A stretch of 64,000 nt of DNA from Tubiluchus corallicola (lineage: Eukaryota; Animalia; Priapulida): positions 1-64,000 of the forward strand of contig JAQGDQ010002385.1 of NCBI GenBank assembly GCA_030141605.1. The letters are read 5' to 3'. Every line of letters starts with the position of its first letter. Within the stretch, counting starts at the first letter, position 1. The notes under the pieces are model-generated. The model searched no databases, had not been told where the DNA came from, and saw only the letters and a list, made by a program, of their open reading frames with translations. Positions 1 through 64,000 of this stretch are shown here, one piece after another. The position numbers and the translations under genes are program-made.

Positions 1-270
1 ATAGTCAATCGTAACACTACTGTCCGTATCCATAAATGATATTTTCTCATGCACGATAGAGCGCTCAACCGGCGCCTCTTTCACGAAATCAGGGAAAATT
101 TCCTCAAGAGCATAGCCATAAAGCCTTCCCCCTGTCATATTCTTGGAACCGGCGAAATTCCCCCGCTCGATAATAAGCGTTTCAAGACCTTCCTTCGCTG
201 ACAAATAGCCCGCTACACAGCCCGCTATTCCTCCCCCTACAATAATTACATCAAACTTTTCTTCTGACAT
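1..270 (-). CDS. fixC: FixC-like FAD-dependent oxidoreductase, N-terminal part (runs off window)
   Basis: Manual translation from ATG at 270: MSEEKFDVIIVGGGIAGCVAG...ERGNFAGSKNMTGGRLY. GxGxxG FAD motif plus GSKNxTGGRLY FixC signature; directly downstream of fixB. Confidence 0.9.
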   Translation of the reverse strand, partial: MSEEKFDVIIVGGGIAGCVAGYLSAKEGLETLIIERGNFAGSKNMTGGRLYGYALEEIFPDFVKEAPVERSIVHEKISFMDTDSSVTIDY

Positions 271-303
271 ATCACATCCCCCCAAAAAAGTATATATATA
301 CGC

Positions 304-1260
304 CTACTTTTTAAATGCTTCTATCATAGCAGGAACAACTGTATATAAATCCCCAACTATACCATAATCTGCATAGTCAAAAATCGGCGCATTCTTATCT
401 TTATTAATAGCAACAATAGTATGAGAATCTTTTGAGCCAACCATATGCTGAATCTGCCCGGAAATACCTATCGCCATATAAACATCCGGCTTGGCTATAA
501 CATTCGAAATACCAATATAGCGCTCGTGATCCATCCACTTCTCAGTCTCGGCGATCGGCCTAGAGCAAGCCAACTCAGCTTCTATCGTATCCGCTAAGCT
601 CTGAGCAAGACTAATATCATCCTTACAAGCAAATCCTCGTCCAACAGATACAATCCTCTTGGCCTTATTTAAATCGACATTACTTCCTTGCTTGGGACGA
701 CGCTCTATACATTTCACACTATCACCAGGCTCAACAAAGTTAACATGTATCGCCTCTCCCTCCTTAGATAAAGGCTCCTCTGGAACTTCAAATACACCCC
801 CGGTAAGAACCGCGATACCCAAGTCTGTTTCTATAACCTCTTGACCAATAGCAAGACCACCATAAACCATGCGTCTACACTTACAAGAATTGTCCTCTAT
901 CAATAGCTCCGAAACTTCCGTAACAACACCCACATCCAACTTTGCGCCAAGTAAAGAGGCAAGAGCCTTACAACGCCTTGTTCCCGGCATAAGCATCAAT
1001 GCTTTAGTAGAAAATTTCTCAAGAATCTCCGCTATTGTCTGGGCGTAACTCTCTACAATCCTGCTTGAATCCTCCTCACCAAGATAATAAACCTCATCGG
1101 CGCCAAAAGAATAGGCCAACGCAATATCCTCTTGAGATCCAATAATAAAAACAGAAACTTCCTCACCTAATTGAAGGCCACCAGAAATAATTTCAGCTAA
1201 CCGCTCTGAAGAATCACTAAATACCCATATCTTTGAAAGCTTACTCACCTTATCCTCCAT
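304..1260 (-). CDS. fixB: Electron transfer flavoprotein alpha subunit (FixB family)
   Basis: VSVGRG, ACSRP and AIGISGQIQHMVG...AINKDKNAPIF..ADYGIVGDL motifs of ETF-alpha. Confidence 0.93.
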   Translation of the reverse strand: MEDKVSKLSKIWVFSDSSERLAEIISGGLQLGEEVSVFIIGSQEDIALAYSFGADEVYYLGEEDSSRIVESYAQTIAEILEKFSTKALMLMPGTRRCKALASLLGAKLDVGVVTEVSELLIEDNSCKCRRMVYGGLAIGQEVIETDLGIAVLTGGVFEVPEEPLSKEGEAIHVNFVEPGDSVKCIERRPKQGSNVDLNKAKRIVSVGRGFACKDDISLAQSLADTIEAELACSRPIAETEKWMDHERYIGISNVIAKPDVYMAIGISGQIQHMVGSKDSHTIVAINKDKNAPIFDYADYGIVGDLYTVVPAMIEAFKK

Positions 1261-1263
1261 CCA

Positions 1264-2022
1264 TTAAATAACTTTGCGCAAGTTGTTAACAAACTCAGCA
1301 ATTTTGTCCTCAGCATCACCCTCTACAATAATCCGCTTCCGCTCTTTCTGCTTAGGTGCCTTTATATCAACAATAGAAACAAAGTTACCCGCCGTCTCCT
1401 CAACATTCATGACATTAACCGGCTTTTTAGAAGCCCCTAAAATCGCCTTCATGCCAGGTACAGACGGTACATTAATATCTGAAGATACTGAAATCACCGC
1501 TGGTAAAGAAACTTCCAAAACCTCAACCTCATTCTCCAGCGCACGCTCTACCACCAACTTGCCATCCTGAACAGAAACAATTTTACTAACAGCGTTGACC
1601 ACCGCCACGCCTAAAATTCCCCCTATTCTCGACCCTGTTTGCTGCGAGTAAACATCGCCAGAACCATCTCCGCAAATCAGCAAATCAAATCCTATATCCC
1701 TAGAAACATCCGCCATTATTTTAGCCGTTTGATGAGGAAGTAAAAATGTATATTTCTCATCCGTGATGATAACAAGCTCATCCGGCCCTCTGGATAAAAT
1801 ATCCTTGCGAGCTTTCATGTTTTCAAGATCTTTGCCACCAATACTCAATGCCGTAATAGAGACACCCTCTTGAATTTCTTTCACATCTACAGCGGCCTGA
1901 ATAGCATTTAAATCAAACTGACTGATCTTTGGAGCGGCTTTGCTGACATCTAATGTCCCATCCGCACTTACAGTGATATCTTGCTCCTCCGGAACAAGTT
2001 TACAACCAACTAAAATCTTCAT
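1264..2022 (-). CDS. fixA: Electron transfer flavoprotein beta subunit (FixA family)
   Basis: MKILVGCKLVP...ISQFDLNAI, DLLICGDGSGD motif; probable start ATG 2022 (ORF track starts at 2040). Confidence 0.92.
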   Translation of the reverse strand: MKILVGCKLVPEEQDITVSADGTLDVSKAAPKISQFDLNAIQAAVDVKEIQEGVSITALSIGGKDLENMKARKDILSRGPDELVIITDEKYTFLLPHQTAKIMADVSRDIGFDLLICGDGSGDVYSQQTGSRIGGILGVAVVNAVSKIVSVQDGKLVVERALENEVEVLEVSLPAVISVSSDINVPSVPGMKAILGASKKPVNVMNVEETAGNFVSIVDIKAPKQKERKRIIVEGDAEDKIAEFVNNLRKVI

Positions 2023-2431
2023 CGTTTTTCCCTGTCTCAATAGATTATAGTATATAGTTTTGACGCGTTTTTATATACCAATACCTTACTCTACTCAAAG
2101 TATACAGCATATTACAGGAAATACAAGCAAAACATTGAGTAAAACCCCATAAATCAAGTCTTCCAGTGCACTAAAATTATATAAAATATTCTTAAAATAC
2201 AGCTTTCAAAACTCTCTGACTTACAAAAATTTTCTGCTTAAGAAATAAAAACAGGAAAGCACTCTGGATAAAATTATACTATTACTCAAATAATTACTTG
2301 CCTAAGTAAATTTAAAACTCCCAAATCATCTATCGCGCGCATACCATTAAATCAGGTTTGTGGATTTCATAAGATTAGTTTATAATTTTTAAGTCATTAC
2401 TTGAACATAATTTCTAAAAAGGAACAAAAAA

Positions 2432-2605
2432 ATGAAAAAAGGAAAAATCATTTTTAAAGGAAACTTCTGGGAATATTTTGTGATGTCATTAGGACTCTTA
2501 GTGCTATCCGTTTTAACTTTAGGCATTTTGCTCCCTTACTATTTTTATTGGACGTTTAAATACTTTTTTACAAAAATGGAAATAGAAATTTACGATTCTG
2601 AATAA
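2432..2605 (+). CDS. Small membrane protein (57 aa, DUF898/DUF6693-like)
   Basis: Below ORF-track cut-off. AAGGA upstream; MKKGKIIFKGNFWEYFVMSLGLLVLSVLTLGILLPYYFYWTFKYFFTKMEI has the F.G..W...LTLGI.LP pattern. Confidence 0.65.
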   Translation: MKKGKIIFKGNFWEYFVMSLGLLVLSVLTLGILLPYYFYWTFKYFFTKMEIEIYDSE

Positions 2606-2764
2606 ATTAGCTCAATACAAATACAAGAGATTTAAAGAAAACAGACCAAAAAACCCAAAGTGGAAAGTGAAAAAATATATTTAAAAAAGCTATAACACAA
2701 CTGCTATGAAACGTATAACGCTAAGCATTAAAAAGTTTAGCATGTTAAAAATACTGTATTTTAC

Positions 2765-3454
2765 ATGGAATTCTTACTCTTAATTTTCATCATCGCTTGT
2801 GTTGCCAGCTATATTTTTCAAGATAAAGACAAGCAATACAAAAAAACAGCATATTATCAAGTAACACAAAACCTATACCCGTCTGTCAAATATGATAAAG
2901 GAAAATATGGAGAGTATCTGGCATATAAGCGTTTGCGGCACTTCGAAAATATGGGCGGCAAGTTCTTATTTAATATCTATATACCCAAATGGAACAACGA
3001 AACAACCGAAATTGACATGATTCTGATCTGCTCAAAGGGTCTGTTCGTTTTTGAAAGCAAAAACTATAGCGGGTGGATTTTTGGTAGCGAAAGGAATAGA
3101 AACTGGACACAAACACTCCCACGAGGAAGAGGGCGCGGTAGCGATAAGCATCACTTTTACAACCCGATCATGCAAAACGCCGCTCATATAAAACATCTAA
3201 AGCGTCTCATTCGCGGAAATATACCCATGCGCTCCATCATTGTCTTTTCAGATGAGTGCACTCTTAAAAATATAACAAATAATAGTAACGCCAGAGTTGT
3301 AAATTGCTATGACGTCGCGTCTGCCGTTGGTGAAATTTACAATCAGGCCGCTGAATTTTTAACTCATATAGAAATAGAAACTCTTTATAACAAGCTTTAT
3401 CCCTTTACGCAGGTTAGCTGTGATGTAAAAAAACGGCATATAAATAAAGCCTAA
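2765..3454 (+). CDS. NERD (nuclease-related domain) protein with N-terminal membrane anchor
   Basis: GKYGE, TTEIDMILI, FVFESKNYSGWIFG and FYNPIMQNAAHI NERD motifs. Confidence 0.9.
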   Translation: MEFLLLIFIIACVASYIFQDKDKQYKKTAYYQVTQNLYPSVKYDKGKYGEYLAYKRLRHFENMGGKFLFNIYIPKWNNETTEIDMILICSKGLFVFESKNYSGWIFGSERNRNWTQTLPRGRGRGSDKHHFYNPIMQNAAHIKHLKRLIRGNIPMRSIIVFSDECTLKNITNNSNARVVNCYDVASAVGEIYNQAAEFLTHIEIETLYNKLYPFTQVSCDVKKRHINKA

Positions 3455-3520
3455 GAACTCAGCGCTTCCGTCGATTTTAAACAGTTGGGTTTTCTAGTTG
3501 AAAATTTCGCTCCCAATTAA

Positions 3521-3592
3521 TAACGAGAAAAAGAAACTTCAGCCTCACAACGGTTTGCAAAACCGCCCCATGTAACCATTCCAGAATTCCTC
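3521..3592 (-). pseudogene. Degenerate tRNA-Ser-like remnant
   Basis: Minus strand reads GGAATGGTTACATGGGGCGGTTTTGCAAACCGTTGTGAGG, resembling the D-arm, anticodon arm and variable arm of tRNA-Ser(TGA); T-arm and acceptor are eroded. Confidence 0.4.
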
Positions 3593-3661
3593 AAAAACTC
3601 AATATAATACACAATCCATAATCAATATATACTCAAATCAACAATAGCATCATAAAAAATA

Positions 3662-3706
3662 TGTCGATAAAACTTGACAAATTAAACATGTCCATTATTA
3701 TCGACG
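3662..3706 (+). promoter_or_regulatory. ars promoter with ArsR operator-like inverted repeat
   Basis: TTGACA at 3674; inverted repeat TGTCGATAA (3662) / TTATCGACG (3698) immediately upstream of arsR. Confidence 0.6.
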
Positions 3707-3707
3707 C

Positions 3708-4028
3708 ATGAACATAAAAAACGCACTCAATGCCTTCACCGCACTCTCACAGGAAACACGGCTGAAGACTTTCAAAATCTTAATCGAATACGGAAATAAC
3801 GGCACAACAGCCGGAGCAATCAGCGAACGACTCGCCATACCACACAACACACTCTCCTTCCACTTATCTCACCTCACACAATCTGGGCTAATCACCGTAC
3901 AGAAACAAGGACGAACAATGATTTACACAGCAAATATCGCATCTATCGAAGAGTTGATAGATTATTTACGCGAAAATTGCTGCACCCTCCAAGAAAACAA
4001 TAACAAAAACTGCACACTAAACAGATAA
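3708..4028 (+). CDS. arsR: ArsR/SmtB metalloregulator
   Basis: ALSQETRL..F..L, HTH PHNTLSFHL, C-terminal ENCC motif; precedes acr3. Confidence 0.9.
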   Translation: MNIKNALNAFTALSQETRLKTFKILIEYGNNGTTAGAISERLAIPHNTLSFHLSHLTQSGLITVQKQGRTMIYTANIASIEELIDYLRENCCTLQENNNKNCTLNR

Positions 4029-4096
4029 AAATACCCCCCCGTAAATAACTCACTCATCACTCCAAATATGAAAACAACTTACTTGAAGAAATCACT

Positions 4097-5143
4097 ATGA
4101 CAAAAATACACTCTCCTCTCGGCTTTTTCGAACATTATCTCTCACTGTGGATCGCACTGTGTATCGCGGTCGGTGTCGGACTTGGTATAGCGATCCCTTC
4201 CCTCTTCAAAACCATCGCCAGTATGGAATACGCTAGCGTAAACCTCGTGGTGGCCGTGCTCATCTGGATCATGATCTACCCAATGATGGTCAATGTCGAC
4301 TTCGACTCCATAAAAAATATAGGCCGTAAACCAAAAGGGCTATTCATCACACTTGTCATCAACTGGTTGATAAAACCATTCACAATGGCCGCGCTCGCTA
4401 TACTCTTTTTTGAATATGTGTTTGCCGGACTGGTCACACCAGAAAACGCTAAAGAATATATCGCCGGAATGATCCTGCTCGGCGTGGCACCATGCACCGC
4501 GATGGTATTCGTCTGGAGCCAACTTGTAAACGGAGATCCCAACTACACACTGGTGCAAGTCTCCATCAACGATATCATTATGATCTTCGCATTCGCACCA
4601 ATCGCCGCCTTGCTCCTAGGCGTCACCGATATCATCGTGCCATGGAAAACCTTGCTCCTCTCCGTCATACTGTATGTCGTGATCCCACTCGCCGCAGGAT
4701 ATGCGACCAGAAAAAAACTCAACCATAAAAATAATCACGATCGAATCACACACTTCACAGCTAAAATAAAGCCTTTCTCCATAATAGGGTTACTCGCCAC
4801 CGTAATACTGCTTTTTGGCTTTCAAGCGCAAACCATTCTACATAAACCGATGGTCATCGCTCTGATCGCTATACCACTCTTAATCCAAAGCTATGGCATC
4901 TTTATCATCGCATATGGATGGGCATACCTCTGGCGTGTGCCATTCTCTATCGCCGCACCCGCTGCACTGATCGGAACATCCAACTTCTTCGAGCTCGCAG
5001 TAGCCGTCGCTATCAGCCTGTTTGGACTCAACTCAGGAGCAGCACTGGCCACAGTCGTTGGCGTACTGGTCGAAGTTCCCGTCATGCTCTCACTCGTAGC
5101 GCTCGCCAACCGGACACAAAGTAAATTTAAATCCATACAATAA
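4097..5143 (+). CDS. acr3: ACR3-family arsenite efflux transporter
   Basis: [39 protein letters not shown] and GVLVEVPVM signatures. Confidence 0.95.
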
Positions 5144-5352
5144 TCCCTTACTTACTATATTTTCCACATATTCAATGAATTACCAAGACCAACAGATTTA
5201 CGGAGCGAATCAAGCCGATCAAAAGGCAAACATCTTTGTGAAAATTTGAAAAGAAAAACCGACTCCATTTTATCGCGTTGTTCATTTCTAACCACAGCCA
5301 TGCTATACATTTATTATACTCTATATTTATTGACGTTAATCAGGTGCCGATA

Positions 5353-6015
5353 ATGAAATATTACGCTGTTTTCATGTGTTTGCTAATATTAACGGCTTGT
5401 AGCGCAACAACAAGCCTGAGCGGAATTGTTGATCCGAATTACAAGGATAATTTCCAAGCTAAAAAAATTCTCGTCTTAAGCTCTGGCATGCTTATAGGGG
5501 AACAAAAAATACTAGAAAACACATTAGAGAAATCCCTCGAAAAATATGATGTTCAGATCTTACGAGGATTAGAAATCCTGCCTCCTACAAGAGACTATTC
5601 TGACAAAGATATTTATACAACCGCCAGAAATAAAGGCGCTGACACTCTGCTGCTGCTCAGCGTGGATAGAGGTGTCTCGGAATCCTATATACCACCAGCT
5701 TACTATCCCACAACATCCACAAGCTACGCTTCTGAATATGACCATTTTACAACGATTAACACATACACCTCACCCACCTTCACCACAGGGGGCTACAACG
5801 TCAAAAAACCCGAGATGAATATTAGCGTTAATCTAAAAGATATAAAAAACAAAGAAACCATCTGGATCGCTGAAGGATTCAGTAATGGTAATGCCTACAC
5901 CTCTTTTTCAGATTTAACCGTCAGCATCGCGAAAACAACCGTGGAAGAACTCTCTAACGCAGGATTTTTCACTGAAAAAGACGTTCCAAAACTAAGCAAA
6001 ACCTCACAAGAATAG
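5353..6015 (+). CDS. Putative lipoprotein
   Basis: Probable start 5353: MKYYAVFMCLLILTAC with lipobox LTAC. Confidence 0.7.
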   Translation: MKYYAVFMCLLILTACSATTSLSGIVDPNYKDNFQAKKILVLSSGMLIGEQKILENTLEKSLEKYDVQILRGLEILPPTRDYSDKDIYTTARNKGADTLLLLSVDRGVSESYIPPAYYPTTSTSYASEYDHFTTINTYTSPTFTTGGYNVKKPEMNISVNLKDIKNKETIWIAEGFSNGNAYTSFSDLTVSIAKTTVEELSNAGFFTEKDVPKLSKTSQE

Positions 6016-6448
6016 TTGTAATTATCTATTTTTCGGCGACAAAGCTTCAGATTCTTCACTAAAACGATTCTTTTCAGATTTAATAAACCGTCAGCTAGTT
6101 TTGCCTGCCTGCCGGCATCCAACAGTCATGACCATATATTGGAACCTGTAAAGTAATCGCCGGCGCTTTTCTGCGCCTTTGGTTATTAGAGCACGCGAAT
6201 CTGTCGATTTAATAGTAAAAGAAAATAAGAATGTATCAATATAATCGAATGAACAAAATCTCGCCAAAGATTCCATCCACTTTACATTACTGGATTGGAC
6301 GACTCGACAGTATAGATTTTCAGCAACCTCAACCTACAGCTGCATTTCTTTCAAAGATTAGGGCTTTTGAAGGCGCGTACTCCAGCCAATAACCACTAAC
6401 TCATGTTTGCGAAAAAAGGGCTTTAGACATTAGCATCCATAATTTCTT

Positions 6449-7771
6449 TTAGTTTCTATTTTTACCTAGCAATTCATCAATTTGTTGGCTGACCAAAGAC
6501 TCTGTTAATTCTGTAAAACCAAACAGTTCATATAATGGTTTAAGAATTTCTAATATAGTTGGCTTTAAGTTAACAGAAATATCTGATATTTTTATTTCAT
6601 ATATAGGCGTTTTATAGCTAGGCTCCGTTGAGCTAGGACCTTCTGGCCCACGGGGCCAACGTTCTAATGTCCGCCCCTCTAAACCATTCCAACCAAATTG
6701 GGTATTAATACGATCAATTTCTAATTTTTCAGCTAGCTGTTTGGAATGAAGTAAACATTCTCCTACCCTGTATATTGGAAGGCTATTAATGAATATTTCG
6801 CCCGGTGAGATACCTCCTTCAACCATATCATCTTCTTGAAAGCCTCTAATTAAAAATAAGAAACCTTTATTGGAAGCTTTCCAATAATCCGCACGTATCA
6901 CACTTTTTGCATCTTTGCCAAACCATGCTTCTATTCCATCTTTTAGAGGAGCTGGTATCCCTTCCTTGCCTGAACATAAAAATGGATGAAAGGGTGTATA
7001 CCCTTTTATACGCTCTAATACCTCTTTAAGCTTGCTACTTGTTATTGATATATTGGGCAGCAATTCATATGCAAACCAATAATAGCCATGCTTAAATCTT
7101 GCGGGATCATCTTCTGGAAGATCTTTTACTTTATTTTTCCAGTTGTCCAAGGAATCATTAATCCAATTTTTCAATTCACTTTCATTATTTTTGGATTCAA
7201 TCTCCGTGCCTTTTAAAATCCGTTCTATATTGGAAAGCAGTTCGTCTTTATGTAATAATGTTTTTGATCCAAGGAAATCGTCCCATTCTTTACCTGTTGA
7301 AGGTATTTCAGATTTTGGCCCTTGTTTTCTAATAAAATACCCATTGTGAACTTTCAAATGTTCACCAGGTCCCTTTCCTTTTGCTCTAACAGGTGTTGGA
7401 TGGTTTTTTGGCACTTTAATAACAAAATGTTTGTTATTTTCTTCTGAGACTCCATTATAAATCTCTATTTCAACAGGGGGCTCTATATGTTTTTTTTATT
7501 ATTGAATTTATATGGTCTACAGTATATCGATCTTCTTTTATTTCTGGAGGATTTTTGGAGGCATAGATAATGATTTACGTTCTTTATCGTCAAACCCTAT
7601 CAATATATAGCCTGCATTACGGTTAGTCAGAGCGACTATTGCCTTTATAAGAGCGCATTTATGCGTGTCATCATTTAGGTCCAGCCAACTTTTTAATTCA
7701 ATATCCATTCGCTCTTGACTATATTTGCGAGATCGAATGAGTGAACTGATTTGTTGTTCTGTAAGAAACAT
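6449..7771 (-). pseudogene. Schlafen/AlbA_2-domain protein interrupted by two compensating frameshifts
   Basis: N-part has ERMDIELKSWL...IKAIVALTN..GYILIG (AlbA_2). ORFs 7538-7771 and 6449-7414 are in the same frame; the gap reads open in another frame between A5 and A8 runs. Confidence 0.65.
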
Positions 7772-8146
7772 TATTTTCTCTCCCTATTTTGGAATTCGTT
7801 TCTCTTTCCAGTTATTGGATCGCTTAAGAGTCTAAACATCAAGCTATGGTCGCATGAGATCATCTCTTAACTCTCTGATTTTTTATCAAATATCCGAAAT
7901 TTGAAATTTTCCTGGAAGCTCCAAATTTTTCATGCGCTATACCCTCATTTCGGTCTAAAAGCACCCTGATAACTCCGCTCTGTCTATAATTAATCGCAAT
8001 ATTCACACTTCATTAACGTGATAATTAATATAATCACTTGATTGTCAGTATTAATATATAGTATTAATATCTTCATCTAAAACTGACTTAGACTATATAA
8101 TAAATATCATAATTATTTTAACAACCTTATAAGTGGCACAGTAAAC

Positions 8147-10090
8147 TTGAACAAGCTAAAAGTTCAGCAGGTTCAATCGCTCATGAAAAAAATCTTCTTG
8201 AGAGGATTAAAGATTGCCGGGAGCCATAGCTCTGAGTCGGCATACTCAGAAACCTTTTATGACAAAATAGTAAATGTTATTATGATACAAAACGAAAAAA
8301 AAATGATAGACACAATGATATTAACAGCAGGGCCTTCCATAACTCAAAAAGAAATTGAATATGGAACTGACGCAATCAAAAATGGCTGGAATAATCACCA
8401 TAGTGATTATATCAGAAAATTCGAAGACGCTTTTAGAAATTACACACATACAAATTATGCCATGACCACCTCAAGTTGCACTGGCGCCATGCATTTGGCT
8501 TTGCTTGCCTATGGAATCAAGGAAGGTGACGAGGTCATCGTGCCCGAAATAACGTGGATTGCTACAGCCGCAGTTGTAAGATACGTAGGGGCGACTCCTG
8601 TATTTTGTGATGTGGATGAGGAAACTTGGACACTGTGTCCTAAATCCTTAGAATCTAAAATAACACCAAAAACCAAAGCGATAATACCAGTTCATCTTTA
8701 TGGGCACCCTTGTGAAATGGACCCCGTCTGGAACCTAGCAAAAAAACATAATTTAATTATTATGGAGGACGCAGCTCAATCAATAGGAGCGGAATATAAA
8801 GGACAAAAAACAGGCTCTTTGGGTGATGCGGCAGCTTTTAGCTTTCAAGGAGCAAAGGCTCTGGTTACCGGAGAGGGGGGGATGTTATTATGCAAAGAAA
8901 AAGACATCTTTGAAAAAGCGAAATTTAAAGGAGATCATGGTCGAGATCCAAATAAAGCACTGTTTAATATTGACATTGGCTATAAATACAAAATGTCCAA
9001 TCTACAAGCTGCCATAGGACTCGCTCAAATAGAAAGAGTTGAGGAAATCGTCGCAAGAAAAAGAAAAATATTTGGCTGGTATCACGATAGGCTAAAAGAT
9101 ATAGAGGAAATAAGCCTAAATGCCCAAAAATCCTGGGCAAAAAACATCTATTGGATGAGTTCAATAATTCTCTCTAATAAAATCAAATTTTCTAGAGATG
9201 AGTTTATACAAGAATTAAAATCTAGAAAAATTGATTCAAGACCAATATTTTATCCCATCAGCTCATTTTCCATGTTTGAGAATCAAGATAACCCTAACGC
9301 TTATTTTATTGGACACAGAGGAATTAATTTACCAAGTGGCCACAATAGAACAGAGGAGGAAATCGATTATATTTGCCAACATATCAAAGATATACTTGGT
9401 TATAAAACTAAAGGGGCTTCAACTAAAGGATGGCTAAAATACAGAGAAAACACAATTCACGCATTTAAATTAATAAAAAAAGAATATAATAAAGAAAATA
9501 ATATACCAATAATCAATAACCAAAAAATTATCGGGCAATTAATCCCAATAACAAAAGAAACACTCAATAATTCCAAAGACATAGATTTGCTGGCGAAATG
9601 GCGAGATGAAAATCAAGAATGGTTTCCGACTCAATTTAAAGTTACGATTAAAGGAACGAAAAAATGGTTAGAAAAATCACTATTGGAAGAGCCCGATCGT
9701 TTATTATATTTTGTGTGCAATAATGGCGGGGAGCAGATTGGCCATATCGGATTATATAGATTTGATTACAAAAACAAACGGTGCGAGATAGATAATATTA
9801 TCCGTGGTAATCCAGGAGATAAGGGCATCATGGAGGCATCGTGCAAATCTTTGATTGATCACGCGATGGCTAAATATGAATTGAAAAATATCTATCTTAA
9901 AGTATTTTCTGACAACCAAAGAGCGCTAAAACTTTATAACCGATTAGGATTTGAGGAGATTCAAAGAATCCCTCTAATAAAAAATATTAATAATGGCATC
10001 GTTTCTTGGTCTCAAAATCTTGAATCAAATTACAATGAAATAAATAGATATTTTGTTACTATGAAACTGAAAGCTAAACAGCAAAAATAG
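8147..10090 (+). CDS. DegT/DnrJ sugar aminotransferase (perosamine synthase-like) fused to a C-terminal GNAT domain
   Basis: SSCTGAMHLAL, EDAAQS and FSFQGAKALVTGEGG PLP motifs; C-terminal GNAT with VFSDNQRALKLYNRLGF. Real start probably 8282 or 8303. Confidence 0.88.
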   Translation: MNKLKVQQVQSLMKKIFLRGLKIAGSHSSESAYSETFYDKIVNVIMIQNEKKMIDTMILTAGPSITQKEIEYGTDAIKNGWNNHHSDYIRKFEDAFRNYTHTNYAMTTSSCTGAMHLALLAYGIKEGDEVIVPEITWIATAAVVRYVGATPVFCDVDEETWTLCPKSLESKITPKTKAIIPVHLYGHPCEMDPVWNLAKKHNLIIMEDAAQSIGAEYKGQKTGSLGDAAAFSFQGAKALVTGEGGMLLCKEKDIFEKAKFKGDHGRDPNKALFNIDIGYKYKMSNLQAAIGLAQIERVEEIVARKRKIFGWYHDRLKDIEEISLNAQKSWAKNIYWMSSIILSNKIKFSRDEFIQELKSRKIDSRPIFYPISSFSMFENQDNPNAYFIGHRGINLPSGHNRTEEEIDYICQHIKDILGYKTKGASTKGWLKYRENTIHAFKLIKKEYNKENNIPIINNQKIIGQLIPITKETLNNSKDIDLLAKWRDENQEWFPTQFKVTIKGTKKWLEKSLLEEPDRLLYFVCNNGGEQIGHIGLYRFDYKNKRCEIDNIIRGNPGDKGIMEASCKSLIDHAMAKYELKNIYLKVFSDNQRALKLYNRLGFEEIQRIPLIKNINNGIVSWSQNLESNYNEINRYFVTMKLKAKQQK

Positions 10091-10098
10091 ATCAACTA

Positions 10099-10938
10099 AT
10101 GCAATTAAAGTTAAAAATAATTGAACAGTCAAAAAAAGCAGGCGTTGGCCATATAGGCTCAGCACTTTCTATTATTGATATATTATCTGTTTTATATGGT
10201 AAAATAATAGATATTGATGATGTGGAATCAAATCAAAGAGATAGGTTTATTCTTTCAAAAGGCCACGCCGCTCTTGCCTTATATGTAACATTATACGCAA
10301 AAAAATTGATTACACAGAAAGAATTAGATAGCTATTGTCAGAATAATAGTAAATTAGGTGTTCACCCAGAGCATTTTGTCAAAGGAATAGACTTCGCAAC
10401 AGGCTCTTTGGGGCAAGGCGTTACTTTTGCAACAGGGGCTGCGCTTGCCACTAAAATAGAAAAATCACCAAGAATGGTATATTGCTTGCTAAGCGACGCA
10501 GAATTAAACGAAGGATCTTTTTGGGAGACAATTTTATTTGCCGCTCATCATAAATTATCAAATTTAGTCTTTATTTTAGACAATAATGGGCAACAGGCTT
10601 TAGGATATACAAGAGAGATTATTAATATTAACAATATAGTTAAAAAAATAGAAGATTTTGGATTTAACTCTTATGCCATAGACGGTCATAATAGAATTGA
10701 AATAGAAAATTGTTTAAATGATATAAAATCTATCTCTAAAAATAATACATCTATAAAGCCACACTTTATTGTCGCCGATACGGTGTGTGGAAAAGATATC
10801 TCTTATATGGAAAAGACCATAGAGTGGCATTATAAATCAATGGATGATGAACAATATAATCAAGCACTGAAAGAGCTAAATGAAAAACAACTTGATAAAA
10901 AAACAAGAGATATAGTGTCACCAGCTAATGAGAAATGA
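10099..10938 (+). CDS. Transketolase N-terminal (TPP-binding) subunit
   Basis: GHIGSALS, RDRFILSKGH, TGSLGQG, SDAELNEG...DNN TPP motif. Confidence 0.92.
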   Translation: MQLKLKIIEQSKKAGVGHIGSALSIIDILSVLYGKIIDIDDVESNQRDRFILSKGHAALALYVTLYAKKLITQKELDSYCQNNSKLGVHPEHFVKGIDFATGSLGQGVTFATGAALATKIEKSPRMVYCLLSDAELNEGSFWETILFAAHHKLSNLVFILDNNGQQALGYTREIININNIVKKIEDFGFNSYAIDGHNRIEIENCLNDIKSISKNNTSIKPHFIVADTVCGKDISYMEKTIEWHYKSMDDEQYNQALKELNEKQLDKKTRDIVSPANEK

Positions 10939-11830
10939 TTTTATAAAAAAACTAACAGATATAGCCAGAAAAGATAAACGTGTCGTTTTACTGACCGCTG
11001 ATTTAGGCTTTTCAGTACTTGAGGAATTTGCTCATGAATTTCCAGATAGATTTTATAATGTGGGAGTATCAGAGCAAAATATGATAGGAGTTGCAACTGG
11101 CCTTGCTGAAAGTGGGTTTATACCATTTACTTACTCTATTGCTCCTTTCTCCCTGCTGAGACCATACGAATTCATAAAAAATGGCCCGATTCTTCATAAT
11201 CTACCGATTAGAATAGTCGCTATCGGACCTGGTTTTGAATATGGAAACCTTGGCACCACCCATCATCTAATTGAAGATATCGCTGTTACCAGATTATTTC
11301 CAAATTTATCTATATATTCACCAATTAACAGTAAAAACACTGAAGACTTATTAGAAAGCTCATACCAAGAAAATAACCCTATTTATTATCGTATTGGTAA
11401 AAATAAAAAGTCTTTATCCGATAATTTGCACTATCATCAACAAGATAATTATATTGAATTATCTAAAGGTAACGACTCTGTCTGTCTTTTTGGTATAGGC
11501 TCCATCATCGAAGAGATAATTAAATGTAATCAATCTTTAGAAAAAGAAGTCTCTAGCTACGCTATAACAAAAATTAATAATAATTTATCAAATAATTTAC
11601 TCCCAATAATAAAACAATATAGTAAAGTGATCACAGCTGAAGCTCATTATATTAACGGAGGTATCGGATCAATGATTGCTGAAATAATTGCTGAAAACCA
11701 ATTGCCAGTTAAACTCGTTCGTTTGGGAGTAAACAAAATTTCAGACGGTATATTTGGAGATACAGAGTTTATGTATGAAAAACACAATATTTCTTACAAA
11801 AGTATACTAAAATATATAGAAAATAACTAA
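10928..11830 (+). CDS. Transketolase C-terminal subunit
   Basis: LTADLG, FYNVGVSEQNMIGVATGLA, GTTHH, EAHYINGGIGS. Confidence 0.92.
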   Translation: MRNDFIKKLTDIARKDKRVVLLTADLGFSVLEEFAHEFPDRFYNVGVSEQNMIGVATGLAESGFIPFTYSIAPFSLLRPYEFIKNGPILHNLPIRIVAIGPGFEYGNLGTTHHLIEDIAVTRLFPNLSIYSPINSKNTEDLLESSYQENNPIYYRIGKNKKSLSDNLHYHQQDNYIELSKGNDSVCLFGIGSIIEEIIKCNQSLEKEVSSYAITKINNNLSNNLLPIIKQYSKVITAEAHYINGGIGSMIAEIIAENQLPVKLVRLGVNKISDGIFGDTEFMYEKHNISYKSILKYIENN

Positions 11831-11845
11831 AGAAAATATAAAAAA

Positions 11846-12625
11846 ATGACCAAAGCAGTAATATTAGCAGGCGGGTACGGAACAAGAATCTCAGAGGAAA
11901 CGGACTCTTTTCCAAAGCCAATGATTAAAATAGGGGATAAGCCAATAATTTGGCATATAATGAAAATTTACTCCTTTTATGGAATAAATGATTTTATTAT
12001 ATGCTTGGGTTATAAAGGGTATTCATTTAAAGAGTATTTTGCTAATTACTATAGGCACACAGTAGAGAGTATAACATTTGATTTAAAAAATGGCAGCGCT
12101 AAAATACATAAAGATAATTGTGAGCCTTGGAGAATAACTTTGGTTGAGACTGGTCTGGACACAATGACCGGTGGCAGAATAAAAGCTATAGAAAATTTTG
12201 TCAAGGATGAGGATTATTTTTGTTTGACATATGGAGACGGTCTTTCTGATGTCAACATACAGGAGTTAATAGCTTTTCACAAACAAAGCAACAAAATAGC
12301 AACCTTAACCGCAGTGACTCCTCCTGGAAGATTCGGAGCCCTAGAGATTGATCCTAACAATACGATTACTGACTTCAAAGAAAAACCGGCAGGAGACGGC
12401 GCTTATATAAATGGCGGTTTTTTTGTTTTAAGCCCAAAGATTATTGATTACATTGAAGATGAAAATACTGTTTTTGAAAAGGAACCACTGAAAAAAATAG
12501 CAAAAAACAGCCAGCTAATGTCATATAAACATAATGGATTCTGGCAGTGCATGGATACATTAAGAGATAAAAATTACCTCAATGACTTATGGGATAGTAA
12601 AAAAGCACCTTGGAAAATTTGGTAA
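11846..12625 (+). CDS. rfbF: Glucose-1-phosphate cytidylyltransferase
   Basis: AVILAGGYGTRISEET..PKPM, TMTGGRIK, GFWQCMDTLRDK, APWKIW. Confidence 0.95.
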   Translation: MTKAVILAGGYGTRISEETDSFPKPMIKIGDKPIIWHIMKIYSFYGINDFIICLGYKGYSFKEYFANYYRHTVESITFDLKNGSAKIHKDNCEPWRITLVETGLDTMTGGRIKAIENFVKDEDYFCLTYGDGLSDVNIQELIAFHKQSNKIATLTAVTPPGRFGALEIDPNNTITDFKEKPAGDGAYINGGFFVLSPKIIDYIEDENTVFEKEPLKKIAKNSQLMSYKHNGFWQCMDTLRDKNYLNDLWDSKKAPWKIW

Positions 12626-12627
12626 AA

Positions 12628-13695
12628 ATGAATATTAAAGAGTTTTATAAAAACAAAAAAGTCTTTTTAACAGGGCATACAGGTTTTAAAGGCTGCTGGC
12701 TTGCTATGATTCTAAAAGAAATCGGAGCAGAGGTAATTGGTTATTCCCTCGCTCCAGAACAGAAGAAAAATAATTTATTTAATATCGTTAATGCAGACAG
12801 TAAAATAAAATCAATTATTGCTGATATTCGGGACTATAAAAAATTGGAACAGGAAATTAATAACTGCTCTCCAGATATGGTCTTTCACCTAGCCGCACAG
12901 CCGTTAGTAAGAGAATCCTATTTAAACCCAATAGATACATACTCTACAAATATCACCGGAACAATTAACCTGCTAGAAGCCATTCGAAAAATAAATGGAC
13001 CTATAAAAGCCGTCGTCAATATCACAACTGATAAATGTTACGAAAATCAAGAAAGAAATGAGCCCTATAAAGAAGATGATAAATTAGGTGGTCACGATCC
13101 CTACTCAACCAGCAAAGCATGCAGCGAAATTGTCACAGCATCATATCGTAAATCATTTTATCGTAAAGATAATATAGGTCTCGCCTCTGCTAGAGCGGGA
13201 AATGTAATTGGTGGTGGAGATTTTTCGAAAGATCGTATTATTCCAGATTTAATTAGATCAATAAAAAAAGACAGAAAAACAACCATCCGAAACCCAAACG
13301 CTATCAGACCATGGCAACATGTGTTCGATACTTTATATGGTTATCTTATTTTAGGTCAAAAACTCTATGAGGACCCTAAAAAATACTCTGGATCCTACAA
13401 TTTTTCACCTTTAGATACAAAAGAGGTTAATGTGGAAAATTTAGTTAATAGGTTTCTAGATATAATGAATCAAGGGCAATATGAAATTGATATCTCAGCA
13501 GCAGATCTCCATGAGGCGCAAATACTTAAACTTGACCCCAGTAAAGCGTCACAAGAATTGAAATGGATACCTAAATTTAATGTTGACGAATCTATTAAAC
13601 AAACAGCCATCTGGTACAAAAACTATTTAAATGTTGGCAATGCCGAGAAATATAGCTTTTCCCAATTAAAAAATTATATAAATCTACTAAAGTAA
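12628..13695 (+). CDS. rfbG: CDP-glucose 4,6-dehydratase
   Basis: TGHTGFKG, HLAAQPLVRESY, DPYSTSK, RAGNVIGGGD, RPWQHV. Confidence 0.95.
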   Translation: MNIKEFYKNKKVFLTGHTGFKGCWLAMILKEIGAEVIGYSLAPEQKKNNLFNIVNADSKIKSIIADIRDYKKLEQEINNCSPDMVFHLAAQPLVRESYLNPIDTYSTNITGTINLLEAIRKINGPIKAVVNITTDKCYENQERNEPYKEDDKLGGHDPYSTSKACSEIVTASYRKSFYRKDNIGLASARAGNVIGGGDFSKDRIIPDLIRSIKKDRKTTIRNPNAIRPWQHVFDTLYGYLILGQKLYEDPKKYSGSYNFSPLDTKEVNVENLVNRFLDIMNQGQYEIDISAADLHEAQILKLDPSKASQELKWIPKFNVDESIKQTAIWYKNYLNVGNAEKYSFSQLKNYINLLK

Positions 13696-13708
13696 AGTTT
13701 TGAAAACC

Positions 13709-14926
13709 ATGCAAAAAAACACAGAAAATATTAGCGTTTCCTACGCGAAAACAGTCTATGGCCAAAAAGAAATTGATGCGGTTATAAAATGCCTTAACGA
13801 ATCAACTCAAATGAGTAAATATGCAGGAAAATTCGAAAAAGAAATCGCAAAACTATTTGATAAAAAATATGGATTATTTGTGAATTCTGGCTCTTCAGCA
13901 TTATATATCGGTATGGAGGCAGAAAATTTTCCTAAAGGTCGTGAGGTGATAACACCCGCTTTAACATTTTCAACAACAGTTGGATCTATTATTAAATCCG
14001 GTCTTATTCCTTCATTTGTTGATGTGGGCTTTAATGATTACAACATAAACGTTGATAAAATTGAAGAGATGATCACAGATAAAACTGTAGCGATCCTAGC
14101 TCCTAATCTCATGGGAAATTTATGCCAATGGAATGAGATATCCAAGATTGCTAAAAAGCACAATTTAAGAGTGATAGAAGATTCCGCTGATACTTTGGGT
14201 GGAACTTTACATGGTAATTTATCCGGATCATATAGCGATTGGTCAATTACTAGCTTTTATGGCTCACATATAATCAATTGCGCCGGCAACGGCGGCATGC
14301 TTTGTACTAACGATGGCGATCATTTAAAGGAATCAAAATTACTAAGATCGTGGGGCAGATCCTCTTCTGTATTTGACGAAAAATCCGAGGCTATTGAAAA
14401 TAGATTTAATATCGATGTTGATGGTATAGACTATGACGCAAAATTTATTTTTGAAAAAATCGGTTATAATTTAGAAGGCTCAGAAATAGGCGCCGCTTTT
14501 GGCCTTAAACAATTAGAGGATTTACAAAATAATATTAAAACAAGAGAAGAAAATTTCAAAAGGCAAACCGAGTTTTTTAAACAATATGAAGAATATTTCA
14601 TCTTGCCAAAACAAACAGAAAATACCCGAACCGCTTGGCTTGCTTATCCTGTTATCATAAAAGATAACGCTCCTTTTAAAAGAAGAGATTTTCAAATCTT
14701 CCTAGAAGAACGAAATATTCAAACAAGAACAGTCTTTACAGGAAATATCACCAGACAACCCGGTTATAAAAACCTGGAAATGAGAAAATCAAAAGATGGT
14801 TATAAAAATGCTGATAATGTAATGAGAGGTGGCGTTTTGTTAGCTTGCCATCATGGGCTGAACGATGAAATGTTCCACTATATGCATAAATCTATAAAAG
14901 AATTCATAAATCAACTTTCTCTATAA
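13709..14926 (+). CDS. rfbH: CDP-4-keto-6-deoxyglucose 3-dehydrase-like DegT protein (RfbH/DdhC)
   Basis: VNSGSSA; SFYGSHII with His in place of the PLP Lys, typical of the E1 dehydrase; follows rfbFG. Confidence 0.8.
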   Translation: MQKNTENISVSYAKTVYGQKEIDAVIKCLNESTQMSKYAGKFEKEIAKLFDKKYGLFVNSGSSALYIGMEAENFPKGREVITPALTFSTTVGSIIKSGLIPSFVDVGFNDYNINVDKIEEMITDKTVAILAPNLMGNLCQWNEISKIAKKHNLRVIEDSADTLGGTLHGNLSGSYSDWSITSFYGSHIINCAGNGGMLCTNDGDHLKESKLLRSWGRSSSVFDEKSEAIENRFNIDVDGIDYDAKFIFEKIGYNLEGSEIGAAFGLKQLEDLQNNIKTREENFKRQTEFFKQYEEYFILPKQTENTRTAWLAYPVIIKDNAPFKRRDFQIFLEERNIQTRTVFTGNITRQPGYKNLEMRKSKDGYKNADNVMRGGVLLACHHGLNDEMFHYMHKSIKEFINQLSL

Positions 14927-14928
14927 AT

Positions 14929-16155
14929 ATGAAAATGGCAGAACAAATATCATTAACTATTGGAATACCAGTATATAATACTGAAAAAACAATAAAAACA
15001 ACACTCGACAGTATAGTTTGTCAAGTCAATGATGAACTGAATAGCTGTTGCAACCTGGAAATATTAATATGCGATAACTGCTCTACCGACCATACTCCCA
15101 AAATTATTAAAGAGAACTATATAAAAAAATACCCCCATATCAATATAAGATATCATAAAAATAAAACGAATGTCGGCGCCTCTAAAAATATAGAGATAGT
15201 ACTCCAAAACGCAAAAAGCGATTATGTCTGGCTGTGCGGAGACGATGCATTTTATAACGAATCTATACTTTATGTTCTTAAAATAATCCAACATAATAAA
15301 AAGGCAGGAGTATTAATTGTTAACAGTGATATATACTGCAATCAATTTAAAAAAATAGACCAAACCAGAGAGAAGGATATCAGTAGTGAATATTTTCTTT
15401 GTCATCGTCAGGATGAATTTCTTCACTTTGCCAGAGACAGTATATATTTTCTATCAAGCATTATAGTAAAAGTTGAATGTATGCGTGACTTAGAGGGAAA
15501 AATAAATTTTTCTTCATTTTATCCCCAGACAGAAATTGCACTAAAAACAGCAGAAAACTATACGTCATTAGTAATTACTAAAGCGCTAATAAAAGAAAGA
15601 CGTGACAGCTGGAAACAAACGTTTGATAATGACAAGAAAATTGCTATTGCATTTTGCATGCTGGAAACCTTAGTAAACAATATTTCTTCCTCTCACCCTA
15701 AACAGATCCCTCAATATGAAAGCGCTTCACGAACTATACAAAACTACATTGCTATATATGGCCATACTATAAAAGATAAAGACAAGATAGTCGATTTGTT
15801 TTTAAAATATAAAATATGTGCGGCATATAAGCCTACCTTCTATTTAATCTATATAGTAAGATTCTTAAGCATTAAACATGCGTATAAAATTTTAAGGAAA
15901 TTTTGTATCGCAAAACTCCATAAGAGAAGTCCCTACTCAACAATAGAACGTCTTATTTTGAGAATAATAACTTATATATCCAATATAGTGTTCTTATTCT
16001 CATTTTTTAAATTAATAATACCGACTCTAGAATTTTTATTCCTTAATAAACCATTCCGTGATAATAATCAGATCATGATTATAACCTCAATTTTACTTGT
16101 TTCTATTATTATAAACATTTATACAAAGGTCGTTTTGAAACTATGCCAAAAGTAA
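14929..16155 (+). CDS. GT2 glycosyltransferase with C-terminal hydrophobic segments
   Basis: LTIGIPVYN, ICDNCSTD, WLCGDD. Confidence 0.88.
   Translation: MKMAEQISLTIGIPVYNTEKTIKTTLDSIVCQVNDELNSCCNLEILICDNCSTDHTPKIIKENYIKKYPHINIRYHKNKTNVGASKNIEIVLQNAKSDYVWLCGDDAFYNESILYVLKIIQHNKKAGVLIVNSDIYCNQFKKIDQTREKDISSEYFLCHRQDEFLHFARDSIYFLSSIIVKVECMRDLEGKINFSSFYPQTEIALKTAENYTSLVITKALIKERRDSWKQTFDNDKKIAIAFCMLETLVNNISSSHPKQIPQYESASRTIQNYIAIYGHTIKDKDKIVDLFLKYKICAAYKPTFYLIYIVRFLSIKHAYKILRKFCIAKLHKRSPYSTIERLILRIITYISNIVFLFSFFKLIIPTLEFLFLNKPFRDNNQIMIITSILLVSIIINIYTKVVLKLCQK
14953..15180 (+). repeat. Arm 1 of ~228 bp imperfect inverted repeat (GT2 5' ends)
   Basis: Shares identical 20-28 nt blocks with the reverse complement of 20430-20657, e.g. 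CCAGTATATAATACTGAAAAAACAATAA and CTCGACAGTATAGTTTGTCAAGT. Confidence 0.85.
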
Positions 16156-17297
16156 GCATATTAATACCAGTTTATAATGATGAAGATTTTATAAAAGATC
16201 TTGTAAACTCAATATCAGGACAAACATTCAAAGATTTCGAGTGTTTATTTTATGTGCATGGCTCCACAGATAATTCCAGTAAGATTTTAAAATCGTTAAC
16301 CGAAAATGATAAAAGAATAAAAATTCTGGAATCTAAAACAAACATAGGAAATGGCGCTAATAATGAATTATTAAAACATGCAAAAGGACAATATATAAAA
16401 TTCTTTTGCGCCGACGATATAATGATGCCAGATCTTATACAGGAACAAGTTTCATTTTTTGATGATGATATCAAGAAAAAATATTCCATACTTTTTACAA
16501 AAATGATAATAGTAGACAAAAATGCTCTAGAAATATACAAAGATAATAAAGATGTCGAGAATAAAAACAGATATAAATATTTAAATTATATATTCTATAA
16601 AGGAAATCGATTTCCATTTCCAACACAAATGCTGAGAAAAACAGCAATAAAAAATAATCGATTATTTGATGAAAGATTCGGCCAGATAAATGATTTAGCT
16701 CTCTGGATCAAGCTTTTCTTAGAAGGAAATGAAGCCTATACACTAAACCGTCACCTGGTCAAATATCGGATGCATGGAAACAATATAAGCAACTGTCAAA
16801 ACATTAATCATAAAGCACGGCTTATATTTGAATATCAAAGATTGTTCAAAATATATCTGCAAAAAATTAACACTGTCAATGAGCTTCTCATGATATTCCC
16901 AGAAGCTAAAGAATTTACTGAAAATTTAAATCCAGACGATAATGATTTGATCCCTTTTATAATCTGCCAACTCGCACTAAAAGTTGATAAAAAAATATTT
17001 CCATTTTTGGAAACACATAAAAATTTCGCAATGTCAGAACTATTCACAATGATGGAAAACAAGGAAATCGCCAACAAGATTTATAAACAATTTAATTTTA
17101 GTTATAGCAATCTTAAAGAACTCACTCTCAAGAACCCAAACGGACTAGAATTAGCTTATTTTTTTAACACGCAAAATCTAGACTACTCTTTACCAAAACA
17201 AAAAAGAGGCTTGTTTGGATTACCATATAGAATAAAGAAAAAAATGATGAAAGTAAAAACCAATAGTCTAACAAAAACTATCCAGAAAATAGAATAA
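16143..17297 (+). CDS. GT2 glycosyltransferase
   Basis: VSILIPVYN, GSTDNS, FCADD, YRMHGNN. Confidence 0.88.
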   Translation: MPKVSILIPVYNDEDFIKDLVNSISGQTFKDFECLFYVHGSTDNSSKILKSLTENDKRIKILESKTNIGNGANNELLKHAKGQYIKFFCADDIMMPDLIQEQVSFFDDDIKKKYSILFTKMIIVDKNALEIYKDNKDVENKNRYKYLNYIFYKGNRFPFPTQMLRKTAIKNNRLFDERFGQINDLALWIKLFLEGNEAYTLNRHLVKYRMHGNNISNCQNINHKARLIFEYQRLFKIYLQKINTVNELLMIFPEAKEFTENLNPDDNDLIPFIICQLALKVDKKIFPFLETHKNFAMSELFTMMENKEIANKIYKQFNFSYSNLKELTLKNPNGLELAYFFNTQNLDYSLPKQKRGLFGLPYRIKKKMMKVKTNSLTKTIQKIE

Positions 17298-17473
17298 AAT
17301 AGAATATCTCAGTAAAGATGCGGATAAAATAAATACCTGAAAATAATGTAAACGCCATTAACAATAATAAAACTTAATATAATTATAAAAGCTCTTATGA
17401 AAATAGTATTGATAAACCCAAACTGAAAAAAAAGCTGTATTTGAGATAAAATTTAAGAAATTACAAACATACT

Positions 17474-18080
17474 TTATCTGATATAATCTGCAATTGTTCT
17501 TAAAAACATTCTCAGCATCTTACTTTTAAATTTATCATAATATCCACCCATATTACCTTTTGCATTTATTTCATTCTTAATAAGATTAATAGAATTATTT
17601 GGAATGGCTGGTGATTTATTTATAATATCGTTTTCGACATGGCTAGCACTCTTCCCGCCAAATAAATTAGAAGGTAATGATATTACTTTCCTTGAGGTTT
17701 TTATAGCCGTCCATGTTGGATATTCACAGTAACCTTTCTTTTCCACTTTATCAGTTAACATTAATTCACCCGAAGTTTGTTCTATAAAGCTATCAACAGC
17801 TATTTTAGCCAAAGGCCATCTATCGTGATAGTCATCTCCTGACATTAGGCCTCCAACTTTTAACTTTGGATACCAATCAAAAATCGTTTTACCGCCCTCT
17901 TCTCCAGTGTGGGCATAGCCATCAATATAAATAAAATCCAGAGACTCGTCTTCAAATATATCTAGAGCCTCATCAAATCTCATTTTTAATAATTTGTAAT
18001 TAGAACACAGCCCACATACAGTTAAAGCTTTTTTTGTACTCAGATATATCATGACGATAATAGTTTTCAAAAATTCTCAT
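17474..18080 (-). pseudogene. Class I SAM methyltransferase (Methyltransf_24-like), N-terminally truncated and frameshifted
   Basis: LDFIYIDGYAH...LKVGGLMSGDDY; no SAM motif I; 5' part (ATG 18080, HDISEYKK) joins only via a frameshift in an A7 run at ~18029-18035. Confidence 0.6.
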
Positions 18081-18177
18081 TATAGCTCCCACTGCATAAA
18101 TAAATTGCTAACTTACTAAATCTTAGTTTATACCTGTTATTTACAAGCTCTCACTCTTTCATTTTGATGATTTATAA

Positions 18178-19617
18178 CTATAAAAAAAAATATACAAAAA
18201 CAAAATGATATATCAAAACAAACGAAATGACAACCAGAATATCCTTTCTTTTCAAAGGCTTATTTATATTTCTGAAGAACCTACTCCTCTTTGAAGCTTT
18301 TTCACAATTACCATTATTATCCTGATTATCTTCTGTTTTCTTCTTAAAAATATCCTTAGGATGCTGATAATCCATTATTCTCTGAAAAGTGATTTCAGGA
18401 TCATCATCAATAAGATCATAAAAACTACAATCTATCTTATTATTCCTATATTTCTGTAGAGATTTATCAAGGAAATTAAAGAACCATTTTGCATCATACA
18501 CATAAGTCGTTGGTATCCAATATCTTGTAAATAAGTGGTATAATGCATTATCCTTGTTTTTCGGTTTTTTGTTTTTTAAACTTTTATTAATATCCTGTAT
18601 ATTATCTGCATCACTAAACGCAGATATATGAGAATCCCCTAAAACAAATAAATATTTTTGATAAAAAACCGCTTGCCATCCAACCGTTGAAGCCGTTGTT
18701 ATTACGCCATCAACAAATGGTAATAAAAGTTGTGAGCCATTTTCATATTCACCCAATTCATCTAAATCAATAAAATTACTATAATTATTTTTTAAATACT
18801 CATTTAGATCAGGGTTTAATATTCTTTCCAACCTATGCTCAGTAACGATAACCCCTATGTCTTCGTCTAAGTTATTCAAAATGAACATCATATAATCAAA
18901 CTGATTATCAAATGCACAGTGCTTGAATGTCATAGCGATATCTGATGGCTGTAAGGCTAGTATTACGATATGAGAAAACTGTTTTTTCAGATTATACAGC
19001 CGGTATTTAAATGGATTACTATCACTTTGAAAAATATCCATATATTTTTTTCTGATGCCCGATACCAACTTAGCTTCTTCTTTGTTTAGCTGAGTATTTA
19101 ATAGCTCTTCTCTGTATCTTTTTATATAAGATTTATTTATATTAAGCTCTGTATCAAAATAAATTAAGGATATATATGGAGGTTGAGAAAAAATTCCACA
19201 CTCAAGTAATAACATTAGAGACCCAGGAAATATCTCCTTAAGAAATTCATTTTCTGTTGTTGTAATAACAATATCCGGATTAAAATTTGATATTTTAGAC
19301 TTTACTAACTTACTGAATTTTTCTAACATTCTTGCGTTCTGCAAAATATTTAAATGAAAATCTTTATATCCATTAGAAATATCTGTTAAGTCTGATTGCT
19401 TAATAGCTATTAAATCTATACTAGTATTCGGATTTTCAGATAAGAATTTTTGCATACAGGCATCTGAGCAAATAAATTTTATCTCCCATGGATCATCCCA
19501 TTCTTTAGAAAGAATAACCCATTGCTCTGATGTTTTAATACGCGTATTAATCCATCTATACCGCCATGTAGGAATATTGAGTTCTATCCAAGGTTCTACA
19601 TAAAAAAGTATTTTCAT
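18178..19617 (-). CDS. Capsule polysaccharide biosynthesis/modification protein (KpsS/KpsC-like GT-B)
   Basis: LALQPSD, VTEH, VITTASTVGWQA.F..K..FVLG pattern; C-terminal TM. Confidence 0.65.
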   Translation of the reverse strand: MKILFYVEPWIELNIPTWRYRWINTRIKTSEQWVILSKEWDDPWEIKFICSDACMQKFLSENPNTSIDLIAIKQSDLTDISNGYKDFHLNILQNARMLEKFSKLVKSKISNFNPDIVITTTENEFLKEIFPGSLMLLLECGIFSQPPYISLIYFDTELNINKSYIKRYREELLNTQLNKEEAKLVSGIRKKYMDIFQSDSNPFKYRLYNLKKQFSHIVILALQPSDIAMTFKHCAFDNQFDYMMFILNNLDEDIGVIVTEHRLERILNPDLNEYLKNNYSNFIDLDELGEYENGSQLLLPFVDGVITTASTVGWQAVFYQKYLFVLGDSHISAFSDADNIQDINKSLKNKKPKNKDNALYHLFTRYWIPTTYVYDAKWFFNFLDKSLQKYRNNKIDCSFYDLIDDDPEITFQRIMDYQHPKDIFKKKTEDNQDNNGNCEKASKRSRFFRNINKPLKRKDILVVISFVLIYHFVFVYFFL

Positions 19618-20681
19618 AACAAGTTTCTCAATTTAAAAAACCTCTTATTGGGTTTACGGGTATAAAATTCAAGCATTTCCGCAAAAATAGCAATGGCATA
19701 GGATTTATTAATCATCAAACAGATCTGCAACACTATTTTATCTGATTTTCTATAGAAAGTATCGAATTCAATAAATTTTTTCAAGACATATTCTTTGTCT
19801 CTAACATGTTCAAAGACGCTATTTATTTTTTCTATAGTATACGCTCTCCTTAAGTATTCCTTTCTTCTTTGTTCAGAAAGTCTTTTAAAATCCTTCTTAC
19901 TGATATTTGATAATACTGTATCAATAAAACTAAAGGCAATGCCAGCGTTAGTATCCGCTATATCTTTCAATTGCCATCTATCATAAGAACCTTGCCCTAC
20001 AAGATTCTTTTCTTCTACTATCAGGATAGCCTTATTTTGCTTTTTAATAATTTTTAATAAAATATCAGTATGAGGAAAAAACCCATCATATTTATAAGAA
20101 CTGTGATTCATAACATCTAAAGCATCTTCTCTTTTTAAAAGATAACCGCCTATAAAAAACAACCTGCAAATACCATGAGTTAATAACTCTACAGAGTTGT
20201 TGATTAGAATATTCTTGCCGTTATTTGTTAATATTGACTGAGCAAAACTCTTGCTAAAATCTCCTTGATAATAGAAATTTGCCCTCATTAGTATGGCAGA
20301 TAAATCAGCTGTATCATCACTCAATCTATTTAAAATATATGCTATCGAGCCCTTTTCCAACTTATCATCCCCCTGTAACCAGAGATATGTTCCACAAGCG
20401 TTTTTAATAACCTCATAGACATTTTTAATCGGCCCTATATTGGCCTCATTTTTATGATATCTTATATTGATATCAGGATATTTTTTTATATAGTCCTCTT
20501 TAATAATTTTAGGAGTATTGTCAGTAGAGCAATTATCGCATATTAATATTTCTAAATTACAACAACTGGCTAATTCATCATCTACTTGACAAACTATACT
20601 GTCGAGCGTTGTTCTTATTGTTTTTTCAGTATTATATACTGGAATCCCAATGGTTAGCGGTACTTTATTTTGGTTTTTCAT
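19614..20681 (-). CDS. GT2 glycosyltransferase, paralog of 14929-16155
   Basis: LTIGIPVYN...ICDNCSTD...WLQGDD; N-terminal ~75 aa nearly identical to 14929 gene. Probable start 20681 (ORF track 20708). Confidence 0.88.
   Translation of the reverse strand: MKNQNKVPLTIGIPVYNTEKTIRTTLDSIVCQVDDELASCCNLEILICDNCSTDNTPKIIKEDYIKKYPDINIRYHKNEANIGPIKNVYEVIKNACGTYLWLQGDDKLEKGSIAYILNRLSDDTADLSAILMRANFYYQGDFSKSFAQSILTNNGKNILINNSVELLTHGICRLFFIGGYLLKREDALDVMNHSSYKYDGFFPHTDILLKIIKKQNKAILIVEEKNLVGQGSYDRWQLKDIADTNAGIAFSFIDTVLSNISKKDFKRLSEQRRKEYLRRAYTIEKINSVFEHVRDKEYVLKKFIEFDTFYRKSDKIVLQICLMINKSYAIAIFAEMLEFYTRKPNKRFFKLRNLL
20430..20657 (-). repeat. Arm 2 of ~228 bp imperfect inverted repeat
   Basis: Reverse complement aligns without gaps to 14953-15180. 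Confidence 0.85.
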
Positions 20682-21449
20682 CTTAATAAAAACGCCTCGC
20701 TTAAACATGAAAGTTATTTAAATTATAAATACTTACAGTATTCAGACTCTGATCAAAATATCAAGTCATCTTCACCCAAACTAAATTGGCCTTGTAGATC
20801 AATAGCAAAATCACTTTTTTATCCTGTTTTTTAGAACATATTCTCCTTCCTATTTTAAATTCTTTTATCTTTTCAATGATTATATTTCCTGAGAACTTAA
20901 ATTACAATTAAACATTTACGACATAAATCGCGGTTTAAAAAAACTCTCTGTCACGCAAAATACAGAAAATACTGAGCTTTTAAAACTATGCAACCAGAAA
21001 CCTATGAAAGTTAGCTTCAGATTAAGGGCGGAGTATTAAACCTCTCCGGTTCGAGCCACTGTTTTCCTTCATTGGAAACAATAATCGCCGCAAAATACGC
21101 GGTGATTATGTGCACTATTCTCCGCATACCGATTGAATGACCATTTTGCCAAAGTCAGCAATATGGTCAGGCAGATTTTTGCGCATACTTTCCAGCCAGC
21201 AGAATATATTGACTAATTTTATCTGCCCCACAGTGCCACAAGGAATTTCCAGCAACTTGGAATTTGCGTCTACAGCGGTCAAACATCGTGTAAGAGAGAG
21301 TGTAGCATTAAGACGATTCTTTCTGTAAAAAATTCAATGTCACGCCGCAATTCTTCAATTTTGAGTATCACCCTCAGTAGCCGGACGTATACCACCATCA
21401 CACGCCAGAATTATGTTCCTGATCACAATGTCATCTATGATAAGGACGC

Positions 21450-22343
21450 CTAAATTGGCGACAACAAATGCACATTGGTGATAAGATTACGAACTCCATG
21501 TGCGTGATCTTCATCAAATGGATTATCAGATAGCCAATCAGCAAGCGTTCTGATGTCTATCTTAAGCACTTTAGGACGGACGCTCCAGGTTACCTGAAAA
21601 GGTGAAGCTTTTTCGTTGTAAACAGGGCCAGTAGTGGAACCACTATAAACAACTGGAGTGCCAAGATTATCAGGTAAGTTTGGTACTTGATTGCGACCTG
21701 CTATATTTTTAATGCTAGTCATTTTAATAAAATCAGCACCTCCCTTAGAAACTAAAACGCCAATCACCGCTTCAACACGCAATTGAGGATTTTTAACTTC
21801 TGCACTAAAACAGGTGCCCAAACCGTTACCTAAAGTGCCCTTGGCTGTAGAATATACAAAATGAATTTCAATAGTATCACCAGGTCTCAAGCTACCGTGT
21901 TCGCTCTGGCCAACCTTATAGTTAACAGGCGCTACCTCAGCAGACGTCAACATGCCATCATACTTAAAACCTGTCCCATAACCTTTGCCATTACCATTCC
22001 CCGCATAAGTCGTGAATTCGCCACCTTTATGCTCCGCATTTTTATGAAAATGAATATCACAAAGCGTCATACTCGTAACAGGGGGAGCAGCACTAAAAGG
22101 ATGTCTATTTTCGCCCCTCGGATCATCAATGTCACGCGGTGACTGAGGACCATAACCTTTCCCATGGGTTGACATTTTTAAATTTAACCTCTGTTTTTCA
22201 ATAATATCGTCAGAAACAGAATTTTCTCCAGCCATCGCACAGGATAAAATTGAAAATGTGCCAAAAATAGTAGCACTCATTAAAGAAAAAGATTTGCTTA
22301 TCATGATAACACCTGCAAGTTTAATGGTTAGAAATGTACGCAT
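21450..22343 (-). CDS. Delta-class carbonic anhydrase (secreted)
   Basis: LCDIHFHKNAEHK, GDTIEIHFVY, NPQLRVE, YSGSTTG and HAHGVR motifs; signal-peptide-like N-terminus. Confidence 0.8.
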   Translation of the reverse strand: MRTFLTIKLAGVIMISKSFSLMSATIFGTFSILSCAMAGENSVSDDIIEKQRLNLKMSTHGKGYGPQSPRDIDDPRGENRHPFSAAPPVTSMTLCDIHFHKNAEHKGGEFTTYAGNGNGKGYGTGFKYDGMLTSAEVAPVNYKVGQSEHGSLRPGDTIEIHFVYSTAKGTLGNGLGTCFSAEVKNPQLRVEAVIGVLVSKGGADFIKMTSIKNIAGRNQVPNLPDNLGTPVVYSGSTTGPVYNEKASPFQVTWSVRPKVLKIDIRTLADWLSDNPFDEDHAHGVRNLITNVHLLSPI

Positions 22344-22703
22344 AATTTCAACTTAAACGTAATTTAAGCAAAAATCAATAGTAGAAACCCTGCACGCCTA
22401 TCTCTATAGAAAACTTTCAAGCACTTGAAGAAATAACGAAGCTCAGAGATGCGGACACTCCTACACACCGCAAAATATAAATCAATAAATTTCTAATTGC
22501 AGAGAAAAATATCCAGTTGATCTGTACAGGAAACATAACAACAAACCAACCACTTCAGAATCGTGCTTTCATAGTGATGGTAATGGTAAATGTGAACAAA
22601 CGAGTAAAACCTTTGAAATAACATCATAACTTATAATCTGCGGTAGCTTTCTGGTGCTCAAAAAACAACCTGAAAACACAAACGAAAAAATACATCAGGA
22701 GCC

Positions 22704-22865
22704 ATGGCACCAGCTAAAGAGCGAAATGAGATTGACTGGAATACAGCAAACAGACTGGCTGAGGAAAATAAGGATTTCTTAGAATATATCAAACTTATTC
22801 GCCAGTTCTACCAAATCGGGGAGATGCGCCTGTCTGATTGGGATATGTGTGTTGATGGTGGCTAG
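22704..22865 (+). pseudogene. C-terminal fragment of a COG2958/HrgA-like restriction-associated protein
   Basis: Manual translation MAPAKERNEIDWNTANRLAEENKDFLEYIKLIRQFYQIGEMRLSDWD resembles the recalled COG2958 C-terminus. Confidence 0.55.
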
Positions 22866-23166
22866 TTTTTCTCTAATATCCCTATAATTTTCAGCGTCTT
22901 GCCACCATATTCAAAAACGCATTTTTGTTATTCCAGTAAGCTGCATATCTCATTAATTTAACTTGATGTAACCCACCTTTAAACCCTAGAATAGATCATA
23001 TCTTCAGGCTCAATCATTCACCATGATTAATTCCAAGCATAGAGTTCATATCTAACTTTTCTTTCAAATGATGGCTGAATTAAACTGACAATAGCGTTTT
23101 TCTTTATTCTCTTTTTTTACTTTATATTATCATGTAGACTTAAAATTTGAATAAGGAACATTACTT

Positions 23167-23607
23167 ATGCAACAAAGATTAAGTATCATCACATTGGGTG
23201 TTTCCGATTTAAAGAAATCCGAAGATTTTTATAATAAACTAGGATGGAAAAAATCTGGTAATAATGAAGGCATTGTTTGCTATAACCTACAATCTATGGC
23301 GTTCGCTCTTTACCCAATAGAAAAACTAGCTGAAGATAAAAAAATAGATATTCCTCGCTCAAATTTAAAGTTTCTTAAAACATTTTCAATTGCTCATAAC
23401 GTTGAAAATGAGAAAACTGTTGATAATGTTTTAAAGGAAGCAGAAAACGCAGGTGGAAAAATCACTAAACCAGCTCAAAAAACATTTTGGGGAGGATATT
23501 CAGGATATTTTTCTGACCCGGATGGATATTTATGGGAAGTAGCTTTTAACCCATTCTCAAAATTAGGCAAAAACGGTGAATTCCAATGGGAGGGCGTTCA
23601 GCCATAA
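23167..23607 (+). CDS. VOC/glyoxalase family protein
   Basis: LSIITLGVSDL..S..FY..LGW and FWGGYSGYFSDPDGYLWEVAFNP. Confidence 0.92.
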   Translation: MQQRLSIITLGVSDLKKSEDFYNKLGWKKSGNNEGIVCYNLQSMAFALYPIEKLAEDKKIDIPRSNLKFLKTFSIAHNVENEKTVDNVLKEAENAGGKITKPAQKTFWGGYSGYFSDPDGYLWEVAFNPFSKLGKNGEFQWEGVQP

Positions 23608-23970
23608 CCTGAGAATAGATTAAGCTGCTGATAGAGTTCGTTATTGATTTAAAATACTTTTTAATTTGCACTTTCGTATGCCTATAAATAAAGATTTTAT
23701 TGATTATATTTGCGAACAAGTCGCAAAAGTAAGAGATATCACAAGCCGAAGGCATTGATTTTTAAGGGTTCTTATTTCTGGTCACGGGGAGATCTCCTAG
23801 AAAAACAGAGAGCATTTAGCGGAAATTTAAGCCTCAAACATCACAATATACTGAGACAAAAAATGTCTTAAATAGAATCTCGCCTAGCTCTAAAAGCTTA
23901 CAAACACTGGCTTTTAGGAACTAGCTTAACTATATTTCGGGGAATATACGAAAAGTTAGAAAATAATAAA

Positions 23971-24008
23971 CTGGCGGTGGATTCGAATCCCGTTAACAAC
24001 CGTTCTCT
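23971..24008 (-). other. Possible att-like tRNA 3'-end remnant at the prophage boundary
   Basis: Minus strand CGGGATTCGAATCCACCGCCA (T-loop plus CCGCCA end); lies just left of the first phage-type gene. Confidence 0.3.
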
Positions 24009-24288
24009 AAAATCGCTTATTTTTAGGCTCTGTTTTTCCTATAAAATCTTAGAATTTGAGCGAAAAATCGTGTATGTCTCTTCCGAGAAAATGATAGTAT
24101 AATTGCACCCAAAATCGCCTGTTTGTGTTGTTTTTGAAAGTCTTACCTTTCATCTCCCCCTTAGAGTTCGAACCAAGACAAGCGAACACCCACTTGTCCT
24201 TTAATGCAAACTTTTATGAACATAAAACTTGATATCACAAGCAAAGCAAGCATTCATTGGATCGTAACCTAAACGAAAGGATTTTACC

Positions 24289-24549
24289 ATGCAAAAACAA
24301 ATATATTTAAGTGAACACGAACTGGCTGAAAAATGGGGGATATCTCCTAGAACTTTACAACGCTGGAGGTGGCTTAACCAAGGGCCAAACTACCTTAAAA
24401 TCGGAGGTCGCGTCAGATACAGACCTGAAGATGTAGATGCTTTTGAGAAGAAGCGTTTCTGCCAGATACAGGACAATCCCAATAATGATAATGCCAACGT
24501 TTCTGAGGAGTACGGATACAGTATCACGCTTAATGGCCAGAAGCTATAA
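24289..24549 (+). CDS. Excisionase/AlpA-like HTH DNA-binding protein
   Basis: LSEHELAEKWGISPRTLQRWR...GPNYLKIGGRVRYR; AAAGGA RBS. Confidence 0.85.
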   Translation: MQKQIYLSEHELAEKWGISPRTLQRWRWLNQGPNYLKIGGRVRYRPEDVDAFEKKRFCQIQDNPNNDNANVSEEYGYSITLNGQKL

Positions 24550-25205
24550 GGCACCATAAGTTGACCCTTATTTCGTTTAAGGGTCATTATACGGTGCTTT
24601 ACGCTTCTTTCAAATGCATCCACTTCCAAGCTCTTTTTCGCAATATTGTAAACACCCTCCCAGCAATCCACACAAGGAATATTGCTGTCTTGATAACTGT
24701 TGTGCGGATGCTTTATAAGGATTGATAACAATCCCAGTTTCTCACCAAGCACGGCATTCTCAAACTTATCCTCAATCCAAAGAAGTCCAGAGTTTTTATA
24801 GCGTGACAAGGCTTCTGTCTTATCACCTGCAGTTGGCAGGCAGACCAGTTCTTTAAAAATACCTTTTCCAAAAACGGTTTCAAGATTGTGGAGGCGTAAT
24901 GCTTTTGCATGCTCTGCTTCACTAAGCGCTGTAATCGCAACAAAGTGCCAGCCTTCCTGAAACATCTTCCGCACATAATAAACGGCGTTTCTGATTGGCT
25001 CTAGCATTCCCTGTTGTAAACAGTGATTGAATTCTTCAACGAGCTTCATGCCTGCTTCTTGTGATACGCCAAGTCTATGGGCAATATCATAGACCTTTTC
25101 TGTCGCATGTTTTGTAACCATACCTCTTTCTCTTGCCCAAGCATTAAAGCCTTTTTCCCAGTCTAATAAAACGCCGTCAACATCGGTCAGAATAATCTTG
25201 CTCAT
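24390..25205 (-). CDS. HAD-superfamily phosphatase/5'-nucleotidase-like protein (T4 gp30.2-like)
   Basis: IILTDVDGVLLDW (DxD motif I), AITA, K, WIEDK..NA (motif IV); AAGGAG RBS; C-terminal tail overlaps the HTH gene antisense. Confidence 0.82.
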   Translation of the reverse strand: MSKIILTDVDGVLLDWEKGFNAWARERGMVTKHATEKVYDIAHRLGVSQEAGMKLVEEFNHCLQQGMLEPIRNAVYYVRKMFQEGWHFVAITALSEAEHAKALRLHNLETVFGKGIFKELVCLPTAGDKTEALSRYKNSGLLWIEDKFENAVLGEKLGLLSILIKHPHNSYQDSNIPCVDCWEGVYNIAKKSLEVDAFERSVKHRIMTLKRNKGQLMVPYSFWPLSVILYPYSSETLALSLLGLSCIWQKRFFSKASTSSGLYLTRPPILR

Positions 25206-25253
25206 GCGATCTCCTTCTATTGTTAAAGATGCTCACAATATACTTGATATTTG

Positions 25254-25268
25254 CGTCTGAAATGGACG
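25254..25268 (-). promoter_or_regulatory. DriD-type operator box for the HAD gene
   Basis: Minus strand CGTC-CATTTCA-GACG, followed 11 nt later by TATATT (25242-25237). Confidence 0.65.
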
Positions 25269-25294
25269 TGTATTGTGTAGTTCAATTTTATTTA

Positions 25295-25309
25295 CGTCCA
25301 TAAATGTCG
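25295..25309 (+). promoter_or_regulatory. DriD-type operator box for the thermonuclease-DUF2779 operon
   Basis: CGTC-CATAAAT-GTCG, followed 11 nt later by TATTTT (25321-25326). Confidence 0.65.
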
Positions 25310-25348
25310 CTTATGAAGTTTATTTTTATTGAAAAATTGGAGGCGATT

Positions 25349-25810
25349 ATGTTAAAACTATTGAAGATTGTTTTGATTTGTTTGTTTTTTTCTTCTCCCG
25401 CTTATGCTGGGATAAAGGTTGTCGATGGTGATAGCTTGAAGATCAATGGAGCAAAAGTAAGGCTGTATGGCCTTGATGCTCCTGAGCATGATCAAACTTG
25501 CAAAGCAGATAGCTCTGAATACTCTTGTGGGCAGGATGCCAAGATAGCTCTTCAAGGTCTCATAACGGATGAAACCTTCTGTGTTATCAAGGGTGGAGAT
25601 CGTTACAAAAGGGTTCTGGCTATTTGTTATAACGGCAATAAGGATATCAATGCAGAGCTTGTAAGAAGAGGTTTTGCGGTGGCTTACGTCCGATATGCAA
25701 AAGATTATGTGAAACAGGAAAGCGAAGCAAGACAAAACAAAGCCGGTATATGGCAAGGAGAATTTATAAATCCTGAAGACTACAGGAAAAGGAAAAAGCA
25801 TGGCAAGTAA
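25349..25810 (+). CDS. Thermonuclease (SNase family) with signal peptide
   Basis: VVDGDSL, VRLYGLDAPE, DRYKRVLA, NAELVRRGFA, GIWQG; GGAGG RBS before ATG 25349; signal ending AYA. Confidence 0.92.
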   Translation: MLKLLKIVLICLFFSSPAYAGIKVVDGDSLKINGAKVRLYGLDAPEHDQTCKADSSEYSCGQDAKIALQGLITDETFCVIKGGDRYKRVLAICYNGNKDINAELVRRGFAVAYVRYAKDYVKQESEARQNKAGIWQGEFINPEDYRKRKKHGK

Positions 25811-27284
25811 ACCGAAAATTTCAAAATCACAATATGTTAAGGGGCTGCAGTGTCCCAAGGCACTTTGGTTCTATCGTCACCGTAAAGAACTCAAACCACC
25901 CATTGATCCTGCTACGCAAGCTCGCTTTGATGCGGGGAACGAGATCGGGCAACTTGCCATGGCGTATTTTGAAGGTGGCGTTGAAGTTACCGATGCTTAT
26001 TGGGAGATTGAGAAAGCCGTTGCATCCACTCAAAACTTCATCAAACAAGGACATGAGATCATCTTTGAGGCAACGGCTCTTCATCCAATAGACGGTGGTT
26101 ATTCCCGCATTGATGTTTTGCGTAAAGTACCGAACAGTGATGAATGGGATTTGATTGAGGTCAAAAGCTCTACTGGGGTTAAGGATTATCACATCGATGA
26201 TATGTCGTTTCAATATCATGTCTTCTTTGCCGCAGGTTATAAAATCAGGAAATGTCTGATGATGGTGATTGATAATACTTACGTCCGACAAGGTGAGATT
26301 GAGCCTCAAAAACTCTTCAAGCTGGAGGATATTTCAAACGAAGTCTTTGCCAAGCAAAGTGATGTTGATTACTGGGCAGCACAGCTGGGTTATGTTCTTG
26401 ATCGCAAGGATGAACCGGATATTAAAATTGGCGAGAGATGCTTCAATCCATTTGAGTGTGAATATCGCCACCATTGCTGGAAGCATATTCCAAAGTATTC
26501 GGTGTTTGATATTTATCAAAAGAAAAAGACGGGCGAGATCATCAATCAGATCGGAAGCTATGACATCAAAGACATTCCGCCAAACCTTTTTCCTAACGGA
26601 GCCAAAGCCATTGATGTTGATTGCTATCAATGCGATAAAGAGCATGTTGAGAAAGAGCCTATTCGTGAGTGGTTGGCCGGTCTTGAATATCCGCTTTATT
26701 ATCTGGACTATGAAACGCTCATGCCCGCTATTCCTTTGTTTGATGGCACACGACCTTTTCAGCAGGTACCATTTCAATTCTCGCTTCATGTGCAGGAAAG
26801 CCAAAATGCCGAGCTGAAACATTTTGAGTTTATTCACAAAGAGCAGTCTGATCCAAGAGAAGCCTTTGCCAAAGCATTGGTTGAGCTATGCGGAAAATCT
26901 GGCTCCGTGATTGTTTATAATCAAGGCTTTGAAATGGCACGCAATCGAGAGCTGGCTGATGATTTTCCACAATATGCAGATGGACTTCTTGCAATCAATG
27001 ATCGTGTCATTGACCTGCTGGAGCCATTTAAAAAGCGTTGGATTTACAGCCCGAAACAACAAGGGTCTGCATCGATTAAATATGTTTTGCCGGCTTTTAC
27101 CGATTTGAAATATGAAGATATGGGGATTGCGAATGGGCAAGAAGCGATGGATGGATATCTCGCCTTTGCAAAAGGAAATGTATCACCAGAGCAGTCGCAT
27201 ATTTTGTGGAAAAATCTATCTGAATACTGTAAGCTCGATACCTATGCAATGGTTGAGTTGCTGGAAATGTTGAAAAAGATATAA
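25800..27284 (+). CDS. DUF2779 protein: Cas4/RecB-like PD-(D/E)xK nuclease plus DEDD/RNase H-like exonuclease domain
   Basis: ISKS...QCPK, RIDVL..LIEVKSST, C..P..C.Y...C cluster; YLDYET, VYN..FE, YCKLDT. Confidence 0.85.
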   Translation: MASKPKISKSQYVKGLQCPKALWFYRHRKELKPPIDPATQARFDAGNEIGQLAMAYFEGGVEVTDAYWEIEKAVASTQNFIKQGHEIIFEATALHPIDGGYSRIDVLRKVPNSDEWDLIEVKSSTGVKDYHIDDMSFQYHVFFAAGYKIRKCLMMVIDNTYVRQGEIEPQKLFKLEDISNEVFAKQSDVDYWAAQLGYVLDRKDEPDIKIGERCFNPFECEYRHHCWKHIPKYSVFDIYQKKKTGEIINQIGSYDIKDIPPNLFPNGAKAIDVDCYQCDKEHVEKEPIREWLAGLEYPLYYLDYETLMPAIPLFDGTRPFQQVPFQFSLHVQESQNAELKHFEFIHKEQSDPREAFAKALVELCGKSGSVIVYNQGFEMARNRELADDFPQYADGLLAINDRVIDLLEPFKKRWIYSPKQQGSASIKYVLPAFTDLKYEDMGIANGQEAMDGYLAFAKGNVSPEQSHILWKNLSEYCKLDTYAMVELLEMLKKI

Positions 27285-27290
27285 GGGGAG

Positions 27291-29297
27291 CTAAGCCTGT
27301 TCTTTGTATTGATATTTTTTCTTGTCAACTTCACTAATAAATCTTGAGGGGTTATCAAAGAATGCGGCGTATGTTGCAAAATATGCTGGAGCCGTCAAAT
27401 AGAGGCTTTCTTTAGCACGGCTACAGGCTACATAAAACAATTTACGCTCTTCCTCAAGTTGCTCATAATCTTCAAACGATTTATAGTGAGGCACTGCTCC
27501 ATCTATGAGAGAAACAACAAAAACGGTATTCCATTCAAGTCCTTTTGCACTATGAATTGTTGAAATTGTTACGGAATCCTCATTGGGTTCTGCTGATGTG
27601 AAAACAGCCTTTGAATCGTTTGGTGGATCAAGAGCTAGGTTGGAAAGGAAATTTTCAATGTTTCCATATTCTGCACACAATCGTTTTAGAACTTTAAAAT
27701 CTTCAATTCGATTTTTCCAATCTTCTTCAACTTTCTTTAAGACCGGAGTGTAGTATTTTTCAATTATATCGAAAGCTGCAATTAATGATGGAGCTTCACT
27801 GGCAGAATTTAGTGCATCATATAGAAGTTTTATGTTTTCATTTTTCTTTACGTAAGAGCTATTTTTTAACGGCGTTAACTTTCCATCTTCATCCTGAATT
27901 TCTTTTGTAATTTTATTTGCCGTAACATTTCCAACACCCTCTAAGATTGTTACAATACGATGCCACGAAATAGCATCAAGTGGGTTCCATAGTATTTTCA
28001 AATAAGCTAAAATATCTTTAACATGTCGTTTTTCTATAAATTTTATTCCTCCTACCACAACAAATGGAATGCCTCTTTTAAGGAACTCTGCCTGCACAAA
28101 ATTTGAATGAAAAGAAGTTCTGCACAAGACAGCCATCTCTTTGTACTCAAGCCTCTCTTTTGATTTGATAATTTTATCTGCAATAAATTGAGCTTCCTGC
28201 TCTTCATTCGTACAGCGTATAAATTCAGGCTTTTTCCCTTTTCCCTTATCTTCAGAAAATAAATCCTTTTTATAACCAAGTGATATCTGATCGGAAACAT
28301 TATTAATAAATCCAAGTATACTTGGTGTGCTTCGATAATTTTGCTCTAGTTTTATAAGTTTAGCATTAGGGTATGTCTCACCAAATAGCAATATGTTCTC
28401 ATAATTTGCACCTCTAAACGCATAAATGCTTTGATTATCATCGCCAACTACCATTAATGAACAGAAATCTTTTTCCGCCAGTAAATCTATCAGTTCTTTT
28501 TGAGGAAGGTTGGTATCTTGGTATTCATCCACCATAATGTATTGGTATTTTTTATGGACGCTTTCTTTAAATCTAGAATTGGATTTTAGATGGTGATTTA
28601 TTTCGTCTATCAAATCATCATAATCATATAAGCTATTGGCTTTTTTATACTTGCTGTACATTTTAGAAAGCTCGAGTATTTCAGGAATGTAGCACTTAAA
28701 GTTAGGGTAATTCTGCTCTACAATTTTTTCTATAGGAATCAGCTTGTTTCGAGAGGAGGATATAATGTTTTGAATAACAGATTTTCTTGGGAATGGAATT
28801 TCCTCTTTTTTCTTCATACCAGCTTGCTTTTTTAGCAAATCAATTAAGTCCCTAGAATCCTCTTGATCAAGAATAGTAAATTTAGGGTTTATTCCAAGCA
28901 TTTTAGAATATCTTGCCAGTAGCATATTACAAAAAGAGTGAAAGGTTCCGCTTGTAACATTGTTTGAAATATCTCCACCTAACAGCTGGTTTACACGTTT
29001 TTTTATTTCCCCAGCCGCTTTTTTAGTAAATGTTAAAATAAGTATTTTTTCTGCACTTATGCCATTTTCAAGCAAAAAGCTTGTTCTGTATGTAAGTGTT
29101 CTGGTTTTTCCAGATCCTGCTCCTGCAATAACCAATGTTTTCCCATCAATCGTTGTTGCTGCCTCTAATTGCCCTGGATTTAACTCTTCTTGATATTTAA
29201 TCTTATATTCTTTATCTGTAAAATCTCTATTTTCTGTTGAAAAATTATTTTCAAGATTTGAAATTACGGTCTTAAGACGTTTAATTTTTGTTTCCAT
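27291..29297 (-). CDS. UvrD/Rep/PcrA-family SF1 helicase
   Basis: AGAGSGKT, VDEYQD, VGDDNQSIYAFRGA, LEQNYRS, TIHSAKGLEW, EERKLFYVACSRA. Confidence 0.95.
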   Translation of the reverse strand: METKIKRLKTVISNLENNFSTENRDFTDKEYKIKYQEELNPGQLEAATTIDGKTLVIAGAGSGKTRTLTYRTSFLLENGISAEKILILTFTKKAAGEIKKRVNQLLGGDISNNVTSGTFHSFCNMLLARYSKMLGINPKFTILDQEDSRDLIDLLKKQAGMKKKEEIPFPRKSVIQNIISSSRNKLIPIEKIVEQNYPNFKCYIPEILELSKMYSKYKKANSLYDYDDLIDEINHHLKSNSRFKESVHKKYQYIMVDEYQDTNLPQKELIDLLAEKDFCSLMVVGDDNQSIYAFRGANYENILLFGETYPNAKLIKLEQNYRSTPSILGFINNVSDQISLGYKKDLFSEDKGKGKKPEFIRCTNEEQEAQFIADKIIKSKERLEYKEMAVLCRTSFHSNFVQAEFLKRGIPFVVVGGIKFIEKRHVKDILAYLKILWNPLDAISWHRIVTILEGVGNVTANKITKEIQDEDGKLTPLKNSSYVKKNENIKLLYDALNSASEAPSLIAAFDIIEKYYTPVLKKVEEDWKNRIEDFKVLKRLCAEYGNIENFLSNLALDPPNDSKAVFTSAEPNEDSVTISTIHSAKGLEWNTVFVVSLIDGAVPHYKSFEDYEQLEEERKLFYVACSRAKESLYLTAPAYFATYAAFFDNPSRFISEVDKKKYQYKEQA

Positions 29298-30265
29298 TTA
29301 TTTACCTCCCCAAGCATCTCTTGATATTTCTGCTTTAAATGATCTGGGGCAATGATTTCAACATCCTTGCCCCAAGTGAACAGGTGCCAGCACATTTCCA
29401 TCCAACCTCCTGCCGTAAAGGTCACAAGCAATGATCCGTCGTCCTGCTCGTCAAAGACCTGTGTCGGGTGGAATTGATATTCTTTAGCACGCTCCGCAAC
29501 ATCACTTGAAAACTTCCACACAACCTTAAAAGGCTCTTCCTGAAACACTCCGAAAGACCTCTCGGCATAATTTTGCAAAGAGAATGAACGTTTGCGTGTG
29601 AAAGGCTTGTCTGTGATAACAGCTTCCTGAATATTGGAAAGGCTGAACATGCGGAAATCTTTCGCCTTATCGCACCAAGCAATCATGTAATGACGGTTTC
29701 CGTATAAAAATCCGTAAGGAGCGACAACGCGTTCGGATGTCTCTTCTTCGTGGATAGGTTCGCAAGTGATTTTAACTTTCAGGCAAGCTTTAACAGCATT
29801 GCGGAGTGTGTTTAAAACTTCCCCTTTAATCTTTAGTTTTGGTCCCGGACGCATCGCAAAACCTTCCGCCTCAAGCAAAGCTTCCAGGTCTGTTTCCAGT
29901 TTGGCTGCTTGATCGGCACGCACAATGCTTTTGATCTTGATCGCAAGGTTTTCAAGGATGTCTGCCGGCTCTTCCAAGTTATCACGACGCAAGCGAGTAA
30001 TAGCAGCCTGAAGCTCTGCAAGCTCATCCGCATCAAAGCGAGTAAGCGAAGAGAATTTGCCGGATGGAATACGCCAACGCTTATTACGCCCTTCTTTAAT
30101 CTCAATCATCTGAGGCACAAGTCGCCCAATCACATCACGCATACGTTCAGCCGTACGACGACTAACGTTAAACTCCTGTGCAATGTCTGTTGTTGAAACG
30201 CCCTCGGCAGTTGATTGCATCCAGATCGCAAGTTTTAGAAGATTTTCAGCTTGTTCAAAGCGCAT
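29264..30265 (-). CDS. HTH-WYL-WCX transcription regulator, DriD-like
   Basis: VSRRTAERMRD..PQM..KRWRIPSG resembles the recalled Caulobacter DriD N-terminus; WYL core R.VAPYGFLYGNRHYMIA...FRMFSL..I; CWHLFTWG. Confidence 0.9.
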   Translation of the reverse strand: MRFEQAENLLKLAIWMQSTAEGVSTTDIAQEFNVSRRTAERMRDVIGRLVPQMIEIKEGRNKRWRIPSGKFSSLTRFDADELAELQAAITRLRRDNLEEPADILENLAIKIKSIVRADQAAKLETDLEALLEAEGFAMRPGPKLKIKGEVLNTLRNAVKACLKVKITCEPIHEEETSERVVAPYGFLYGNRHYMIAWCDKAKDFRMFSLSNIQEAVITDKPFTRKRSFSLQNYAERSFGVFQEEPFKVVWKFSSDVAERAKEYQFHPTQVFDEQDDGSLLVTFTAGGWMEMCWHLFTWGKDVEIIAPDHLKQKYQEMLGEVNKWKQKLNVLRP

Positions 30266-30346
30266 AACCTGTTCTCTATAAATTAAGCTGTTTTCTTTAT
30301 TTTTAAGACAATCAAGGTCAAATGTCTAGCAAAAAGATAAAACAGT

Positions 30347-30361
30347 CGTCCATGAGTGTCG
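30347..30361. promoter_or_regulatory. Third DriD-type box in the WYL/hsdM divergent region
   Basis: CGTC-CATGAGT-GTCG; 13 of 15 nt identical to the box at 25295. Confidence 0.6.
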
Positions 30362-30380
30362 TTTGTTGAGTGCTTTTTAC

Positions 30381-30409
30381 TTGCAATTTCGAAGTTTTTC
30401 TTTTATGTT
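30381..30409 (+). promoter_or_regulatory. Putative sigma70 promoter of hsdMSR
   Basis: TTGCAA-17 nt-TATGTT. Confidence 0.4.
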
Positions 30410-30499
30410 CTAAATTAAAATTATGTTCCTTAATCTGTGAAGGATTAAATGCATATGTGAGTGATAACCAAAGACAGAAAAAACATAGGAAGCAACAGC

Positions 30500-32047
30500 A
30501 TGACAAGTACTCAACAACGTGCGGCACTGCAGCGCCAGATCTGGCAGATCGCCAACGATGTACGGGGCGCAGTAGATGGCTGGGATTTTAAGCAGTATGT
30601 ACTCGGTACGCTCTTTTATCGTTTTATCAGTGAAAATTTTGCCAGCTACATCGAAGCCGGTGATGACAGTATTCACTATGCAGAACTGGACGATGGGGTC
30701 ATCACTCCGGAAATCAAAGATGATGCCGTTAAAACCAAGGGCTATTTCATCTACCCCAGCCAGCTGTTTGCGAATATTGCAAAGGGTGCAAATACCAACG
30801 ACAGTCTGAATACCGACCTCGCCGCCATCTTTACCGCCATTGAAAGCTCTGCCAACGGTTACCCGTCGGAAGTGGATATTAAAGGCCTGTTTGCCGACTT
30901 TGATACCACCAGCAACCGCCTCGGAAATACCGTAGCCGACAAGAACACCCGTCTGGCCGCTGTGCTCAAAGGGGTGGCCGGGCTTGACTTCGGTGATTTT
31001 CACGGCAGCCAGATCGACCTGTTTGGCGATGCCTACGAGTTCCTGATCTCAAACTATGCCGCCAATGCCGGTAAATCCGGCGGTGAGTTTTTCACCCCGC
31101 AGCATGTTTCAAAACTGATCGCACAACTTGCTATGCATAAACAAGAACATGTAAACAAGATTTTTGACCCTGCCTGCGGTTCCGGTTCATTGTTGCTACA
31201 GGCTAAAAAACATTTTGATGCCCATATTGTTGAAGAAGGATTTTTCGGTCAAGAGCTTAATCATACTACATACAACTTGGCACGCATGAATATGTTTTTG
31301 CATAATATAAACTATGATAAGTTTAATATTCAGCTTGGGGATACACTGATCAATCCACACTTTGGCGATGACAAACCTTTTGATGCAATTGTTTCCAATC
31401 CACCTTATTCAGTGAAATGGATTGGATCAGATGATCCAACATTGATTAACGATGATCGTTTTGCACCTGCTGGCGTACTTGCCCCTAAATCCAAGGCAGA
31501 CTTTGCCTTTGTTCTCCATGCATTAAGTTATTTATCAAGCAAAGGACGTGCAGCAATTGTTTGCTTCCCGGGTATTTTTTACCGTGGCGGAGCGGAACAA
31601 AAAATCCGAAAATACTTGGTTGATAATAACTATGTTGAAACCGTGATTTCACTTGCACCAAACTTATTCTATGGAACAACTATTGCCGTAACGATTTTAG
31701 TTCTGGCTAAAAATAAGCCTGATACGAACGTTCAGTTTATTGATGCCAGTGGTGAAGAATTCTTTAAAAAGGCAACCAATACAAACATTATGCAGGATGA
31801 TCATATTCAAAAAGTTATGGATATATTCGACAGCAAAGAGAATGTTGCTCATACTGCTGAATCTGTGCCATATGAAAAAATTGTGGCAAATGAGTATAAT
31901 TTGTCGGTTAGCTCTTATGTTGAGGCAAGAGACACGCGTGAGGTTATTGATATTGCAAAATTAAACACCGAGATAAAAACAACGGTTGGAAAGATAGACC
32001 AGCTCCGCAATGATATTGACGCGATTATTACGGAGATCGATGCATGA
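30500..32047 (+). CDS. hsdM: Type I RM methyltransferase subunit (type IC)
   Basis: [20 protein letters not shown]; probable start 30500. Confidence 0.97.
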
Positions 32048-33294
32048 GTAATATGAGTTTTATAGAAAAGTTATTGGGCGGTGCAGAGGTTGAATGGTTG
32101 CCTTTGGGGGAAGTAACTCAATACGAACAACCGACTAAGTATCTTGTAAAAAACAAGAATTATAGCGATGAATTTGAAACACCTGTTTTGACAGCAGGAA
32201 AAACTTTTATTCTTGGATACACGGACGAAACTAACGGAATTAATAAGGCATCAGAAAATCCTGTAATCATTTTTGATGATTTTACTACTGCTAATAAATG
32301 GGTTGACTTCGACTTTAAAGCAAAATCATCCGCAATGAAGATGATTTCGTCTAGTAATAAAACTAAGTTTATTCTAAAATATGTGTATTATTGGATGAAC
32401 ACTTTACCGAGTGATTTGATTGATGGAGATCATAAGCGTCAATGGATCAGTAATTTTTGCAACAAAAAAATCCCCATCCCATGCCCTGATAATCCAAAGA
32501 AGTCGCTTGAGATTCAAGGGGAAATTGTCCGAATTTTGGACAATTTCACGGAGCTTACAGCGGAGCTTACAGCGGAGCTTACAGCGGAGCTTACAGCTCG
32601 TAAAAAACAATACAACTACTATCGCGACCAACTCCTTACTTTTGATGAGGATGAAGTTGAATGGAAACCTTTGGGTGATGTTGGTGATTTAGTGCGAGGT
32701 AATGGATTGCCAAAAACAGATTTTACGGAGAATGGCGTGCCAGCTATCCATTATGGTCAAATTTACACCTATTATGGCCTATCAACAAAATCTACTATTT
32801 CGTTTGTTTCTCCTGAAACTGCAGAAAAATTACGGAAAGTAAATACTGGTGATGTTATTATAACAAACACAAGCGAAAACTTCGAAGATGTAGGAAAATC
32901 TTTGGTCTATCTAGGTGAACAACAAGCTGTTACTGGAGGGCATGCAACAATATTTAAGCCTAGCAAAAAGATTTTGGGCAAATACTTCGCCTATTTTACT
33001 CAAACTGCAACATTTGAAAAATTAAAAAGAAAATATGCAAAAGGAACAAAAGTTCTTGATGTTTCTGCAACTGACATGGCGAAAATAGAAATTCCCATCC
33101 CATACCCAAACAACCCCGAAAAGTCTTTGGCTGAACAAGCCCGCATTGTTGCAATACTCGATAAGTTTGATACTCTTACAAACTCGATAAGCGAAGGGCT
33201 TCCACACGAGATTGAACTCCGCCAAAAACAATATGAATATTATAGAGATTTACTGCTAAATTTCCCAAAACCTGAGGATCAAAAATATGCCTGA
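32044..33294 (+). CDS. hsdS: Type I RM specificity subunit (EcoR124I family)
   Basis: Two TRDs, IPIP..SLEIQ.EIVRILD conserved regions, TAEL repeats, [10 protein letters not shown]. Confidence 0.96.
32549..32597 (+). repeat. 12-bp tandem repeat (GAGCTTACAGCG, ~4 units) encoding three TAEL repeats
   Basis: Seen directly in the sequence. Confidence 0.95.
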
Positions 33295-36200
33295 ACAAAC
33301 TAAACCTATCGCAGAGTCAAAAAACTTTATCGTCCTTGATAAATATACCAAAGAATGGGAGATTGCTGAAAGCTATCAAAGTGAAGCAGATTTGGAGCGT
33401 GAGCTTATCCGTGATTTAGTTAATCAAGGTTATGAGTTTTTACCTGAACTAACAACCCCAGATGCGATGCTTTCTAATGTGAGATTGCAGTTGCAAGCTT
33501 TGAACAACGTAATCTTTTCTGAAGGTGAATGGTTACGATTTGTTGAAACTTACTTAGATAAACCCAGTGATAATCTGATCGATAAAACCCGTAAAATCCA
33601 TGACGATTATATCCATGATTTCACATTTGATGATGGTCGCATTCAAAACATCTACCTGCTTGATAAAGCAAATATCTCTCGCAATAAGGTGCAAGTAATA
33701 AAACAATTTGAACAAACCGGCACACATGCAAACCGCTATGACGTAACAATATTGGTTAACGGTTTGCCATTGGTTCAGATCGAACTTAAAAAGCGTGGTG
33801 TTGCTATCCGTGAGGCTTTTAACCAAGTCCACCATTATAGCAAAGAAAGCTTTAACTCTGAGCATTCTTTGTTTAAATATTTGCAAATGTTTGTTATTTC
33901 CAATGGTACGGATAGTCGTTATTTTGCCAACACAACAAAGCGTAATAAAAACAGCTTTGATTTTACGATGAATTGGGCAAAGTCAGATAATAACCTGATT
34001 AAAGATTTAAAAGATTTTACGGCGACTTTCTTTCAGAAAAACACCTTGCTCAATGTATTGCTTCATTACTCTGTTTTTGATGTTAATGATACATTATTGA
34101 TTATGCGTCCTTATCAGATTGCGGCTACTGAGCGTATTTTATGGAAAGTCAAAAGTTCGTATCAGGCTAAAAATTGGTGTAAGCCTGAAAGCGGCGGATA
34201 TGTGTGGCATACAACAGGTTCCGGAAAAACTTTGACCAGCTTTAAAGCTGCACGTTTGGCCACAGAACTTGATTTCATTGATAAGGTGTTTTTTGTGGTT
34301 GATAGAAAAGACCTCGACTATCAAACCATGAAAGAATATCAACGTTTTTCACCTGATAGCGTGAATGGTTCTGATAGCACTGCGGGGTTAAAGAAAAATC
34401 TTAGTAAAGATGATAACAAAATCATCGTTACCACAATCCAAAAGCTCAACAACCTGATGAAAAGTGAAAATGATTTAGATATTTATAACAAACAGGTGGT
34501 GTTTATTTTTGATGAATGCCATCGCAGCCAGTTTGGTGAGGCTCAGAAAAACCTAAAGAAGAAGTTTAAGCAGTTTTATCAATTTGGTTTCACAGGTACG
34601 CCAATATTTCCACATAACGCTTTGGGATCTGAAACAACAGCCAGTGTTTTTGGACGTGAGCTACATTCCTATGTAATTACCGATGCTATTCGTGATGAAA
34701 AGGTTTTGAAATTTAAGGTGGATTACAACGATGTTCGTCCGCAATTTAAAGCGATTGAATCGGAGCGAGATGAGAAAAAATTGAGTGCTGCTGAAAATAA
34801 AAAAGCCTTTTTGCATCCTGATCGTATTCGCGAAATATCCGGGTATATCTTAAATAGCTTTCGTCAAAAAACCCATCGTTTGCAAGGAGGCAACAAGGGC
34901 TTTAATGCTATGTTTGCCGTTAATAGTGTGGATGCTGCTAAGATGTATTATGAAGCCCTGAATTCATTGCAGGCTGATAGCGAGAAATCATTAAAGATTG
35001 CTACAATCTTTTCATTCAATGCGAACGAAGAACAAGATGCCGTTGGTGATATTCCTGATGAAAGCTTTGATGTTTCCGCAATGAACAGCAGCGCCAAAGA
35101 ATTCTTAAGTGCAGCTATTAAGGACTATAATGCATTTTTTAAAACCAATTTCAGCGTAGATAGCAAAGGTTTCCAAAATTATTACCGTGATTTAGCAAAG
35201 CGTGTTAAGTCACAGGAAATTGATTTGTTAATTGTGGTGGGCATGTTCTTAACCGGATTTGATGCCCCGACACTGAACACCTTGTTTGTCGATAAAAACC
35301 TGCGCTATCACGGTTTGATGCAGGCATTTTCCCGCACCAATCGCATCTATGACGCAACCAAGACATTCGGCAATATCGTTACTTTCCGGGATTTAGAGCA
35401 GGCTACTGTAGATGCCATTACTCTCTTTGGCGATAAAAACACCAAAAACGTCGTGCTTGAAAAAAGTTATAAGGAATACATGGATGGGTTTTGTGACGCA
35501 ACAACAGGGGAAGCACGCCGTGGTTTTGTAGATGTCGTGGCAGAATTGGAGCAACGCTTTCCAAACCCTGAGACAATAGTTAAGGAAGCAGACAAGAAAG
35601 CCTTTGCCAAACTCTTTGGTGAATATTTGCGCGTAGAAAATATACTTCAAAACTATGATGAATTTGCCAGTTTAAAAGCATTGCAAGCAATTGATCAAAA
35701 CGATGAGATTGCGATACAAGAATTTAAAGAAAAGCATTATTTGAATGATGATGACTTGGAGGTATTAACAGCTATTAAAATTCCTGCCGAACGTAAAATT
35801 CAAGATTATAGATCCGCATACAATGATATTCGGGACTGGCTACGCAAAGAAAAAGCTTCCGATGAGCAAGAAAAATCCTCTGTAGATTGGGAAGATGTTG
35901 TGTTTGAAGTCGACTTGCTTAAATCTCAAGAGATCAATCTAGACTACATATTAGAGCAAATATTTGAGAATAATAAAAAGGTAAAAGACAAGTCTGAGCT
36001 CGTTGAAGATGTGCAAAGAATGATCCGCTCCAGCCTTGGCAATCGAGCTAAAGAGAGTTTGTTGGTTGATTTTATTAACCAAACAGATCTTGATAAAATT
36101 GGCGATAAAGCAAGTGTGATTGATGCTTTCTTTACTTTTGCTCAAAGTGAACAAAAACGTGAAGCGGAGGAATTAATCAGCTCTGAAAGCTTAGATAAAG

Positions 36201-36388
36201 AAGCCGCAAAGCGTTATATAACTGCTTCAATTAAACGTGAATTTGCGACTGAAAACGGAACAGAGTTAAACTCTATATTGCCTAAAATGAGTCCTCTAAA
36301 CCCAGAATACCTAACCAAGAAACAAACCGTTTTTCAAAAGATATCTGCATTCGTTGAAAAATTTAAAGGCGTAGGCGGAGAGATTTAA
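33287..36388 (+). CDS. hsdR: Type I RM restriction subunit (EcoR124I-like)
   Basis: [17 protein letters not shown] nuclease motif, [35 protein letters not shown]. Confidence 0.97.
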
Positions 36389-36415
36389 GGAATATGAGCA
36401 ACTGATGGAGCAGAA

Positions 36416-37699
36416 ATGGCAGCACATCATACAACAAAAGAACAACGCCGAATGCTTGCAGACAGGATGAAAAATCCTGATGATGAGTTAAAGCTCGTTA
36501 TTGTTAGGGATATGTGGCTGACAGGGTTTGATGCTCCTTCTATGCATACGCTTTATATTGATAAGCCTATGAAGGGACATAATCTTATGCAGGCAATCGC
36601 TCGGGTAAACCGTGTTTATAAGGATAAGCCGGGTGGACTTGTTGTTGATTATCTCGGTATTGCTTCGGATTTGAAAAAGGCATTGTCCTTTTATTCAGAT
36701 AGTGGCGGAAAAGGTGACCCTGCAATTGCTCAGGAACAAGCCGTTAGCATGATGTTGGAAAAACTGGAAGTGGTCTCTCAAATGTTTCATGGCTTTACTT
36801 ATGAGGATTATTTCAATGCGGACACTTCGACAAAACTTTCAACAATCCTTGCTGCTGAAAACCATATTTTAGGGCTTGAAAATGGAAAGAAGAGATTTAT
36901 TGATGAAGTATCCGCTCTTTCACAAGCTCTGGCAATTGCCATTCCACATGAACAGGCAATGGATGTTAAAGAAGAAGTCGCTTTCTTCCAAGCCATAAAA
37001 GCTAGGTTATGTAAATTTGATAGCAATGCATCCGGAAAAACAGATGAAGAAATAGAAACAGCGATAAGACAAGTTATTGATGAAGCTCTTGTTTCAAATC
37101 AGGTGGTGGATGTGTTTGATGCTGCCGGCATTAAAAAGCCTGATATCTCAATTTTATCCGAAGACTTCTTGCTTGAGATTAAGGGGATGGAACATAAAAA
37201 TGTTGCCCTTGAGACATTGAAGAAACTTCTCAATGATGAAATCAAAACCCGCACGAAAAAGAACCTTGTGCAGAGCCGATCTTTGATGGAGATGTTGGAA
37301 AATTCTATTAAGAAATACCATAACAAAGTGCTGACCGCAGCGGAGGTTATTGATGAGCTGATAAAATTAAGCAAAGATATTCAAAAGATGGATAAAGAAC
37401 CGGAAGAAATGGGATTATCCGAGTTTGAATACGCTTTTTACACAGCTGTTGCAAACAATGACAGTGCAAGAGAGTTGATGCAACAAGATAAACTGAGAGA
37501 GTTAGCAGTTGTTCTGACTGAAAAAATCAAACAAAATGCATCTATTGATTGGACGATTAAAGAAAGCGTGAAATCAAAACTAAAGGTGATCGTAAAAAGA
37601 ACACTACGTCATTTCGGCTATCCACCAGACATGCAAAAACTTGCAACTGAAACTGTTTTGAAACAGGCTGAATTAATCGCAAATGAAGTGATAGGATAA
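36416..37699 (+). pseudogene. hsdR: C-terminal half of a second, different HsdR (DUF3387-type tail)
   Basis: Has MWLTGFDAP and [10 protein letters not shown] plus DWT...L...GYPPD tail, but lacks nuclease, Walker A and DEAD motifs. Confidence 0.85.
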
Positions 37700-37708
37700 G
37701 GAGAAAAT

Positions 37709-39775
37709 ATGCAAGCACAAGAAAAAACACTTATAGAATTTTTAAGAGATAAACAGCAATTTACAATTCCTATTTATCAAAGAACATACAGCTGGACATC
37801 AAAACAATGCCTTAAGCTTTGGGAAGATATTCAAGAAATTGCAAATAATGGTGAAGTTGAATATCACTTTATGGGATCTATTGTGAGAATTAAAAGAAAG
37901 CTCGACACAAGCGAGATTTCTCAACAAATAATCATTGATGGCCAGCAAAGAATTACCACTCTGTTATTGCTTATCTCGGCGCTTATTCAAGCAACACAAA
38001 GCAAAGAACGTTCTGAAGAATTGCAAGAATTATATCTGATTAACCGACATGGAAAAGATGAACTCAAATATAAAATGCTACTTACACAACAGGACAAATC
38101 ATCTTTGATCGATATTATAGAAAATCGTCCTAACGCAGTATTAAATTCAAAAAGAATTAAAGAGAACTTTGAATTTTTCAAAGAAGAGATAGCAAAATCA
38201 AACCCTGAAAAAATATATGCAGGAATTAGAAAACTTATGATTGTAGATATTTCTCTCGATCCTGAACATGATAATCCCCAACTTATATTTGAAAGCCTAA
38301 ACTCAACAGGACTGGAATTATCACAAGCAGATCTTATCCGGAATTATGTTTTAATGGGATTAGCCCCTAAGCATCAAGAGGAGCTTTATCATAATTACTG
38401 GAGAGCGATGGAAAAAGACTTTGGCCAAACAGACTATACACTCTTCTTTGATCGTTTTATGCGTGATTATTTGACCATTAAAACAGGGACAATCCCAAAT
38501 ATCAAAAATGTTTATGAAACATTTAAAATTTATTTTTCTAAGCAAGGAGGTATTGATAACGTTGATAATGTTATTGCTGATGTACACAAGTATTCAAAAT
38601 ACTTCGTACGAATGGCTTTAGAAAAAGAAGAAAATATAAAATTAAGAGAAGCGTTTTCTGATCTTAACGATTTAAAGGTTGATGTTGCCTACCCATTTTT
38701 GCTGAATATTTATAGTGATTTTGAAGAAGGTACTATCAATCAAGAAGCTTTCTTGGATGTTTTAAACTTCATTCAAAGCTACGTATTTAGAAGATTTGTG
38801 TGTGGGATTCCTACTAATTCCTTAAATAAAACTTTTGCAACTTTATATAAATCAATAGATAAAGAAAATTACTTAGACAGCCTAAAAGCCGCTTTTGTTT
38901 TCATGTCAAATTACAGACGTTTCCCAAGTGATATTGAGTTTACTAAAGAGCTGAAAGAAAAAGATTTATACAACACAAAGAATAGAAATTTCTGGTTAAG
39001 AAGATTTGAAAATTATAACAGAAAAGAACGTGTCAAAGTAGAAGAATATACCATTGAACATATCATGCCTCAAAATACCAACCTTTCAAATGAATGGAAA
39101 GAAATGTTGGGAGAAAATTGGAAATACGTTCATGAAAATTACTTGCACACAATTGGCAATTTAACTTTAACAGGTTATAACTCAGAGCTAAGTGATAAAC
39201 CTTTCTTTCAAAAGAAAAGTATGGAAGGTGGTTTTGACGATAGTCCTTTAAGACTTAACAGAAGTTTGCAACAAGTTTCTGATTGGAATGAAATAACGAT
39301 CAAAGAAAGGGCTGAGGTGCTTGCAAAAACCATGATCGAAATATGGGCATATCCGACGGTATCAGAAGAAGTTCTAGAAAAATATAAACCTGAAATAGAG
39401 AAGAAAGAAGGAAAAGTCTATACAATTGAAGATCATCCTTTCCTAACAGAAGGACCAATGAAAGAATTATTTGAAATCGTTCGAAAAAGAATTCTTAACA
39501 TTGATGCTTCTGTTAAAGAGGAGTTTTTAAAGCTGTATGTTGCTTATAAGGCGGCTACAAACTTTGTAGATATAGTGCCTCAGAAAAGCAAACTGCGTCT
39601 TTCTTTAAATATAGACTATGAAGAAATATATGACCCTAAAAACATTTGCACAGACGTTACAAACAAAGGTCGCTGGGGCAATGGAAATACAGAGGTTAAT
39701 TTATCCTCTCCTGAACAATTAGAGGACGTTCTTGATCTGATCAAACAGGCATTTGAAAAAAACTCAGAAAGTTAA
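37709..39775 (+). CDS. GmrSD-family (DUF262+DUF1524) restriction enzyme with extra C-terminal domain (DUF5655-like)
   Basis: IPIYQR.YSW, IIDGQQRITT, IFESLNSTG; HNH-type TIEHIMPQ..IGNLTL..N; C-terminal KLYVAYK...GRWGNG. Confidence 0.9.
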   Translation: MQAQEKTLIEFLRDKQQFTIPIYQRTYSWTSKQCLKLWEDIQEIANNGEVEYHFMGSIVRIKRKLDTSEISQQIIIDGQQRITTLLLLISALIQATQSKERSEELQELYLINRHGKDELKYKMLLTQQDKSSLIDIIENRPNAVLNSKRIKENFEFFKEEIAKSNPEKIYAGIRKLMIVDISLDPEHDNPQLIFESLNSTGLELSQADLIRNYVLMGLAPKHQEELYHNYWRAMEKDFGQTDYTLFFDRFMRDYLTIKTGTIPNIKNVYETFKIYFSKQGGIDNVDNVIADVHKYSKYFVRMALEKEENIKLREAFSDLNDLKVDVAYPFLLNIYSDFEEGTINQEAFLDVLNFIQSYVFRRFVCGIPTNSLNKTFATLYKSIDKENYLDSLKAAFVFMSNYRRFPSDIEFTKELKEKDLYNTKNRNFWLRRFENYNRKERVKVEEYTIEHIMPQNTNLSNEWKEMLGENWKYVHENYLHTIGNLTLTGYNSELSDKPFFQKKSMEGGFDDSPLRLNRSLQQVSDWNEITIKERAEVLAKTMIEIWAYPTVSEEVLEKYKPEIEKKEGKVYTIEDHPFLTEGPMKELFEIVRKRILNIDASVKEEFLKLYVAYKAATNFVDIVPQKSKLRLSLNIDYEEIYDPKNICTDVTNKGRWGNGNTEVNLSSPEQLEDVLDLIKQAFEKNSES

Positions 39776-39954
39776 TTGCTTTCTGAGTTTAGCATATCAA
39801 TGTACAACAATATTTCCTTCAACCATTTTTGCTGGCTTTTGCTTTCTTCAAGTTTAAAAGCCAGATATATTTGATTTTTTGCTGTTTTATCACATGTTGA
39901 TAAAATATTAGATAAAGCTTTTTTTAATTCCTGTATAGGTATTTGATTTTGCAT
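39772..39954 (-). CDS. Small hypothetical protein after the lysis cassette
   Basis: AAGGAG RBS before ATG 39954. Confidence 0.55.
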   Translation of the reverse strand: MQNQIPIQELKKALSNILSTCDKTAKNQIYLAFKLEESKSQQKWLKEILLYIDMLNSESN

Positions 39955-39968
39955 ATTGATCTCCTTTT

Positions 39969-40184
39969 TTATTGCCCACACCGTTCCTCCCATTCCTGAT
40001 TATAGTCATCAATCTGGCGGATGGTTTCCATGGATAGCTTGTTGTCCAGCTCGTCTTCTGTGACCGTGATTGGCTTTGCCCAGAGGCAGAAATTATCGAC
40101 GGGTGTATTTGCGCATGCGTTTAGTGACAGTATCATCAGTATCATTGCGACGCTTTGCACGCCTTTTTTGAGTTTTAAGGGCAT
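39969..40184 (-). CDS. Rz1-like outer-membrane spanin (lipoprotein)
   Basis: Lipobox LNAC, internal Cys; overlaps the Rz-like gene in another frame. Confidence 0.7.
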   Translation of the reverse strand: MPLKLKKGVQSVAMILMILSLNACANTPVDNFCLWAKPITVTEDELDNKLSMETIRQIDDYNQEWEERCGQ

Positions 40185-40308
40185 CGTCTACTCCTTTTTT
40201 AAGTTGCTTGTGTTGTTCACTACTTTTACCTTTGAAGTATCCAAAGATAAAAACTGCAGAGAGCAGCCCAACAGCCACTCCCGCTTTAATTAAAAGTCCT
40301 TCGATCAT
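40093..40308 (-). CDS. Rz-like inner-membrane spanin
   Basis: N-terminal TM followed by a basic coiled region; follows holin and endolysin. Confidence 0.65.
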   Translation of the reverse strand: MIEGLLIKAGVAVGLLSAVFIFGYFKGKSSEQHKQLKKGVDDALKTQKRRAKRRNDTDDTVTKRMRKYTRR

Positions 40309-40544
40309 TTCTTCTCCTTACTTTGAATGCCTTTTTCAAAAACACCGATCCCAAGAAGTCCGCCACCGGATATTAAAAACATGTTAATAATCCCAAGAGC
40401 GGTTGCAGCGTCGGCAGCACCTTTTGATAAGCTGTAAATGAATAAAATGACTGAGAATAAAATCCCAATCCCGAGAACGATTGATCCCCAAAGACGTTTT
40501 GAGGATTTGTTGCCATTGGCATCTTCTAAAAAACTGTTTGTCAT
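40305..40544 (-). CDS. Putative holin
   Basis: 79 aa, two TM segments, GNKSSKR motif, charged C-terminus, adjacent to endolysin. Confidence 0.65.
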   Translation of the reverse strand: MTNSFLEDANGNKSSKRLWGSIVLGIGILFSVILFIYSLSKGAADAATALGIINMFLISGGGLLGIGVFEKGIQSKEKK

Positions 40545-40546
40545 GG

Positions 40547-40942
40547 TTAAACTCCTTTTAATTCAAAATGTGGTAAGTCGAAAAATGTTTGATCGTGAAG
40601 ATCGTTATCACCGTCCCAGTCAGCTCCGCATCGAATGGAAATACCAAGCTGATCCGCAACTCCTTTGACGTATCCAACAAAGTGATAAAAGCGGATGCGG
40701 TCGTTCCAGTTAATTGGATATGGAGCCACATCCACTGCAATGGACGGATTTTCGTTGTGTTTACTAAAACCTGCACGAAGTTTGGATTTGCCTTGATGAT
40801 AAAGCTCTTCCTGACGCTCAAATGATCTGTGACCTTCCAAAATGGTGCAGTCATATTTTTTGATGACTTCATTAAAAAGTCTCTGCAAATCGGCATGACA
40901 AGTCGCCAGCCGTTCCGCAGAACGGTTGCTGAATTTAGGCAT
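40547..40942 (-). CDS. Endolysin, M15 L-Ala-D-Glu peptidase family
   Basis: EGHRS..RQ..L, SKH..AVD, DLPHFE zinc motifs. Confidence 0.92.
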   Translation of the reverse strand: MPKFSNRSAERLATCHADLQRLFNEVIKKYDCTILEGHRSFERQEELYHQGKSKLRAGFSKHNENPSIAVDVAPYPINWNDRIRFYHFVGYVKGVADQLGISIRCGADWDGDNDLHDQTFFDLPHFELKGV

Positions 40943-40961
40943 ATTATTCTCCTGAAGTTGG

Positions 40962-41612
40962 TTAGTGAGTTATTTTGAGGCCTTTGTAGGTTAATCCCGA
41001 AAGGTCTCCATTGAGATCATCGAGCGTGCGTTCTGCATCAATGATCGTTGCATGAAAGGCCGCAAGAAGCAGACCTAACATTCCGTTGAGACGAGCTACG
41101 TTATTTTCATAAAACGAACTCATGCAAGTATCTTCGATACCGTCCATCACAAAAGAAACTGAACGGCTGTGCCATTTTGCAAACTTCTTAATGACGGGGT
41201 TTGGTATCCCCATGTCTTTTGCTTCTTGTTCATATTCTTTAACGGAAGCAGTTACGATCTTGGTTATGTAATCTTTAAGCTCTATCCGACGCATTTTGGG
41301 GATATCTTTATTTCCAACGACCTCACGCATGACAATATCGAACACTCGAAACTTGATATGCAGAAAGTCCTTGAATATAAGATCACGGGCTGGCTCCTCA
41401 ATCTCTATGGCATCAATTCCTATCTTGCGCCAATAGTCCATTGAGCAGAAGAAAGAATGCTTGATCAGTTGGGATTGCTTGAGTGTTTTCCGTGTAAAAA
41501 GAGTTGTCTTTTCTGCCCACTTCTTTAAAAGCGGAATGGCAACGGTTAAAATCACTGCAATTGCAACTGTCCACAGACCATACTGGTCAATCATCGAAAC
41601 ATATTCTTTCAT
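40962..41612 (-). CDS. Phage membrane-anchored hypothetical protein
   Basis: N-terminal TM; between late control D and endolysin. Confidence 0.6.
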   Translation of the reverse strand: MKEYVSMIDQYGLWTVAIAVILTVAIPLLKKWAEKTTLFTRKTLKQSQLIKHSFFCSMDYWRKIGIDAIEIEEPARDLIFKDFLHIKFRVFDIVMREVVGNKDIPKMRRIELKDYITKIVTASVKEYEQEAKDMGIPNPVIKKFAKWHSRSVSFVMDGIEDTCMSSFYENNVARLNGMLGLLLAAFHATIIDAERTLDDLNGDLSGLTYKGLKITH

Positions 41613-41621
41613 TTTATTTCC

Positions 41622-42620
41622 TTATAATTTTATCGGCTTCTCGCAAGTCAACTGGCAAGTGTAGCCCTCATTTGCAAATTGATGAGAAACCGAAACGGCA
41701 ATCCATTCACCATCTACTTTTTTACTTAGATTGTTTACAAATACACGCGCTTCAGCAGAGATGGTTGGATCACCTACAATGGTTAAATACAGCTTTTCCT
41801 TTCCGTTCATAACTTCTTCAAGTTTGGCCTCGGCTGCCTTTAAAGCTCTGTCCTTGGTGGCGTAGGTATGCCGCATTGAAAAAGCAGGCTCTTCACTTCC
41901 TGCCTCAACTTTTTCTTCTTTACCTGTTTTGAAATTGTGCCACTTCGCAATGACTTTTCCGTATTTCCCACGCTCCGCCAAGTTCATGGAAAACGTTGAA
42001 ACATTCTGTGGTTTCAGCTCCACGATCGGCATGGACGCACCGGTTAAGGTTGTTGCTCTTTTCTTTCTTGAAAAAATAAGCAAGCCGTTAGCCGGTTTTA
42101 CAAAAGCCCCGAAGTCCTGTGCCAATCTTTGCAAGAACGCAATATCGCTCTCATCCGTTTGATCCATGTGGCCAAGGTAGATTTTATCAAAGGCAGTATC
42201 GATCAAAGCGTCATCAAAAGCATGCTCCTTGGCGATTGTTGTGATAACTCCGATCAAGGTGTGTTTATGCCAAGACCTTGATTTTGGGGCGGTCATTGCA
42301 CTGAAACTGTCCTTCATCTTTGTGTTGGAAGCCTTGGCAGTAATTCGCATCTGCCTTGGCATGCCCGAACACTCAACCTCATCAACAACATACAGCCCCA
42401 TTTTATAAAGTCCTGTATCTTCATAACCGAGGGAGATTTCAAGCTCCGCCCCACGCGATGGTATCTCGAGCTTATCGTCACGATCATCAAGCAAGATTTC
42501 TGCTTTATCTGAAATCAGCCCTGTCTCATCAGTGATACTGATTGAAGCAAGGCGGTTCGTTAAGGTTTCGGTAATATCAGCCTTGTCAGCAAGTATTTTG
42601 AAAATAGGCTTCATGACCAC
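41622..42620 (-). CDS. Late control/baseplate hub protein (P2 gpD-like)
   Basis: RLASISITDE.G..SD, LGYE, DQTDESDIAFLQRLA. Confidence 0.9.
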   Translation of the reverse strand: MVMKPIFKILADKADITETLTNRLASISITDETGLISDKAEILLDDRDDKLEIPSRGAELEISLGYEDTGLYKMGLYVVDEVECSGMPRQMRITAKASNTKMKDSFSAMTAPKSRSWHKHTLIGVITTIAKEHAFDDALIDTAFDKIYLGHMDQTDESDIAFLQRLAQDFGAFVKPANGLLIFSRKKRATTLTGASMPIVELKPQNVSTFSMNLAERGKYGKVIAKWHNFKTGKEEKVEAGSEEPAFSMRHTYATKDRALKAAEAKLEEVMNGKEKLYLTIVGDPTISAEARVFVNNLSKKVDGEWIAVSVSHQFANEGYTCQLTCEKPIKL

Positions 42621-42817
42621 AGCCTCACAGTTTCTTGATTTTTCTGCGTGTTTATTTCAGGTAGGACGATCTCGATACCGGCTTCCAAGACGGCATCATA
42701 GTTTTCAAGGTGACGATTGTTTTCTAAAACCTTTTCAACTGTGCCGTTTGTGTGGCCGTAGTGCTTCCAGCAGATATAATCCAATGTGTCACCATCTTTT
42801 GTTTTATAAACAATCAT
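42611..42817 (-). CDS. Tail protein X (LysM-like)
   Basis: YKTKDGDTLDYICWKHYG...LP...VRLWS. Confidence 0.9.
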   Translation of the reverse strand: MIVYKTKDGDTLDYICWKHYGHTNGTVEKVLENNRHLENYDAVLEAGIEIVLPEINTQKNQETVRLWS

Positions 42818-43317
42818 GAGCTACCCACCACGTTTTGAATGATCCCTTTAATTCCGCGTTCTTTATCTTCTCCATACTTTTTTAAAGTCATGGTAAATTC
42901 GATCTTGCGAGGTGATCCGTCTTTTAAAAAGACAGATTGGTTTTCAGAGACAGTGGCTATGCACCACTTACCGAATGCAAACCCGTTTCCCGAAATGAGC
43001 ATGAGTGGTGTACCAAGACCAGCCTCAGCACGCATCAATGTCACTTGACGCAGTCCTCCTTTAAATTGAGGATAGATAACACCTTCAAGCTCGATTGTTT
43101 CTACGCCTTTACCTGTAAACTGCAAGGCAGGCTCTGCACCGATACGGCCCACTTCCTGCCACTTATATTCCGTTTGCCTTTTCAGGCTTTGATATGAGGC
43201 ATTGGACACACAAAACCGATACACACCAAGGATCAACATCATATTGACCCCAAGCATAGAATTCAGGTTCAGCTTCCCGCCGAAAGATTTTGTTAAGTCA
43301 CCGAATGAACTAATCAT
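42814..43317 (-). CDS. P2 GpU-like tail tube initiator
   Basis: LGVYRF, QFTGKG.ETIEL.G, G.W.I, RKIEF.M.L. Confidence 0.88.
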   Translation of the reverse strand: MISSFGDLTKSFGGKLNLNSMLGVNMMLILGVYRFCVSNASYQSLKRQTEYKWQEVGRIGAEPALQFTGKGVETIELEGVIYPQFKGGLRQVTLMRAEAGLGTPLMLISGNGFAFGKWCIATVSENQSVFLKDGSPRKIEFTMTLKKYGEDKERGIKGIIQNVVGSS

Positions 43318-45751
43318 AATTTGCTGCTCTCTTCCTTGAGTTAGCTTCACGCATGGCTTCTTTCAAAGCGATCTTAACCTGCTGTGCGATCTTCTTTTCG
43401 CTCATGCCTTCGCTTGCATTAATAGTAATGGGAGCTTCAACCGTAATATTGGTATTTCCCCCGACATAGTTTCCCTGAGCTGTTGGCAAAGTTGTGATAT
43501 TAGGAGCCTCAACTTGATGAAAGTCGGCTTCCATATCTTTGGCAACTCTACCGATTTCAGGCGGTTTATTATCATTGGCTGCTTGCGGATTTTCTTTTGC
43601 CTCCTCGTCATCATCGCCGAACGCCCAGTTCCAAGCCTTACCAACCAAGCTGTCACTGATCCATTCTTTGATGCCTTTGAAAATATCTTTTGCCTTTTCC
43701 CAAAGGGTTCCGACCCATCCGAAAACATTCTTGAAAACTGCAATCACGGGGGCGAATAACTTGCCAAAGAATTTTGAAATCGGCTTCCAGTAATAGATAA
43801 TCAACCCTGCACCAGCCGCAATCGCCCCGATAATCAATCCAATAGGCGACATTAAGAAGGCAAGGTTCATTCCTTTAACTGCAGTTATCACAGCAGGAAT
43901 TGCACCGGCTGCAACACGCCATAAGCCCTTACCGAATGAAAGAAGGCTTGTCAGGATGCCGCCGAAACGAACACCTGCCATGGTAACTTTCATCAAGGTT
44001 AAAGCTGTTCTAAAGCCTATGACAGCGGCCTTTGCAGATAAGAAGCCACCTTTAAGGAATGTCCAAGCATATCCCATGCCGATTGCAGCAATCTTAAAGC
44101 TGATCAATCCGGCAACAGCAAGCCCGATTACTTTTGTTGCAAACGGGAATTTATCCGCCATTGCGCTGATCCAGCTTGCAACCTTAGCAGCTCCCAAAGC
44201 AATATCTCTAAAGGCAGGAAGTAGAACACTACCGATAGATATTCCAACGCTTTCCATTGCTGATCCGAACTGTTTGAAAGCCCCGATCGTTGTGTTTTTT
44301 AAGCGATCAGCCATTTCCTTGGCTGCACCATCTGCGTTCTTGACCTTATCGTAAACTTCATCCAAACGACCTGTTTCAATGCTTTTTAAGATTGCCAAAG
44401 CGCCGGAAGCAGCACGTGTTCCGAAGATATCCTTAATTGTAGAAAGCTTCTCCTGATCGTTGGCATCCTTTAAGGCAACAGACATATCTTTTAGGATATC
44501 TACCATGGAGCGCATCTTGCCGCCCTTGAAGATTTCAACTCCCATACCGGAAAGGCGCTTTTGTGCCAACAGAGCTTCTTTGGCCACATCCGGCATTTCT
44601 TCTGCTGAAATGCCCATTTCTTCACGCATCTTGCCCAAGGCTTTTGCACCTGCTTTTGCAGGGGCAGCCAGTCTTAAGTAAGCTGAACGAAGCATGGTTC
44701 CTGCCATGGTTGCCTGAATACCGGCATCCCCCAAAACACCTGCAATAGACGCGGTTTCCTGTAAAGTTCCACCAACCGCAGCCGCAGCAGGAGCAACATA
44801 TTTCATGGTTTGCCCTAGCATCTCTACGTCTACGTTAGCCGTTCTTGATGCCTGAGCCAAAACGTCAGCCACTTCACCAGTGCGAGAGGCTTCCATGTTA
44901 AAGCCGGATAAGATATTGGAAGCAATGTCGGCAGCTCTTCCCAAATCCATATCAGCAGCAATCGCCATGTTCAGAACATGAGGCGTTGCTTCTAATATTT
45001 GATTGGTCTTCATACCGGTCATTCCAAGATACTGCATGGCTTGACCGGATTGTGCTGCCGTATATTGAGTGGTTCTTCCTAAATCTCTAGTTTTATCAGT
45101 AAGAGCCTTAAAACCATCGCTATCTGCTGCCTCATTGGTGATCGCACCAACTTTTGCCATAGCCATTTCAAAATCTACAGCCGGACGGATAGCGCCATAC
45201 AAAGCACCACCCAGAGCTACAGCATCCATCATTTGTGATCGATAACCGGCACGAGCTGACATATTGGCATCTTTGGCATTTTGAATGCCTGCCAGTGATG
45301 CCTGACGCTTTCTTAATGTCGCAAGGCTCTTCCCAAGTTTAGTCTGAGCTGATGATAGATTTTTTGTATCAATGCCTGCTTTACGAAGAGCTTCACCCAT
45401 TTGACGGGTAGCATCTTTGGTTTGCAGGAATTCGGTCTTTGCCAAACGAGCCGCATTCTTTGCCTTACGGAAGTTATTTTGAAGCGTCTTGCTTGGAGCA
45501 TCTGTTTTACGGATTTCCCTTGCAAGCTTGCCAACTTCCGCTTGAGCTTTTCGCCAAGCCTGATTAGCTTGAACCGTTGCAGAACGAGACTTCTTAAATC
45601 CGTCAATTGTAGAAGCCTGTGCATCAAACTTCTTGATGGCATTACCAAGTGCTCCAAGCTGTTTATTTGCAGACCCGAAAGCTCCTCTGAAACTACTTCC
45701 CAGATTTGCGCCGATTGCTATTGATACTGATGCTTTTGTAGGACTTGCCAT
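43310..45751 (-). CDS. Tail tape measure protein
   Basis: 813 aa helical protein with TP901-type core (DFE.AM..V, MKYVAP, AGTMLR). Confidence 0.95.
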   Translation of the reverse strand: MASPTKASVSIAIGANLGSSFRGAFGSANKQLGALGNAIKKFDAQASTIDGFKKSRSATVQANQAWRKAQAEVGKLAREIRKTDAPSKTLQNNFRKAKNAARLAKTEFLQTKDATRQMGEALRKAGIDTKNLSSAQTKLGKSLATLRKRQASLAGIQNAKDANMSARAGYRSQMMDAVALGGALYGAIRPAVDFEMAMAKVGAITNEAADSDGFKALTDKTRDLGRTTQYTAAQSGQAMQYLGMTGMKTNQILEATPHVLNMAIAADMDLGRAADIASNILSGFNMEASRTGEVADVLAQASRTANVDVEMLGQTMKYVAPAAAAVGGTLQETASIAGVLGDAGIQATMAGTMLRSAYLRLAAPAKAGAKALGKMREEMGISAEEMPDVAKEALLAQKRLSGMGVEIFKGGKMRSMVDILKDMSVALKDANDQEKLSTIKDIFGTRAASGALAILKSIETGRLDEVYDKVKNADGAAKEMADRLKNTTIGAFKQFGSAMESVGISIGSVLLPAFRDIALGAAKVASWISAMADKFPFATKVIGLAVAGLISFKIAAIGMGYAWTFLKGGFLSAKAAVIGFRTALTLMKVTMAGVRFGGILTSLLSFGKGLWRVAAGAIPAVITAVKGMNLAFLMSPIGLIIGAIAAGAGLIIYYWKPISKFFGKLFAPVIAVFKNVFGWVGTLWEKAKDIFKGIKEWISDSLVGKAWNWAFGDDDEEAKENPQAANDNKPPEIGRVAKDMEADFHQVEAPNITTLPTAQGNYVGGNTNITVEAPITINASEGMSEKKIAQQVKIALKEAMREANSRKRAANYD

Positions 45752-45756
45752 GTCAG

Positions 45757-45915
45757 TTACTCTTTATTGATCTCTTTTTGAACGGAAAGAGCCGTGTCAT
45801 ACCACTCAGCAAAGTCCTCCTCATACATTTCAAGGATTTCGTTTAAGCTCCAGTGAGTTATTTTTGAGAGGATGACAACGGCTCGTTTGATATCCCCTCG
45901 TGTTTGAAAAAACCC
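45757..45915 (-). CDS. GpE'-like -1 frameshift extension of the tail assembly chaperone
   Basis: -1 frame after G GGT TTT reads FFQTRGDIKRAVVILSKITHWSLNEILEMYEEDFAEWYD...KE* (HWS..EI..M GpE motif). Confidence 0.85.
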   Translation of the reverse strand, partial: GFFQTRGDIKRAVVILSKITHWSLNEILEMYEEDFAEWYDTALSVQKEINKE

Positions 45916-46142
45916 ATATAGGTTTCCGAAAGTTGTTTGTAATCAACTTCATCCAGCTCCTCAATTACAGTGGGGGCTACTTCACAAAGATTGGCAAAGA
46001 AGCGGATCTCCTTTTCTTCATCACTTGCGTTTTTCATTTTTGAAACAATAAGCCGATCTTTAACTTTTGAACGCCTGATTGTCAGGCTTGAATGTGTTTC
46101 ACCGTTTATTTCAACAGGAAATGTAAGATTGATTGTGTGCAT
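45858..46142 (-). CDS. Tail assembly chaperone (GpE-like)
   Basis: L.FPV....LTIRR.KV.D...ANLC...ELD..DY; between tube and tape measure. Confidence 0.9.
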   Translation of the reverse strand: MHTINLTFPVEINGETHSSLTIRRSKVKDRLIVSKMKNASDEEKEIRFFANLCEVAPTVIEELDEVDYKQLSETYMGFFKHEGISNEPLSSSQK

Positions 46143-46151
46143 ATTTACCTC

Positions 46152-46652
46152 CTATAATCCTAATGCGTCACGCACAGCCGCCATCTTGTCTTCACCGGCA
46201 ATGATGCGTGTCATGTTATCAATATCGACTTCAATTAAGCTTTCGCCGTCCATTTCAAGGGAGTAATAGCGAGCTGCCAATGTGCAAGCCAAAGTGCCTT
46301 TTTCACCGGCACCGAACTTACCCATATCCATTTCTGTATACATCCCACGTAGTTTAATCACGATCGGTGATGTGGTTACATCATCCTGCATTGCTCCTCT
46401 GAGTGTGACCTGAACGGCATTCCCACTGATCAGACCGAACTGCTTCAAGACTTCCTTGTCATATTCTGCCAGCGTAAAAGAAGCCTCGAGCTTTTCCATT
46501 CCCATATCAATGGTTGCCGGAGCATCCATGCCACCCCCTCGGAATTCCTCGGTTTTGATGGTTAGTTTGGGAGGGTTGACTTCTTCGACCCTGCCGACAT
46601 AGCCACGCCCGTCCACAAACAAGTTAAAGTTTTTAAGTATTTTAGGTATCAT
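46152..46652 (-). CDS. Major tail tube protein (P2 FII-like)
   Basis: LKNFNLFVDG.GY.G, EEFRGGGM, R.ALGL. Confidence 0.95.
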   Translation of the reverse strand: MIPKILKNFNLFVDGRGYVGRVEEVNPPKLTIKTEEFRGGGMDAPATIDMGMEKLEASFTLAEYDKEVLKQFGLISGNAVQVTLRGAMQDDVTTSPIVIKLRGMYTEMDMGKFGAGEKGTLACTLAARYYSLEMDGESLIEVDIDNMTRIIAGEDKMAAVRDALGL

Positions 46653-46670
46653 TGTTGGCTCTCCTTTGGT

Positions 46671-48086
46671 TTATTGAAAGATTTCTTCTAGGTAGTCATC
46701 GATCATGCGAGAGCGGAATGTGATATGCTCTGCAGGATAAGGTGGTGTAAAGTCAAAGTCGAAAGAGACCTTGCCTTGTGAGATTTGATCCGGTGTATTT
46801 AATTCAGGATCAGCCCAACACTTACCTCCAATGATTGCCCCGATTGCTTTGAGATAGCGAAGGTAGTTGTTCACACCTTCTGTTACGTCCTCAACATAAG
46901 TCTTAGTGATATTGCGATCGACTGCCCATAAATGAGCCTTAAGCAGGCTGTCATTGATCATATCAGCCGTTCTGCGGACAGATATGAACATCCACTTCGG
47001 ATCAGCTGAAGTTGTTCGATTGCCCCACAAACGATAGCCGTCCTGTTGAATAACAGTTGCCACTTCATTTTCATTAAGATAATTAGCAACGCAATTGGCA
47101 TCCCCAAGCGTGAAATCAATAGGCTTGGATAGACCGACAATGCCGTTGATCGTCATGTTTGAAGGTGACCACCAGAAGCCGCGTTCGTTGTCAGACTTGG
47201 CAATCAATCCTGCAATACGGGCAGATAACGGATGTTCATCAATAGTATCAGTTTTGGCATTATAGACCTTTGCCCAAGGATAGGCCGTATAAAGACGTGC
47301 TGATCCCCAATCTTCACGATAAGTAATAGCTTCTTCCTTTGTACCGTTCGGACAGTCCGCAATGATCACTGCACGCATACGTTCTGCAATTCCCATTAAT
47401 TCCGCAACAACTGGATTTGCCAATCCACTTGGGCGATCGTGTGTAAAGCCCGGTGCTATTAAAATACGAGGCTGAACTTTAGCTTCTGATTGAGAGGCTA
47501 ATAAGCATTGAACGCCTTTATAAGCTCCGGTTGTGCCGTCAACACCGCCGATAACATCTCCGCTTGTAACCTTTGTACCGTCCAAATATTTATAAGACAC
47601 ATTTACACTTGCACCTGCAGTGATAGCACCGCCGTCAATGCGGGTAATTACACCGCTTGCATGATCCACTGTGTAATCTGTGTTTTCTGTGTAAACAGAG
47701 CTGTCCGACGGGTTGATCACGGATACATCTGAAATTGTGTAATGTTCTAAATCGATTAAATCCTTCTCATCAAAGCTGTGCGAGGCAGCACTTACTTGTG
47801 TTTGATGTGTGGCATCACTTGGATCGGCCACGTTGATCACCACAACCATGGCTCCTGCCTGATCGAAGATCGCATCAAGTGCATCAGGTATGGTAAAGCC
47901 GGCAGTTGGTTCCCCGAATAGCTTCACAGCTTCCGTTCTTGATCCCAAGATTAAAGTTGGTTTATTAACAGGCCCCTTCGGAGCTGTTCCGACAAGCCCG
48001 ATAACTGAGGACTTGACCGTTTGTATTGGACGTGCTCCGTCATCGATTTCGATAACTTCTACACCATGTAAAAAATGATCCGGCAT
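46671..48086 (-). CDS. Tail sheath protein (P2 FI-like) with inserted domain
   Basis: FLHGVEV, IGLVGTAP, GFWWSPSN, GYRLWGNRT, FTPPYPAEHI. Confidence 0.96.
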   Translation of the reverse strand: MPDHFLHGVEVIEIDDGARPIQTVKSSVIGLVGTAPKGPVNKPTLILGSRTEAVKLFGEPTAGFTIPDALDAIFDQAGAMVVVINVADPSDATHQTQVSAASHSFDEKDLIDLEHYTISDVSVINPSDSSVYTENTDYTVDHASGVITRIDGGAITAGASVNVSYKYLDGTKVTSGDVIGGVDGTTGAYKGVQCLLASQSEAKVQPRILIAPGFTHDRPSGLANPVVAELMGIAERMRAVIIADCPNGTKEEAITYREDWGSARLYTAYPWAKVYNAKTDTIDEHPLSARIAGLIAKSDNERGFWWSPSNMTINGIVGLSKPIDFTLGDANCVANYLNENEVATVIQQDGYRLWGNRTTSADPKWMFISVRRTADMINDSLLKAHLWAVDRNITKTYVEDVTEGVNNYLRYLKAIGAIIGGKCWADPELNTPDQISQGKVSFDFDFTPPYPAEHITFRSRMIDDYLEEIFQ

Positions 48087-48111
48087 GTTATTTCTCCTTT
48101 GTTATTGCATT

Positions 48112-48136
48112 AAAAAAGCCCCAGATTAAGGGGCTT
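48112..48136 (-). terminator. Intrinsic terminator after the fibre genes
   Basis: AAGCCCC-7 nt-GGGGCTT stem with a T run on the minus strand. Confidence 0.65.
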
Positions 48137-48138
48137 GG

Positions 48139-48882
48139 TTAGTATTTTATGATCCATGTTAACGCTAGCCACGGGGGCATGTTGTTATGGGGTATATCCG
48201 CTCCTTCATAGTCCGTCCATCTGTCAGGATATGTACCATCACTTGCTCCATTAGGTCCGTCATTTGATGAGCCGGCATCAGATAAGATTGTTCCCATATA
48301 ATGTCTATGCTTAGGCAATTCCTCTATGCTTAGCTTATGTTTTTCTTCTCCGGCAGTGCTTCCGAGAATTCGGTTTGTTAATCCTGCCCCTTGATCGGCT
48401 CCAAGAATAAAACGGCTTCTTGCATCAGGAATTGTTAGCTTTTTCCAAGCACCCCAATCTTCAAGTGCAGAACTTCCGCGTCCGCCATCAACAGAATTCT
48501 GCTCGTCACTAATGTTATTCCAAAGGAATTCATATAGAGTTTTGTATTCATCTCCCATCTTATCTGCGCTTGAACCAAGAGAGCCAATCGTTTGACCGTT
48601 TAGCAGAAGAAAGCCTTCGGGTGGTGTTTGTCCTGCATAGGAAAAGACAACGCCTGTTGGGCAAGCAGTTAAAAATATATCTTGGGCAGATATTTTTGAT
48701 AAAACTGTTTCCTTTGAAACATTGCTTAAATCTTCACGGGCAAGAGGAAAACCTCCATTTGTAATACCATCGTGAACGACAAGAGTTTTCTTTGTGGTAT
48801 CCACCGTGATTTCACGATTGGCTCCCACAAAGGTCTCATGCTGAACGGTTGTTCCTCCGCGTCTTTGTACTTGTACTGCCAT
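48139..48882 (-). CDS. Tail fibre: Mtd_N-like N-terminus plus tail-collar domain
   Basis: Probable start 48882: VQRRGGTT...EITVDT.K..LVVHDG..GGFPLA; collar P.G.V..YAG..PP.GFL..NG, IPD.R.RF; tip HNNMPP..L.WIIKY. Confidence 0.8.
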   Translation of the reverse strand: MAVQVQRRGGTTVQHETFVGANREITVDTTKKTLVVHDGITNGGFPLAREDLSNVSKETVLSKISAQDIFLTACPTGVVFSYAGQTPPEGFLLLNGQTIGSLGSSADKMGDEYKTLYEFLWNNISDEQNSVDGGRGSSALEDWGAWKKLTIPDARSRFILGADQGAGLTNRILGSTAGEEKHKLSIEELPKHRHYMGTILSDAGSSNDGPNGASDGTYPDRWTDYEGADIPHNNMPPWLALTWIIKY

Positions 48883-48883
48883 T

Positions 48884-49258
48884 TTATAATCCCAGTTCTG
48901 TTTTCTTGTCTTTACCTTCCTGAACGATTCCATCAACAAAAGAGCTATATTCCGCATCTCCTGTACGAAGGGCTTTGAGTTCATCGTTCAAGTTGTACTT
49001 TTCACGGATTTTATAAATGGTTTCTTCATCAATCCGCTTACATACATGACTTTCTTTTTTGATAAGCTCTTTTAAAATCAAGCCGTCTTCCGTTGTTAGA
49101 TCGAGAGCTTCAAAGTCTTCAGAAAACACAACACTGTCCGTTGCAGACAAATATTGATTTCCTTCGATTACCCCAAGATCGATAATTGTTTCTTCTCCTG
49201 ATGTTTGTGGAAAAGCAGGTTTTAAGGTCGCTTCAAAGCGATATATTTTATTTGTCAT
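48884..49258 (-). CDS. Putative tail fibre assembly/accessory protein
   Basis: Follows the RCC1 protein; IREKY..NDE....KTELGL; AGGAG RBS. Confidence 0.5.
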   Translation of the reverse strand: MTNKIYRFEATLKPAFPQTSGEETIIDLGVIEGNQYLSATDSVVFSEDFEALDLTTEDGLILKELIKKESHVCKRIDEETIYKIREKYNLNDELKALRTGDAEYSSFVDGIVQEGKDKKTELGL

Positions 49259-49288
49259 TTTAGATCTCCTGTTTGGTGGGGCTAGCCC

Positions 49289-50980
49289 CTAAAATAGCAT
49301 TGTGTAAAGAGCGTCGTTTCTATGCAGATTGGCAGATTGCGTTCCGCACTGGCCATAAGTGTTATGTCCTGAAGACAGAACACGACCGTCTTCGGTTAAG
49401 GCATAAAGCGTTCCTTCCGAAGAATTTCCTGCAAAAACAGCGTCGATTATCCTGATGAAAGGACTTTCAAGAGGATTTTTTATGCGTGTAAATACAGGGT
49501 TTTCAGCAGTAAAAGCATTTCCGATTCCAAGCTGACCGTTACCGTTATAACCAACACCCCACAATCTTCCTTCCTTATCAATGATAACTATTTGTCCGTA
49601 TGAATAACTGCCTCCCAAGATAACCTTGTCAATATTACCCTGAAACAATGCATTTATTTTCAAAGGAGCATTACGGTGAGTTGTATCTCCATGACCGAGA
49701 ACACCGTAGCTATTGAATCCCCAAGTCCAGAGTTCGTCGTTAATATCAAGAGCGACGCTATATCCGTAAAATCCTCCTCCTGCATAAACATTCTTGATGA
49801 CAGGCAAACTGCCGCTTATAAGGGTAAAGCTTGTACGGTTTGTGGTATCGCCGACACCAAGCTGTCCGTACCCGTTATCACCTGCGGAATAAACCGTTCC
49901 ATCATTAAGAAGCACCAATACGTGGGTATTAACCTGAGCTCCTCCATCAGTAGCATCTCCTGCATTTGCAAAAACCTGTTTTACATTCGAAAGGTTTGTA
50001 ACCTTGGTCGGGCTGTAACGATGTGTCGTATCGCCCTGTCCGAGTTGCCCCTGCGTATTATATCCCCAAGCCCAGAGTTCATCATTTCCATCAATAGCAA
50101 AAACGGAAGTATAGTTTGAAGTGCTCACAGAGACCTGTTTTACTCCGGTTAAGTTTCCACATCTGACAGGAACGTAGCTTACCGTTGTTGTTCCGTTTCC
50201 AAGCTGTCCATAAGCATTGTATCCGCAGGCATAAAGCTCGCCTGTTGTTGAAATGAAGTAAACTGTTGAAGCACTCCATACACAGTCAGTAGCACAGATG
50301 ATTTCCTTAATCTGAATGCCGTTATCAACAAACCAGTCAATTCTTATTGCATGATGACGGTTTAATGTATCACCGTGTCCCAGAACGCCCTGTTCATTAT
50401 GTCCCCATGAATAAACCTGTCCGTCTTCTGTCAAGGCAAAGAAACTCGCATAGTTTCTGTAAATTGCCTTAAAAGGTGCAGTAGGTGGTTTATCAGGATT
50501 AACAGGAACAGTTTGTGGTAAATATGTATGGTGATTATTTGTATCGGCATTTGAGTAATTCAACGCACGACCGATTGCTCTCATTGTGCCGTCATTCATC
50601 AAAAATGCGGCAACGTGCTGATTACCATAATTTCCTCCTTGCATAAGTTTTTTTACGGTCATTCCTGGACGACTTTCTTGGCTTCCCCAAGCAGGCAAAC
50701 CGTTTTTGATACGAAGAAAAGAGTTTTCAGCACCTGCATTAAGAGCAACGGACTCTGTGCCGTTATGAATAACAATATCACCAATCTGTGAGAGCTGATC
50801 CGTTCCTGCTGCAAATAAATTCCAGTAGAATGGATCAGTCGGCGGATATCCCATGCCGTTCTGCACGCAGATGTATGTGCTTCCTGAAAAGCTGACTAAA
50901 TCATCCTTTTCATATGCTTCGGCAGGATTGTAAGCTCCTTTCCATACCAGTTTTATTTTTCCAAGATTAAGAGTTGTCAT
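49289..50980 (-). CDS. RCC1-repeat beta-propeller fibre/receptor-binding protein
   Basis: Repeated G.vy.WG.N..GqLG.GdT units; N-terminal NLGKIK..WKGAY...Y..DD.V module. Confidence 0.85.
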   Translation of the reverse strand: MTTLNLGKIKLVWKGAYNPAEAYEKDDLVSFSGSTYICVQNGMGYPPTDPFYWNLFAAGTDQLSQIGDIVIHNGTESVALNAGAENSFLRIKNGLPAWGSQESRPGMTVKKLMQGGNYGNQHVAAFLMNDGTMRAIGRALNYSNADTNNHHTYLPQTVPVNPDKPPTAPFKAIYRNYASFFALTEDGQVYSWGHNEQGVLGHGDTLNRHHAIRIDWFVDNGIQIKEIICATDCVWSASTVYFISTTGELYACGYNAYGQLGNGTTTVSYVPVRCGNLTGVKQVSVSTSNYTSVFAIDGNDELWAWGYNTQGQLGQGDTTHRYSPTKVTNLSNVKQVFANAGDATDGGAQVNTHVLVLLNDGTVYSAGDNGYGQLGVGDTTNRTSFTLISGSLPVIKNVYAGGGFYGYSVALDINDELWTWGFNSYGVLGHGDTTHRNAPLKINALFQGNIDKVILGGSYSYGQIVIIDKEGRLWGVGYNGNGQLGIGNAFTAENPVFTRIKNPLESPFIRIIDAVFAGNSSEGTLYALTEDGRVLSSGHNTYGQCGTQSANLHRNDALYTMLF

Positions 50981-50991
50981 GTTTTTCTCCT

Positions 50992-51324
50992 TTATAAAAT
51001 TGCGATAAGTTCGCCATTATTGTTGATGTTGAATGAAATGCTTGTTCCTGCCAAAAACCAGTCTATATAATCCTTTGCATTGAAATCCCCGTCTCCCGTA
51101 TCAAGAAAAAGATTGCCGATTGCGTCCAAGCGAAATCCGTGAAATACGGTAGCTCTTGTTACATTGCTTAAATCCTCCCTTGCCAGAGGAAAGCCACCGG
51201 GCGTTACACCGTCATGAACAACAACGGTTTTTTTATCCGTATCAATGGTAGTTTCCCTTGATGCTCCGACAAAAGAATCATGTTCATCGGTTGTTCCGCC
51301 TCTGCGTTTTACTACTGTTGTCAT
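50992..51324 (-). CDS. Small fibre adaptor with Mtd_N-like domain
   Basis: VKRRGGTT..H..FVGA.RE..IDT.K..VVVHDG..GGFPLARED, homologous to the N-terminus of 48139-48882. Confidence 0.75.
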   Translation of the reverse strand: MTTVVKRRGGTTDEHDSFVGASRETTIDTDKKTVVVHDGVTPGGFPLAREDLSNVTRATVFHGFRLDAIGNLFLDTGDGDFNAKDYIDWFLAGTSISFNINNNGELIAIL

Positions 51325-52028
51325 GTTAAGCCCTCATAGTCATAGTTAAACCCGCCCCGTGCTAAATCGCACCGCAAGAGCGGTACATTCTCTGCTGCAA
51401 AAGGATTGTCTCCCGTGATAAATCCGTAATCGGTAATCGTTCCATCAAAATACTGGTTGTGAATACCGACGGGACCAAGTCTGTCCGCTTCCAGAAGTCC
51501 CTGAAATGCACCGCTATGAGCTTCAACACTTGTTTCATGGTCAAATATGGCATCTGCCATTACATCATTGATATCCTTGACGGTGACCAGAACAATGCTT
51601 GGATCAATAATCAGGGTGACTTCTGGCGTTGCTGAAAAACCCAGAATCATCCGAATGTATAAATCTTTGCCTGATCCGCTCGTAAGTTCCGGCTTGAAAG
51701 TTTCGGGATATTTGCCGATGGCAAATAAATCACCGTCGCTGTCAAATATGCCTACCTCCCTAATATGAAACTCTCCGACATCTTCAGGAATAACAGCCTC
51801 GATGACCAGTTGATTGGGATGATTTGTATCGGTATAAACCTTGTTAATGTTTATACGAAAAACCTCATTTTTAAGTGCGGTCATATCACCGCTCGGATCA
51901 TACATAAAACCAAGCCCGTCCCCAACTGCCAGATCGGAAAGCTGCACTTGCTGAGATCCGGTAGTATGAGAGGCAGCTTCTTTTGCAAGCCCTATATCCG
52001 TGATGATTGTGTAATATTGTTGTGCCAT
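51321..52028 (-). CDS. Baseplate-anchoring tail fibre protein (P2 gpH N-terminal/DUF3751-like), short
   Basis: TIITDIG, AVGDG, L.NEV.R, IPEDVG.F.IREVG.FD..G.L.A, YPETFKP..SGSG. Confidence 0.88.
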   Translation of the reverse strand: MAQQYYTIITDIGLAKEAASHTTGSQQVQLSDLAVGDGLGFMYDPSGDMTALKNEVFRININKVYTDTNHPNQLVIEAVIPEDVGEFHIREVGIFDSDGDLFAIGKYPETFKPELTSGSGKDLYIRMILGFSATPEVTLIIDPSIVLVTVKDINDVMADAIFDHETSVEAHSGAFQGLLEADRLGPVGIHNQYFDGTITDYGFITGDNPFAAENVPLLRCDLARGGFNYDYEGLT

Positions 52029-52050
52029 AATCGCTCAGTTCCACTTCGCT

Positions 52051-52113
52051 CCAGAAGACAGATGACAGAAACCAGAAGTTAGGTGTTCTGTATTCTGTCC
52101 TCTAATTTCTGAT
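52051..52113. repeat. Inverted array of 7-mer repeats forming a hairpin
   Basis: CCAGAAG ACAGATG ACAGAAA CCAGAAG, short loop, TTCTGTA TTCTGTC CTCTAAT TTCTGAT. Confidence 0.75.
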
Positions 52114-52652
52114 TACTGTTTTGGATATATCGTTGTAATTTCACCTGAGATGCAGCCAATACCTATGAGGGGCATTTGGGTTTTTGTCGTTAAAAAAGCC
52201 TGCAAACTTTCAAGATGTGATCTTGCATTTTTTGAGGACATAATCACGGCAAACACTTCATCCATTTTCATGATGTCAAAGCCGTCCGTTACAATATCTA
52301 TAAACACACGAAAGGTGTATGGATTGCCACCGTAATAAAACCATTCTTCAACTTTTACATCATCAAATTGAAAAGCATTTAATGCCCGTTTGAGAGCTCC
52401 GATTGTGCCTTTGCGTTTATGCACCTCAAGACTTGCCTTGATTACCTCACGACGTATTTCCTCTGCCCAGTTTTCGTTCCACACATCCACCGACATTTCC
52501 CATGCAAGCCATGGAAGAATATGAGCAGGACAGGTGTCAGGATTGGTAACATATCTGTTTGGTGAACCAAGTGCAGCCATCCGTTTGGCAAATATCACCT
52601 CCAAATCTCTTTGCAATTTTGTTGCATTGGGAGGAAGAAGCGTTTCAGTCAT
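52113..52652 (-). CDS. Tail protein I (P2 gpI)
   Basis: LLPPNAT, CPAHILPWLAWE.SVD.W, H..KGT.GA, KNARSHL. Confidence 0.93.
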   Translation of the reverse strand: MTETLLPPNATKLQRDLEVIFAKRMAALGSPNRYVTNPDTCPAHILPWLAWEMSVDVWNENWAEEIRREVIKASLEVHKRKGTIGALKRALNAFQFDDVKVEEWFYYGGNPYTFRVFIDIVTDGFDIMKMDEVFAVIMSSKNARSHLESLQAFLTTKTQMPLIGIGCISGEITTIYPKQ

Positions 52653-53715
52653 AGTCCACCATTGTTGTCAGTTTGATATTTGTGCAGTAAGGAGCTTGGA
52701 TATTTGTAGTTTCAATATCTTCTGTAGGTGAAATGACCTTCACTTTTTTTACTCCCTTAGTATGAAGTGCGTCATGAATACCGGATACGGCAACCAATCC
52801 GCCGACAGTGTGGCGTTCGCTTACATACTGCTCCAAAAGTTCTCGTCCTTCATTTTCAACAACGGCAAAGGACGGTCCGGGATAAACTGTTATTTCCGCT
52901 TCAATCTCATAAGGGATAATTTCCGCAGGCTGAACCGTTACCATATCGGTTAACGGACGTTTATCCTCATCGTTGAGTTCCAGCCTGACCAACTTCAGAA
53001 CATCCGCCCTCTCATAATCAAGAAGCAGTTCGGCATTTTCTGAAATAGGACTTCCCGAAGTACGCAGCAAAAGCGAATTATCTTTATCAAAGACGTAATC
53101 AACCCCGACAGTATATGTAATATTGCCGTCCACATCCTTAACTGTAAGATTGTTGATATCCTTACCGTCTACAACAACGGCATTGTTTTTAAGTTGAACT
53201 TCAACATTTGTTAAGTTTTCCCGTTCAAGAGGTGTTCCGTCACCATCTGTTCCCAGCAGTGTTACTATTACTTCTCCGGAGTTGGGGCTGTAAACATCCA
53301 CCGATTTTACCTTTACACTGGCAGAAAGAGCATGGAATATGTATGCACCGATCGGTCCTGCTGTTGAATATCCTTCCAAAGAGAGTTGGCAACGATAACG
53401 AAGCCTGTCGTCATCTTCCCCTTCCAGTCTTTCAACGCCATAACCTGTCGCTTTATGATCAAGATCCGACCCGACAGCATAAGCCAGCAGATTGGCTTTT
53501 GCAGCTTCATTGATACGATGCCTCATCAGCATTTCACGATAGGCCGTACTTTGCAGCACTACAATCGCAGGATCGCTTTCTAGTAAAGCATCATAGCCTG
53601 GGTCTTTGCCGATAAAGGCGGAATAATATTCTTTTAAAAGTGTTTCATAATCGATATTTTCAACAATCTCAGGAGCAGGAAGTTTTGATAAATCTATAAC
53701 TGTAAAACCACTCAT
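52645..53715 (-). CDS. Baseplate J/gp47 protein with inserted domain
   Basis: IDLSKLPAPEIVE, LESDP, STAGP.GAY.FHALSA, RPLTD.V.V, QAPYCT. Confidence 0.93.
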   Translation of the reverse strand: MSGFTVIDLSKLPAPEIVENIDYETLLKEYYSAFIGKDPGYDALLESDPAIVVLQSTAYREMLMRHRINEAAKANLLAYAVGSDLDHKATGYGVERLEGEDDDRLRYRCQLSLEGYSTAGPIGAYIFHALSASVKVKSVDVYSPNSGEVIVTLLGTDGDGTPLERENLTNVEVQLKNNAVVVDGKDINNLTVKDVDGNITYTVGVDYVFDKDNSLLLRTSGSPISENAELLLDYERADVLKLVRLELNDEDKRPLTDMVTVQPAEIIPYEIEAEITVYPGPSFAVVENEGRELLEQYVSERHTVGGLVAVSGIHDALHTKGVKKVKVISPTEDIETTNIQAPYCTNIKLTTMVDYD

Positions 53716-53975
53716 TAAATACCTCCGTATTCAACTCCATGTCCCGGTTGTTCGGCAATAAAACCGAAATCTTCAAACTGCGATGCGACTTCCGATGTCA
53801 TGCCATAATCAATAACAGGAGATACAAACTGCACCTGACGAATGGAATCATCCGCCATTCTGGCATACATCACTCCGTCACTTGCATTCAATGCAAGTTC
53901 ACCTACAATCAGATCACTAACTATCGGCTTCTTACCGGGAAGAATAGAGGTTTTATGTTTGATAGTGTTTGTCAT
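53715..53975 (-). CDS. Small fibre-adaptor-like protein
   Basis: IKHK...P...L..GELALN..DG..Y N-terminal module; C-terminal DYG/DFG/EYG motifs. Confidence 0.6.
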   Translation of the reverse strand: MTNTIKHKTSILPGKKPIVSDLIVGELALNASDGVMYARMADDSIRQVQFVSPVIDYGMTSEVASQFEDFGFIAEQPGHGVEYGGI

Positions 53976-53992
53976 GTCTTTTCACTTATGAA

Positions 53993-54928
53993 TTAAAATG
54001 TTCCGCCATCAACAAGGCTGTTATTGCCAAGGAAATCAACACCTTCCTGTGCTGCTTCAACGCCGTTCTGCATTGCATTGATACGCATCATTGTTCCTGC
54101 TGCAAAAGCAGTTAAATCCGTGCCTACACCACCACGGTTAAATGGAAGCAATCCGCTAACGGTATTTTGATTGTCAAGTGGCGTTGCTCCCCAAACAGCA
54201 TCTCCTGCCCCTTGTGATATCAGGCTTTGTCCTGCCGTATTGGAGGATTTAACCGCAACTTTGTCAGAAGCATTTGTGTGAATGGTTGCATCATCAGAAT
54301 CAACGGAGACAATATCTCCTGATACAATAATACCTGCACCGCCTGTTACACCTGATAATCCGCCAAATCTATCCCAGGTAATACCATCATAGCGTTGCCA
54401 TGAATTACTGTTTTGATCCCAGACCAAAGCACCTTCACCTGCTGAAGAAATATCATAAACAACCTGAAATTCAGTACCGTCAAACTCAACTATATCGTTG
54501 TCTTCAACACCAATGATCGTGCCAAAATTGGCATGCAGATTTGTAGTATCGGTAATTAAATAACGATCACCTGTGGCAGGAGAAGAACCCGGATCAAGTG
54601 TTGCATCTGCCTGTTTTGCTAAAACATCCTTTTGAAAGTCCAGCCCCGTAATTGACTTGTCTACCTCACCACGGACATAGGCTGTTGTGGCAATTTTTGT
54701 GGAATTATCACCTGTACTTGGTGTGGGTGCCGTCGGTGTTCCAACAAATGCCGGATCAAGCAGTCTTGCAAAATTGCTTCCCGCAATATCAATAACTGCA
54801 CCACTGGTGTTTTTGACATATAGGATCAGATCGGCAAGGTTAATTGCCAATTCACCATCCTGCAATTGTGCTGGTGTTGGGACAGCTCCCTGTGTTAAAC
54901 TCCGTTTGATTTGAATAATGTTAGCCAT
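53993..54928 (-). CDS. Fibre-like protein (T4 distal-fibre-type N-terminus)
   Basis: IQIKRS...P....L.DGELAINL.D; GTPTAPT..KIATTAYV fibre repeat; ends LVDGGTF. Confidence 0.7.
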   Translation of the reverse strand: MANIIQIKRSLTQGAVPTPAQLQDGELAINLADLILYVKNTSGAVIDIAGSNFARLLDPAFVGTPTAPTPSTGDNSTKIATTAYVRGEVDKSITGLDFQKDVLAKQADATLDPGSSPATGDRYLITDTTNLHANFGTIIGVEDNDIVEFDGTEFQVVYDISSAGEGALVWDQNSNSWQRYDGITWDRFGGLSGVTGGAGIIVSGDIVSVDSDDATIHTNASDKVAVKSSNTAGQSLISQGAGDAVWGATPLDNQNTVSGLLPFNRGGVGTDLTAFAAGTMMRINAMQNGVEAAQEGVDFLGNNSLVDGGTF

Positions 54929-54956
54929 AATTATGCTCCTTTAGAATGGGTTAAGA

Positions 54957-55208
54957 TTAAAAAACTCCTCCGTCTACATCCGTTTCAAGAGGTTTGGTCT
55001 GCCATTTTGCTTCTGCTTCGTTGTAATAGATGATGTGTCCGTCCTGCTTTTCGGATAAATCCATTCCGGCAAGTTCTTCGAAACTGAAAGAAAGATGACC
55101 AGCAATGCCAATGACAGAAACCCGAACCGTTTTGCCATTCTGAAAAATAGGCATCTCTTCCGTGCCGTCAAGCACATCTGCTTTCGGTAATTTGTTAATT
55201 CTCGGCAT
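54957..55208 (-). CDS. Small fibre-adaptor-like protein
   Basis: RINKLP.A..LDG.E..PI.Q.G.T N-terminal module; ends DVDGGVF. Confidence 0.6.
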   Translation of the reverse strand: MPRINKLPKADVLDGTEEMPIFQNGKTVRVSVIGIAGHLSFSFEELAGMDLSEKQDGHIIYYNEAEAKWQTKPLETDVDGGVF

Positions 55209-55217
55209 CGTTATTCC

Positions 55218-55655
55218 TTAATTGAGTAGCGGTCTTTCATCTTCCGTAAGAATTGGTTCGCCCGTTTCGGTAAATACATCGTACCGCCTGATGTCTTCTC
55301 CTTTTGGAATTTCTCCGCCTTTTATTTCTATACCTTCAAGGGCAATGATTTTTCCGCTTACAAGATAGCGTCCTTCCAAATCTAGGGTAAGTTTACCCTG
55401 TGTTATGTTTTGTACGGTTACCTGAATCACTTCAAATCGTGGCTCCCAGTTATAGAGGGCTTCCACAACATCCGAATAAATCTCCGCAATCAAATCACCG
55501 TTTAATGGATTATCAATCCTTTCAAATAGCCTCGAACCGTAATCCCTACGCATCACTCTTGAACCGATTGGCGTGCTTAAAATATTGGCAATAGACTGTT
55601 TTAGATGAGCAATTCCTTCCAGATGCTCCCCGGTCTTTGTATTCATTCCTCGCAT
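55218..55655 (-). CDS. Baseplate wedge gpW/gp25 with C-terminal extension
   Basis: HLKQSI..IL.TP.GSRVMRRDYGS, WEPR; extra tail VFTETGEPILTED. Confidence 0.9.
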   Translation of the reverse strand: MRGMNTKTGEHLEGIAHLKQSIANILSTPIGSRVMRRDYGSRLFERIDNPLNGDLIAEIYSDVVEALYNWEPRFEVIQVTVQNITQGKLTLDLEGRYLVSGKIIALEGIEIKGGEIPKGEDIRRYDVFTETGEPILTEDERPLLN

Positions 55656-55656
55656 T

Positions 55657-56280
55657 TTATCCTGCCGTAACTTTTCCTGAACCACCTGTTATAGTGCCTC
55701 TATGTGTATTTGGATCGACCTGAACCGTATCACCTATACGGGCAACTGCGGGACCGCCTCCGGCAAGATCCGTCGCTCCGCTTCCTGCAATATTTCCTGT
55801 AATACCGACATTTCCATCCAATGTGATTTGAGGCGCTTTCACAAGAGCATTTGAAGCCTCAACATTCACATTCCCCGCAACTTTGATATTGGCATCTCCC
55901 TTAAAATCAGCACTGAAAGTTCCTGATGCTCTGTCAAATGTTACGGTAGACCCATCTGCATAATGGGTTGTGTGTATGTCTTTTGAAGAGCTTGGTGCAT
56001 TTTCCTTATAAAGAGCAGGCAGAATAATCCCTTGAGACAGATCACCACTTGGAGCAAGAACAACAACTTGTTCGCCAACATCAACAGGATGCCAGTCTTT
56101 GCTGTTTCCTGCACGACGTGTAATCCATGGAAGCCAGCCCGTAAGCAGATCACCTATCTCAACACGAGCCAAAGCTTTAGCGTAATCAGCCTCTTTAATT
56201 GTTCCCAATCGGACAAGATTTGCCAAACGCCGTGCCAGCTCGTTCATGTTGAATCCCTGCTGTTCATCAAAAAACATCAC
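55657..56280 (-). CDS. Baseplate spike gpV
   Basis: NLVRLGTI, T.WLPW..RAG, P.VGEQV, C-terminal ARIGD...GSGKV. Confidence 0.93.
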   Translation of the reverse strand: MMFFDEQQGFNMNELARRLANLVRLGTIKEADYAKALARVEIGDLLTGWLPWITRRAGNSKDWHPVDVGEQVVVLAPSGDLSQGIILPALYKENAPSSSKDIHTTHYADGSTVTFDRASGTFSADFKGDANIKVAGNVNVEASNALVKAPQITLDGNVGITGNIAGSGATDLAGGGPAVARIGDTVQVDPNTHRGTITGGSGKVTAG

Positions 56281-56447
56281 GACTCTTTTTGCTTTTTGGG
56301 TTTTTTAGGAGTATCTTTTGATATAGTTTTTTCAGATGCTCTTACACAAAAGCCACTCGTCAATAATGCAGTGGCTTTTTGGGTTTCTAATTCATAGGTC
56401 TGACCTTTTTTAAAAGCTCCTTTATCCCTGATCATAGTAATTAGCAT
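56277..56447 (-). CDS. Small lysine-rich phage protein (56 aa), missed by ORF track
   Basis: AAGGAG RBS; MLITMIRDKGAFKKGQTYEL...KKPKKQKES; stop overlaps the gpV start. Confidence 0.65.
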   Translation of the reverse strand: MLITMIRDKGAFKKGQTYELETQKATALLTSGFCVRASEKTISKDTPKKPKKQKES

Positions 56448-56946
56448 TGGTATTCTCCTTTATTGTAATATCTGTTGGTGTTAAACCATTTAAATCAGGC
56501 TGTTTGACTGCCGTTCTATAAGTAAGTGAATAGGTCAAACGCGTCACGCCATAAACCTTGCTCCCATCAATAACGGCAGAACTTTCTGTCCTTTTTAAAC
56601 GCAAGATGGAAGATTGATACATGGCAATATCCCAACCATCGAAAGCCTTCTCAATTTGAAATGCAAACAGATCAAGCTCATCATCAAGTGTTTCAGAGCC
56701 TTTAATCACCGCCTCAATATCTACAGACAGATTGCGTTTCAAAGGCGCATACCCGTCACCGTCCCATTGATCTTCCTCAATTGTTTCATCCTGCGTATAT
56801 ACAAGGATTGCAGGAAAAAACTGATCAAACAGAGGTTTGACACGACTGGCATAAACCCTGTCATCTGCCATAGTAGGAAAAACACCTTCATTAGGAGTTT
56901 TCAAGCGTTCCACAAAAGCCTTTCTGATATTTTCTCTAGGGTGCAT
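56422..56946 (-). CDS. Putative tail completion/terminator protein
   Basis: HPRENIR.A....L, RVY.SR..P, PAILVYT; position between neck genes and gpV. Confidence 0.65.
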   Translation of the reverse strand: MHPRENIRKAFVERLKTPNEGVFPTMADDRVYASRVKPLFDQFFPAILVYTQDETIEEDQWDGDGYAPLKRNLSVDIEAVIKGSETLDDELDLFAFQIEKAFDGWDIAMYQSSILRLKRTESSAVIDGSKVYGVTRLTYSLTYRTAVKQPDLNGLTPTDITIKENTNANYYDQG

Positions 56947-57313
56947 TTAAATCCTCATGTAGTACCAGTTTAAGACTGCCCGGGATATGGATCTGCACAT
57001 CAATCACCTGAAATCGAAAGCCTTCCACTTCCACACAATCTCCTTGCTGAGGCTTAGGGTAAGATTCAGGCATATCCGCTTTACGAATAAAGACTGCGAT
57101 CTGCTCGGAAGTAATGGAGGTTTCTTCCATAGTATCGGGCTGGACTTCCTCATAGCTTTTGTGAAAATCACCAGCTATGGGAAAGCTGTCAAAGACGGTA
57201 TTGGCAGGAATATACAAAATATTTCGTCCGAATATTCCCTCCTTTACATTGCCTTCCTCATCCTTTTCCCCGACGCATGCCTTGTTAATGAATGTGTCAA
57301 AATCAAACGCCAC
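56936..57313 (-). CDS. Head-tail joining protein
   Basis: P.QGD.V.V.G..F.V.DV pattern and synteny. Confidence 0.65.
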   Translation of the reverse strand: MAFDFDTFINKACVGEKDEEGNVKEGIFGRNILYIPANTVFDSFPIAGDFHKSYEEVQPDTMEETSITSEQIAVFIRKADMPESYPKPQQGDCVEVEGFRFQVIDVQIHIPGSLKLVLHEDLNAP

Positions 57314-57734
57314 TTGCTACGTCCTCATCCTGAATTTCTTCAAGCAGAAGTTCCGCTTCTTCTTTTTTCAGAAGCTCCGTGTTTACCTGTTTTCCATCCT
57401 TGTCATAAACGTTGTATTGTCCGAAGCGAACATGTTCGAGCTTTGGAAAATCGGTTTTATCAGGATCGTCTTCTTTTTTACCCTTATCTGCAGGTTGAAC
57501 CTTTTTCTTCTTCCCGACTTCTTCAAGACGATCTTCAAGAAAACGTGAAAACGTACCCTTTACGACACCGACCACTTCACCCTGCTTAAACTGGACGGGC
57601 TCTTTTACTTGAAAAGTATCTTTGCCTTTTTTAATCAGGGCATGTCCTCTGACAGACGCTTGTTCATCAGAGAGCTTCAGCACCATGCCGACCCCGAAGG
57701 TGGCATGGGCTGTTGTGATTTTATATGTTTTCAT
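57303..57734 (-). CDS. Phage hypothetical protein downstream of the capsid gene
   Basis: PVQFK.GE motif; co-oriented within the operon. Confidence 0.6.
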   Translation of the reverse strand: MKTYKITTAHATFGVGMVLKLSDEQASVRGHALIKKGKDTFQVKEPVQFKQGEVVGVVKGTFSRFLEDRLEEVGKKKKVQPADKGKKEDDPDKTDFPKLEHVRFGQYNVYDKDGKQVNTELLKKEEAELLLEEIQDEDVASGV

Positions 57735-57741
57735 AAGTCTC

Positions 57742-58707
57742 CTACAATTTTACAAGTTGAGACAAACAGGCATGCTGCCAGAAGCCGTATCCGACATTTC
57801 TCCAAGTATCGACACCGTATTGATGCTTATCTTCCTTGAATTCAAGCTCGGAACCTTCCGCAATTGCTTTTAAGACAACGGGTTTTTCTTCCTGACGAAT
57901 GAATGGACGCACTGATCCATCAATACGGAAAATAGCAAACTTGTCACTCCATGCATCAAGACGAGGATTTTGTGCCACAGCAATATCAACTTCACTTAAT
58001 ACTTTCACCATGTTGGAAGCTCCGCCGATAGTCAAAGGCACGGCAAGAGATGCCTTGGATAGATACCACATTGAAGTCGGCACCATAACCAGGAACTTTG
58101 ATGCACTCTCGTTCATAGGCTCACCCTGATCGTCCTTGTATGAAAGGATTTTCTGAATGGTTTGAAGGATTGCCAGACGAAGAGCTGCTTCACTCGGTGC
58201 ATTCGGCTCTCCTGCATCATCTGATTTTACACCCGGTAAACTATTCAGATTGACCTGGATTTTATTACTTTGAATTCCGCTTTCACCTTCCTTGTGATCT
58301 GTATCAAAGAAATACTGCCCGTCATAGCAGACAGTGCTTTCACCGTTTAAAACAAGCTTTGAAAGAAGCTGAGCCCAGTGGGTATTGGTACGATCGGCAA
58401 GTTCATCAATTCTGACATTGATCTGTCCTGTTTTATCACGACGCAAATCAACCGTTGGAATTTCAAGCGTTGCTTCAAAGTGTTTGTTTTCAATGGTCAA
58501 GCCGTTAGTTGTAAAGCCTTTTGCCTGACGACCACCGACCCATTCACGCATGACAGGAACCTGCCCGAGCCATTTGTAAGTTTCACTTTCCTGATCTGAT
58601 GTAAAGTAGTTAGAAACGGCCTCAACCCATTCCATGCCACTTTTTTGATTTAAGCGTTTATGGTAACGACCGATAATCGCTCTTGAGGATAATTCTGATA
58701 AAGCCAT
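57742..58707 (-). CDS. Major capsid protein, Mu gpT-like
   Basis: E.YKWLG..P.MREW.G.R, I.NK.FE.T, CYDGQYFFDTDH, GYGFWQ. Confidence 0.92.
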   Translation of the reverse strand: MALSELSSRAIIGRYHKRLNQKSGMEWVEAVSNYFTSDQESETYKWLGQVPVMREWVGGRQAKGFTTNGLTIENKHFEATLEIPTVDLRRDKTGQINVRIDELADRTNTHWAQLLSKLVLNGESTVCYDGQYFFDTDHKEGESGIQSNKIQVNLNSLPGVKSDDAGEPNAPSEAALRLAILQTIQKILSYKDDQGEPMNESASKFLVMVPTSMWYLSKASLAVPLTIGGASNMVKVLSEVDIAVAQNPRLDAWSDKFAIFRIDGSVRPFIRQEEKPVVLKAIAEGSELEFKEDKHQYGVDTWRNVGYGFWQHACLSQLVKL

Positions 58708-58730
58708 ATTAGTTCTCCTAAATTAAAAAA

Positions 58731-59153
58731 TTACGGTGTTACCGGTGCATGTGCATAGGCATAAAAATCAACCACTGCTTTGCCTGAAGTTTCAAGACGT
58801 GAAATCTGCCCGATATAAGTTGCCCCACCACCTGATGCCAAAGTAAAGGTGTTGTCATCAAGTGCATAAACAGGCTTGCCGACATCTGCCAAAGTCACGC
58901 CTGCTATATCAAGCAGAATTGCTCCTTTTTTGCGAACACGGATATTTTTTTCACCATCTCCGCCGTTTACATTATCAGCATGTCTGTCTGCAAAACCTCG
59001 AAAAGCATCACCTGACTGAAGTCCGCGAGAATAACCTGAACCGTTATCACCAACTGCAGCACCTTCATAAATGATAGTATTTGCAGCAACAGGAAATTCG
59101 TTGGTCACCCCGAGTTCATAAACACGAGGTGTATCTGTTGTTAAAGCTGTCAT
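58731..59153 (-). CDS. Capsid decoration/cement-like protein
   Basis: PVAA...IYEGA.V, DVGKPVYA.DD.T. Confidence 0.65.
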   Translation of the reverse strand: MTALTTDTPRVYELGVTNEFPVAANTIIYEGAAVGDNGSGYSRGLQSGDAFRGFADRHADNVNGGDGEKNIRVRKKGAILLDIAGVTLADVGKPVYALDDNTFTLASGGGATYIGQISRLETSGKAVVDFYAYAHAPVTP

Positions 59154-59746
59154 TATTTACCTCCACCTAATATTCTGACCTGACCACTCTCATCGGCTTT
59201 TTTGAAAGCAAGATAAGCTTCAAAATCATCACCGAACTCAGCACGGAGTTTTGGGCATTTATCCCATTCCGCCTTGGCTCTGTCTTCAAGTGGAGCATTC
59301 GGGTCAACCTTGTTTTCATCAGCAGTTTTTGCAACACTCGGCTTGATTTCAGGAAGTTTGTCTTCCGCAGCTTTAGCAGCTTTTAAGAAATCCCCGCCTT
59401 TTGCTTTTTCTGCTGCAACAATAGCAAGAGCCAGCTTTTCAGCTGTCATTTCAGGATCAGATTTTGCCTTTGCAACCAAATCTTCATGTCCCGGAAGAGA
59501 TGCCTCCTCAATTGCAGTCAAGCGATTACGTTCAGCCTCTGCTCCTTCTTTAACACCAAGAGCTTTAGCCTCAATAGCCCCTTTATCCTGACCTTCATTA
59601 AAACCTTCTTGTTTGAAAGCTTCATAAATGGCAGAAAAATCTTTTTTGATATAGTCCGCCGTGATCTGCTCTTTCAAAACAGCATTAGCTGGCACAGCAT
59701 TTGCCGGTACAGCATTAGCTGGTAAAGTTTCATTTGTTTTATTCAT
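59153..59746 (-). CDS. Nested in-frame scaffold protein (Nu3-like)
   Basis: AAAGGAG RBS (~59755-59761) before in-frame ATG 59746 (MNKTNETL...). Confidence 0.65.
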   Translation of the reverse strand: MNKTNETLPANAVPANAVPANAVLKEQITADYIKKDFSAIYEAFKQEGFNEGQDKGAIEAKALGVKEGAEAERNRLTAIEEASLPGHEDLVAKAKSDPEMTAEKLALAIVAAEKAKGGDFLKAAKAAEDKLPEIKPSVAKTADENKVDPNAPLEDRAKAEWDKCPKLRAEFGDDFEAYLAFKKADESGQVRILGGGK

Positions 59747-60553
59747 AGTAAGTTCTCCTTTATTTGTATAAGTTGAGGTCAATGCATTCATCACATCTTC
59801 AAAGGTGCCTAAATCATCAACCATATGACTGTTTTTGGCATCGCGACCGACAACAACGCCACCGCGACCAAAATCCCGACGCACCGTATCCACAGAAACA
59901 TTCCTGTATTTAGCAATCGCCTCGATAAATTCGGTTTCAAGACTATCCAGCTCTCGCCGTATTTCCGTCATACCGTCTACCGTTCTTGGATCAGGACGCT
60001 TGTTTTTCGCATTGCTTGAGACAATCTCGATAGTGCGATAACCCTCACTGTCAGGATTTTCCTGAACAGGAACGGCTGTCACAACACCAATACTTCCGAC
60101 AAGTGCAGAACGGTTAGCAATTACTTTATCGGCACTGCTTGCAAGCCAGTAAGCTGCCGAACATCCATGCCGTCCGATATAAGCCCAGACGGGTTTTTGC
60201 GAGCGTGCCTGATGAATCATTTCAGCAACTTCACACGGACCCACGGCAACACCACCGGGACTGTCTATATCCAGCAAAATTGATTTGATGCTATCATCTC
60301 TCAACGCCTGCCTGAAATCTTTTACAAGCACGTCCAACGCCGTTCCTCCGAAAAAGAAGGAAAGGAAATTATCCTGTGCAGTAATCGGTCCTTTGACAGG
60401 AATAACTGCCGTACCGTCTCTGATGGATACGGTTCTAGTATTTTTCATCGGCGGATCACTTGAAAAAGAAAAGGCTTCCGAACCCGTAGCCATACTTTTT
60501 AATGTCTCGGGCTCTATCGCCCAATGTTTTGCTATGCTTAAAAGTTTATGCAT
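59153..60553 (-). CDS. S49 prohead protease (lambda gpC-like) with C-terminal scaffold
   Basis: LDIDSPGG, CSAAYWLAS, VGSIGV; Ala/Glu/Lys-rich C-terminal half. Confidence 0.92.
   Translation of the reverse strand: MHKLLSIAKHWAIEPETLKSMATGSEAFSFSSDPPMKNTRTVSIRDGTAVIPVKGPITAQDNFLSFFFGGTALDVLVKDFRQALRDDSIKSILLDIDSPGGVAVGPCEVAEMIHQARSQKPVWAYIGRHGCSAAYWLASSADKVIANRSALVGSIGVVTAVPVQENPDSEGYRTIEIVSSNAKNKRPDPRTVDGMTEIRRELDSLETEFIEAIAKYRNVSVDTVRRDFGRGGVVVGRDAKNSHMVDDLGTFEDVMNALTSTYTNKGELTMNKTNETLPANAVPANAVPANAVLKEQITADYIKKDFSAIYEAFKQEGFNEGQDKGAIEAKALGVKEGAEAERNRLTAIEEASLPGHEDLVAKAKSDPEMTAEKLALAIVAAEKAKGGDFLKAAKAAEDKLPEIKPSVAKTADENKVDPNAPLEDRAKAEWDKCPKLRAEFGDDFEAYLAFKKADESGQVRILGGGK
59679..59723 (-). 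repeat. 15-bp tandem repeat x3 (PANAV)
   Basis: Plus strand ACAGCATTAGCTGGC ACAGCATTTGCCGGT ACAGCATTAGCTGGT. Confidence 0.85.
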
Positions 60554-62126
60554 CTTCTTTTTCCTCATCGTTGTTTGGCATTGAATCTTCAGGTTGTTTA
60601 CTTTCCTCTACAAGTCCGGCTTCCTTTCTCATCTTCTGTTCTTTGGCAGATTGCGGATGTTTGCGTTCCCAGTCTCCACCTGTAATTTGTGCCGTTTCTT
60701 CCGCAAGTGTTGTAATGCCAAGATTAATACGTGTTTCTGCAGCCTTGATTTCCTTTAGCTGGTCAATCTGTCCGCGAGGCGGTCCGATCCATTCAGCTCC
60801 CAAGTAAGCAGCACGAATAATCGGACTGGAGAAAAAACCCGGTGCCTTGAGAATTCCCGTTGCAACAGCTTCTGCAATCACCAGCTCATAAACAGGCTGG
60901 CAGAATTTATCTGAAAGCCATGAACGACGAGCAGAAAAAAACTTCCACGCCTCAACCAGAGCAGCTTGGGCAGCAGAATAACTTGCCGTAAAATGTTTGA
61001 TCAGAATTTCAAACGGAATCTCCAATGCAACGCCGATTTGCCTTAATATAGCTTGCACAAAAGGATCAAAGGCTTGATTCGGACGCTTGGGATCGGCAAC
61101 TTCAATGCTTTCATTTGGTTGCAGATCTAAAATCGCACCCGGTGCAATTTTGTAATCATTATCACGAATAGTGCCGCCCGTTTCATCCGTTGGACTCATT
61201 GCTCCCAAACCTTCCTCTTCTTCCGATTTTACAAAAATCGTGAACATGGAAGAAATTACAGCAGACATAATCTCCGCTTCCGTATATCTATCGATCTGTT
61301 TCAAGCTCTCAATTACGGGAGAAAGATACGGTACTCCACGAGTTAAACCCGGACGAATACGGCTGAATATATGAAAAACCTGCCGTGATCCGTCATCAGC
61401 AAAAGCAGGAAGTCTGACACTTTTATTTTCTCCCTTGTGATAATCACCTGGATGATGTTCGGTAATATGATAGGCAACAGGTGCTCCAACTGTATTCATT
61501 TCAACACCGCCTGCAAGAGTTGTGCTGTCAGCCTTGAAATTCGGATTAGCGATGCGGTCTGCTTCAATAATTTGAAGAGCCAAACCAACTAATTTATCCT
61601 TATGTTTGGAAAAACGTCTTACAATAAAAACATCTCCGCTTTCCAAACAAGACCTTAAAATCAGGTTTTGAAGCTCCTTGAAATTCTGTGTGCGTGTAAT
61701 ATCGCAATCGCTACTGTCCGCCCAAAGTCTGAAAATCCTTTCTGCCTGACGTTCAAATTTATCCGCATCTTCATCATTCTTAATATAAGGCTTAAGTATT
61801 TCCCGATCTATACGTGATTGCACACGCAGTCCCGTACCGACAACGTTGGTTACAAGGGTATTTATCGCTCCGGTTGCAAGTGGTGCGTTGCGGAGTAGAT
61901 CACGAGAGCGTTCACGTAAATCCGGCAAATCAGGAAGTGTAACCGTATCTGCTGATCCATCTGCTGTTTGCCAGCTTTTAGTTTGACGGCGATCGCGTCT
62001 TGCTCCGGTATATCCACCGAATAGTGCCATACGCAGACGGGCTTCCGTCCGTCGCAATCCTGCTTGTGGATTCACATATGAAACAGCCTTATCAATCCAG
62101 TTTGATTTTACATTTAGCTTCTTCAT
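60546..62126 (-). CDS. Portal protein, lambda family
   Basis: LRERSRDL.RN, NVVGTG, R.G..RGVP, SYSAA.AAL, IDQLKE. Confidence 0.95.
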   Translation of the reverse strand: MKKLNVKSNWIDKAVSYVNPQAGLRRTEARLRMALFGGYTGARRDRRQTKSWQTADGSADTVTLPDLPDLRERSRDLLRNAPLATGAINTLVTNVVGTGLRVQSRIDREILKPYIKNDEDADKFERQAERIFRLWADSSDCDITRTQNFKELQNLILRSCLESGDVFIVRRFSKHKDKLVGLALQIIEADRIANPNFKADSTTLAGGVEMNTVGAPVAYHITEHHPGDYHKGENKSVRLPAFADDGSRQVFHIFSRIRPGLTRGVPYLSPVIESLKQIDRYTEAEIMSAVISSMFTIFVKSEEEEGLGAMSPTDETGGTIRDNDYKIAPGAILDLQPNESIEVADPKRPNQAFDPFVQAILRQIGVALEIPFEILIKHFTASYSAAQAALVEAWKFFSARRSWLSDKFCQPVYELVIAEAVATGILKAPGFFSSPIIRAAYLGAEWIGPPRGQIDQLKEIKAAETRINLGITTLAEETAQITGGDWERKHPQSAKEQKMRKEAGLVEESKQPEDSMPNNDEEKEDA

Positions 62127-62332
62127 ACCGGAGTTCCTCCGCGTACACGAATACCACCGCGTTTTTTACGATTAACTTTTGCAAGTAACCAGCGTTCACG
62201 CTCCTGCAGAACAGCAAGATCTGCTTTTTTAACACGTTGCCCGTTGTAATAGGCTTCCTGTGCTCCCGTAATAACATCAGTTATGGCTTGCTGGACTTCT
62301 ACAAGCTGTTCTTCGTAAGTTTTTATTGTCAT
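62123..62332 (-). CDS. Head completion protein (lambda gpW-like position)
   Basis: 69 aa; AI..V..G.Q.Y...G.....ADL..L; between terminase and portal. Confidence 0.75.
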   Translation of the reverse strand: MTIKTYEEQLVEVQQAITDVITGAQEAYYNGQRVKKADLAVLQERERWLLAKVNRKKRGGIRVRGGTPV

Positions 62333-64000
62333 TTAAAAAATTCCTTTTGATCTAACACCGCGTTTTCTGGCAATATTTGATTGCTGTTGTTCATTTTCAG
62401 AATTAACCGCACCGATTTTAAGAGGCATAGCCTTTATCTTTTCCGCAGAGCCGTTTAAGTTAAGCTTCCAGTTTCTCATCAATCCACGCAAAGCTGCAAA
62501 TGCATATACACGACAATCCAGCCCTTCCGTTGGAGAGCCTTCCTTACGTGGTTGCCATTCACGAACAGGACGTCCTTTAACATAGCGTGTACGAACGACT
62601 TCTGCCGTAATCTGGTTAAACCACTCACCATCACGTTCCATAGGAAAATGCCAGCATCCTGCACCTGCTTCATTGATCCGCAGACGCTTTACCAAAGTTT
62701 CTTTGGCATCATTAACTCCAATCACATAAACAGGTTTTTTAAGGCGTTTGTTTTGTGAAGGACGAGGCGGCCATATCGGCACTCCTGATCCTCGAGAACT
62801 TCCCTTGATTGCCCATATCCGTTTGGCACGGCGTTCATAACAATAGTTAATCACATGGTCGGTGTAGTGTCCGCCACTATCCACACAAGCAGCAGTAATG
62901 CCCATATTAGGAATTGTACGTTCATGTTCATAGGTACGATTAAGCACCTTATCTAAATCATCCCAAAGCTCGGGAGTAGAAGGATCACCAAAGAGTACAT
63001 GATAATCAATGCTCCAGCTTTCTTCATCCGTTCCCCAGCCTACAATTTCCAGTTCCAGTCGATTATCCTGCACATCCACACCGCAAGTTAGCAGTGCAAC
63101 ATCTTTTGGAATCCGTGGACCGTAATTTTCACGGCGTTTCATCAAACCTGTCGGATCAACGGCTTCTCCTGCCATATCCTCCCAAGTTTCTGCAAGCTTG
63201 GTGTTCGTCCATACCTGCAAGCGTGGAGGGTCTTTGTGAACCTCCGTAAATTCTTCGGCAATATCACTCCAGCTTGTCCAACCGTGTGGGCTGTAAAGCG
63301 ATGATAGATGAAAGGATACGGTTTTTCCTCCGTCATTACCTTCTGCCGTTGCTTTCCAATGACCTCTTGCAAGAATATCCGCTTTTTGATAATCCTCCCA
63401 GCGTGAACCGCATTTCTCACAAATATAGTGAGCAAGCGAAGGTTTTCCCTTCGGCCACTGCACCTGCGACCACTTTAATGTTTGATACTCTTCACAATTA
63501 GGACATGGCACAAGATATCTTCTCTGATCTCCTTCTTCAAATGCCGTTTCAATCCGACTGAAATACTTAATCGTCGGCGTGGATATCATAAATATCTTTC
63601 GATTGGCAAAGGTTGCAGTTCTTTGAATTGCAAGATTAACAGGATCACCTTCACTGCCTGCATCTTCAGGATAACCGTCCACTTCATCCATAAACAGATA
63701 ACGGATCGGCATGGAACGTAATCCTACTGCCGAATTTGCTCCCGTTAAGATTAACACCCCACCAGGAAATTCCTTCATCAAAACCGTGTTGCCACTATCC
63801 CTTGCTCGCGGGTCTTTTACCCGTTCACGCAAGACAGGACAATTATCAATCGCAGGATCAATCCGCATTTTTGAGCTTCGCTTGGAAGTCTCAACAGTCG
63901 GGTTAACCATCAACATCGGTCCAGGTGCATGATGAATGACAAAACCCATCCAGTTATTGCCGCATTCCGTTCCTCCGATCTGTGCTCCTTTCATAAACAC
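62333..64000 (-). CDS. Terminase large subunit (GpA family), 5' end beyond window
   Basis: KGAQIGGTE, FMDEVD, STPT, CP.C..C..C zinc site, GVDVQ..R, DSGG, E.LDC.VYA.AA. Confidence 0.96.
   Translation of the reverse strand: MFMKGAQIGGTECGNNWMGFVIHHAPGPMLMVNPTVETSKRSSKMRIDPAIDNCPVLRERVKDPRARDSGNTVLMKEFPGGVLILTGANSAVGLRSMPIRYLFMDEVDGYPEDAGSEGDPVNLAIQRTATFANRKIFMISTPTIKYFSRIETAFEEGDQRRYLVPCPNCEEYQTLKWSQVQWPKGKPSLAHYICEKCGSRWEDYQKADILARGHWKATAEGNDGGKTVSFHLSSLYSPHGWTSWSDIAEEFTEVHKDPPRLQVWTNTKLAETWEDMAGEAVDPTGLMKRRENYGPRIPKDVALLTCGVDVQDNRLELEIVGWGTDEESWSIDYHVLFGDPSTPELWDDLDKVLNRTYEHERTIPNMGITAACVDSGGHYTDHVINYCYERRAKRIWAIKGSSRGSGVPIWPPRPSQNKRLKKPVYVIGVNDAKETLVKRLRINEAGAGCWHFPMERDGEWFNQITAEVVRTRYVKGRPVREWQPRKEGSPTEGLDCRVYAFAALRGLMRNWKLNLNGSAEKIKAMPLKIGAVNSENEQQQSNIARKRGVRSKGIF

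Follow-up and report, generated by a model that had tools for sequence, protein, structure and literature searches.

We describe a prophage-borne regulator of the DriD family which, together with three DriD-type operator boxes, probably forms a small local regulon in a 64,000-nt stretch of the Tubiluchus corallicola assembly (GCA_030141605.1, JAQGDQ010002385.1:1-64000; hereafter the window, to which all coordinates refer). From the identity of the regulator, the boxes, their spacing, the catalytic residues of the neighbouring enzymes and the recurrence in relatives of a promoter in which a box stands 11 nt from a -10 hexamer, we infer binding, activation, a trigger by single-stranded DNA (ssDNA) and a role in defence against superinfection or foreign DNA. 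Judged by its sequence, the locus is a local, prophage-carried variant of the known DriD/DdaA regulon, with defence as a candidate function. The regulatory principle is already known. The mobile unit is the switch, comprising the WYL gene and the boxes, and the target genes are exchangeable cargo. No cassette of such composition was found described in the literature covered, subscription papers lying outside that coverage, and in PADLOC the effector set matches no defined system, there being no model for DUF2779 or the HAD protein. Below, related loci are labelled L with a number, contigs of other runs X3-X5 and a related genome G001.

The prophage element

The claimed association with a prophage is borne out by PHROG matches, by contigs of other runs and by a tRNA-Ser-like region at the left. 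There, a degenerate tRNA-Ser-like 3' end (23960..23992, minus strand), resembling the tRNA-Ser 3' end and downstream bases in L060, is the probable left attachment scar; 23960 is also where similarity to L038 starts, and contig X3 has a loose end at 23972. No integrase was seen near this scar in the window. The prophage side of the cassette is marked by an HTH_17 excisionase/AlpA-like DNA-binding gene (24289..24549, plus strand; Pfam HTH_17, E 1e-9; PHROG 66), which has no box and is present as an 87% identical copy in L038. Contigs from three other studies span the HAD gene, the adjoining gap, the SNase gene and the start of the DUF2779 gene.

A DriD-family regulator

The WYL gene (29264..30265, minus strand) encodes a predicted wHTH-WYL-WCX transcription activator of the DriD family, with WYL and WCX domains above the Pfam cut-off. 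The suspected resemblance to DriD extends over the full length (residues 1-320, one gap, E 1.5e-57); the next-best WYL family is PafC (E 5e-6), and BrxR (7tb5) matches at E 5e-4. Caulobacter DriD, its close relative, is a bacterial single-stranded-DNA sensor. The DriD base and phosphate contacts R2, R36, R37, T38, E40, R41, R43 and K62 are identical in the WYL protein and R8 is replaced by Asn; R37, E40 and R41 are the base-reading residues, these contact roles being described in PMC10853764, which also agrees with the DriD motif on which the original prediction relied, CGAC-N7-GTCG.

Of the six conserved DriD ssDNA residues, three are kept here (R178, Y192 and R204) and four in 12 close relatives. 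R176 and R207 are Ser throughout the clade, and Y240 and W206 are conservatively Phe. Position 168 is Cys in this copy only, being Tyr in 12 of 12 close and 115 of 118 distant homologues; contigs X3 and X4, unlike the window, carry the Tyr base at 29763. DriD carrying Y168A no longer activates in vivo (PMC9186387), so the Cys168 allele may respond poorly to ssDNA, and this copy may even be deaf to it. The RNA polymerase (RNAP)-contact patch differs from that of DriD as well (G18S, R120A, R121A, R122K and P125T, with A20, E21 and E128 kept), at positions that are variable among the 118 homologues too.

Compatible with our main reading for the lineage is a tentative alternative for this copy: that relatives have a genuine circuit which is decaying here, effectively uninducible, with its genes at basal level. 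Besides the private Tyr168Cys, an extra base, likewise private, near the 3' end of HAD, an orphan hsdR fragment (36416-37699, by Pfam) and the lack of a visible integrase near the left scar favour such decay. Against this, neither the three boxes nor the two -10 hexamers nor any catalytic residue shows damage, DdaA is functional although its ssDNA pocket is altered, and either private change may be an assembly error.

Predicted target genes and the UvrD slot

The HAD gene (24599..25205, minus strand; PHROG 420, E 5e-32) encodes a 5'(3')-deoxyribonucleotidase-like protein of what we take, from gene position in T4-like phage, to be the T4 30.2 family. Family matches occur in 1460 phage records; in one of them, a T4-like phage, the gene is the second one upstream of that for DNA ligase. 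The ORF originally proposed, which reached 24390 (271 aa), proves to be a read-through from one extra base near 24617. It is rejected as the normal product since four near-identical relatives have 201 aa, their frame stopping at 24599-24601, and contigs of two other runs have one base fewer at 24617/24618. D8, D10, K129 and D146 are invariant across 44 sequences, and the predicted structure, with DxD, Lys and Asp motifs on an NT5C-type fold, matches NT5C deoxyribonucleotidases at a TM of ~0.7. The Pfam NT5C score is weak and below cut-off, there is no meaningful PDB sequence match, and a search of 401 alphaproteobacterial genomes gave one weak match. The protein is thus a predicted NT5C-like deoxyribonucleotidase; its assignment as a HAD phosphatase, like those of the two nucleases below, agrees with motifs, folds and residues.

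A staphylococcal-nuclease-fold protein (SNase; 25349..25810, plus strand; Pfam SNase, E 5e-17) carries a predicted signal peptide, recognised by eye as a hydrophobic N-terminus ending in AYA. Its start, at first placed at 25304, is corrected to 25349, which has the RBS GGAGG. The catalytic Asp/Arg/Asp/Glu/Arg residues are all retained in the SNase alignment. In L038 and L060 no such gene separates box 2 from DUF2779.

DUF2779 (25800..27284, plus strand; PF11074) is a predicted double nuclease, with an N-terminal Cas4-like PD-(D/E)xK domain containing four invariant Cys and a C-terminal DEDD 3'-5' exonuclease domain. In the structural model (pLDDT 94) residues 1-231 match Cas4 7mi4 (Z 13.5, rmsd 3.7, 187 aligned), while for residues 296-491 the matches are proofreading domains of PolB (Z 14.7, rmsd 2.8, 165 aligned) as well as MrfB (Z 13.0). 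D105/E120/K122, C18/C214/C220/C226 and E305/E378/Y476/D480 are present in 30 of 30 aligned sequences, D303 in 29. Of 7999 candidates scored, 6527 are relatives; the phage record collection yielded nothing and the PDB no sequence match. DUF2779 is quasi-essential in JCVI-syn3.0.

The UvrD/PcrA-like helicase gene (27291..29297, minus strand; Pfam UvrD) appears to be a passenger in an exchangeable slot overlapping the WYL 3' end. Its GC content is 0.33 versus 0.42-0.46 in its neighbours, a split VRR-NUC gene uses the same RBS and start in L001, and contig X4 joins 27257 to 29310, skipping UvrD altogether. With a swappable slot and no activator box on its transcript, UvrD is rejected as a regulon member; it is probably co-transcribed with WYL and not activated by it. 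Gabija was also considered and rejected, as UvrD hits GajB models with no GajA-like neighbour among the scanned ORFs.

In the mechanism we propose, an ssDNA-bound WYL dimer would recruit RNA polymerase to both divergent promoters, so that the three target genes, for HAD, SNase and DUF2779, would likely be induced. Their products would probably degrade incoming or damaged DNA: SNase would cut it outside the cytoplasm, DUF2779 would trim linear or single-stranded ends in both directions, and the HAD enzyme would dephosphorylate the released dNMPs and so prevent recycling. It is rather unlikely that the regulon serves instead prophage or host DNA-damage clean-up (end trimming, pool sanitising) or preparation for induction, in place of anti-phage defence. 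DriD does control genes for repair and arrest, among them recJ and bapE, which encodes a nuclease; MrfB, which the C-terminal domain of DUF2779 resembles, is a repair nuclease; the HAD family is common in lytic T4-like phages, and LexA was not found in four of five related incomplete genomes, G001 included. On the other hand, chromosome repair is out of reach for an exported nuclease, recA of G001 has no upstream box and neither do the phage structural genes, and neighbours across relatives are mostly those of defence islands (RM types I and III, McrBC, GmrSD, Qat, HipA, OLD+UvrD).

Boxes and promoters

The three 15-mers originally noticed were confirmed at the coordinates given, all fitting CGWC-N7-GWCG. 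They are the only matches to this pattern in the window, all intergenic and within a 5.1-kb span; 0.65 matches are expected (shuffle mean), with three or more in 1 of 100 shuffles (Poisson p ~0.03). The core CGWC/GWCG is complete in all three, the inner A/T pair of CGWCA-N5-TGWCG being present on one side only in each. Activation of the HAD gene is predicted to act through box 1 (25254..25268, minus strand) and that of SNase-DUF2779 through box 2 (25295..25309, plus strand). Each of these boxes lies, as originally noticed, exactly 11 nt before a predicted -10 hexamer, TATATT (25237..25242, minus strand) and TATTTT (25321..25326, plus strand), respectively. The TAnnnT background is ~0.03 per position in AT-rich gaps here, and among 16 relaxed-core sites in the window (G2/C4/G12/C14 core kept, at most one other mismatch) TAnnnT follows after 11 nt at boxes 1 and 2 alone. 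A generic promoter scan gave nothing above shuffles and detected neither box promoter.

The activator geometry suggested for these boxes, at the -35 position, is supported by Caulobacter DriD promoter spacing and by enrichment in relatives. Activator sites in the Caulobacter DriD regulon (PMC9186387, PMC10853764, PMC13004042) sit at a fixed distance from the -10 (PMC13004042), and by our own reading the printed didA and CCNA_03891 promoters take the form box-11 nt-xAnnnT (PMC13004042). This spacing bears on whether the WYL protein might repress these promoters in the style of CapW and BrxR, ssDNA releasing it, which we consider very improbable. CapW and BrxR, WYL regulators of defence islands, are repressors in the available parts of their descriptions, and the DriD RNAP-contact patch is poorly kept in the WYL protein. 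Yet the protein is by a wide margin of E-value DriD-like and not BrxR-like, and, since the box takes the place of the -35 at the fixed DriD spacing, a promoter freed of its repressor would have no -35 to use.

Box 3 (30347..30361, no strand assigned) lies between WYL and hsdM, where its predicted role is in the RM promoter and/or autoregulation. No -10 hexamer stands at 11 nt in either direction, nor had the original prediction claimed one, and self-activation of WYL through box 3 is rejected. The box ends 81 nt before the WYL ATG; the published mean distance of such sites from their own gene is ~17 nt (PMC10853764). A weak predicted sigma70 promoter for hsdM, TTGCAA-17-TATGTT (30381..30409, plus strand), begins 19 nt downstream of box 3 and falls below the scanner threshold. 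Both elements are retained in L001 and L002, box 3 with substitutions confined to the spacer and the W position, and similarity ends after the promoter. Beyond it is, in the window, a type I RM operon hsdM-hsdS-hsdR (30500..36388, plus strand; Pfam), a candidate box 3 target; box 3 lies ~55-62 nt ahead of the predicted hsdM start. In the same place L002 has a type I hsdM and L001 an SNF2-helicase/type III methylase operon. As with DdaA, which is known to use this same box when activating a type I RM operon (PMC12392091), box 3 more likely serves the divergent RM operon, and it probably boosts whichever RM operon lies opposite.

Recurrence of the switch in relatives

Conservation of the boxes in homologous loci, which the original prediction entailed, is found in part: box 3 recurs as above, and box 2 lies directly upstream of DUF2779 in L038, L041 and L060, with the -10 at 11 nt in L038 and L041 and absent in L060. 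L038 and L060, which have no HAD gene, still carry a degenerate box 1 at 41-42 nt from box 2, with no TAnnnT after it. By contrast, relaxed-core box promoters are not enriched before DUF2779, since within 200 nt of its starts spacer 11 (5 of 61) is no more frequent than spacer 9 (5) or 10 (6). DUF2779 reads as a recurrent but minority target of DriD-type boxes. No such promoter precedes viral HAD (0/17) or viral SNase (0/3) loci.

The 88 other loci examined contain 44 CGNC-N7-GNCG sites with local GC <=0.45, of which 18 have TAnnnT at offset 11, many of the 18 coming from related genomes (L091-L093) and so not fully independent; other offsets from 4 to 21 have 0-8 sites each, and a reversed-pattern control has 0 of 21 at offset 11. 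WYL and DUF2779 were found in viral contigs by alignment searches, single-sequence scans being empty. Five of 11 viral-contig WYL loci have box-11-[TC]AnnnT ~2.1 kb upstream of WYL, and in L136 the box promoter heads a 670-aa double-AAA-like ORF. Among viral sites 2 of 5 at low GC and 3 of 27 at GC <=0.55 have the hexamer at offset 11, the low-GC set being too small. HAD, DUF2779 and WYL cluster members occur on contigs of equal size (7433, 10473; HAD and DUF2779 also 6292, 18541), a hint of linkage and not proof.

A DriD-like gene is present in 5 of 13 DUF2779-positive and 27 of 388 other alphaproteobacterial genomes (Fisher p 0.002, or 0.009 without G001), always within 10 kb of DUF2779 where both occur. 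The gene set as originally composed is not a fixed system, since SNase and the deoxynucleotidase accompany DUF2779 in near-identical prophages only (0 of 27 metagenomic DUF2779 loci have either domain) and UvrD is swapped or skipped. Finally, that the boxes arose by chance, or that a host DriD/DdaA paralogue is their sole reader, is scarcely credible: three matches give just p ~0.03 by themselves and the L038 and L060 islands have boxes with no WYL gene within their short contigs, but the boxes are clustered, box 3 is conserved, relatives show the offset-11 peak and the prophage DriD-like gene of G001 is the only one there at E<=1e-45.

More broadly, and speculatively, alphaproteobacterial temperate phages and islands, several without detectable LexA, might carry a portable ssDNA alarm that makes the genes behind its boxes infection-inducible. 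Here these would be an RM operon and a defence that destroys DNA in three layers, through the exported SNase, the double exonuclease with its Fe-S and DEDD domains, and a deoxynucleotidase acquired from T4-like phages. If true, this would be the first function for DUF2779 and the T4 30.2 family, and it offers a testable handle on these two widespread uncharacterised families. The order box, 11 nt, -10 would be a sequence rule for finding ssDNA-inducible genes in mobile elements, allowing candidate defence or repair genes to be mined independently of defence-island proximity. The locus is also a plausible earlier stage of WYL activators turning global, as proposed for DdaA.

Comparison with known systems

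The WYL protein and DriD can be aligned end to end across wHTH, 3HB, WYL and WCX, with an identical recognition helix. Both systems have a CGNC-N7-GNCG box that covers the -35 position and is spaced 11 nt from the -10, a box near the regulator's own gene without self-activation geometry, and a nuclease among the targets. Unlike the chromosomal, global DriD, the present regulator is prophage-borne and local, its ssDNA pocket and RNAP patch have diverged, its allele lacks Tyr168, and its predicted targets are DUF2779, SNase and the deoxynucleotidase, not didA, recA, recJ, bapE or dnaG.

The combination of a WYL activator, the same box and defence targets has already been described for DdaA of the Moraxellaceae (PMC12392091), which has the core box CGWCA-N5-TGWCG and raises type I RM and CRISPR-Cas expression after damage. 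Its ancestral copies regulate genes near ddaA, and its 'about 50 bp' resembles the ~55-62 nt of box 3 (PMC12392091). DdaA differs in forming a separate clade and in being a global SOS replacement, and its consensus has A/T at positions flanking the core where the boxes here mostly have other bases. CapW and BrxR, as far as the available parts of their descriptions go, are likewise WYL regulators in mobile defence islands, CapW sensing ssDNA, but both repress and are far in sequence, whereas the geometry here is that of an activator. MMSYN1_0389, in the accessible portions of PMC13621843 and PMC3985635, is the same two-domain fusion of predicted Cas4-like and DEDD nucleases with the same catalytic residues; those portions describe no regulator, and the mycoplasma protein keeps two Cys where the present one has four, a predicted Fe-S site.

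The regulator and its promoter geometry

The WYL protein of the window (gene at 29264..30265, minus strand) had been noted for a DriD-like N-terminus, DriD being the ssDNA-activated WYL factor of Caulobacter. Its alignment with C. crescentus DriD, broken by a single gap, spans residues 1-320 (E 1.5e-57). The recognition helix is that of DriD, including R37, E40 and R41, which PMC10853764 describes as the base-reading residues. The consensus given there, CGAC-N7-GTCG, is present before 68 of 69 homologues and agrees with the site given in the original prediction. PMC13004042 shows DriD sitting over the -35 position, with its spacing to the -10 held constant. In promoters printed there we counted 11 nt to CAAGGT (didA) and to CAATCT (CCNA_03891), the spacing of bapE as printed being ambiguous. 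The activator geometry proposed for the window, with the box over the -35 and 11 nt to the -10, is therefore the published DriD geometry.

The locus and its three boxes

The gene order is HTH_17 (+), HAD (-), a 143-nt gap, SNase (+), DUF2779 (+), UvrD (-), WYL (-) and, across a 234-nt gap, a type I RM operon (+). Next comes GmrSD, and after it the genes for lysis, tail, head and terminase. The three boxes said to share CGWC-N7-GWCG are indeed the sole matches in the 64-kb window: box 1 (25254..25268, minus strand) before HAD, box 2 (25295..25309, plus strand) before SNase-DUF2779 and box 3 (30347..30361) between WYL and hsdM. Three matches against 0.65 expected, a count reached in 1 of 100 shuffles, is modest evidence when taken alone. 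All three boxes are intergenic and at most 5.1 kb from the regulator gene, and 11 nt past boxes 1 and 2, each oriented toward its own gene, stands a TAnnnT hexamer (local background about 0.03 per position). An inverted repeat at 24562-24586, where HTH_17 and HAD converge, is kept in the related loci L038 and L060 and is possibly a bidirectional terminator.

Conservation of the promoter type

The combination of box, 11-nt spacer and -10 is conserved across related loci. Offsets were scored in 88 fetched loci, with 27 redundant and 17 HAD-only loci excluded. TAnnnT lies at offset 11 in 18 of 44 distinct CGNC-N7-GNCG sites with local GC <=0.45, several of the 18 being drawn from related genomes; other offsets between 4 and 21 account for 0-8 of the 44, and a reversed-pattern control gave 0/21 at offset 11. 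With the GC filter dropped the peak is 23/812. Among independent viral contigs the promoter occurs in 5 of 11 WYL loci, pooled offset-11 counts there being small (2/5 and 3/27).

A recurrent unit consists of this promoter followed by a 670-700-aa double-AAA ATPase and usually then WYL (L136 5882-8942; L041 846-3925; L089 2136-4240; L069 4791-9462; also L137, L139, L141 and L143; ORFs were Pfam-scanned in L041, L089 and L069 only). The ATPase is probably a more constant target of DriD boxes than DUF2779. On the L069 Rhodoferax plasmid an FtsZ-like gene (3562-4752) follows a box promoter, divergent from AAA-DUF2779-WYL, and recalls the link of DriD to cell-division arrest. Islands L091-L093 carry up to five box promoters before ankyrin-repeat, SprT-like and unknown genes adjoining DUF2779. 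In five Rhodospirillales loci among L003-L018 a conserved box lies inside a 253-aa ORF, about 300 nt upstream of WYL, and CAYCAT stands 11 nt from it, directed away from WYL.

Conservation of the gene set

The gene set is only partly conserved. Among 401 alphaproteobacterial genomes, treated as a single sample on the assumption that both counts refer to the same genomes, DUF2779 occurs in 13, a DriD-like gene (E<=1e-45) in 32 and both in five, always within 10 kb of each other (p 0.002). Of 27 metagenomic DUF2779 loci, five have a DriD-like WYL (44-55%), five a distant WYL and three a strict box within 130 nt; an SNase or HAD domain was found in 0/27. In L038 and L060 (DUF2779 91-92%) paired boxes 41-42 nt apart directly precede DUF2779; SNase and HAD are absent and box 1 is degenerate. 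L040 has a WYL-DUF2779 operon headed by a box, 11 nt and TATGGT. L001 (WYL 97%, DUF2779 95%, the same endolysin 10 kb off) has completely lost boxes 1 and 2, and box 3 is kept there and in L002. A relaxed test of 61 DUF2779 starts found the promoter in only five, with no excess over neighbouring spacers. Plasmid neighbours of DUF2779 (8 regions) include Qat, HipA, AAA and WYL genes. We conclude that DUF2779 is a general defence-island gene, captured repeatedly by DriD boxes. HAD, SNase, DUF2779 and WYL all occur together in near-identical prophages, and contigs of three other studies cover the genes.

A second nuclease, nucleotidase and WYL cluster lies on a Sphingobium plasmid (L065 8789-11674), where DUF2779, an annotated 5'-nucleotidase unlike that of the window, a DriD-like WYL and a TM0106 nuclease adjoin; no box promoter was found at this cluster.

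Box 3, the RM operon and UvrD

Box 3 in L001 and L002 is accompanied by a weak promoter, TTGCAA-17-TATGTT, 19 nt downstream; similarity stops just past the -10, and the RM operons beyond differ. At Caulobacter recA the DriD site is reported to precede the -35 by 17 nt when measured from the 20-bp motif, or by 19 nt when restated for the 15-bp core (PMC9186387); recA is absent from the promoter alignment of the later structural paper (PMC13004042). For DdaA, a Moraxellaceae WYL activator whose box has an identical core and lies some 50 bp ahead of start sites, PMC12392091 reports activation of a type I RM operon and improved phage resistance. Activation of the RM operon from box 3 is plausible, if less secure than the roles of boxes 1 and 2. 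Box 3 could alternatively serve autorepression.

In L002, a gammaproteobacterial genome, the unit of WYL, box 3 and hsdM has 79% DNA identity and its WYL is frameshifted, which reads as transfer between classes and subsequent decay. The orphan C-terminal half of a second, HindI-like type I HsdR (36416-37699) immediately follows the complete hsdR. High-depth contigs of another run, X3, span this half and leave hsdM-S-R uncovered, so an older RM system may have given way to the type I operon.

UvrD had been predicted to be co-transcribed with the regulator. This is likely, since its gene overlaps the WYL 3' end and has its RBS inside WYL. As a regulon member it was rejected: its GC is 0.33 vs 0.42-0.46 for neighbouring genes, a VRR-NUC gene has the same start in L001, a contig of run X4 skips it, activator geometry is missing on the WYL promoter side, and driD does not activate itself in Caulobacter. 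UvrD is a passenger.

Cargo enzymes and neighbouring genes

DUF2779 is modelled with high confidence as a Cas4/RecE-like domain plus a DEDD proofreading-type domain, an architecture already described in PMC13621843 and PMC3985635; both active sites and four Cys are conserved. The structure modelled for HAD is that of a 5'(3')-deoxyribonucleotidase, and T4-like phages commonly carry members of its family. SNase retains residues aligning to the catalytic ones and likely carries a signal peptide. Together the three could degrade DNA to nucleosides, which the neighbourhood suggests would be for defence.

Between the RM and lysis genes (37709-39775) lies a GmrSD-like modification-dependent nuclease with DUF5655, covered in X3 and X4. 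A Myovirus-type prophage late region follows (40093-64000, minus strand; terminase, portal, head protease, capsid, baseplate, sheath, tape measure, endolysin) and includes an RCC1-repeat tail-associated protein (49289-50980). A Delta-class carbonic anhydrase-like gene (21450-22343; Pfam CA_like, E 5e-65) lies to the host side of the element.

The Cys168 allele

The conserved ssDNA contacts of DriD are Y168, R176, R178, Y192, R204 and R207, according to PMC9186387, where Y168A lowers ssDNA binding about tenfold and abolishes activation in vivo. The window protein retains R178, Y192 and R204; R176 and R207 are Ser across its whole clade. Position 168 is Cys in the window copy only, being Tyr in 12/12 cluster mates and 115/118 more distant homologues, and the Tyr168 base is present in contigs of X3 and X4. 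The RNAP-contact patch is also changed relative to DriD. In the lineage as a whole the circuit may be intact, with the window copy impaired or mis-assembled.

Comparison with known systems

By homology, recognition helix, box and geometry the regulator belongs to the DriD family and is predicted to work like DriD and DdaA. Unlike those systems as described, that of the window is prophage-borne, local and plug-in, and its cargo is different.

Follow-up and report, generated by a model that had tools for sequence, protein, structure and literature searches.

The window (the whole 64-kb stretch of DNA that was analysed) contains a pair of overlapping nuclease genes that sits at the end of a prophage. 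The first gene encodes a thermonuclease of the SNase family and the second one a protein of the DUF2779 family; a gene for a WYL-domain regulator homologous to DriD lies about 2 kb from the DUF2779 gene. The features of the locus are listed below.

23968..23992, no strand: att-like left end of the shared element, where contigs from 4 other studies begin to match (onset at 23968-23972, with loose ends)
24289..24549, plus strand: excisionase-like HTH protein (PF12728; phrog_66 excisionase)
24390..25205, minus strand: divergent phage HAD-like phosphatase (phrog_420, E 6e-32; weak match to phrog_415)
25237..25242, minus strand: predicted -10 element for leftward transcription, spaced 11 nt from box 1
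25254..25268, no strand: DriD-type box 1 (CGWC-N7-GWCG, from a pattern search)
25295..25309, no strand: DriD-type box 2, at a distance of 41 bp from box 1
25321..25326, plus strand: predicted -10 element of the promoter for SNase and DUF2779, spaced 11 nt from box 2
25349..25810, plus strand: thermonuclease, SNase family, with a probable Sec signal peptide (PF00565, E 4.7e-17)
25800..27284, plus strand: DUF2779 protein, 494 aa (PF11074 at residues 300-425, E 2e-45)
27291..29297, minus strand: UvrD-like helicase (Pfam), in a variable cargo slot between the DUF2779 and WYL genes
29264..30265, minus strand: DriD-like wHTH-WYL-WCX regulator (Pfam; homology to DriD)
30347..30361, no strand: DriD-type box 3, between the WYL gene and hsdM, kept in locus L001
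30461..39775, plus strand: second variable slot, with a type I restriction-modification (RM) system (hsdM, hsdS, hsdR), a second hsdR fragment and GmrSD-DUF5655
39976..64000, minus strand: genes for prophage lysis, contractile tail, head, portal and terminase (Pfam, PHROGs)

The prophage genes on the right include an endolysin, and this part of the prophage is 85-93% identical at the nucleotide level to its counterpart in genome G001, which lies beside the DUF2779-WYL block of that genome. The contents of both slots that flank the WYL gene vary. The slot between DUF2779 and WYL holds the UvrD-like helicase in the window, is empty in sequencing runs X4 and X6, is 1695 nt longer in X11 and contains a VRR-NUC pair in G001. 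The second slot, beyond WYL, is occupied in G001 by a type III-like RM block instead of the type I RM and GmrSD genes. Because both slots carry exchangeable cargo, the DUF2779 and WYL genes can be said to frame a defence hotspot. By eye, the att-like segment looks like part of a tRNA 3' end on the minus strand; no intact tRNA was found in the 64-kb window. The HAD-like gene, in which a DxD motif was recognized by eye, has 17 viral relatives, and a single-sequence structure model of its product was unusable (pLDDT 36).

The DUF2779 protein scores 154.5 bits against a curated Pfam cut-off of 23.3 and consists of a Cas4/RecE-like PD-(D/E)xK domain with a 1+3 arrangement of cysteines (residues ~1-231), a helical linker and a DEDDy-type 3'-5' exonuclease domain (~296-494). 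Among 120 close homologues, 119-120 retain each of the four cysteines (C18, C214, C220 and C226), and 188 of 219 full-length diverse homologues have all four; D105, E120 and K122 are kept in 218 of these 219. In the exonuclease domain, D303, E305, E378, D405, Y476 and D480 are each conserved in at least 228 of 233 alignment rows, and we tentatively take the third catalytic acid to be E378 rather than D405, going by the ExoII pattern. When the alignment was compared with the PDB as a sequence profile, no match was obtained, and fold searches alone succeeded. With the AlphaFold model (pLDDT 95.6), residues 1-231 matched Cas4 (7mi4; Z 13.6, rmsd 3.8, 188 residues aligned), and the N-terminal domain also resembled 4ic1 (Z 12.4-12.5), RecE, EXO5 and AdnAB. 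Residues 283-494 matched MrfB (8un9; Z 11.7, rmsd 3.8, 168 aligned) and residues 296-494 the proofreading domains of PolB (Z 13-14).

Judging by the model, the N-terminal half of DUF2779 has the Cas4 fold together with the 1+3 cysteines. A first-pass annotation of this DNA, made from the sequence, had described these cysteines as surrounding a PD-(D/E)xK motif and had noted a DEDD-like domain. Conservation and the Cas4 match agree with the former, and the near-invariant acids and the PolB and MrfB matches with the latter; structure prediction, which the annotation had proposed as a check, recovered both nuclease folds in the model. It was also right that the window lacks a CRISPR array and cas1: we found no CRISPR-like array, and there is no Cas1 among the 48 window ORFs compared with Pfam or the 6 further phage ORFs compared with PHROGs. 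Linkage of DUF2779 to cas1/cas2 and an array was likewise not found among the neighbours scanned at related loci. The annotation overlooked the prophage setting and the DriD-type regulation, and it is the regulation that gives the stronger signal.

The DUF2779 family is very large (at E 0.001 its profile matches 12,099 clusters, defined at 50% identity) and includes a quasi-essential gene of a minimal cell. The annotation knew of no established function for it, and this still holds: a literature search found no report of nuclease activity for either domain. No model in PADLOC 2.0 (2023 library) matched the protein at E 0.1. The Cas4+DEDD architecture, however, has been published. A fusion of a Cas4-like and a DEDD domain is described for the family in PMC13621843, which reports the JCVI-syn3.0 member as quasi-essential, and a 3'-5' exonuclease with a PD-(D/E)xK partner domain had been predicted earlier (PMC3985635). 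PMC7373297 and PMC6690266 each list a family member in the text available. According to these reports, MMSYN1_0389 of JCVI-syn3.0 and the RNase H-like family F.17 combine, like the protein here, a Cas4-like PD-(D/E)xK domain with a DEDDy domain and conserved catalytic residues. MMSYN1_0389 has two of the Fe-S cysteines, whereas the clade here has all four, and unlike MMSYN1_0389 as described in PMC13621843, this clade is borne by a prophage and located behind a DriD-type promoter.

The SNase gene has a ribosome-binding site at 25339-25343. Its product keeps D26, D28, R38, D43, E46, D84 and R88, all of which align with positions in the active site of staphylococcal nuclease. The N-terminus comprises a basic N-region, a hydropathy peak of 3.1 and, by eye, A-Y-A before G21, which makes a signal peptide plausible, with a signal anchor as the alternative. 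A more upstream start at 25304 was rejected, because this position falls within box 2, ahead of the predicted -10 element. The reported 11-nt overlap of the two nuclease genes is confirmed (25349-25810 and 25800-27284, both on the plus strand), and the two are probably co-transcribed from one predicted promoter. Nucleotide identity with G001 sets in ~12-17 nt ahead of the ATG of DUF2779; the final codons of SNase thus cross the start region of DUF2779 itself.

This arrangement had been read, in the first-pass annotation, as a dedicated system in which SNase and DUF2779 destroy incoming phage or conjugative DNA in the periplasm and the cytoplasm, respectively. Apart from the overlap and the shared predicted promoter, what speaks for this reading is the persistence of the gene pair, the junction being bridged in 4 of 7 non-source sequencing runs (X3, X4, X6 and X11, from four studies; X5, X8 and X9 gave pieces only and were left out of the bridging count), down to ~92% nucleotide identity of the block in X6 and ~90% in X11. 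It also has a parallel in Campylobacter, where extracellular DNases of prophages are reported to block transformation (PMC4004267). As with the window SNase, for which export is predicted, the DNases of CJIE1/2/4 are exported and belong to prophage cargo; the available text of PMC4004267 does not report them as SNase-family or WYL-controlled enzymes and describes no cytoplasmic partner.

The comparison of loci speaks against such a system. Among 125 non-redundant DUF2779 loci (131 fetched, 6 near-identical ones dropped; the short duplicate loci L095-L107, L119 and L120 were also left out of the counts), SNase occurs within 6 kb in 2, L185 and L186, in both cases downstream, not adjacent, and beside RepC or ArdC; directly upstream of DUF2779 it was found in none of the 98 loci with at least 600 bp of upstream sequence. 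This absence does not reflect a failure of sensitivity, because the same profile found 13 other SNases in the fetched loci. G001, whose DUF2779 is 95% identical and whose prophage has the same right end, has no SNase, and among 42 genomes with a DriD-like gene, SNase is adjacent to that gene only in G269, without a promoter match and without DUF2779. A family-wide partnership was accordingly rejected, and the two-compartment system, as a dedicated device, is quite unlikely. SNase is a local passenger kept in a narrow prophage lineage rather than a fixed partner of DUF2779; the gene in the first position of the unit is exchangeable and happens to be SNase in the window copy.

The regulatory features point to a different organization. 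The DriD box is given as CGXC-N7-GXCG in PMC10853764, and PMC13004042 reports a single, constant distance between DriD boxes and the -10 element, which we took from the promoter sequences in the methods of that paper as 11 nt after the core. The pattern CGWC-N7-GWCG occurs 3 times in the 64 kb, against 0.65 expected, a count reached in 1 of 100 shuffles. Two of these three boxes are in the 143 bp that separate the HAD gene from SNase; the third one precedes the WYL gene. A strict box with a -10 element at 11 nt is found twice, box 2 being directed at SNase-DUF2779 and box 1 at the HAD gene, compared with 1 such combination in 680 kb of control sequence and 2 in total across 15 simulated windows. 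Thus, the window contains DriD-type boxes at the fixed distance from predicted -10 elements. A strict 17-bp box count over 5 genomes was uninformative genome-wide.

The WYL protein itself is a homologue of DriD (E 1.5e-57 to 9PFQ/8TP8), and the two proteins have the same recognition helix (R37, E40, R41). The matches of the WYL protein to other WYL entries are far weaker (E 5e-6, and E 5e-4 for 7TB5, a repressor-type structure). A reading of the gene as a BrxR/CapW-type repressor was considered and dropped, as the DriD structures match far better (E 1e-57). As the promoter suits a DNA-damage sensor encoded by the same prophage, the pair is likely to be switched on by single-stranded DNA (ssDNA). 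We regard DriD-type regulation of the unit as well supported and highly probable, and infer its purpose.

The ligand-binding part of the WYL protein is less conserved. Of the pocket residues of DriD, R178, Y192 and R204 are kept, whereas R176, W206, R207 and Y240 differ; differences from DriD at pocket positions other than 168 extend across the whole WYL clade. Codon 168 specifies Cys at the position of DriD Tyr168, which is Tyr in L001, X3 and X4. In DriD, Y168A is reported to abolish activation (PMC9186387), so the circuit may be weak in the source strain; the sensor of the window copy may be impaired by the Cys at this essential position. Given Cys168 and the differences at R176, W206, R207 and Y240, the ligand is not assured.

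The Cys that replaces the ssDNA-binding Tyr is private to the window copy and, along with a difference of 1 nt from 6 other runs close to where the HAD gene ends and the truncation of the second hsdR, might be taken to indicate that the operon is silent in the source strain and that its genes are decaying or neutral cargo with no joint role. We consider this very improbable, given that neither nuclease ORF is disrupted and no catalytic residue is missing, that the two boxes and their -10 elements are preserved, and that the block is conserved from study to study.

The association between DUF2779 and DriD-like regulators extends beyond the window. In a sample of the class Alphaproteobacteria (401 genomes, 12 with DUF2779 and 38 with a DriD-like gene), DriD-like genes were found in 7 of 11 DUF2779 genomes compared with 30 of 389 others (p 8e-6, with the centre genome left out of the test); a weak match to the HAD protein was found in only 1 of the 401. 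Among 31 genomes with DUF2779, 11 have a DriD-like gene, and in each of these 11 a copy lies within 8.3 kb. In the other 20 of the 31 (incomplete MAGs), the query used detected no DriD-like gene, and hence the link appears to be optional. In 9 of the 11 linked loci, a box with a -10 element is directed at the transcription unit of DUF2779 (one with a mismatch; the exceptions are G003 and G001, which keeps DUF2779 and WYL with no promoter match), in layouts that include WYL-DUF2779 operons and units with DUF2779 or another gene first. The independent cases number fewer than 9 because several of these loci are close kin (G023/G204, G002/G571). Where DUF2779 has no linked DriD-like gene (28 loci), no box with a -10 element was found. 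In linked loci, 21 of 64 box orientations show the offset of 11 nt, and the next most frequent offset occurs in 6; in controls, 11 nt was seen in 1 of 89. Loci L003, L188, L182, L109 and L110 also have paired boxes, 40-46 bp apart. The DUF2779-DriD link generalizes within Alphaproteobacteria. We found no literature that links DUF2779 to WYL or DriD proteins, with the proviso that supplementary tables may bear on this point.

The surroundings of DUF2779 were compared for the 60 loci flanked by 8 kb or more and 40 control windows (17 kb each, on the same contigs in the genomes of 24 DUF2779-carrying contigs); the WYL profile and the RM marker seeds were built from DUF2779 loci, which favours enrichment, and the statistics ignore kinship. 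Within these bounds, WYL genes lie at most 6 kb from DUF2779 in 12/60 loci vs 1/40 controls (p 0.013), RM or defence markers, self-hits excluded, are present in 18/60 vs 3/40 (p 0.011), and one or the other in 28/60 vs 4/40 (p 1.5e-4). The neighbours include type I, type III and MmeI-type RM, McrBC, GmrSD, BREX, AbiE, Shedu, TOTE and integrases, and also plain metabolic genes. Defence-island statistics, another check named by the first-pass annotation, thus gave an enrichment, and of the linkage to SNase, WYL and defence genes elsewhere, whose absence together with a lack of nuclease activity the annotation named as refuting its proposal, the WYL and defence parts were found and the SNase part was not.

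The same regulation could serve another purpose. The unit could respond to damage or prophage induction and resect or salvage DNA for repair or the lytic cycle, with DUF2779 as the exonuclease, the HAD protein as a nucleotidase and SNase as the exported nuclease. The known targets of DriD are repair and checkpoint genes, recA, recJ, dnaG and didA (PMC9186387); the C-terminal domain of DUF2779 resembles the repair exonuclease MrfB and the N-terminal one RecE and AdnAB; the HAD-like gene, predicted to be co-regulated, has relatives in lytic phages; and quasi-essentiality in JCVI-syn3.0, a mycoplasma setting with no phage, as reported in PMC13621843, fits a housekeeping role. Against such a purpose stand the RM, GmrSD, McrBC, BREX, AbiE and Shedu genes that are enriched or frequent beside the family. 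As for the lytic cycle, DUF2779 had no match in 50,697 INPHARED phage records and is found at only 4 loci in IMG/VR; given this rarity, it is not typical lytic-cycle equipment. On balance, a repair or lytic purpose is possible but rather unlikely. DUF2779 is carried by 32 of 72,556 plasmids. No relatives of the WYL protein were found in viral contigs, and 68 viral loci retrieved with endolysin, HAD or SNase contained neither WYL nor DUF2779.

The reading that we prefer, and that we hold to be narrowly probable, is that SNase-DUF2779 is turned on through the WYL sensor of the prophage when ssDNA appears, that DUF2779 would degrade free DNA ends, and that SNase is an optional passenger. Under this scenario, the WYL protein would bind ssDNA and activate transcription, as DriD does, with box 2 driving SNase-DUF2779 and box 1 the divergent HAD phosphatase. 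DUF2779 would then degrade linear DNA with its Cas4/RecE-like domain (5'-3', Fe-S stapled) and its DEDDy domain (3'-5'). The usual substrate would be foreign DNA cut by the swappable restriction systems next to it, which would provide the lysogen with an inducible clean-up, and, in the window lineage only, SNase would add extracytoplasmic degradation of DNA. We read the pair as a likely DNA-clearing unit, inducible by ssDNA, in a defence hotspot of a prophage. Observations that run counter to this scenario include box 3, at the RM operon, which has no -10 element at the DriD spacing, and the 32 of the 60 well-flanked DUF2779 loci that have neither WYL nor the chosen RM or defence markers.

Several characterized systems share parts of this organization. 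DriD activates the nuclease genes recJ and bapE (PMC9186387), and the Caulobacter crescentus DriD regulon has in common with the window the homologous wHTH-WYL-WCX protein, the box, the distance from box to -10 element and nucleases among the targets (PMC9186387, PMC10853764, PMC13004042). Unlike the regulon described in these papers, the one in the window is local and mobile, being located at a prophage end, has back-to-back promoters and is predicted to target DUF2779, SNase and the HAD protein, and several residues of the ssDNA pocket differ. DdaA of Moraxellaceae is likewise a WYL activator, one that links DNA damage to RM defence, which it drives (PMC12392091); it is described there as a chromosomal global regulator that replaces SOS, whereas the regulator here travels with a few targets. 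In BrxR/CapW systems, an ssDNA-sensing WYL gene similarly heads exchangeable defence cargo on a mobile element, and WYL sensors respond to restricted infection (PMC13622015, PMC11662680). BrxR and CapW are repressors, in contrast to the window protein with its closer similarity to DriD than to 7TB5. The parts of the locus are known, and the arrangement, a probable prophage-borne DriD-type mini-regulon that contains DUF2779, is new in this form. It suggests that prophages, too, carry DriD, which is known as a damage regulator on chromosomes, and with it run small local regulons beside defence cargo. With ssDNA as a defined inducer, a named regulator and exact promoter coordinates, the role of DUF2779 becomes directly testable.

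A variant of the preferred reading would make DUF2779 an amplifier of the WYL alarm, such that phage DNA ends cut by restriction are processed to short ssDNA, which would act on the sensor and elicit more DUF2779 in a positive feedback, along with, in the window lineage, the exported nuclease, which would remove DNA outside the membrane. We consider this variant unlikely. The source of the WYL cue in restricted infection is left open in the available text of PMC13622015, and the amplifier, if real, would name the missing enzyme that generates this cue.

The HAD-like ORF of the window (24390-25205, minus strand) codes for a 271-aa product, whose family match stops near residue 204, and it overlaps the excisionase-like gene (24289-24549, plus strand). 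At 24617-24618, six other runs (X3, X4, X6, X8, X9 and X11) have one base fewer than the window, and it is because of this one-base difference that the ORF is extended to its present length and into the excisionase-like gene. A HAD relative is also encoded in a viral contig (L272), in which the same strand also carries an SNase gene, about 1.6 kb further downstream.

The WYL or DUF2779 ORF is split or truncated in several relatives (loci L004, L009, L020 and L108), and therefore the module is often lost. An entire DUF2779 protein is also found fused to a Z1-domain protein, in a 1403-aa polypeptide (P0198). Another WYL clade is represented in the divergent WYL/DUF2779 pairs of L013 and L092, which have CGAC-N8-GTCG palindromes in the intergenic region between the two genes (L013:3080-3300 and L092:2990-3150).

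Islands with 4 or 5 predicted DriD-type promoters are present in loci L246, L248 and L249 (genomes G335, G023 and G204, respectively), where they would drive the genes for DUF2779, ankyrin-repeat proteins, an SprT-like protein, PDDEXK_4 and a number of uncharacterised paralogues. A double-AAA ATPase is a recurrent find behind the DriD-type boxes of L112, L247, L250 and L256, whether or not DUF2779 is present, and it is often accompanied by a metallo-beta-lactamase-fold RNase-like gene.

The second variable cargo slot (30461-39775, plus strand) contains a complete type I RM system with two further features:
32549-32597, a 12-bp unit in four tandem copies within the hsdS spacer
36416-37699, second hsdR behind the complete system, N-terminally truncated, of another subtype, with a T1RH-like C-terminus

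In type IC systems, tandem repeats of such kind set the spacing of the recognition site. The truncated second hsdR is a remnant of earlier cargo.

In the prophage tail region, an RCC1-repeat protein (49289-50980) and a Mtd_N-domain protein (48139-48984) are encoded, possibly a receptor-binding module. Directly outside the prophage end lies
21450-22343, delta-type carbonic anhydrase (PF10563)

A 291-nt inverted repeat (79%; 14922-15212 and 20398-20688) corresponds to the starts of two paralogous glycosyltransferase genes within a low-GC polysaccharide cluster.

Follow-up and report, generated by a model that had tools for sequence, protein, structure and literature searches.

Short C-terminal tags and matching N-terminal modules in a prophage tail operon as candidate plugs and sockets of fibre assembly

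Joints between separately encoded fibre proteins

In phage T4, the gp36 trimer attaches to the N-terminal part of gp37; the available portion of that account describes the joint without naming a motif (PMC3004832). BPP-1 carries Mtd trimers on the ends of its fibres (PMC2408619, PMC3567102), two at each fibre (PMC2408619). The crAss001 hub is composed of THA (gp38) and THB (gp39; PDB 7qoj), with residues 67–107 of gp39 extending into the hub where the gp22 trimer is held; the model covers gp22 residues 1–26 and gp39 up to residue 107, and the available portion of the account describes no contact between a gp39 tag and a gp22 module (PMC10172136). For KP32/K11/KP34, K1-5 and G7C, a short peptide and a small domain have been shown experimentally to join separately encoded RBPs (PMC6872550; PMC13352976).

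Here we analyse a window of 64,000 nucleotides (contig JAQGDQ010002385.1 of the Tubiluchus corallicola assembly GCA_030141605.1), in which the tail operon of a P2-like prophage encodes four types of short C-terminal tag and four types of N-terminal module. Because the tags adjoin their matching modules and the same pairings recur across unrelated phages, we consider it likely (probability roughly 0.75) that they are plugs that would clip separately made fibre pieces and tips onto the virus, as a portable plug-and-socket code. Judged by sequence, three of the pairs appear to map onto the virion joints of T4, BPP-1 and crAss001. A literature search, mainly of freely readable main texts, found no paper naming these motif–module pairs.

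Tags and modules of the prophage tail operon

The preliminary description had proposed two chains of genes, A and B, linked by terminal motifs, and all of these genes and motifs were found on the minus strand when the sequence was re-read (Table 1). Six proteins of the cluster carry one of the four tags, and five of the six are encoded directly upstream of a gene with the matching module: TExG (three copies) precedes RINKLP, DGGxF precedes gp37-N-type, D[YFLW]G (two or three copies) precedes Mtd_N and FxVxxGxL precedes NLGKIK. Seven of the 108 ORFs of at least 80 aa in the window have a C-terminus of one of these types, namely the six tail proteins and a flavoprotein-like gene (304–1260) whose match is ascribed to chance. 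The gp25 and collar genes probably start at ATG 55655 and ATG 48882, respectively.

Table 1. Tail gene cluster of the prophage, in window positions; plug, socket, adaptor and tip denote predicted roles
Feature	Position	Strand	Terminal elements	Assignment
gp25/gpW baseplate wedge protein, C-terminal extension with TExG repeat	55218..55655	-	C-terminus VFTETGEPILTEDERPLLN, 55221–55277	PF04965, 59 bits
83-aa adaptor, RINKLP module and VDGGVF plug	54957..55208	-	RINKLP (KISxLP) module, 55101–55208; VDGGVF, 54960–54977	gp22-matching module profile
311-aa fibre segment, gp37-N-type module and VDGGTF plug	53993..54928	-	module (IQIKRS start), 54773–54928; VDGGTF, 53996–54013	phrog_1699, tblastn to T4 gp37
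86-aa adaptor, gp37-N-type module and three D/E-aromatic-G motifs	53715..53975	-	module (IKHK/GELALN), 53826–53975; IDYG, DFG, EYG, 53718–53813	PHROG tail-fibre N-termini
gpJ baseplate wedge	52645..53715	-		PF04865
gpI tail protein	52113..52652	-		PF09684
Short gpH stub, DYG..DLA..DYEG tail	51321..52028	-	TDYGFIT...CDLARG...DYEGLT, 51324–51434	PF12571 (Phage_tail_fib), residues 1–149
110-aa adaptor, Mtd_N socket and FxVxxGxL unit	50992..51324	-	FRLDAIGNL...FNINNNGEL; FxVxxGxL unit, 50995–51144	PF18454, 43.4 bits (cut-off 26.3)
RCC1-repeat protein, 563 aa, NLGKIK start	49289..50980	-	N-terminal NLGKIK strand, 50936–50980	PF00415, PF25390
124-aa protein, no known family	48884..49258	-	internal IIDLG[VI]I, 49166–49186	7 homologues
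Second Mtd_N protein, collar and Gp10_C-like tip	48139..48882	-		PF18454, 49.5 bits (cut-off 26.3)

Chain A runs from gp25 to the 86-aa protein. It is conserved in the relative L168, and contig L081 conserves the chain up to the RCC1 gene; in L247 gp25 is 114 aa long without the extension, chain A is absent too, and gpH is long and has no adaptor. The 83-aa protein gave no match in Pfam and PHROG searches, a single match in a full-length homologue search and only unnamed viral clusters in an atlas look-up, and an alignment of three RINKLP sequences used as query found three matches. Residues 4–48 of the 311-aa protein match phrog_1699 (E 1.4e-14), and its module is 46.7% identical to the T4 gp37 start in tblastn (E 1e-5). 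The module is followed by a fibre repeat that matches tail fibre 9k09_A and by a DUF2793-like part. The 86-aa protein, for which a homologue search returned one locus, ends in motifs spaced 13 residues apart, and 116-aa proteins of the same design lie upstream of Mtd_N genes in three loci (L177, L183, L190). In the prophage the next gene is gpJ, so these DYG motifs have no neighbouring partner. Docking in strict gene order was rejected on this ground and because pairs in T4-like loci can be interrupted by spacer genes.

A PDB sequence search with the gp37-N profile returned nothing significant, and fold searches with the gp37-N model gave weak matches only. The IQIKRS module may or may not share ancestry or fold with Mtd_N, the comparisons giving a probability of 52% and E 1.5e-4 in hhalign against the Mtd_N/hyaluronidase N-terminus, E 1.7 in Foldseek and VIA Z 2.9 to 1yu0 (rmsd 3.5 over 45).

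Chain B starts with a gpH of only 235 aa, a stub that consists of a baseplate anchor and the motif-bearing tail without a receptor-binding domain and whose last motif, DYEG, deviates from the D-aromatic-G consensus; the same tail layout lies upstream of Mtd_N genes in L012 and L003. The two Mtd_N modules of the cluster are identical at 40 of 55 residues. That of the 110-aa adaptor matches residues 1–54 of Mtd (1yu0, E 8e-18), and a model of the domain gives a Foldseek match at E 6e-6. In the single-chain model of this adaptor (mean pLDDT 77), its two Fx(L/I)xxxGxL units fold into a pair of hairpins, possibly a single domain; L035 encodes a protein of the same design. The RCC1 protein contains a CBM5/12-like domain, with an N-terminal profile matching the chitin-binding domain 1ed7 (E 7e-6), and is likely the first of two tips. 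The second likely tip is the other Mtd_N protein, which has Collar (PF07484) and Gp10_C-like (PF21939) matches, both under the Pfam cut-off. Each tip would bind a receptor.

The tails could also be read as self-contained trimerization or capping ends of each protein, with the modules serving as folding helpers and any contact with the next protein lying elsewhere. The gp37-N model is nearest to collagen XV/XVIII trimerization domains (Z 4.4, not significant), and the CBM5/12-like domain in the NLGKIK region could bind sugar instead. This reading leaves the tag on gp25, a non-fibre protein, unexplained and does not say why a given type of motif goes with a given type of module in the gene that follows; we regard it as improbable.

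Pairing of tags and modules in known joints and across viral loci

T4 gp36 ends in QDFGYY directly upstream of the gp37 start (IQFKRS..GELAINL). The N-termini of the 311-aa and 86-aa proteins are homologous to that of gp37, and DFGYY has the form D-x-G-x-F/Y, as do the DGGVF and DGGTF ends of the prophage proteins upstream. The prophage differs in using this joint twice in succession, in a gp25-anchored chain and in a P2-like tail. BPP-1 Bbp9, encoded upstream of mtd, ends in ADLGGIA and has three DxG sites; the prophage likewise has true Mtd_N domains and an upstream gene with D-aromatic/L-G tags. Here, however, the proteins that start with Mtd_N are an adaptor and a collar protein rather than a C-type lectin, and there is a second Mtd_N gene as well as a second tag-bearing stalk. 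No C-type lectin, reverse transcriptase, Avd or template repeat was found on the Mtd_N proteins or the neighbouring genes scanned within the window.

The crAss001 counterpart of the RINKLP module is in gp22, where residues 28–52 match the module profile in a PDB search (E 8.9e-5); among 152 crassvirus ORFs the gp22-type match has an E of 3.8e-8. The hub protein gp39, present in single copy, has C-terminal TED repeats at −18/−10, the most frequent register of the TExG motif (15/23). This match is one of register, the TExG profile scoring a non-significant 0.6 bits on the gp39 tail, and the gp39 repeats lack the glycine. In the THB tails of five crassviruses the TE register is the same in three, variant in one and absent in one; the gp39-type tail is kept in four of the five, and the tailless one shows no module within its fetched 40 kb. 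Crassvirus IAS has the tail and no module in a stretch covering only part of the fibre genes, and the module match of cr85_1 is weak (E 0.006). The prophage tag differs in being placed on gp25 of a contractile tail, and gp22 has an extra hub anchor in residues 1–26.

The Klebsiella systems share with the assembly predicted for the prophage the use of a peptide and a small domain to link separately encoded proteins. Three of the four prophage pairs are reversed: the upstream protein would bear the peptide as its C-terminus and the next one the socket as its N-terminus. Four pair types stand in series. The NLGKIK strand is the only prophage element that resembles an N-terminal docking peptide of the Klebsiella type. 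Beyond residue ~170 of gpH (~65 residues left), Pfam and PHROG searches gave no match to a T4 gp10-like D2/D3 branching domain.

We tabulated 1838 adjacent gene pairs from 376 loci, reduced at 50% identity between upstream tails. Left out before counting were pairs with gaps over 150–200 nt, matches to a module past residue 60, module-less ORFs shorter than 70 aa and four duplicate loci from a single contig; the prophage window is also absent from the table. With motif patterns fixed only after the loci had been viewed, DGG occurs upstream of 37/63 gp37-N modules versus 3/74 other modules, DYG upstream of 27/46 Mtd_N modules versus 0/91, and FxVxxGxL upstream of 9/15 NLGKIK modules versus 0/122; at 35% identity the cognate counts are 32/55, 22/37 and 7/14. 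Starting from the motif, a KISxL-type start follows 16 of 25 TExG-ended genes and 50 of 1343 others, the 8-residue spacing of the TExG set being imposed by the search pattern. The bodies that carry the four tag types belong to 9, 13, 18 and 4 unrelated families, and TExG tails are found on gpI-like and neck-like proteins as well. In Vibrio phage 172P1, three DGG-ended genes are chained into two gp37-N-type genes. PDB sequence searches with DYG tails and with TExG tails gave no significant match.

Co-occurrence across phages, which the preliminary description had proposed as a check, thus holds for all four pairs on unrelated carriers, and a chance origin is rejected on the pairing counts and the window census. 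The code is not strict, since the cognate motif is missing upstream of 26/63 gp37-N, 19/46 Mtd_N and 6/15 NLGKIK genes and DGG precedes Mtd_N in 3/46; some of the missing cases come down to near-miss variants, intervening spacer genes or ORFs called wrongly. The claim that each tag docks the next module is upheld as to co-occurrence and the match to three known joints; physical binding, like oligomeric state, the assignment of tips to stalks and receptor binding, is what we infer from them.

Gene order alone would hold motifs beside modules, and the motifs lie at gene junctions in an exchange-prone region, as expected if they were recombination handles or split-gene remnants that favour cassette swaps and form no specific protein interface. 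That the peptides themselves are conserved on carriers of unrelated families argues against this, as does crAss001, where gp39 and gp22 are encoded ~18 kb apart yet tail and module are retained. Modules of three of the four types are also nearly never internal (2/159, 0/114, 0/21), and we consider this explanation very unlikely.

Repeat number and a proposed assembly

In the proposed assembly, the four plug–socket pairs would link fibre pieces that are encoded by separate genes and probably trimeric, each to the end of the one before, giving a virion with two tips and two stalks, one a side fibre on gp25 and the other the gpH fibre. The three 8-residue TExG repeats of the gp25 tail would grip a trimer of the 83-aa adaptor, and DGGxF tails would link the 83-aa, 311-aa and 86-aa proteins in turn, with one tag per chain as in T4 gp36–gp37. 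Both the gpH stub and the tail of the 86-aa protein would offer D-aromatic-G tags for Mtd_N sockets to take up. Of the two Mtd_N proteins, one would be a collar-type tip and the other an adaptor whose hairpin end accepts the N-terminal NLGKIK strand of the RCC1-repeat protein.

The preliminary description had gone further, taking repeated motifs as branch points, so that both gp25 and gpH could display two alternative tips; in the strong form of this view every repeated motif is a branch point and each stalk bears two different tips. BPP-1 fibres do bear two Mtd trimers (PMC2408619) and Bbp9 has its three DxG sites; the six tags of a trimer could hold two trimers, and the two Mtd_N sockets of the prophage, with 40 of 55 residues identical, are compatible with alternative tips. 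As a general rule the claim is too broad, because DGG is single (36/38 pairs), TExG sits on what are probably single chains and the FxVxxGxL pair is modelled as two hairpins of a single unit. Of 24 loci whose DYG tail is doubled or tripled, 21 have a single Mtd_N gene within the fetched stretch. The constant distance of TExG from the C-terminus fits symmetry matching, and a single chain that occupies all three sites of a trimer would be a better reading of this repeat than branching. We therefore think two-tip branching unlikely; multiplication of one tip type is plausible for DYG only. From the identity of the two Mtd_N modules it would follow that either tip could be mounted on both stalks.

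Tentatively, and as a reading we consider less likely than not, a small and mostly orthogonal plug-and-socket code may be common to tailed phages, with repeat number setting stoichiometry and gp25 as a second fibre anchor. Three repeats would let single-copy gp25 or crAss001 THB grip a trimer, and one repeat would join trimer to trimer. Two repeats per chain would hang two trimers on one fibre and account for the 12 Mtd trimers of BPP-1. The prophage would use four code words at once, with the sheath initiator gp25 as the second anchor and both stalks accepting either tip.

If the plug-and-socket reading is right, one principle would tie the three model phages together and yield residue-level proposals for the attachment of Mtd to the BPP-1 fibre, the grip of T4 gp36 on gp37 and the role of the crAss001 THB tail. 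Tiny 'hypothetical' genes would become readable as adaptors and fibre topology predictable from sequence, and gp25 would be suggested as a possible fibre anchor. The 124-aa protein encoded between the RCC1 and collar genes may be an assembly chaperone; its internal IIDLG[VI]I motif is kept in 8/8 aligned sequences.

Motif–module pairs across phages

All motifs and modules named in the preliminary description are present in the window sequence, where a C-terminal motif occurs in 7 of the 108 ORFs of at least 80 aa (six chain A or B proteins and one unrelated gene). Four pairs were followed: TExG with RINKLP (KISxL-type), DGGxF with IQIKRS (gp37-N-type), D[YFLW]G with Mtd_N, and FxVxxGxL with NLGKIK; labels such as RINKLP and gp37-N-type are our own or those of the preliminary description. 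Module profiles were built from the window's own modules, and the end of the upstream gene was then scored. The best 80 of 245, 309 and 355 viral loci were fetched for Mtd_N, NLGKIK and IQIKRS, respectively, together with at least 120 TExG loci matching a DNA pattern for TEDGxxxxTE, giving a table of 1838 gene pairs, reduced at 50% identity.

The pairing is real and specific, as the proposed docking chain anticipated. With patterns written after the loci had been viewed, DGGxF or DFGYY precedes the IQIKRS module in 37/63 cases, versus 3/74 for other modules and 8/798 for other genes. D[YFLW]Gx[ILV] precedes Mtd_N in 27/46 (versus 0/91 and 10/798), and FxVxxGxL precedes NLGKIK in 9/15 (0/122 and 3/798). 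Because ORFs were called by length, the 798 other genes include false ones, which makes the comparison across modules fairer. The TExG count in this table (9/13) is biased by the fetching pattern, so this motif was tested motif-first: a KISxL-type start follows 16/25 non-redundant TExG-ended genes, 8 of the 16 recognised by profile alone, versus 50/1343 other genes. With tags removed, the carrier proteins form 9, 13, 18 and 4 families, those of the NLGKIK pair being of few kinds.

Peptide-to-domain docking of receptor-binding proteins is already established in Klebsiella podophages, where the docking peptide is the N-terminus of the second protein (available parts of PMC6872550; PMC13352976). 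The present motifs are not described in the accessible portions of PMC12143355, 10.64898/2026.05.12.724579 and PMC12379486, and our literature search found no paper naming them.

Other loci contain further arrangements. A fifth pair consists of genes ending [RF]I[ND][VI]Y[ND]AAGTLLN upstream of gp37-N modules of a QLKRSE subtype (L177:1977-4126, L183, L190, L201, L245), in adaptor clusters just upstream of T4-like neck genes. In Vibrio podophage 172P1 (L084:2040-5276), IDGG[VAS]Y ends three consecutive genes leading to a tailspike-like gene. The TExG repeat is also grafted on gpI-like wedge proteins and T4-like neck proteins (L274, L291; L268, L280, L294, L326), so virion sites besides gp25 may carry fibres.

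Comparison with known fibre joints

The IQIKRS module matched 1142 phage records, and among the 40 matches listed most are annotated as long tail fibre distal subunit, T4 gp37 included. The C-terminus of T4 gp36 is QDFGYY, which groups with the DGGxF tags, and trimeric gp36 binds the gp37 N-terminal region (review; PMC3004832). In BPP-1, Bbp9, encoded upstream of mtd, carries YDFGSI, IDYGDL and a terminal ADLGGIA. PMC2408619 places Mtd at the fibre ends and, citing cryo-EM, gives two trimers for each fibre; PMC3567102 speaks of a hexamer. By eye, Avd-like and reverse-transcriptase-like genes lie downstream of Mtd_N chains at L068:5980-9391 and L073:5980-10320, so the same adaptors may carry tips diversified by DGRs.

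The single PDB match to the RINKLP profile is residues 28–52 of crAss001 fibre gp22. About 18 kb away lies the gene for the hub protein gp39, whose C-terminus is ITEDSILRSTEDDNFRVEA. In it TE falls at −18 and −10, the commonest register of the motif (15/23; the window's own is −17/−9); the motif profile gave no significant score against this tail. In the accessible parts of PMC10172136, each hub holds residues 1–26 of trimeric gp22 and gp39 residues 67–107 reach into the neighbouring hub, and no tag–module contact between the two is described. Among five crassviruses, the gp39-type tail is preserved in four and the gp22-type module is clear in two and weak in one; the module was not found in the incomplete stretch of IAS, and neither module nor tail in cr128_1. 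Doubled DGG..GGA tails also precede IQ[LI]RRDT-type N-termini, at L073:5980-8602 and L377:7449-10844; the cases include crAss001 (gp24 before gp25).

Operon organization and proposed assembly

The prophage tail operon, all on the minus strand, encodes a lambda-type portal, tape measure, sheath, gpV, gp25, gpJ, gpI and gpH. Two relatives come from alphaproteobacterial assemblies, which hints at an alphaproteobacterial host.

Genes of the window discussed in the text
Feature	Coordinates	Strand	Remarks
Three small genes		minus	between gp25 and gpJ
gpH		minus	235-aa stub
Mtd_N protein		minus	110 aa; downstream of gpH
RCC1 protein		minus	563 aa; downstream of gpH
Unknown protein	48884-49258	minus	124 aa; downstream of gpH, directly before collar Mtd_N gene
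Second Mtd_N protein		minus	downstream of gpH
gpJ	52645-53715	minus	
Sheath protein	46671-48086	minus	
Type I restriction-modification genes HsdM, HsdR	27291-37699		adjoin helicase
427-aa ORF	36416-37699		by eye resembles second HsdR C-terminal part

In general, baseplates contain six copies of single-chain gp25, and fibres of the kind proposed here are trimers. We consider it probable (roughly three in four), from sequence, that the tags and modules act as plugs and sockets. The gp25 tail would hold the 83-aa adaptor, followed by the 311-aa segment and the 86-aa adaptor, forming a side fibre, and gpH would supply a stub. Both would terminate in DYG-type tags that two Mtd_N proteins could receive, one a collar-type tip and the other an adaptor for the RCC1 protein; the two sockets are identical at 40/55 residues. 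It is possible that the IQIKRS module is distantly related to Mtd_N and that the two bind related D-x-G-x-hydrophobic tags, although the tests of this are weak. In the NLGKIK region a strand precedes a CBM5/12-like domain, and the FxVxxGxL partner of this region, modelled as a single chain, forms a unit of two hairpins; this pair is therefore probably a strand entering a sheet rather than a peptide entering a socket.

Repeated motifs had been read as a mark of two alternative tips, a reading that the loci support only in part. DGG is single in 36/38 pairs. DYG is double in 18/27 and triple or more in 6/27, with spacing mostly of 13–15 residues, and 21 of these 24 loci show a single Mtd_N gene within the stretch that was fetched, so the repeats are no sign of two different tips. 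They may instead give avidity, symmetry matching or, as in BPP-1, several copies of one tip.

Among relatives, L081 preserves the chain as far as the RCC1 gene, and L168 preserves chain A, its first adaptor being a different protein of 62 aa in which both ends are present. In L247, a single case, the gp25 tag and its partner are missing together: gp25 lies directly before gpJ, and gpH is 497 aa with no adaptor.

An internal IIDLG[VI]I in the 124-aa protein is kept in 8/8 close homologues; it may represent a third plug of the DLG type or simply a hairpin within a chaperone fold. Visual inspection suggests that the Pfam matches of gpJ and of the sheath protein are each interrupted by an insert of ~75 residues, similar in the two proteins (YTxxxDYxxD...R..G..I); gpJ of L247 is shorter.
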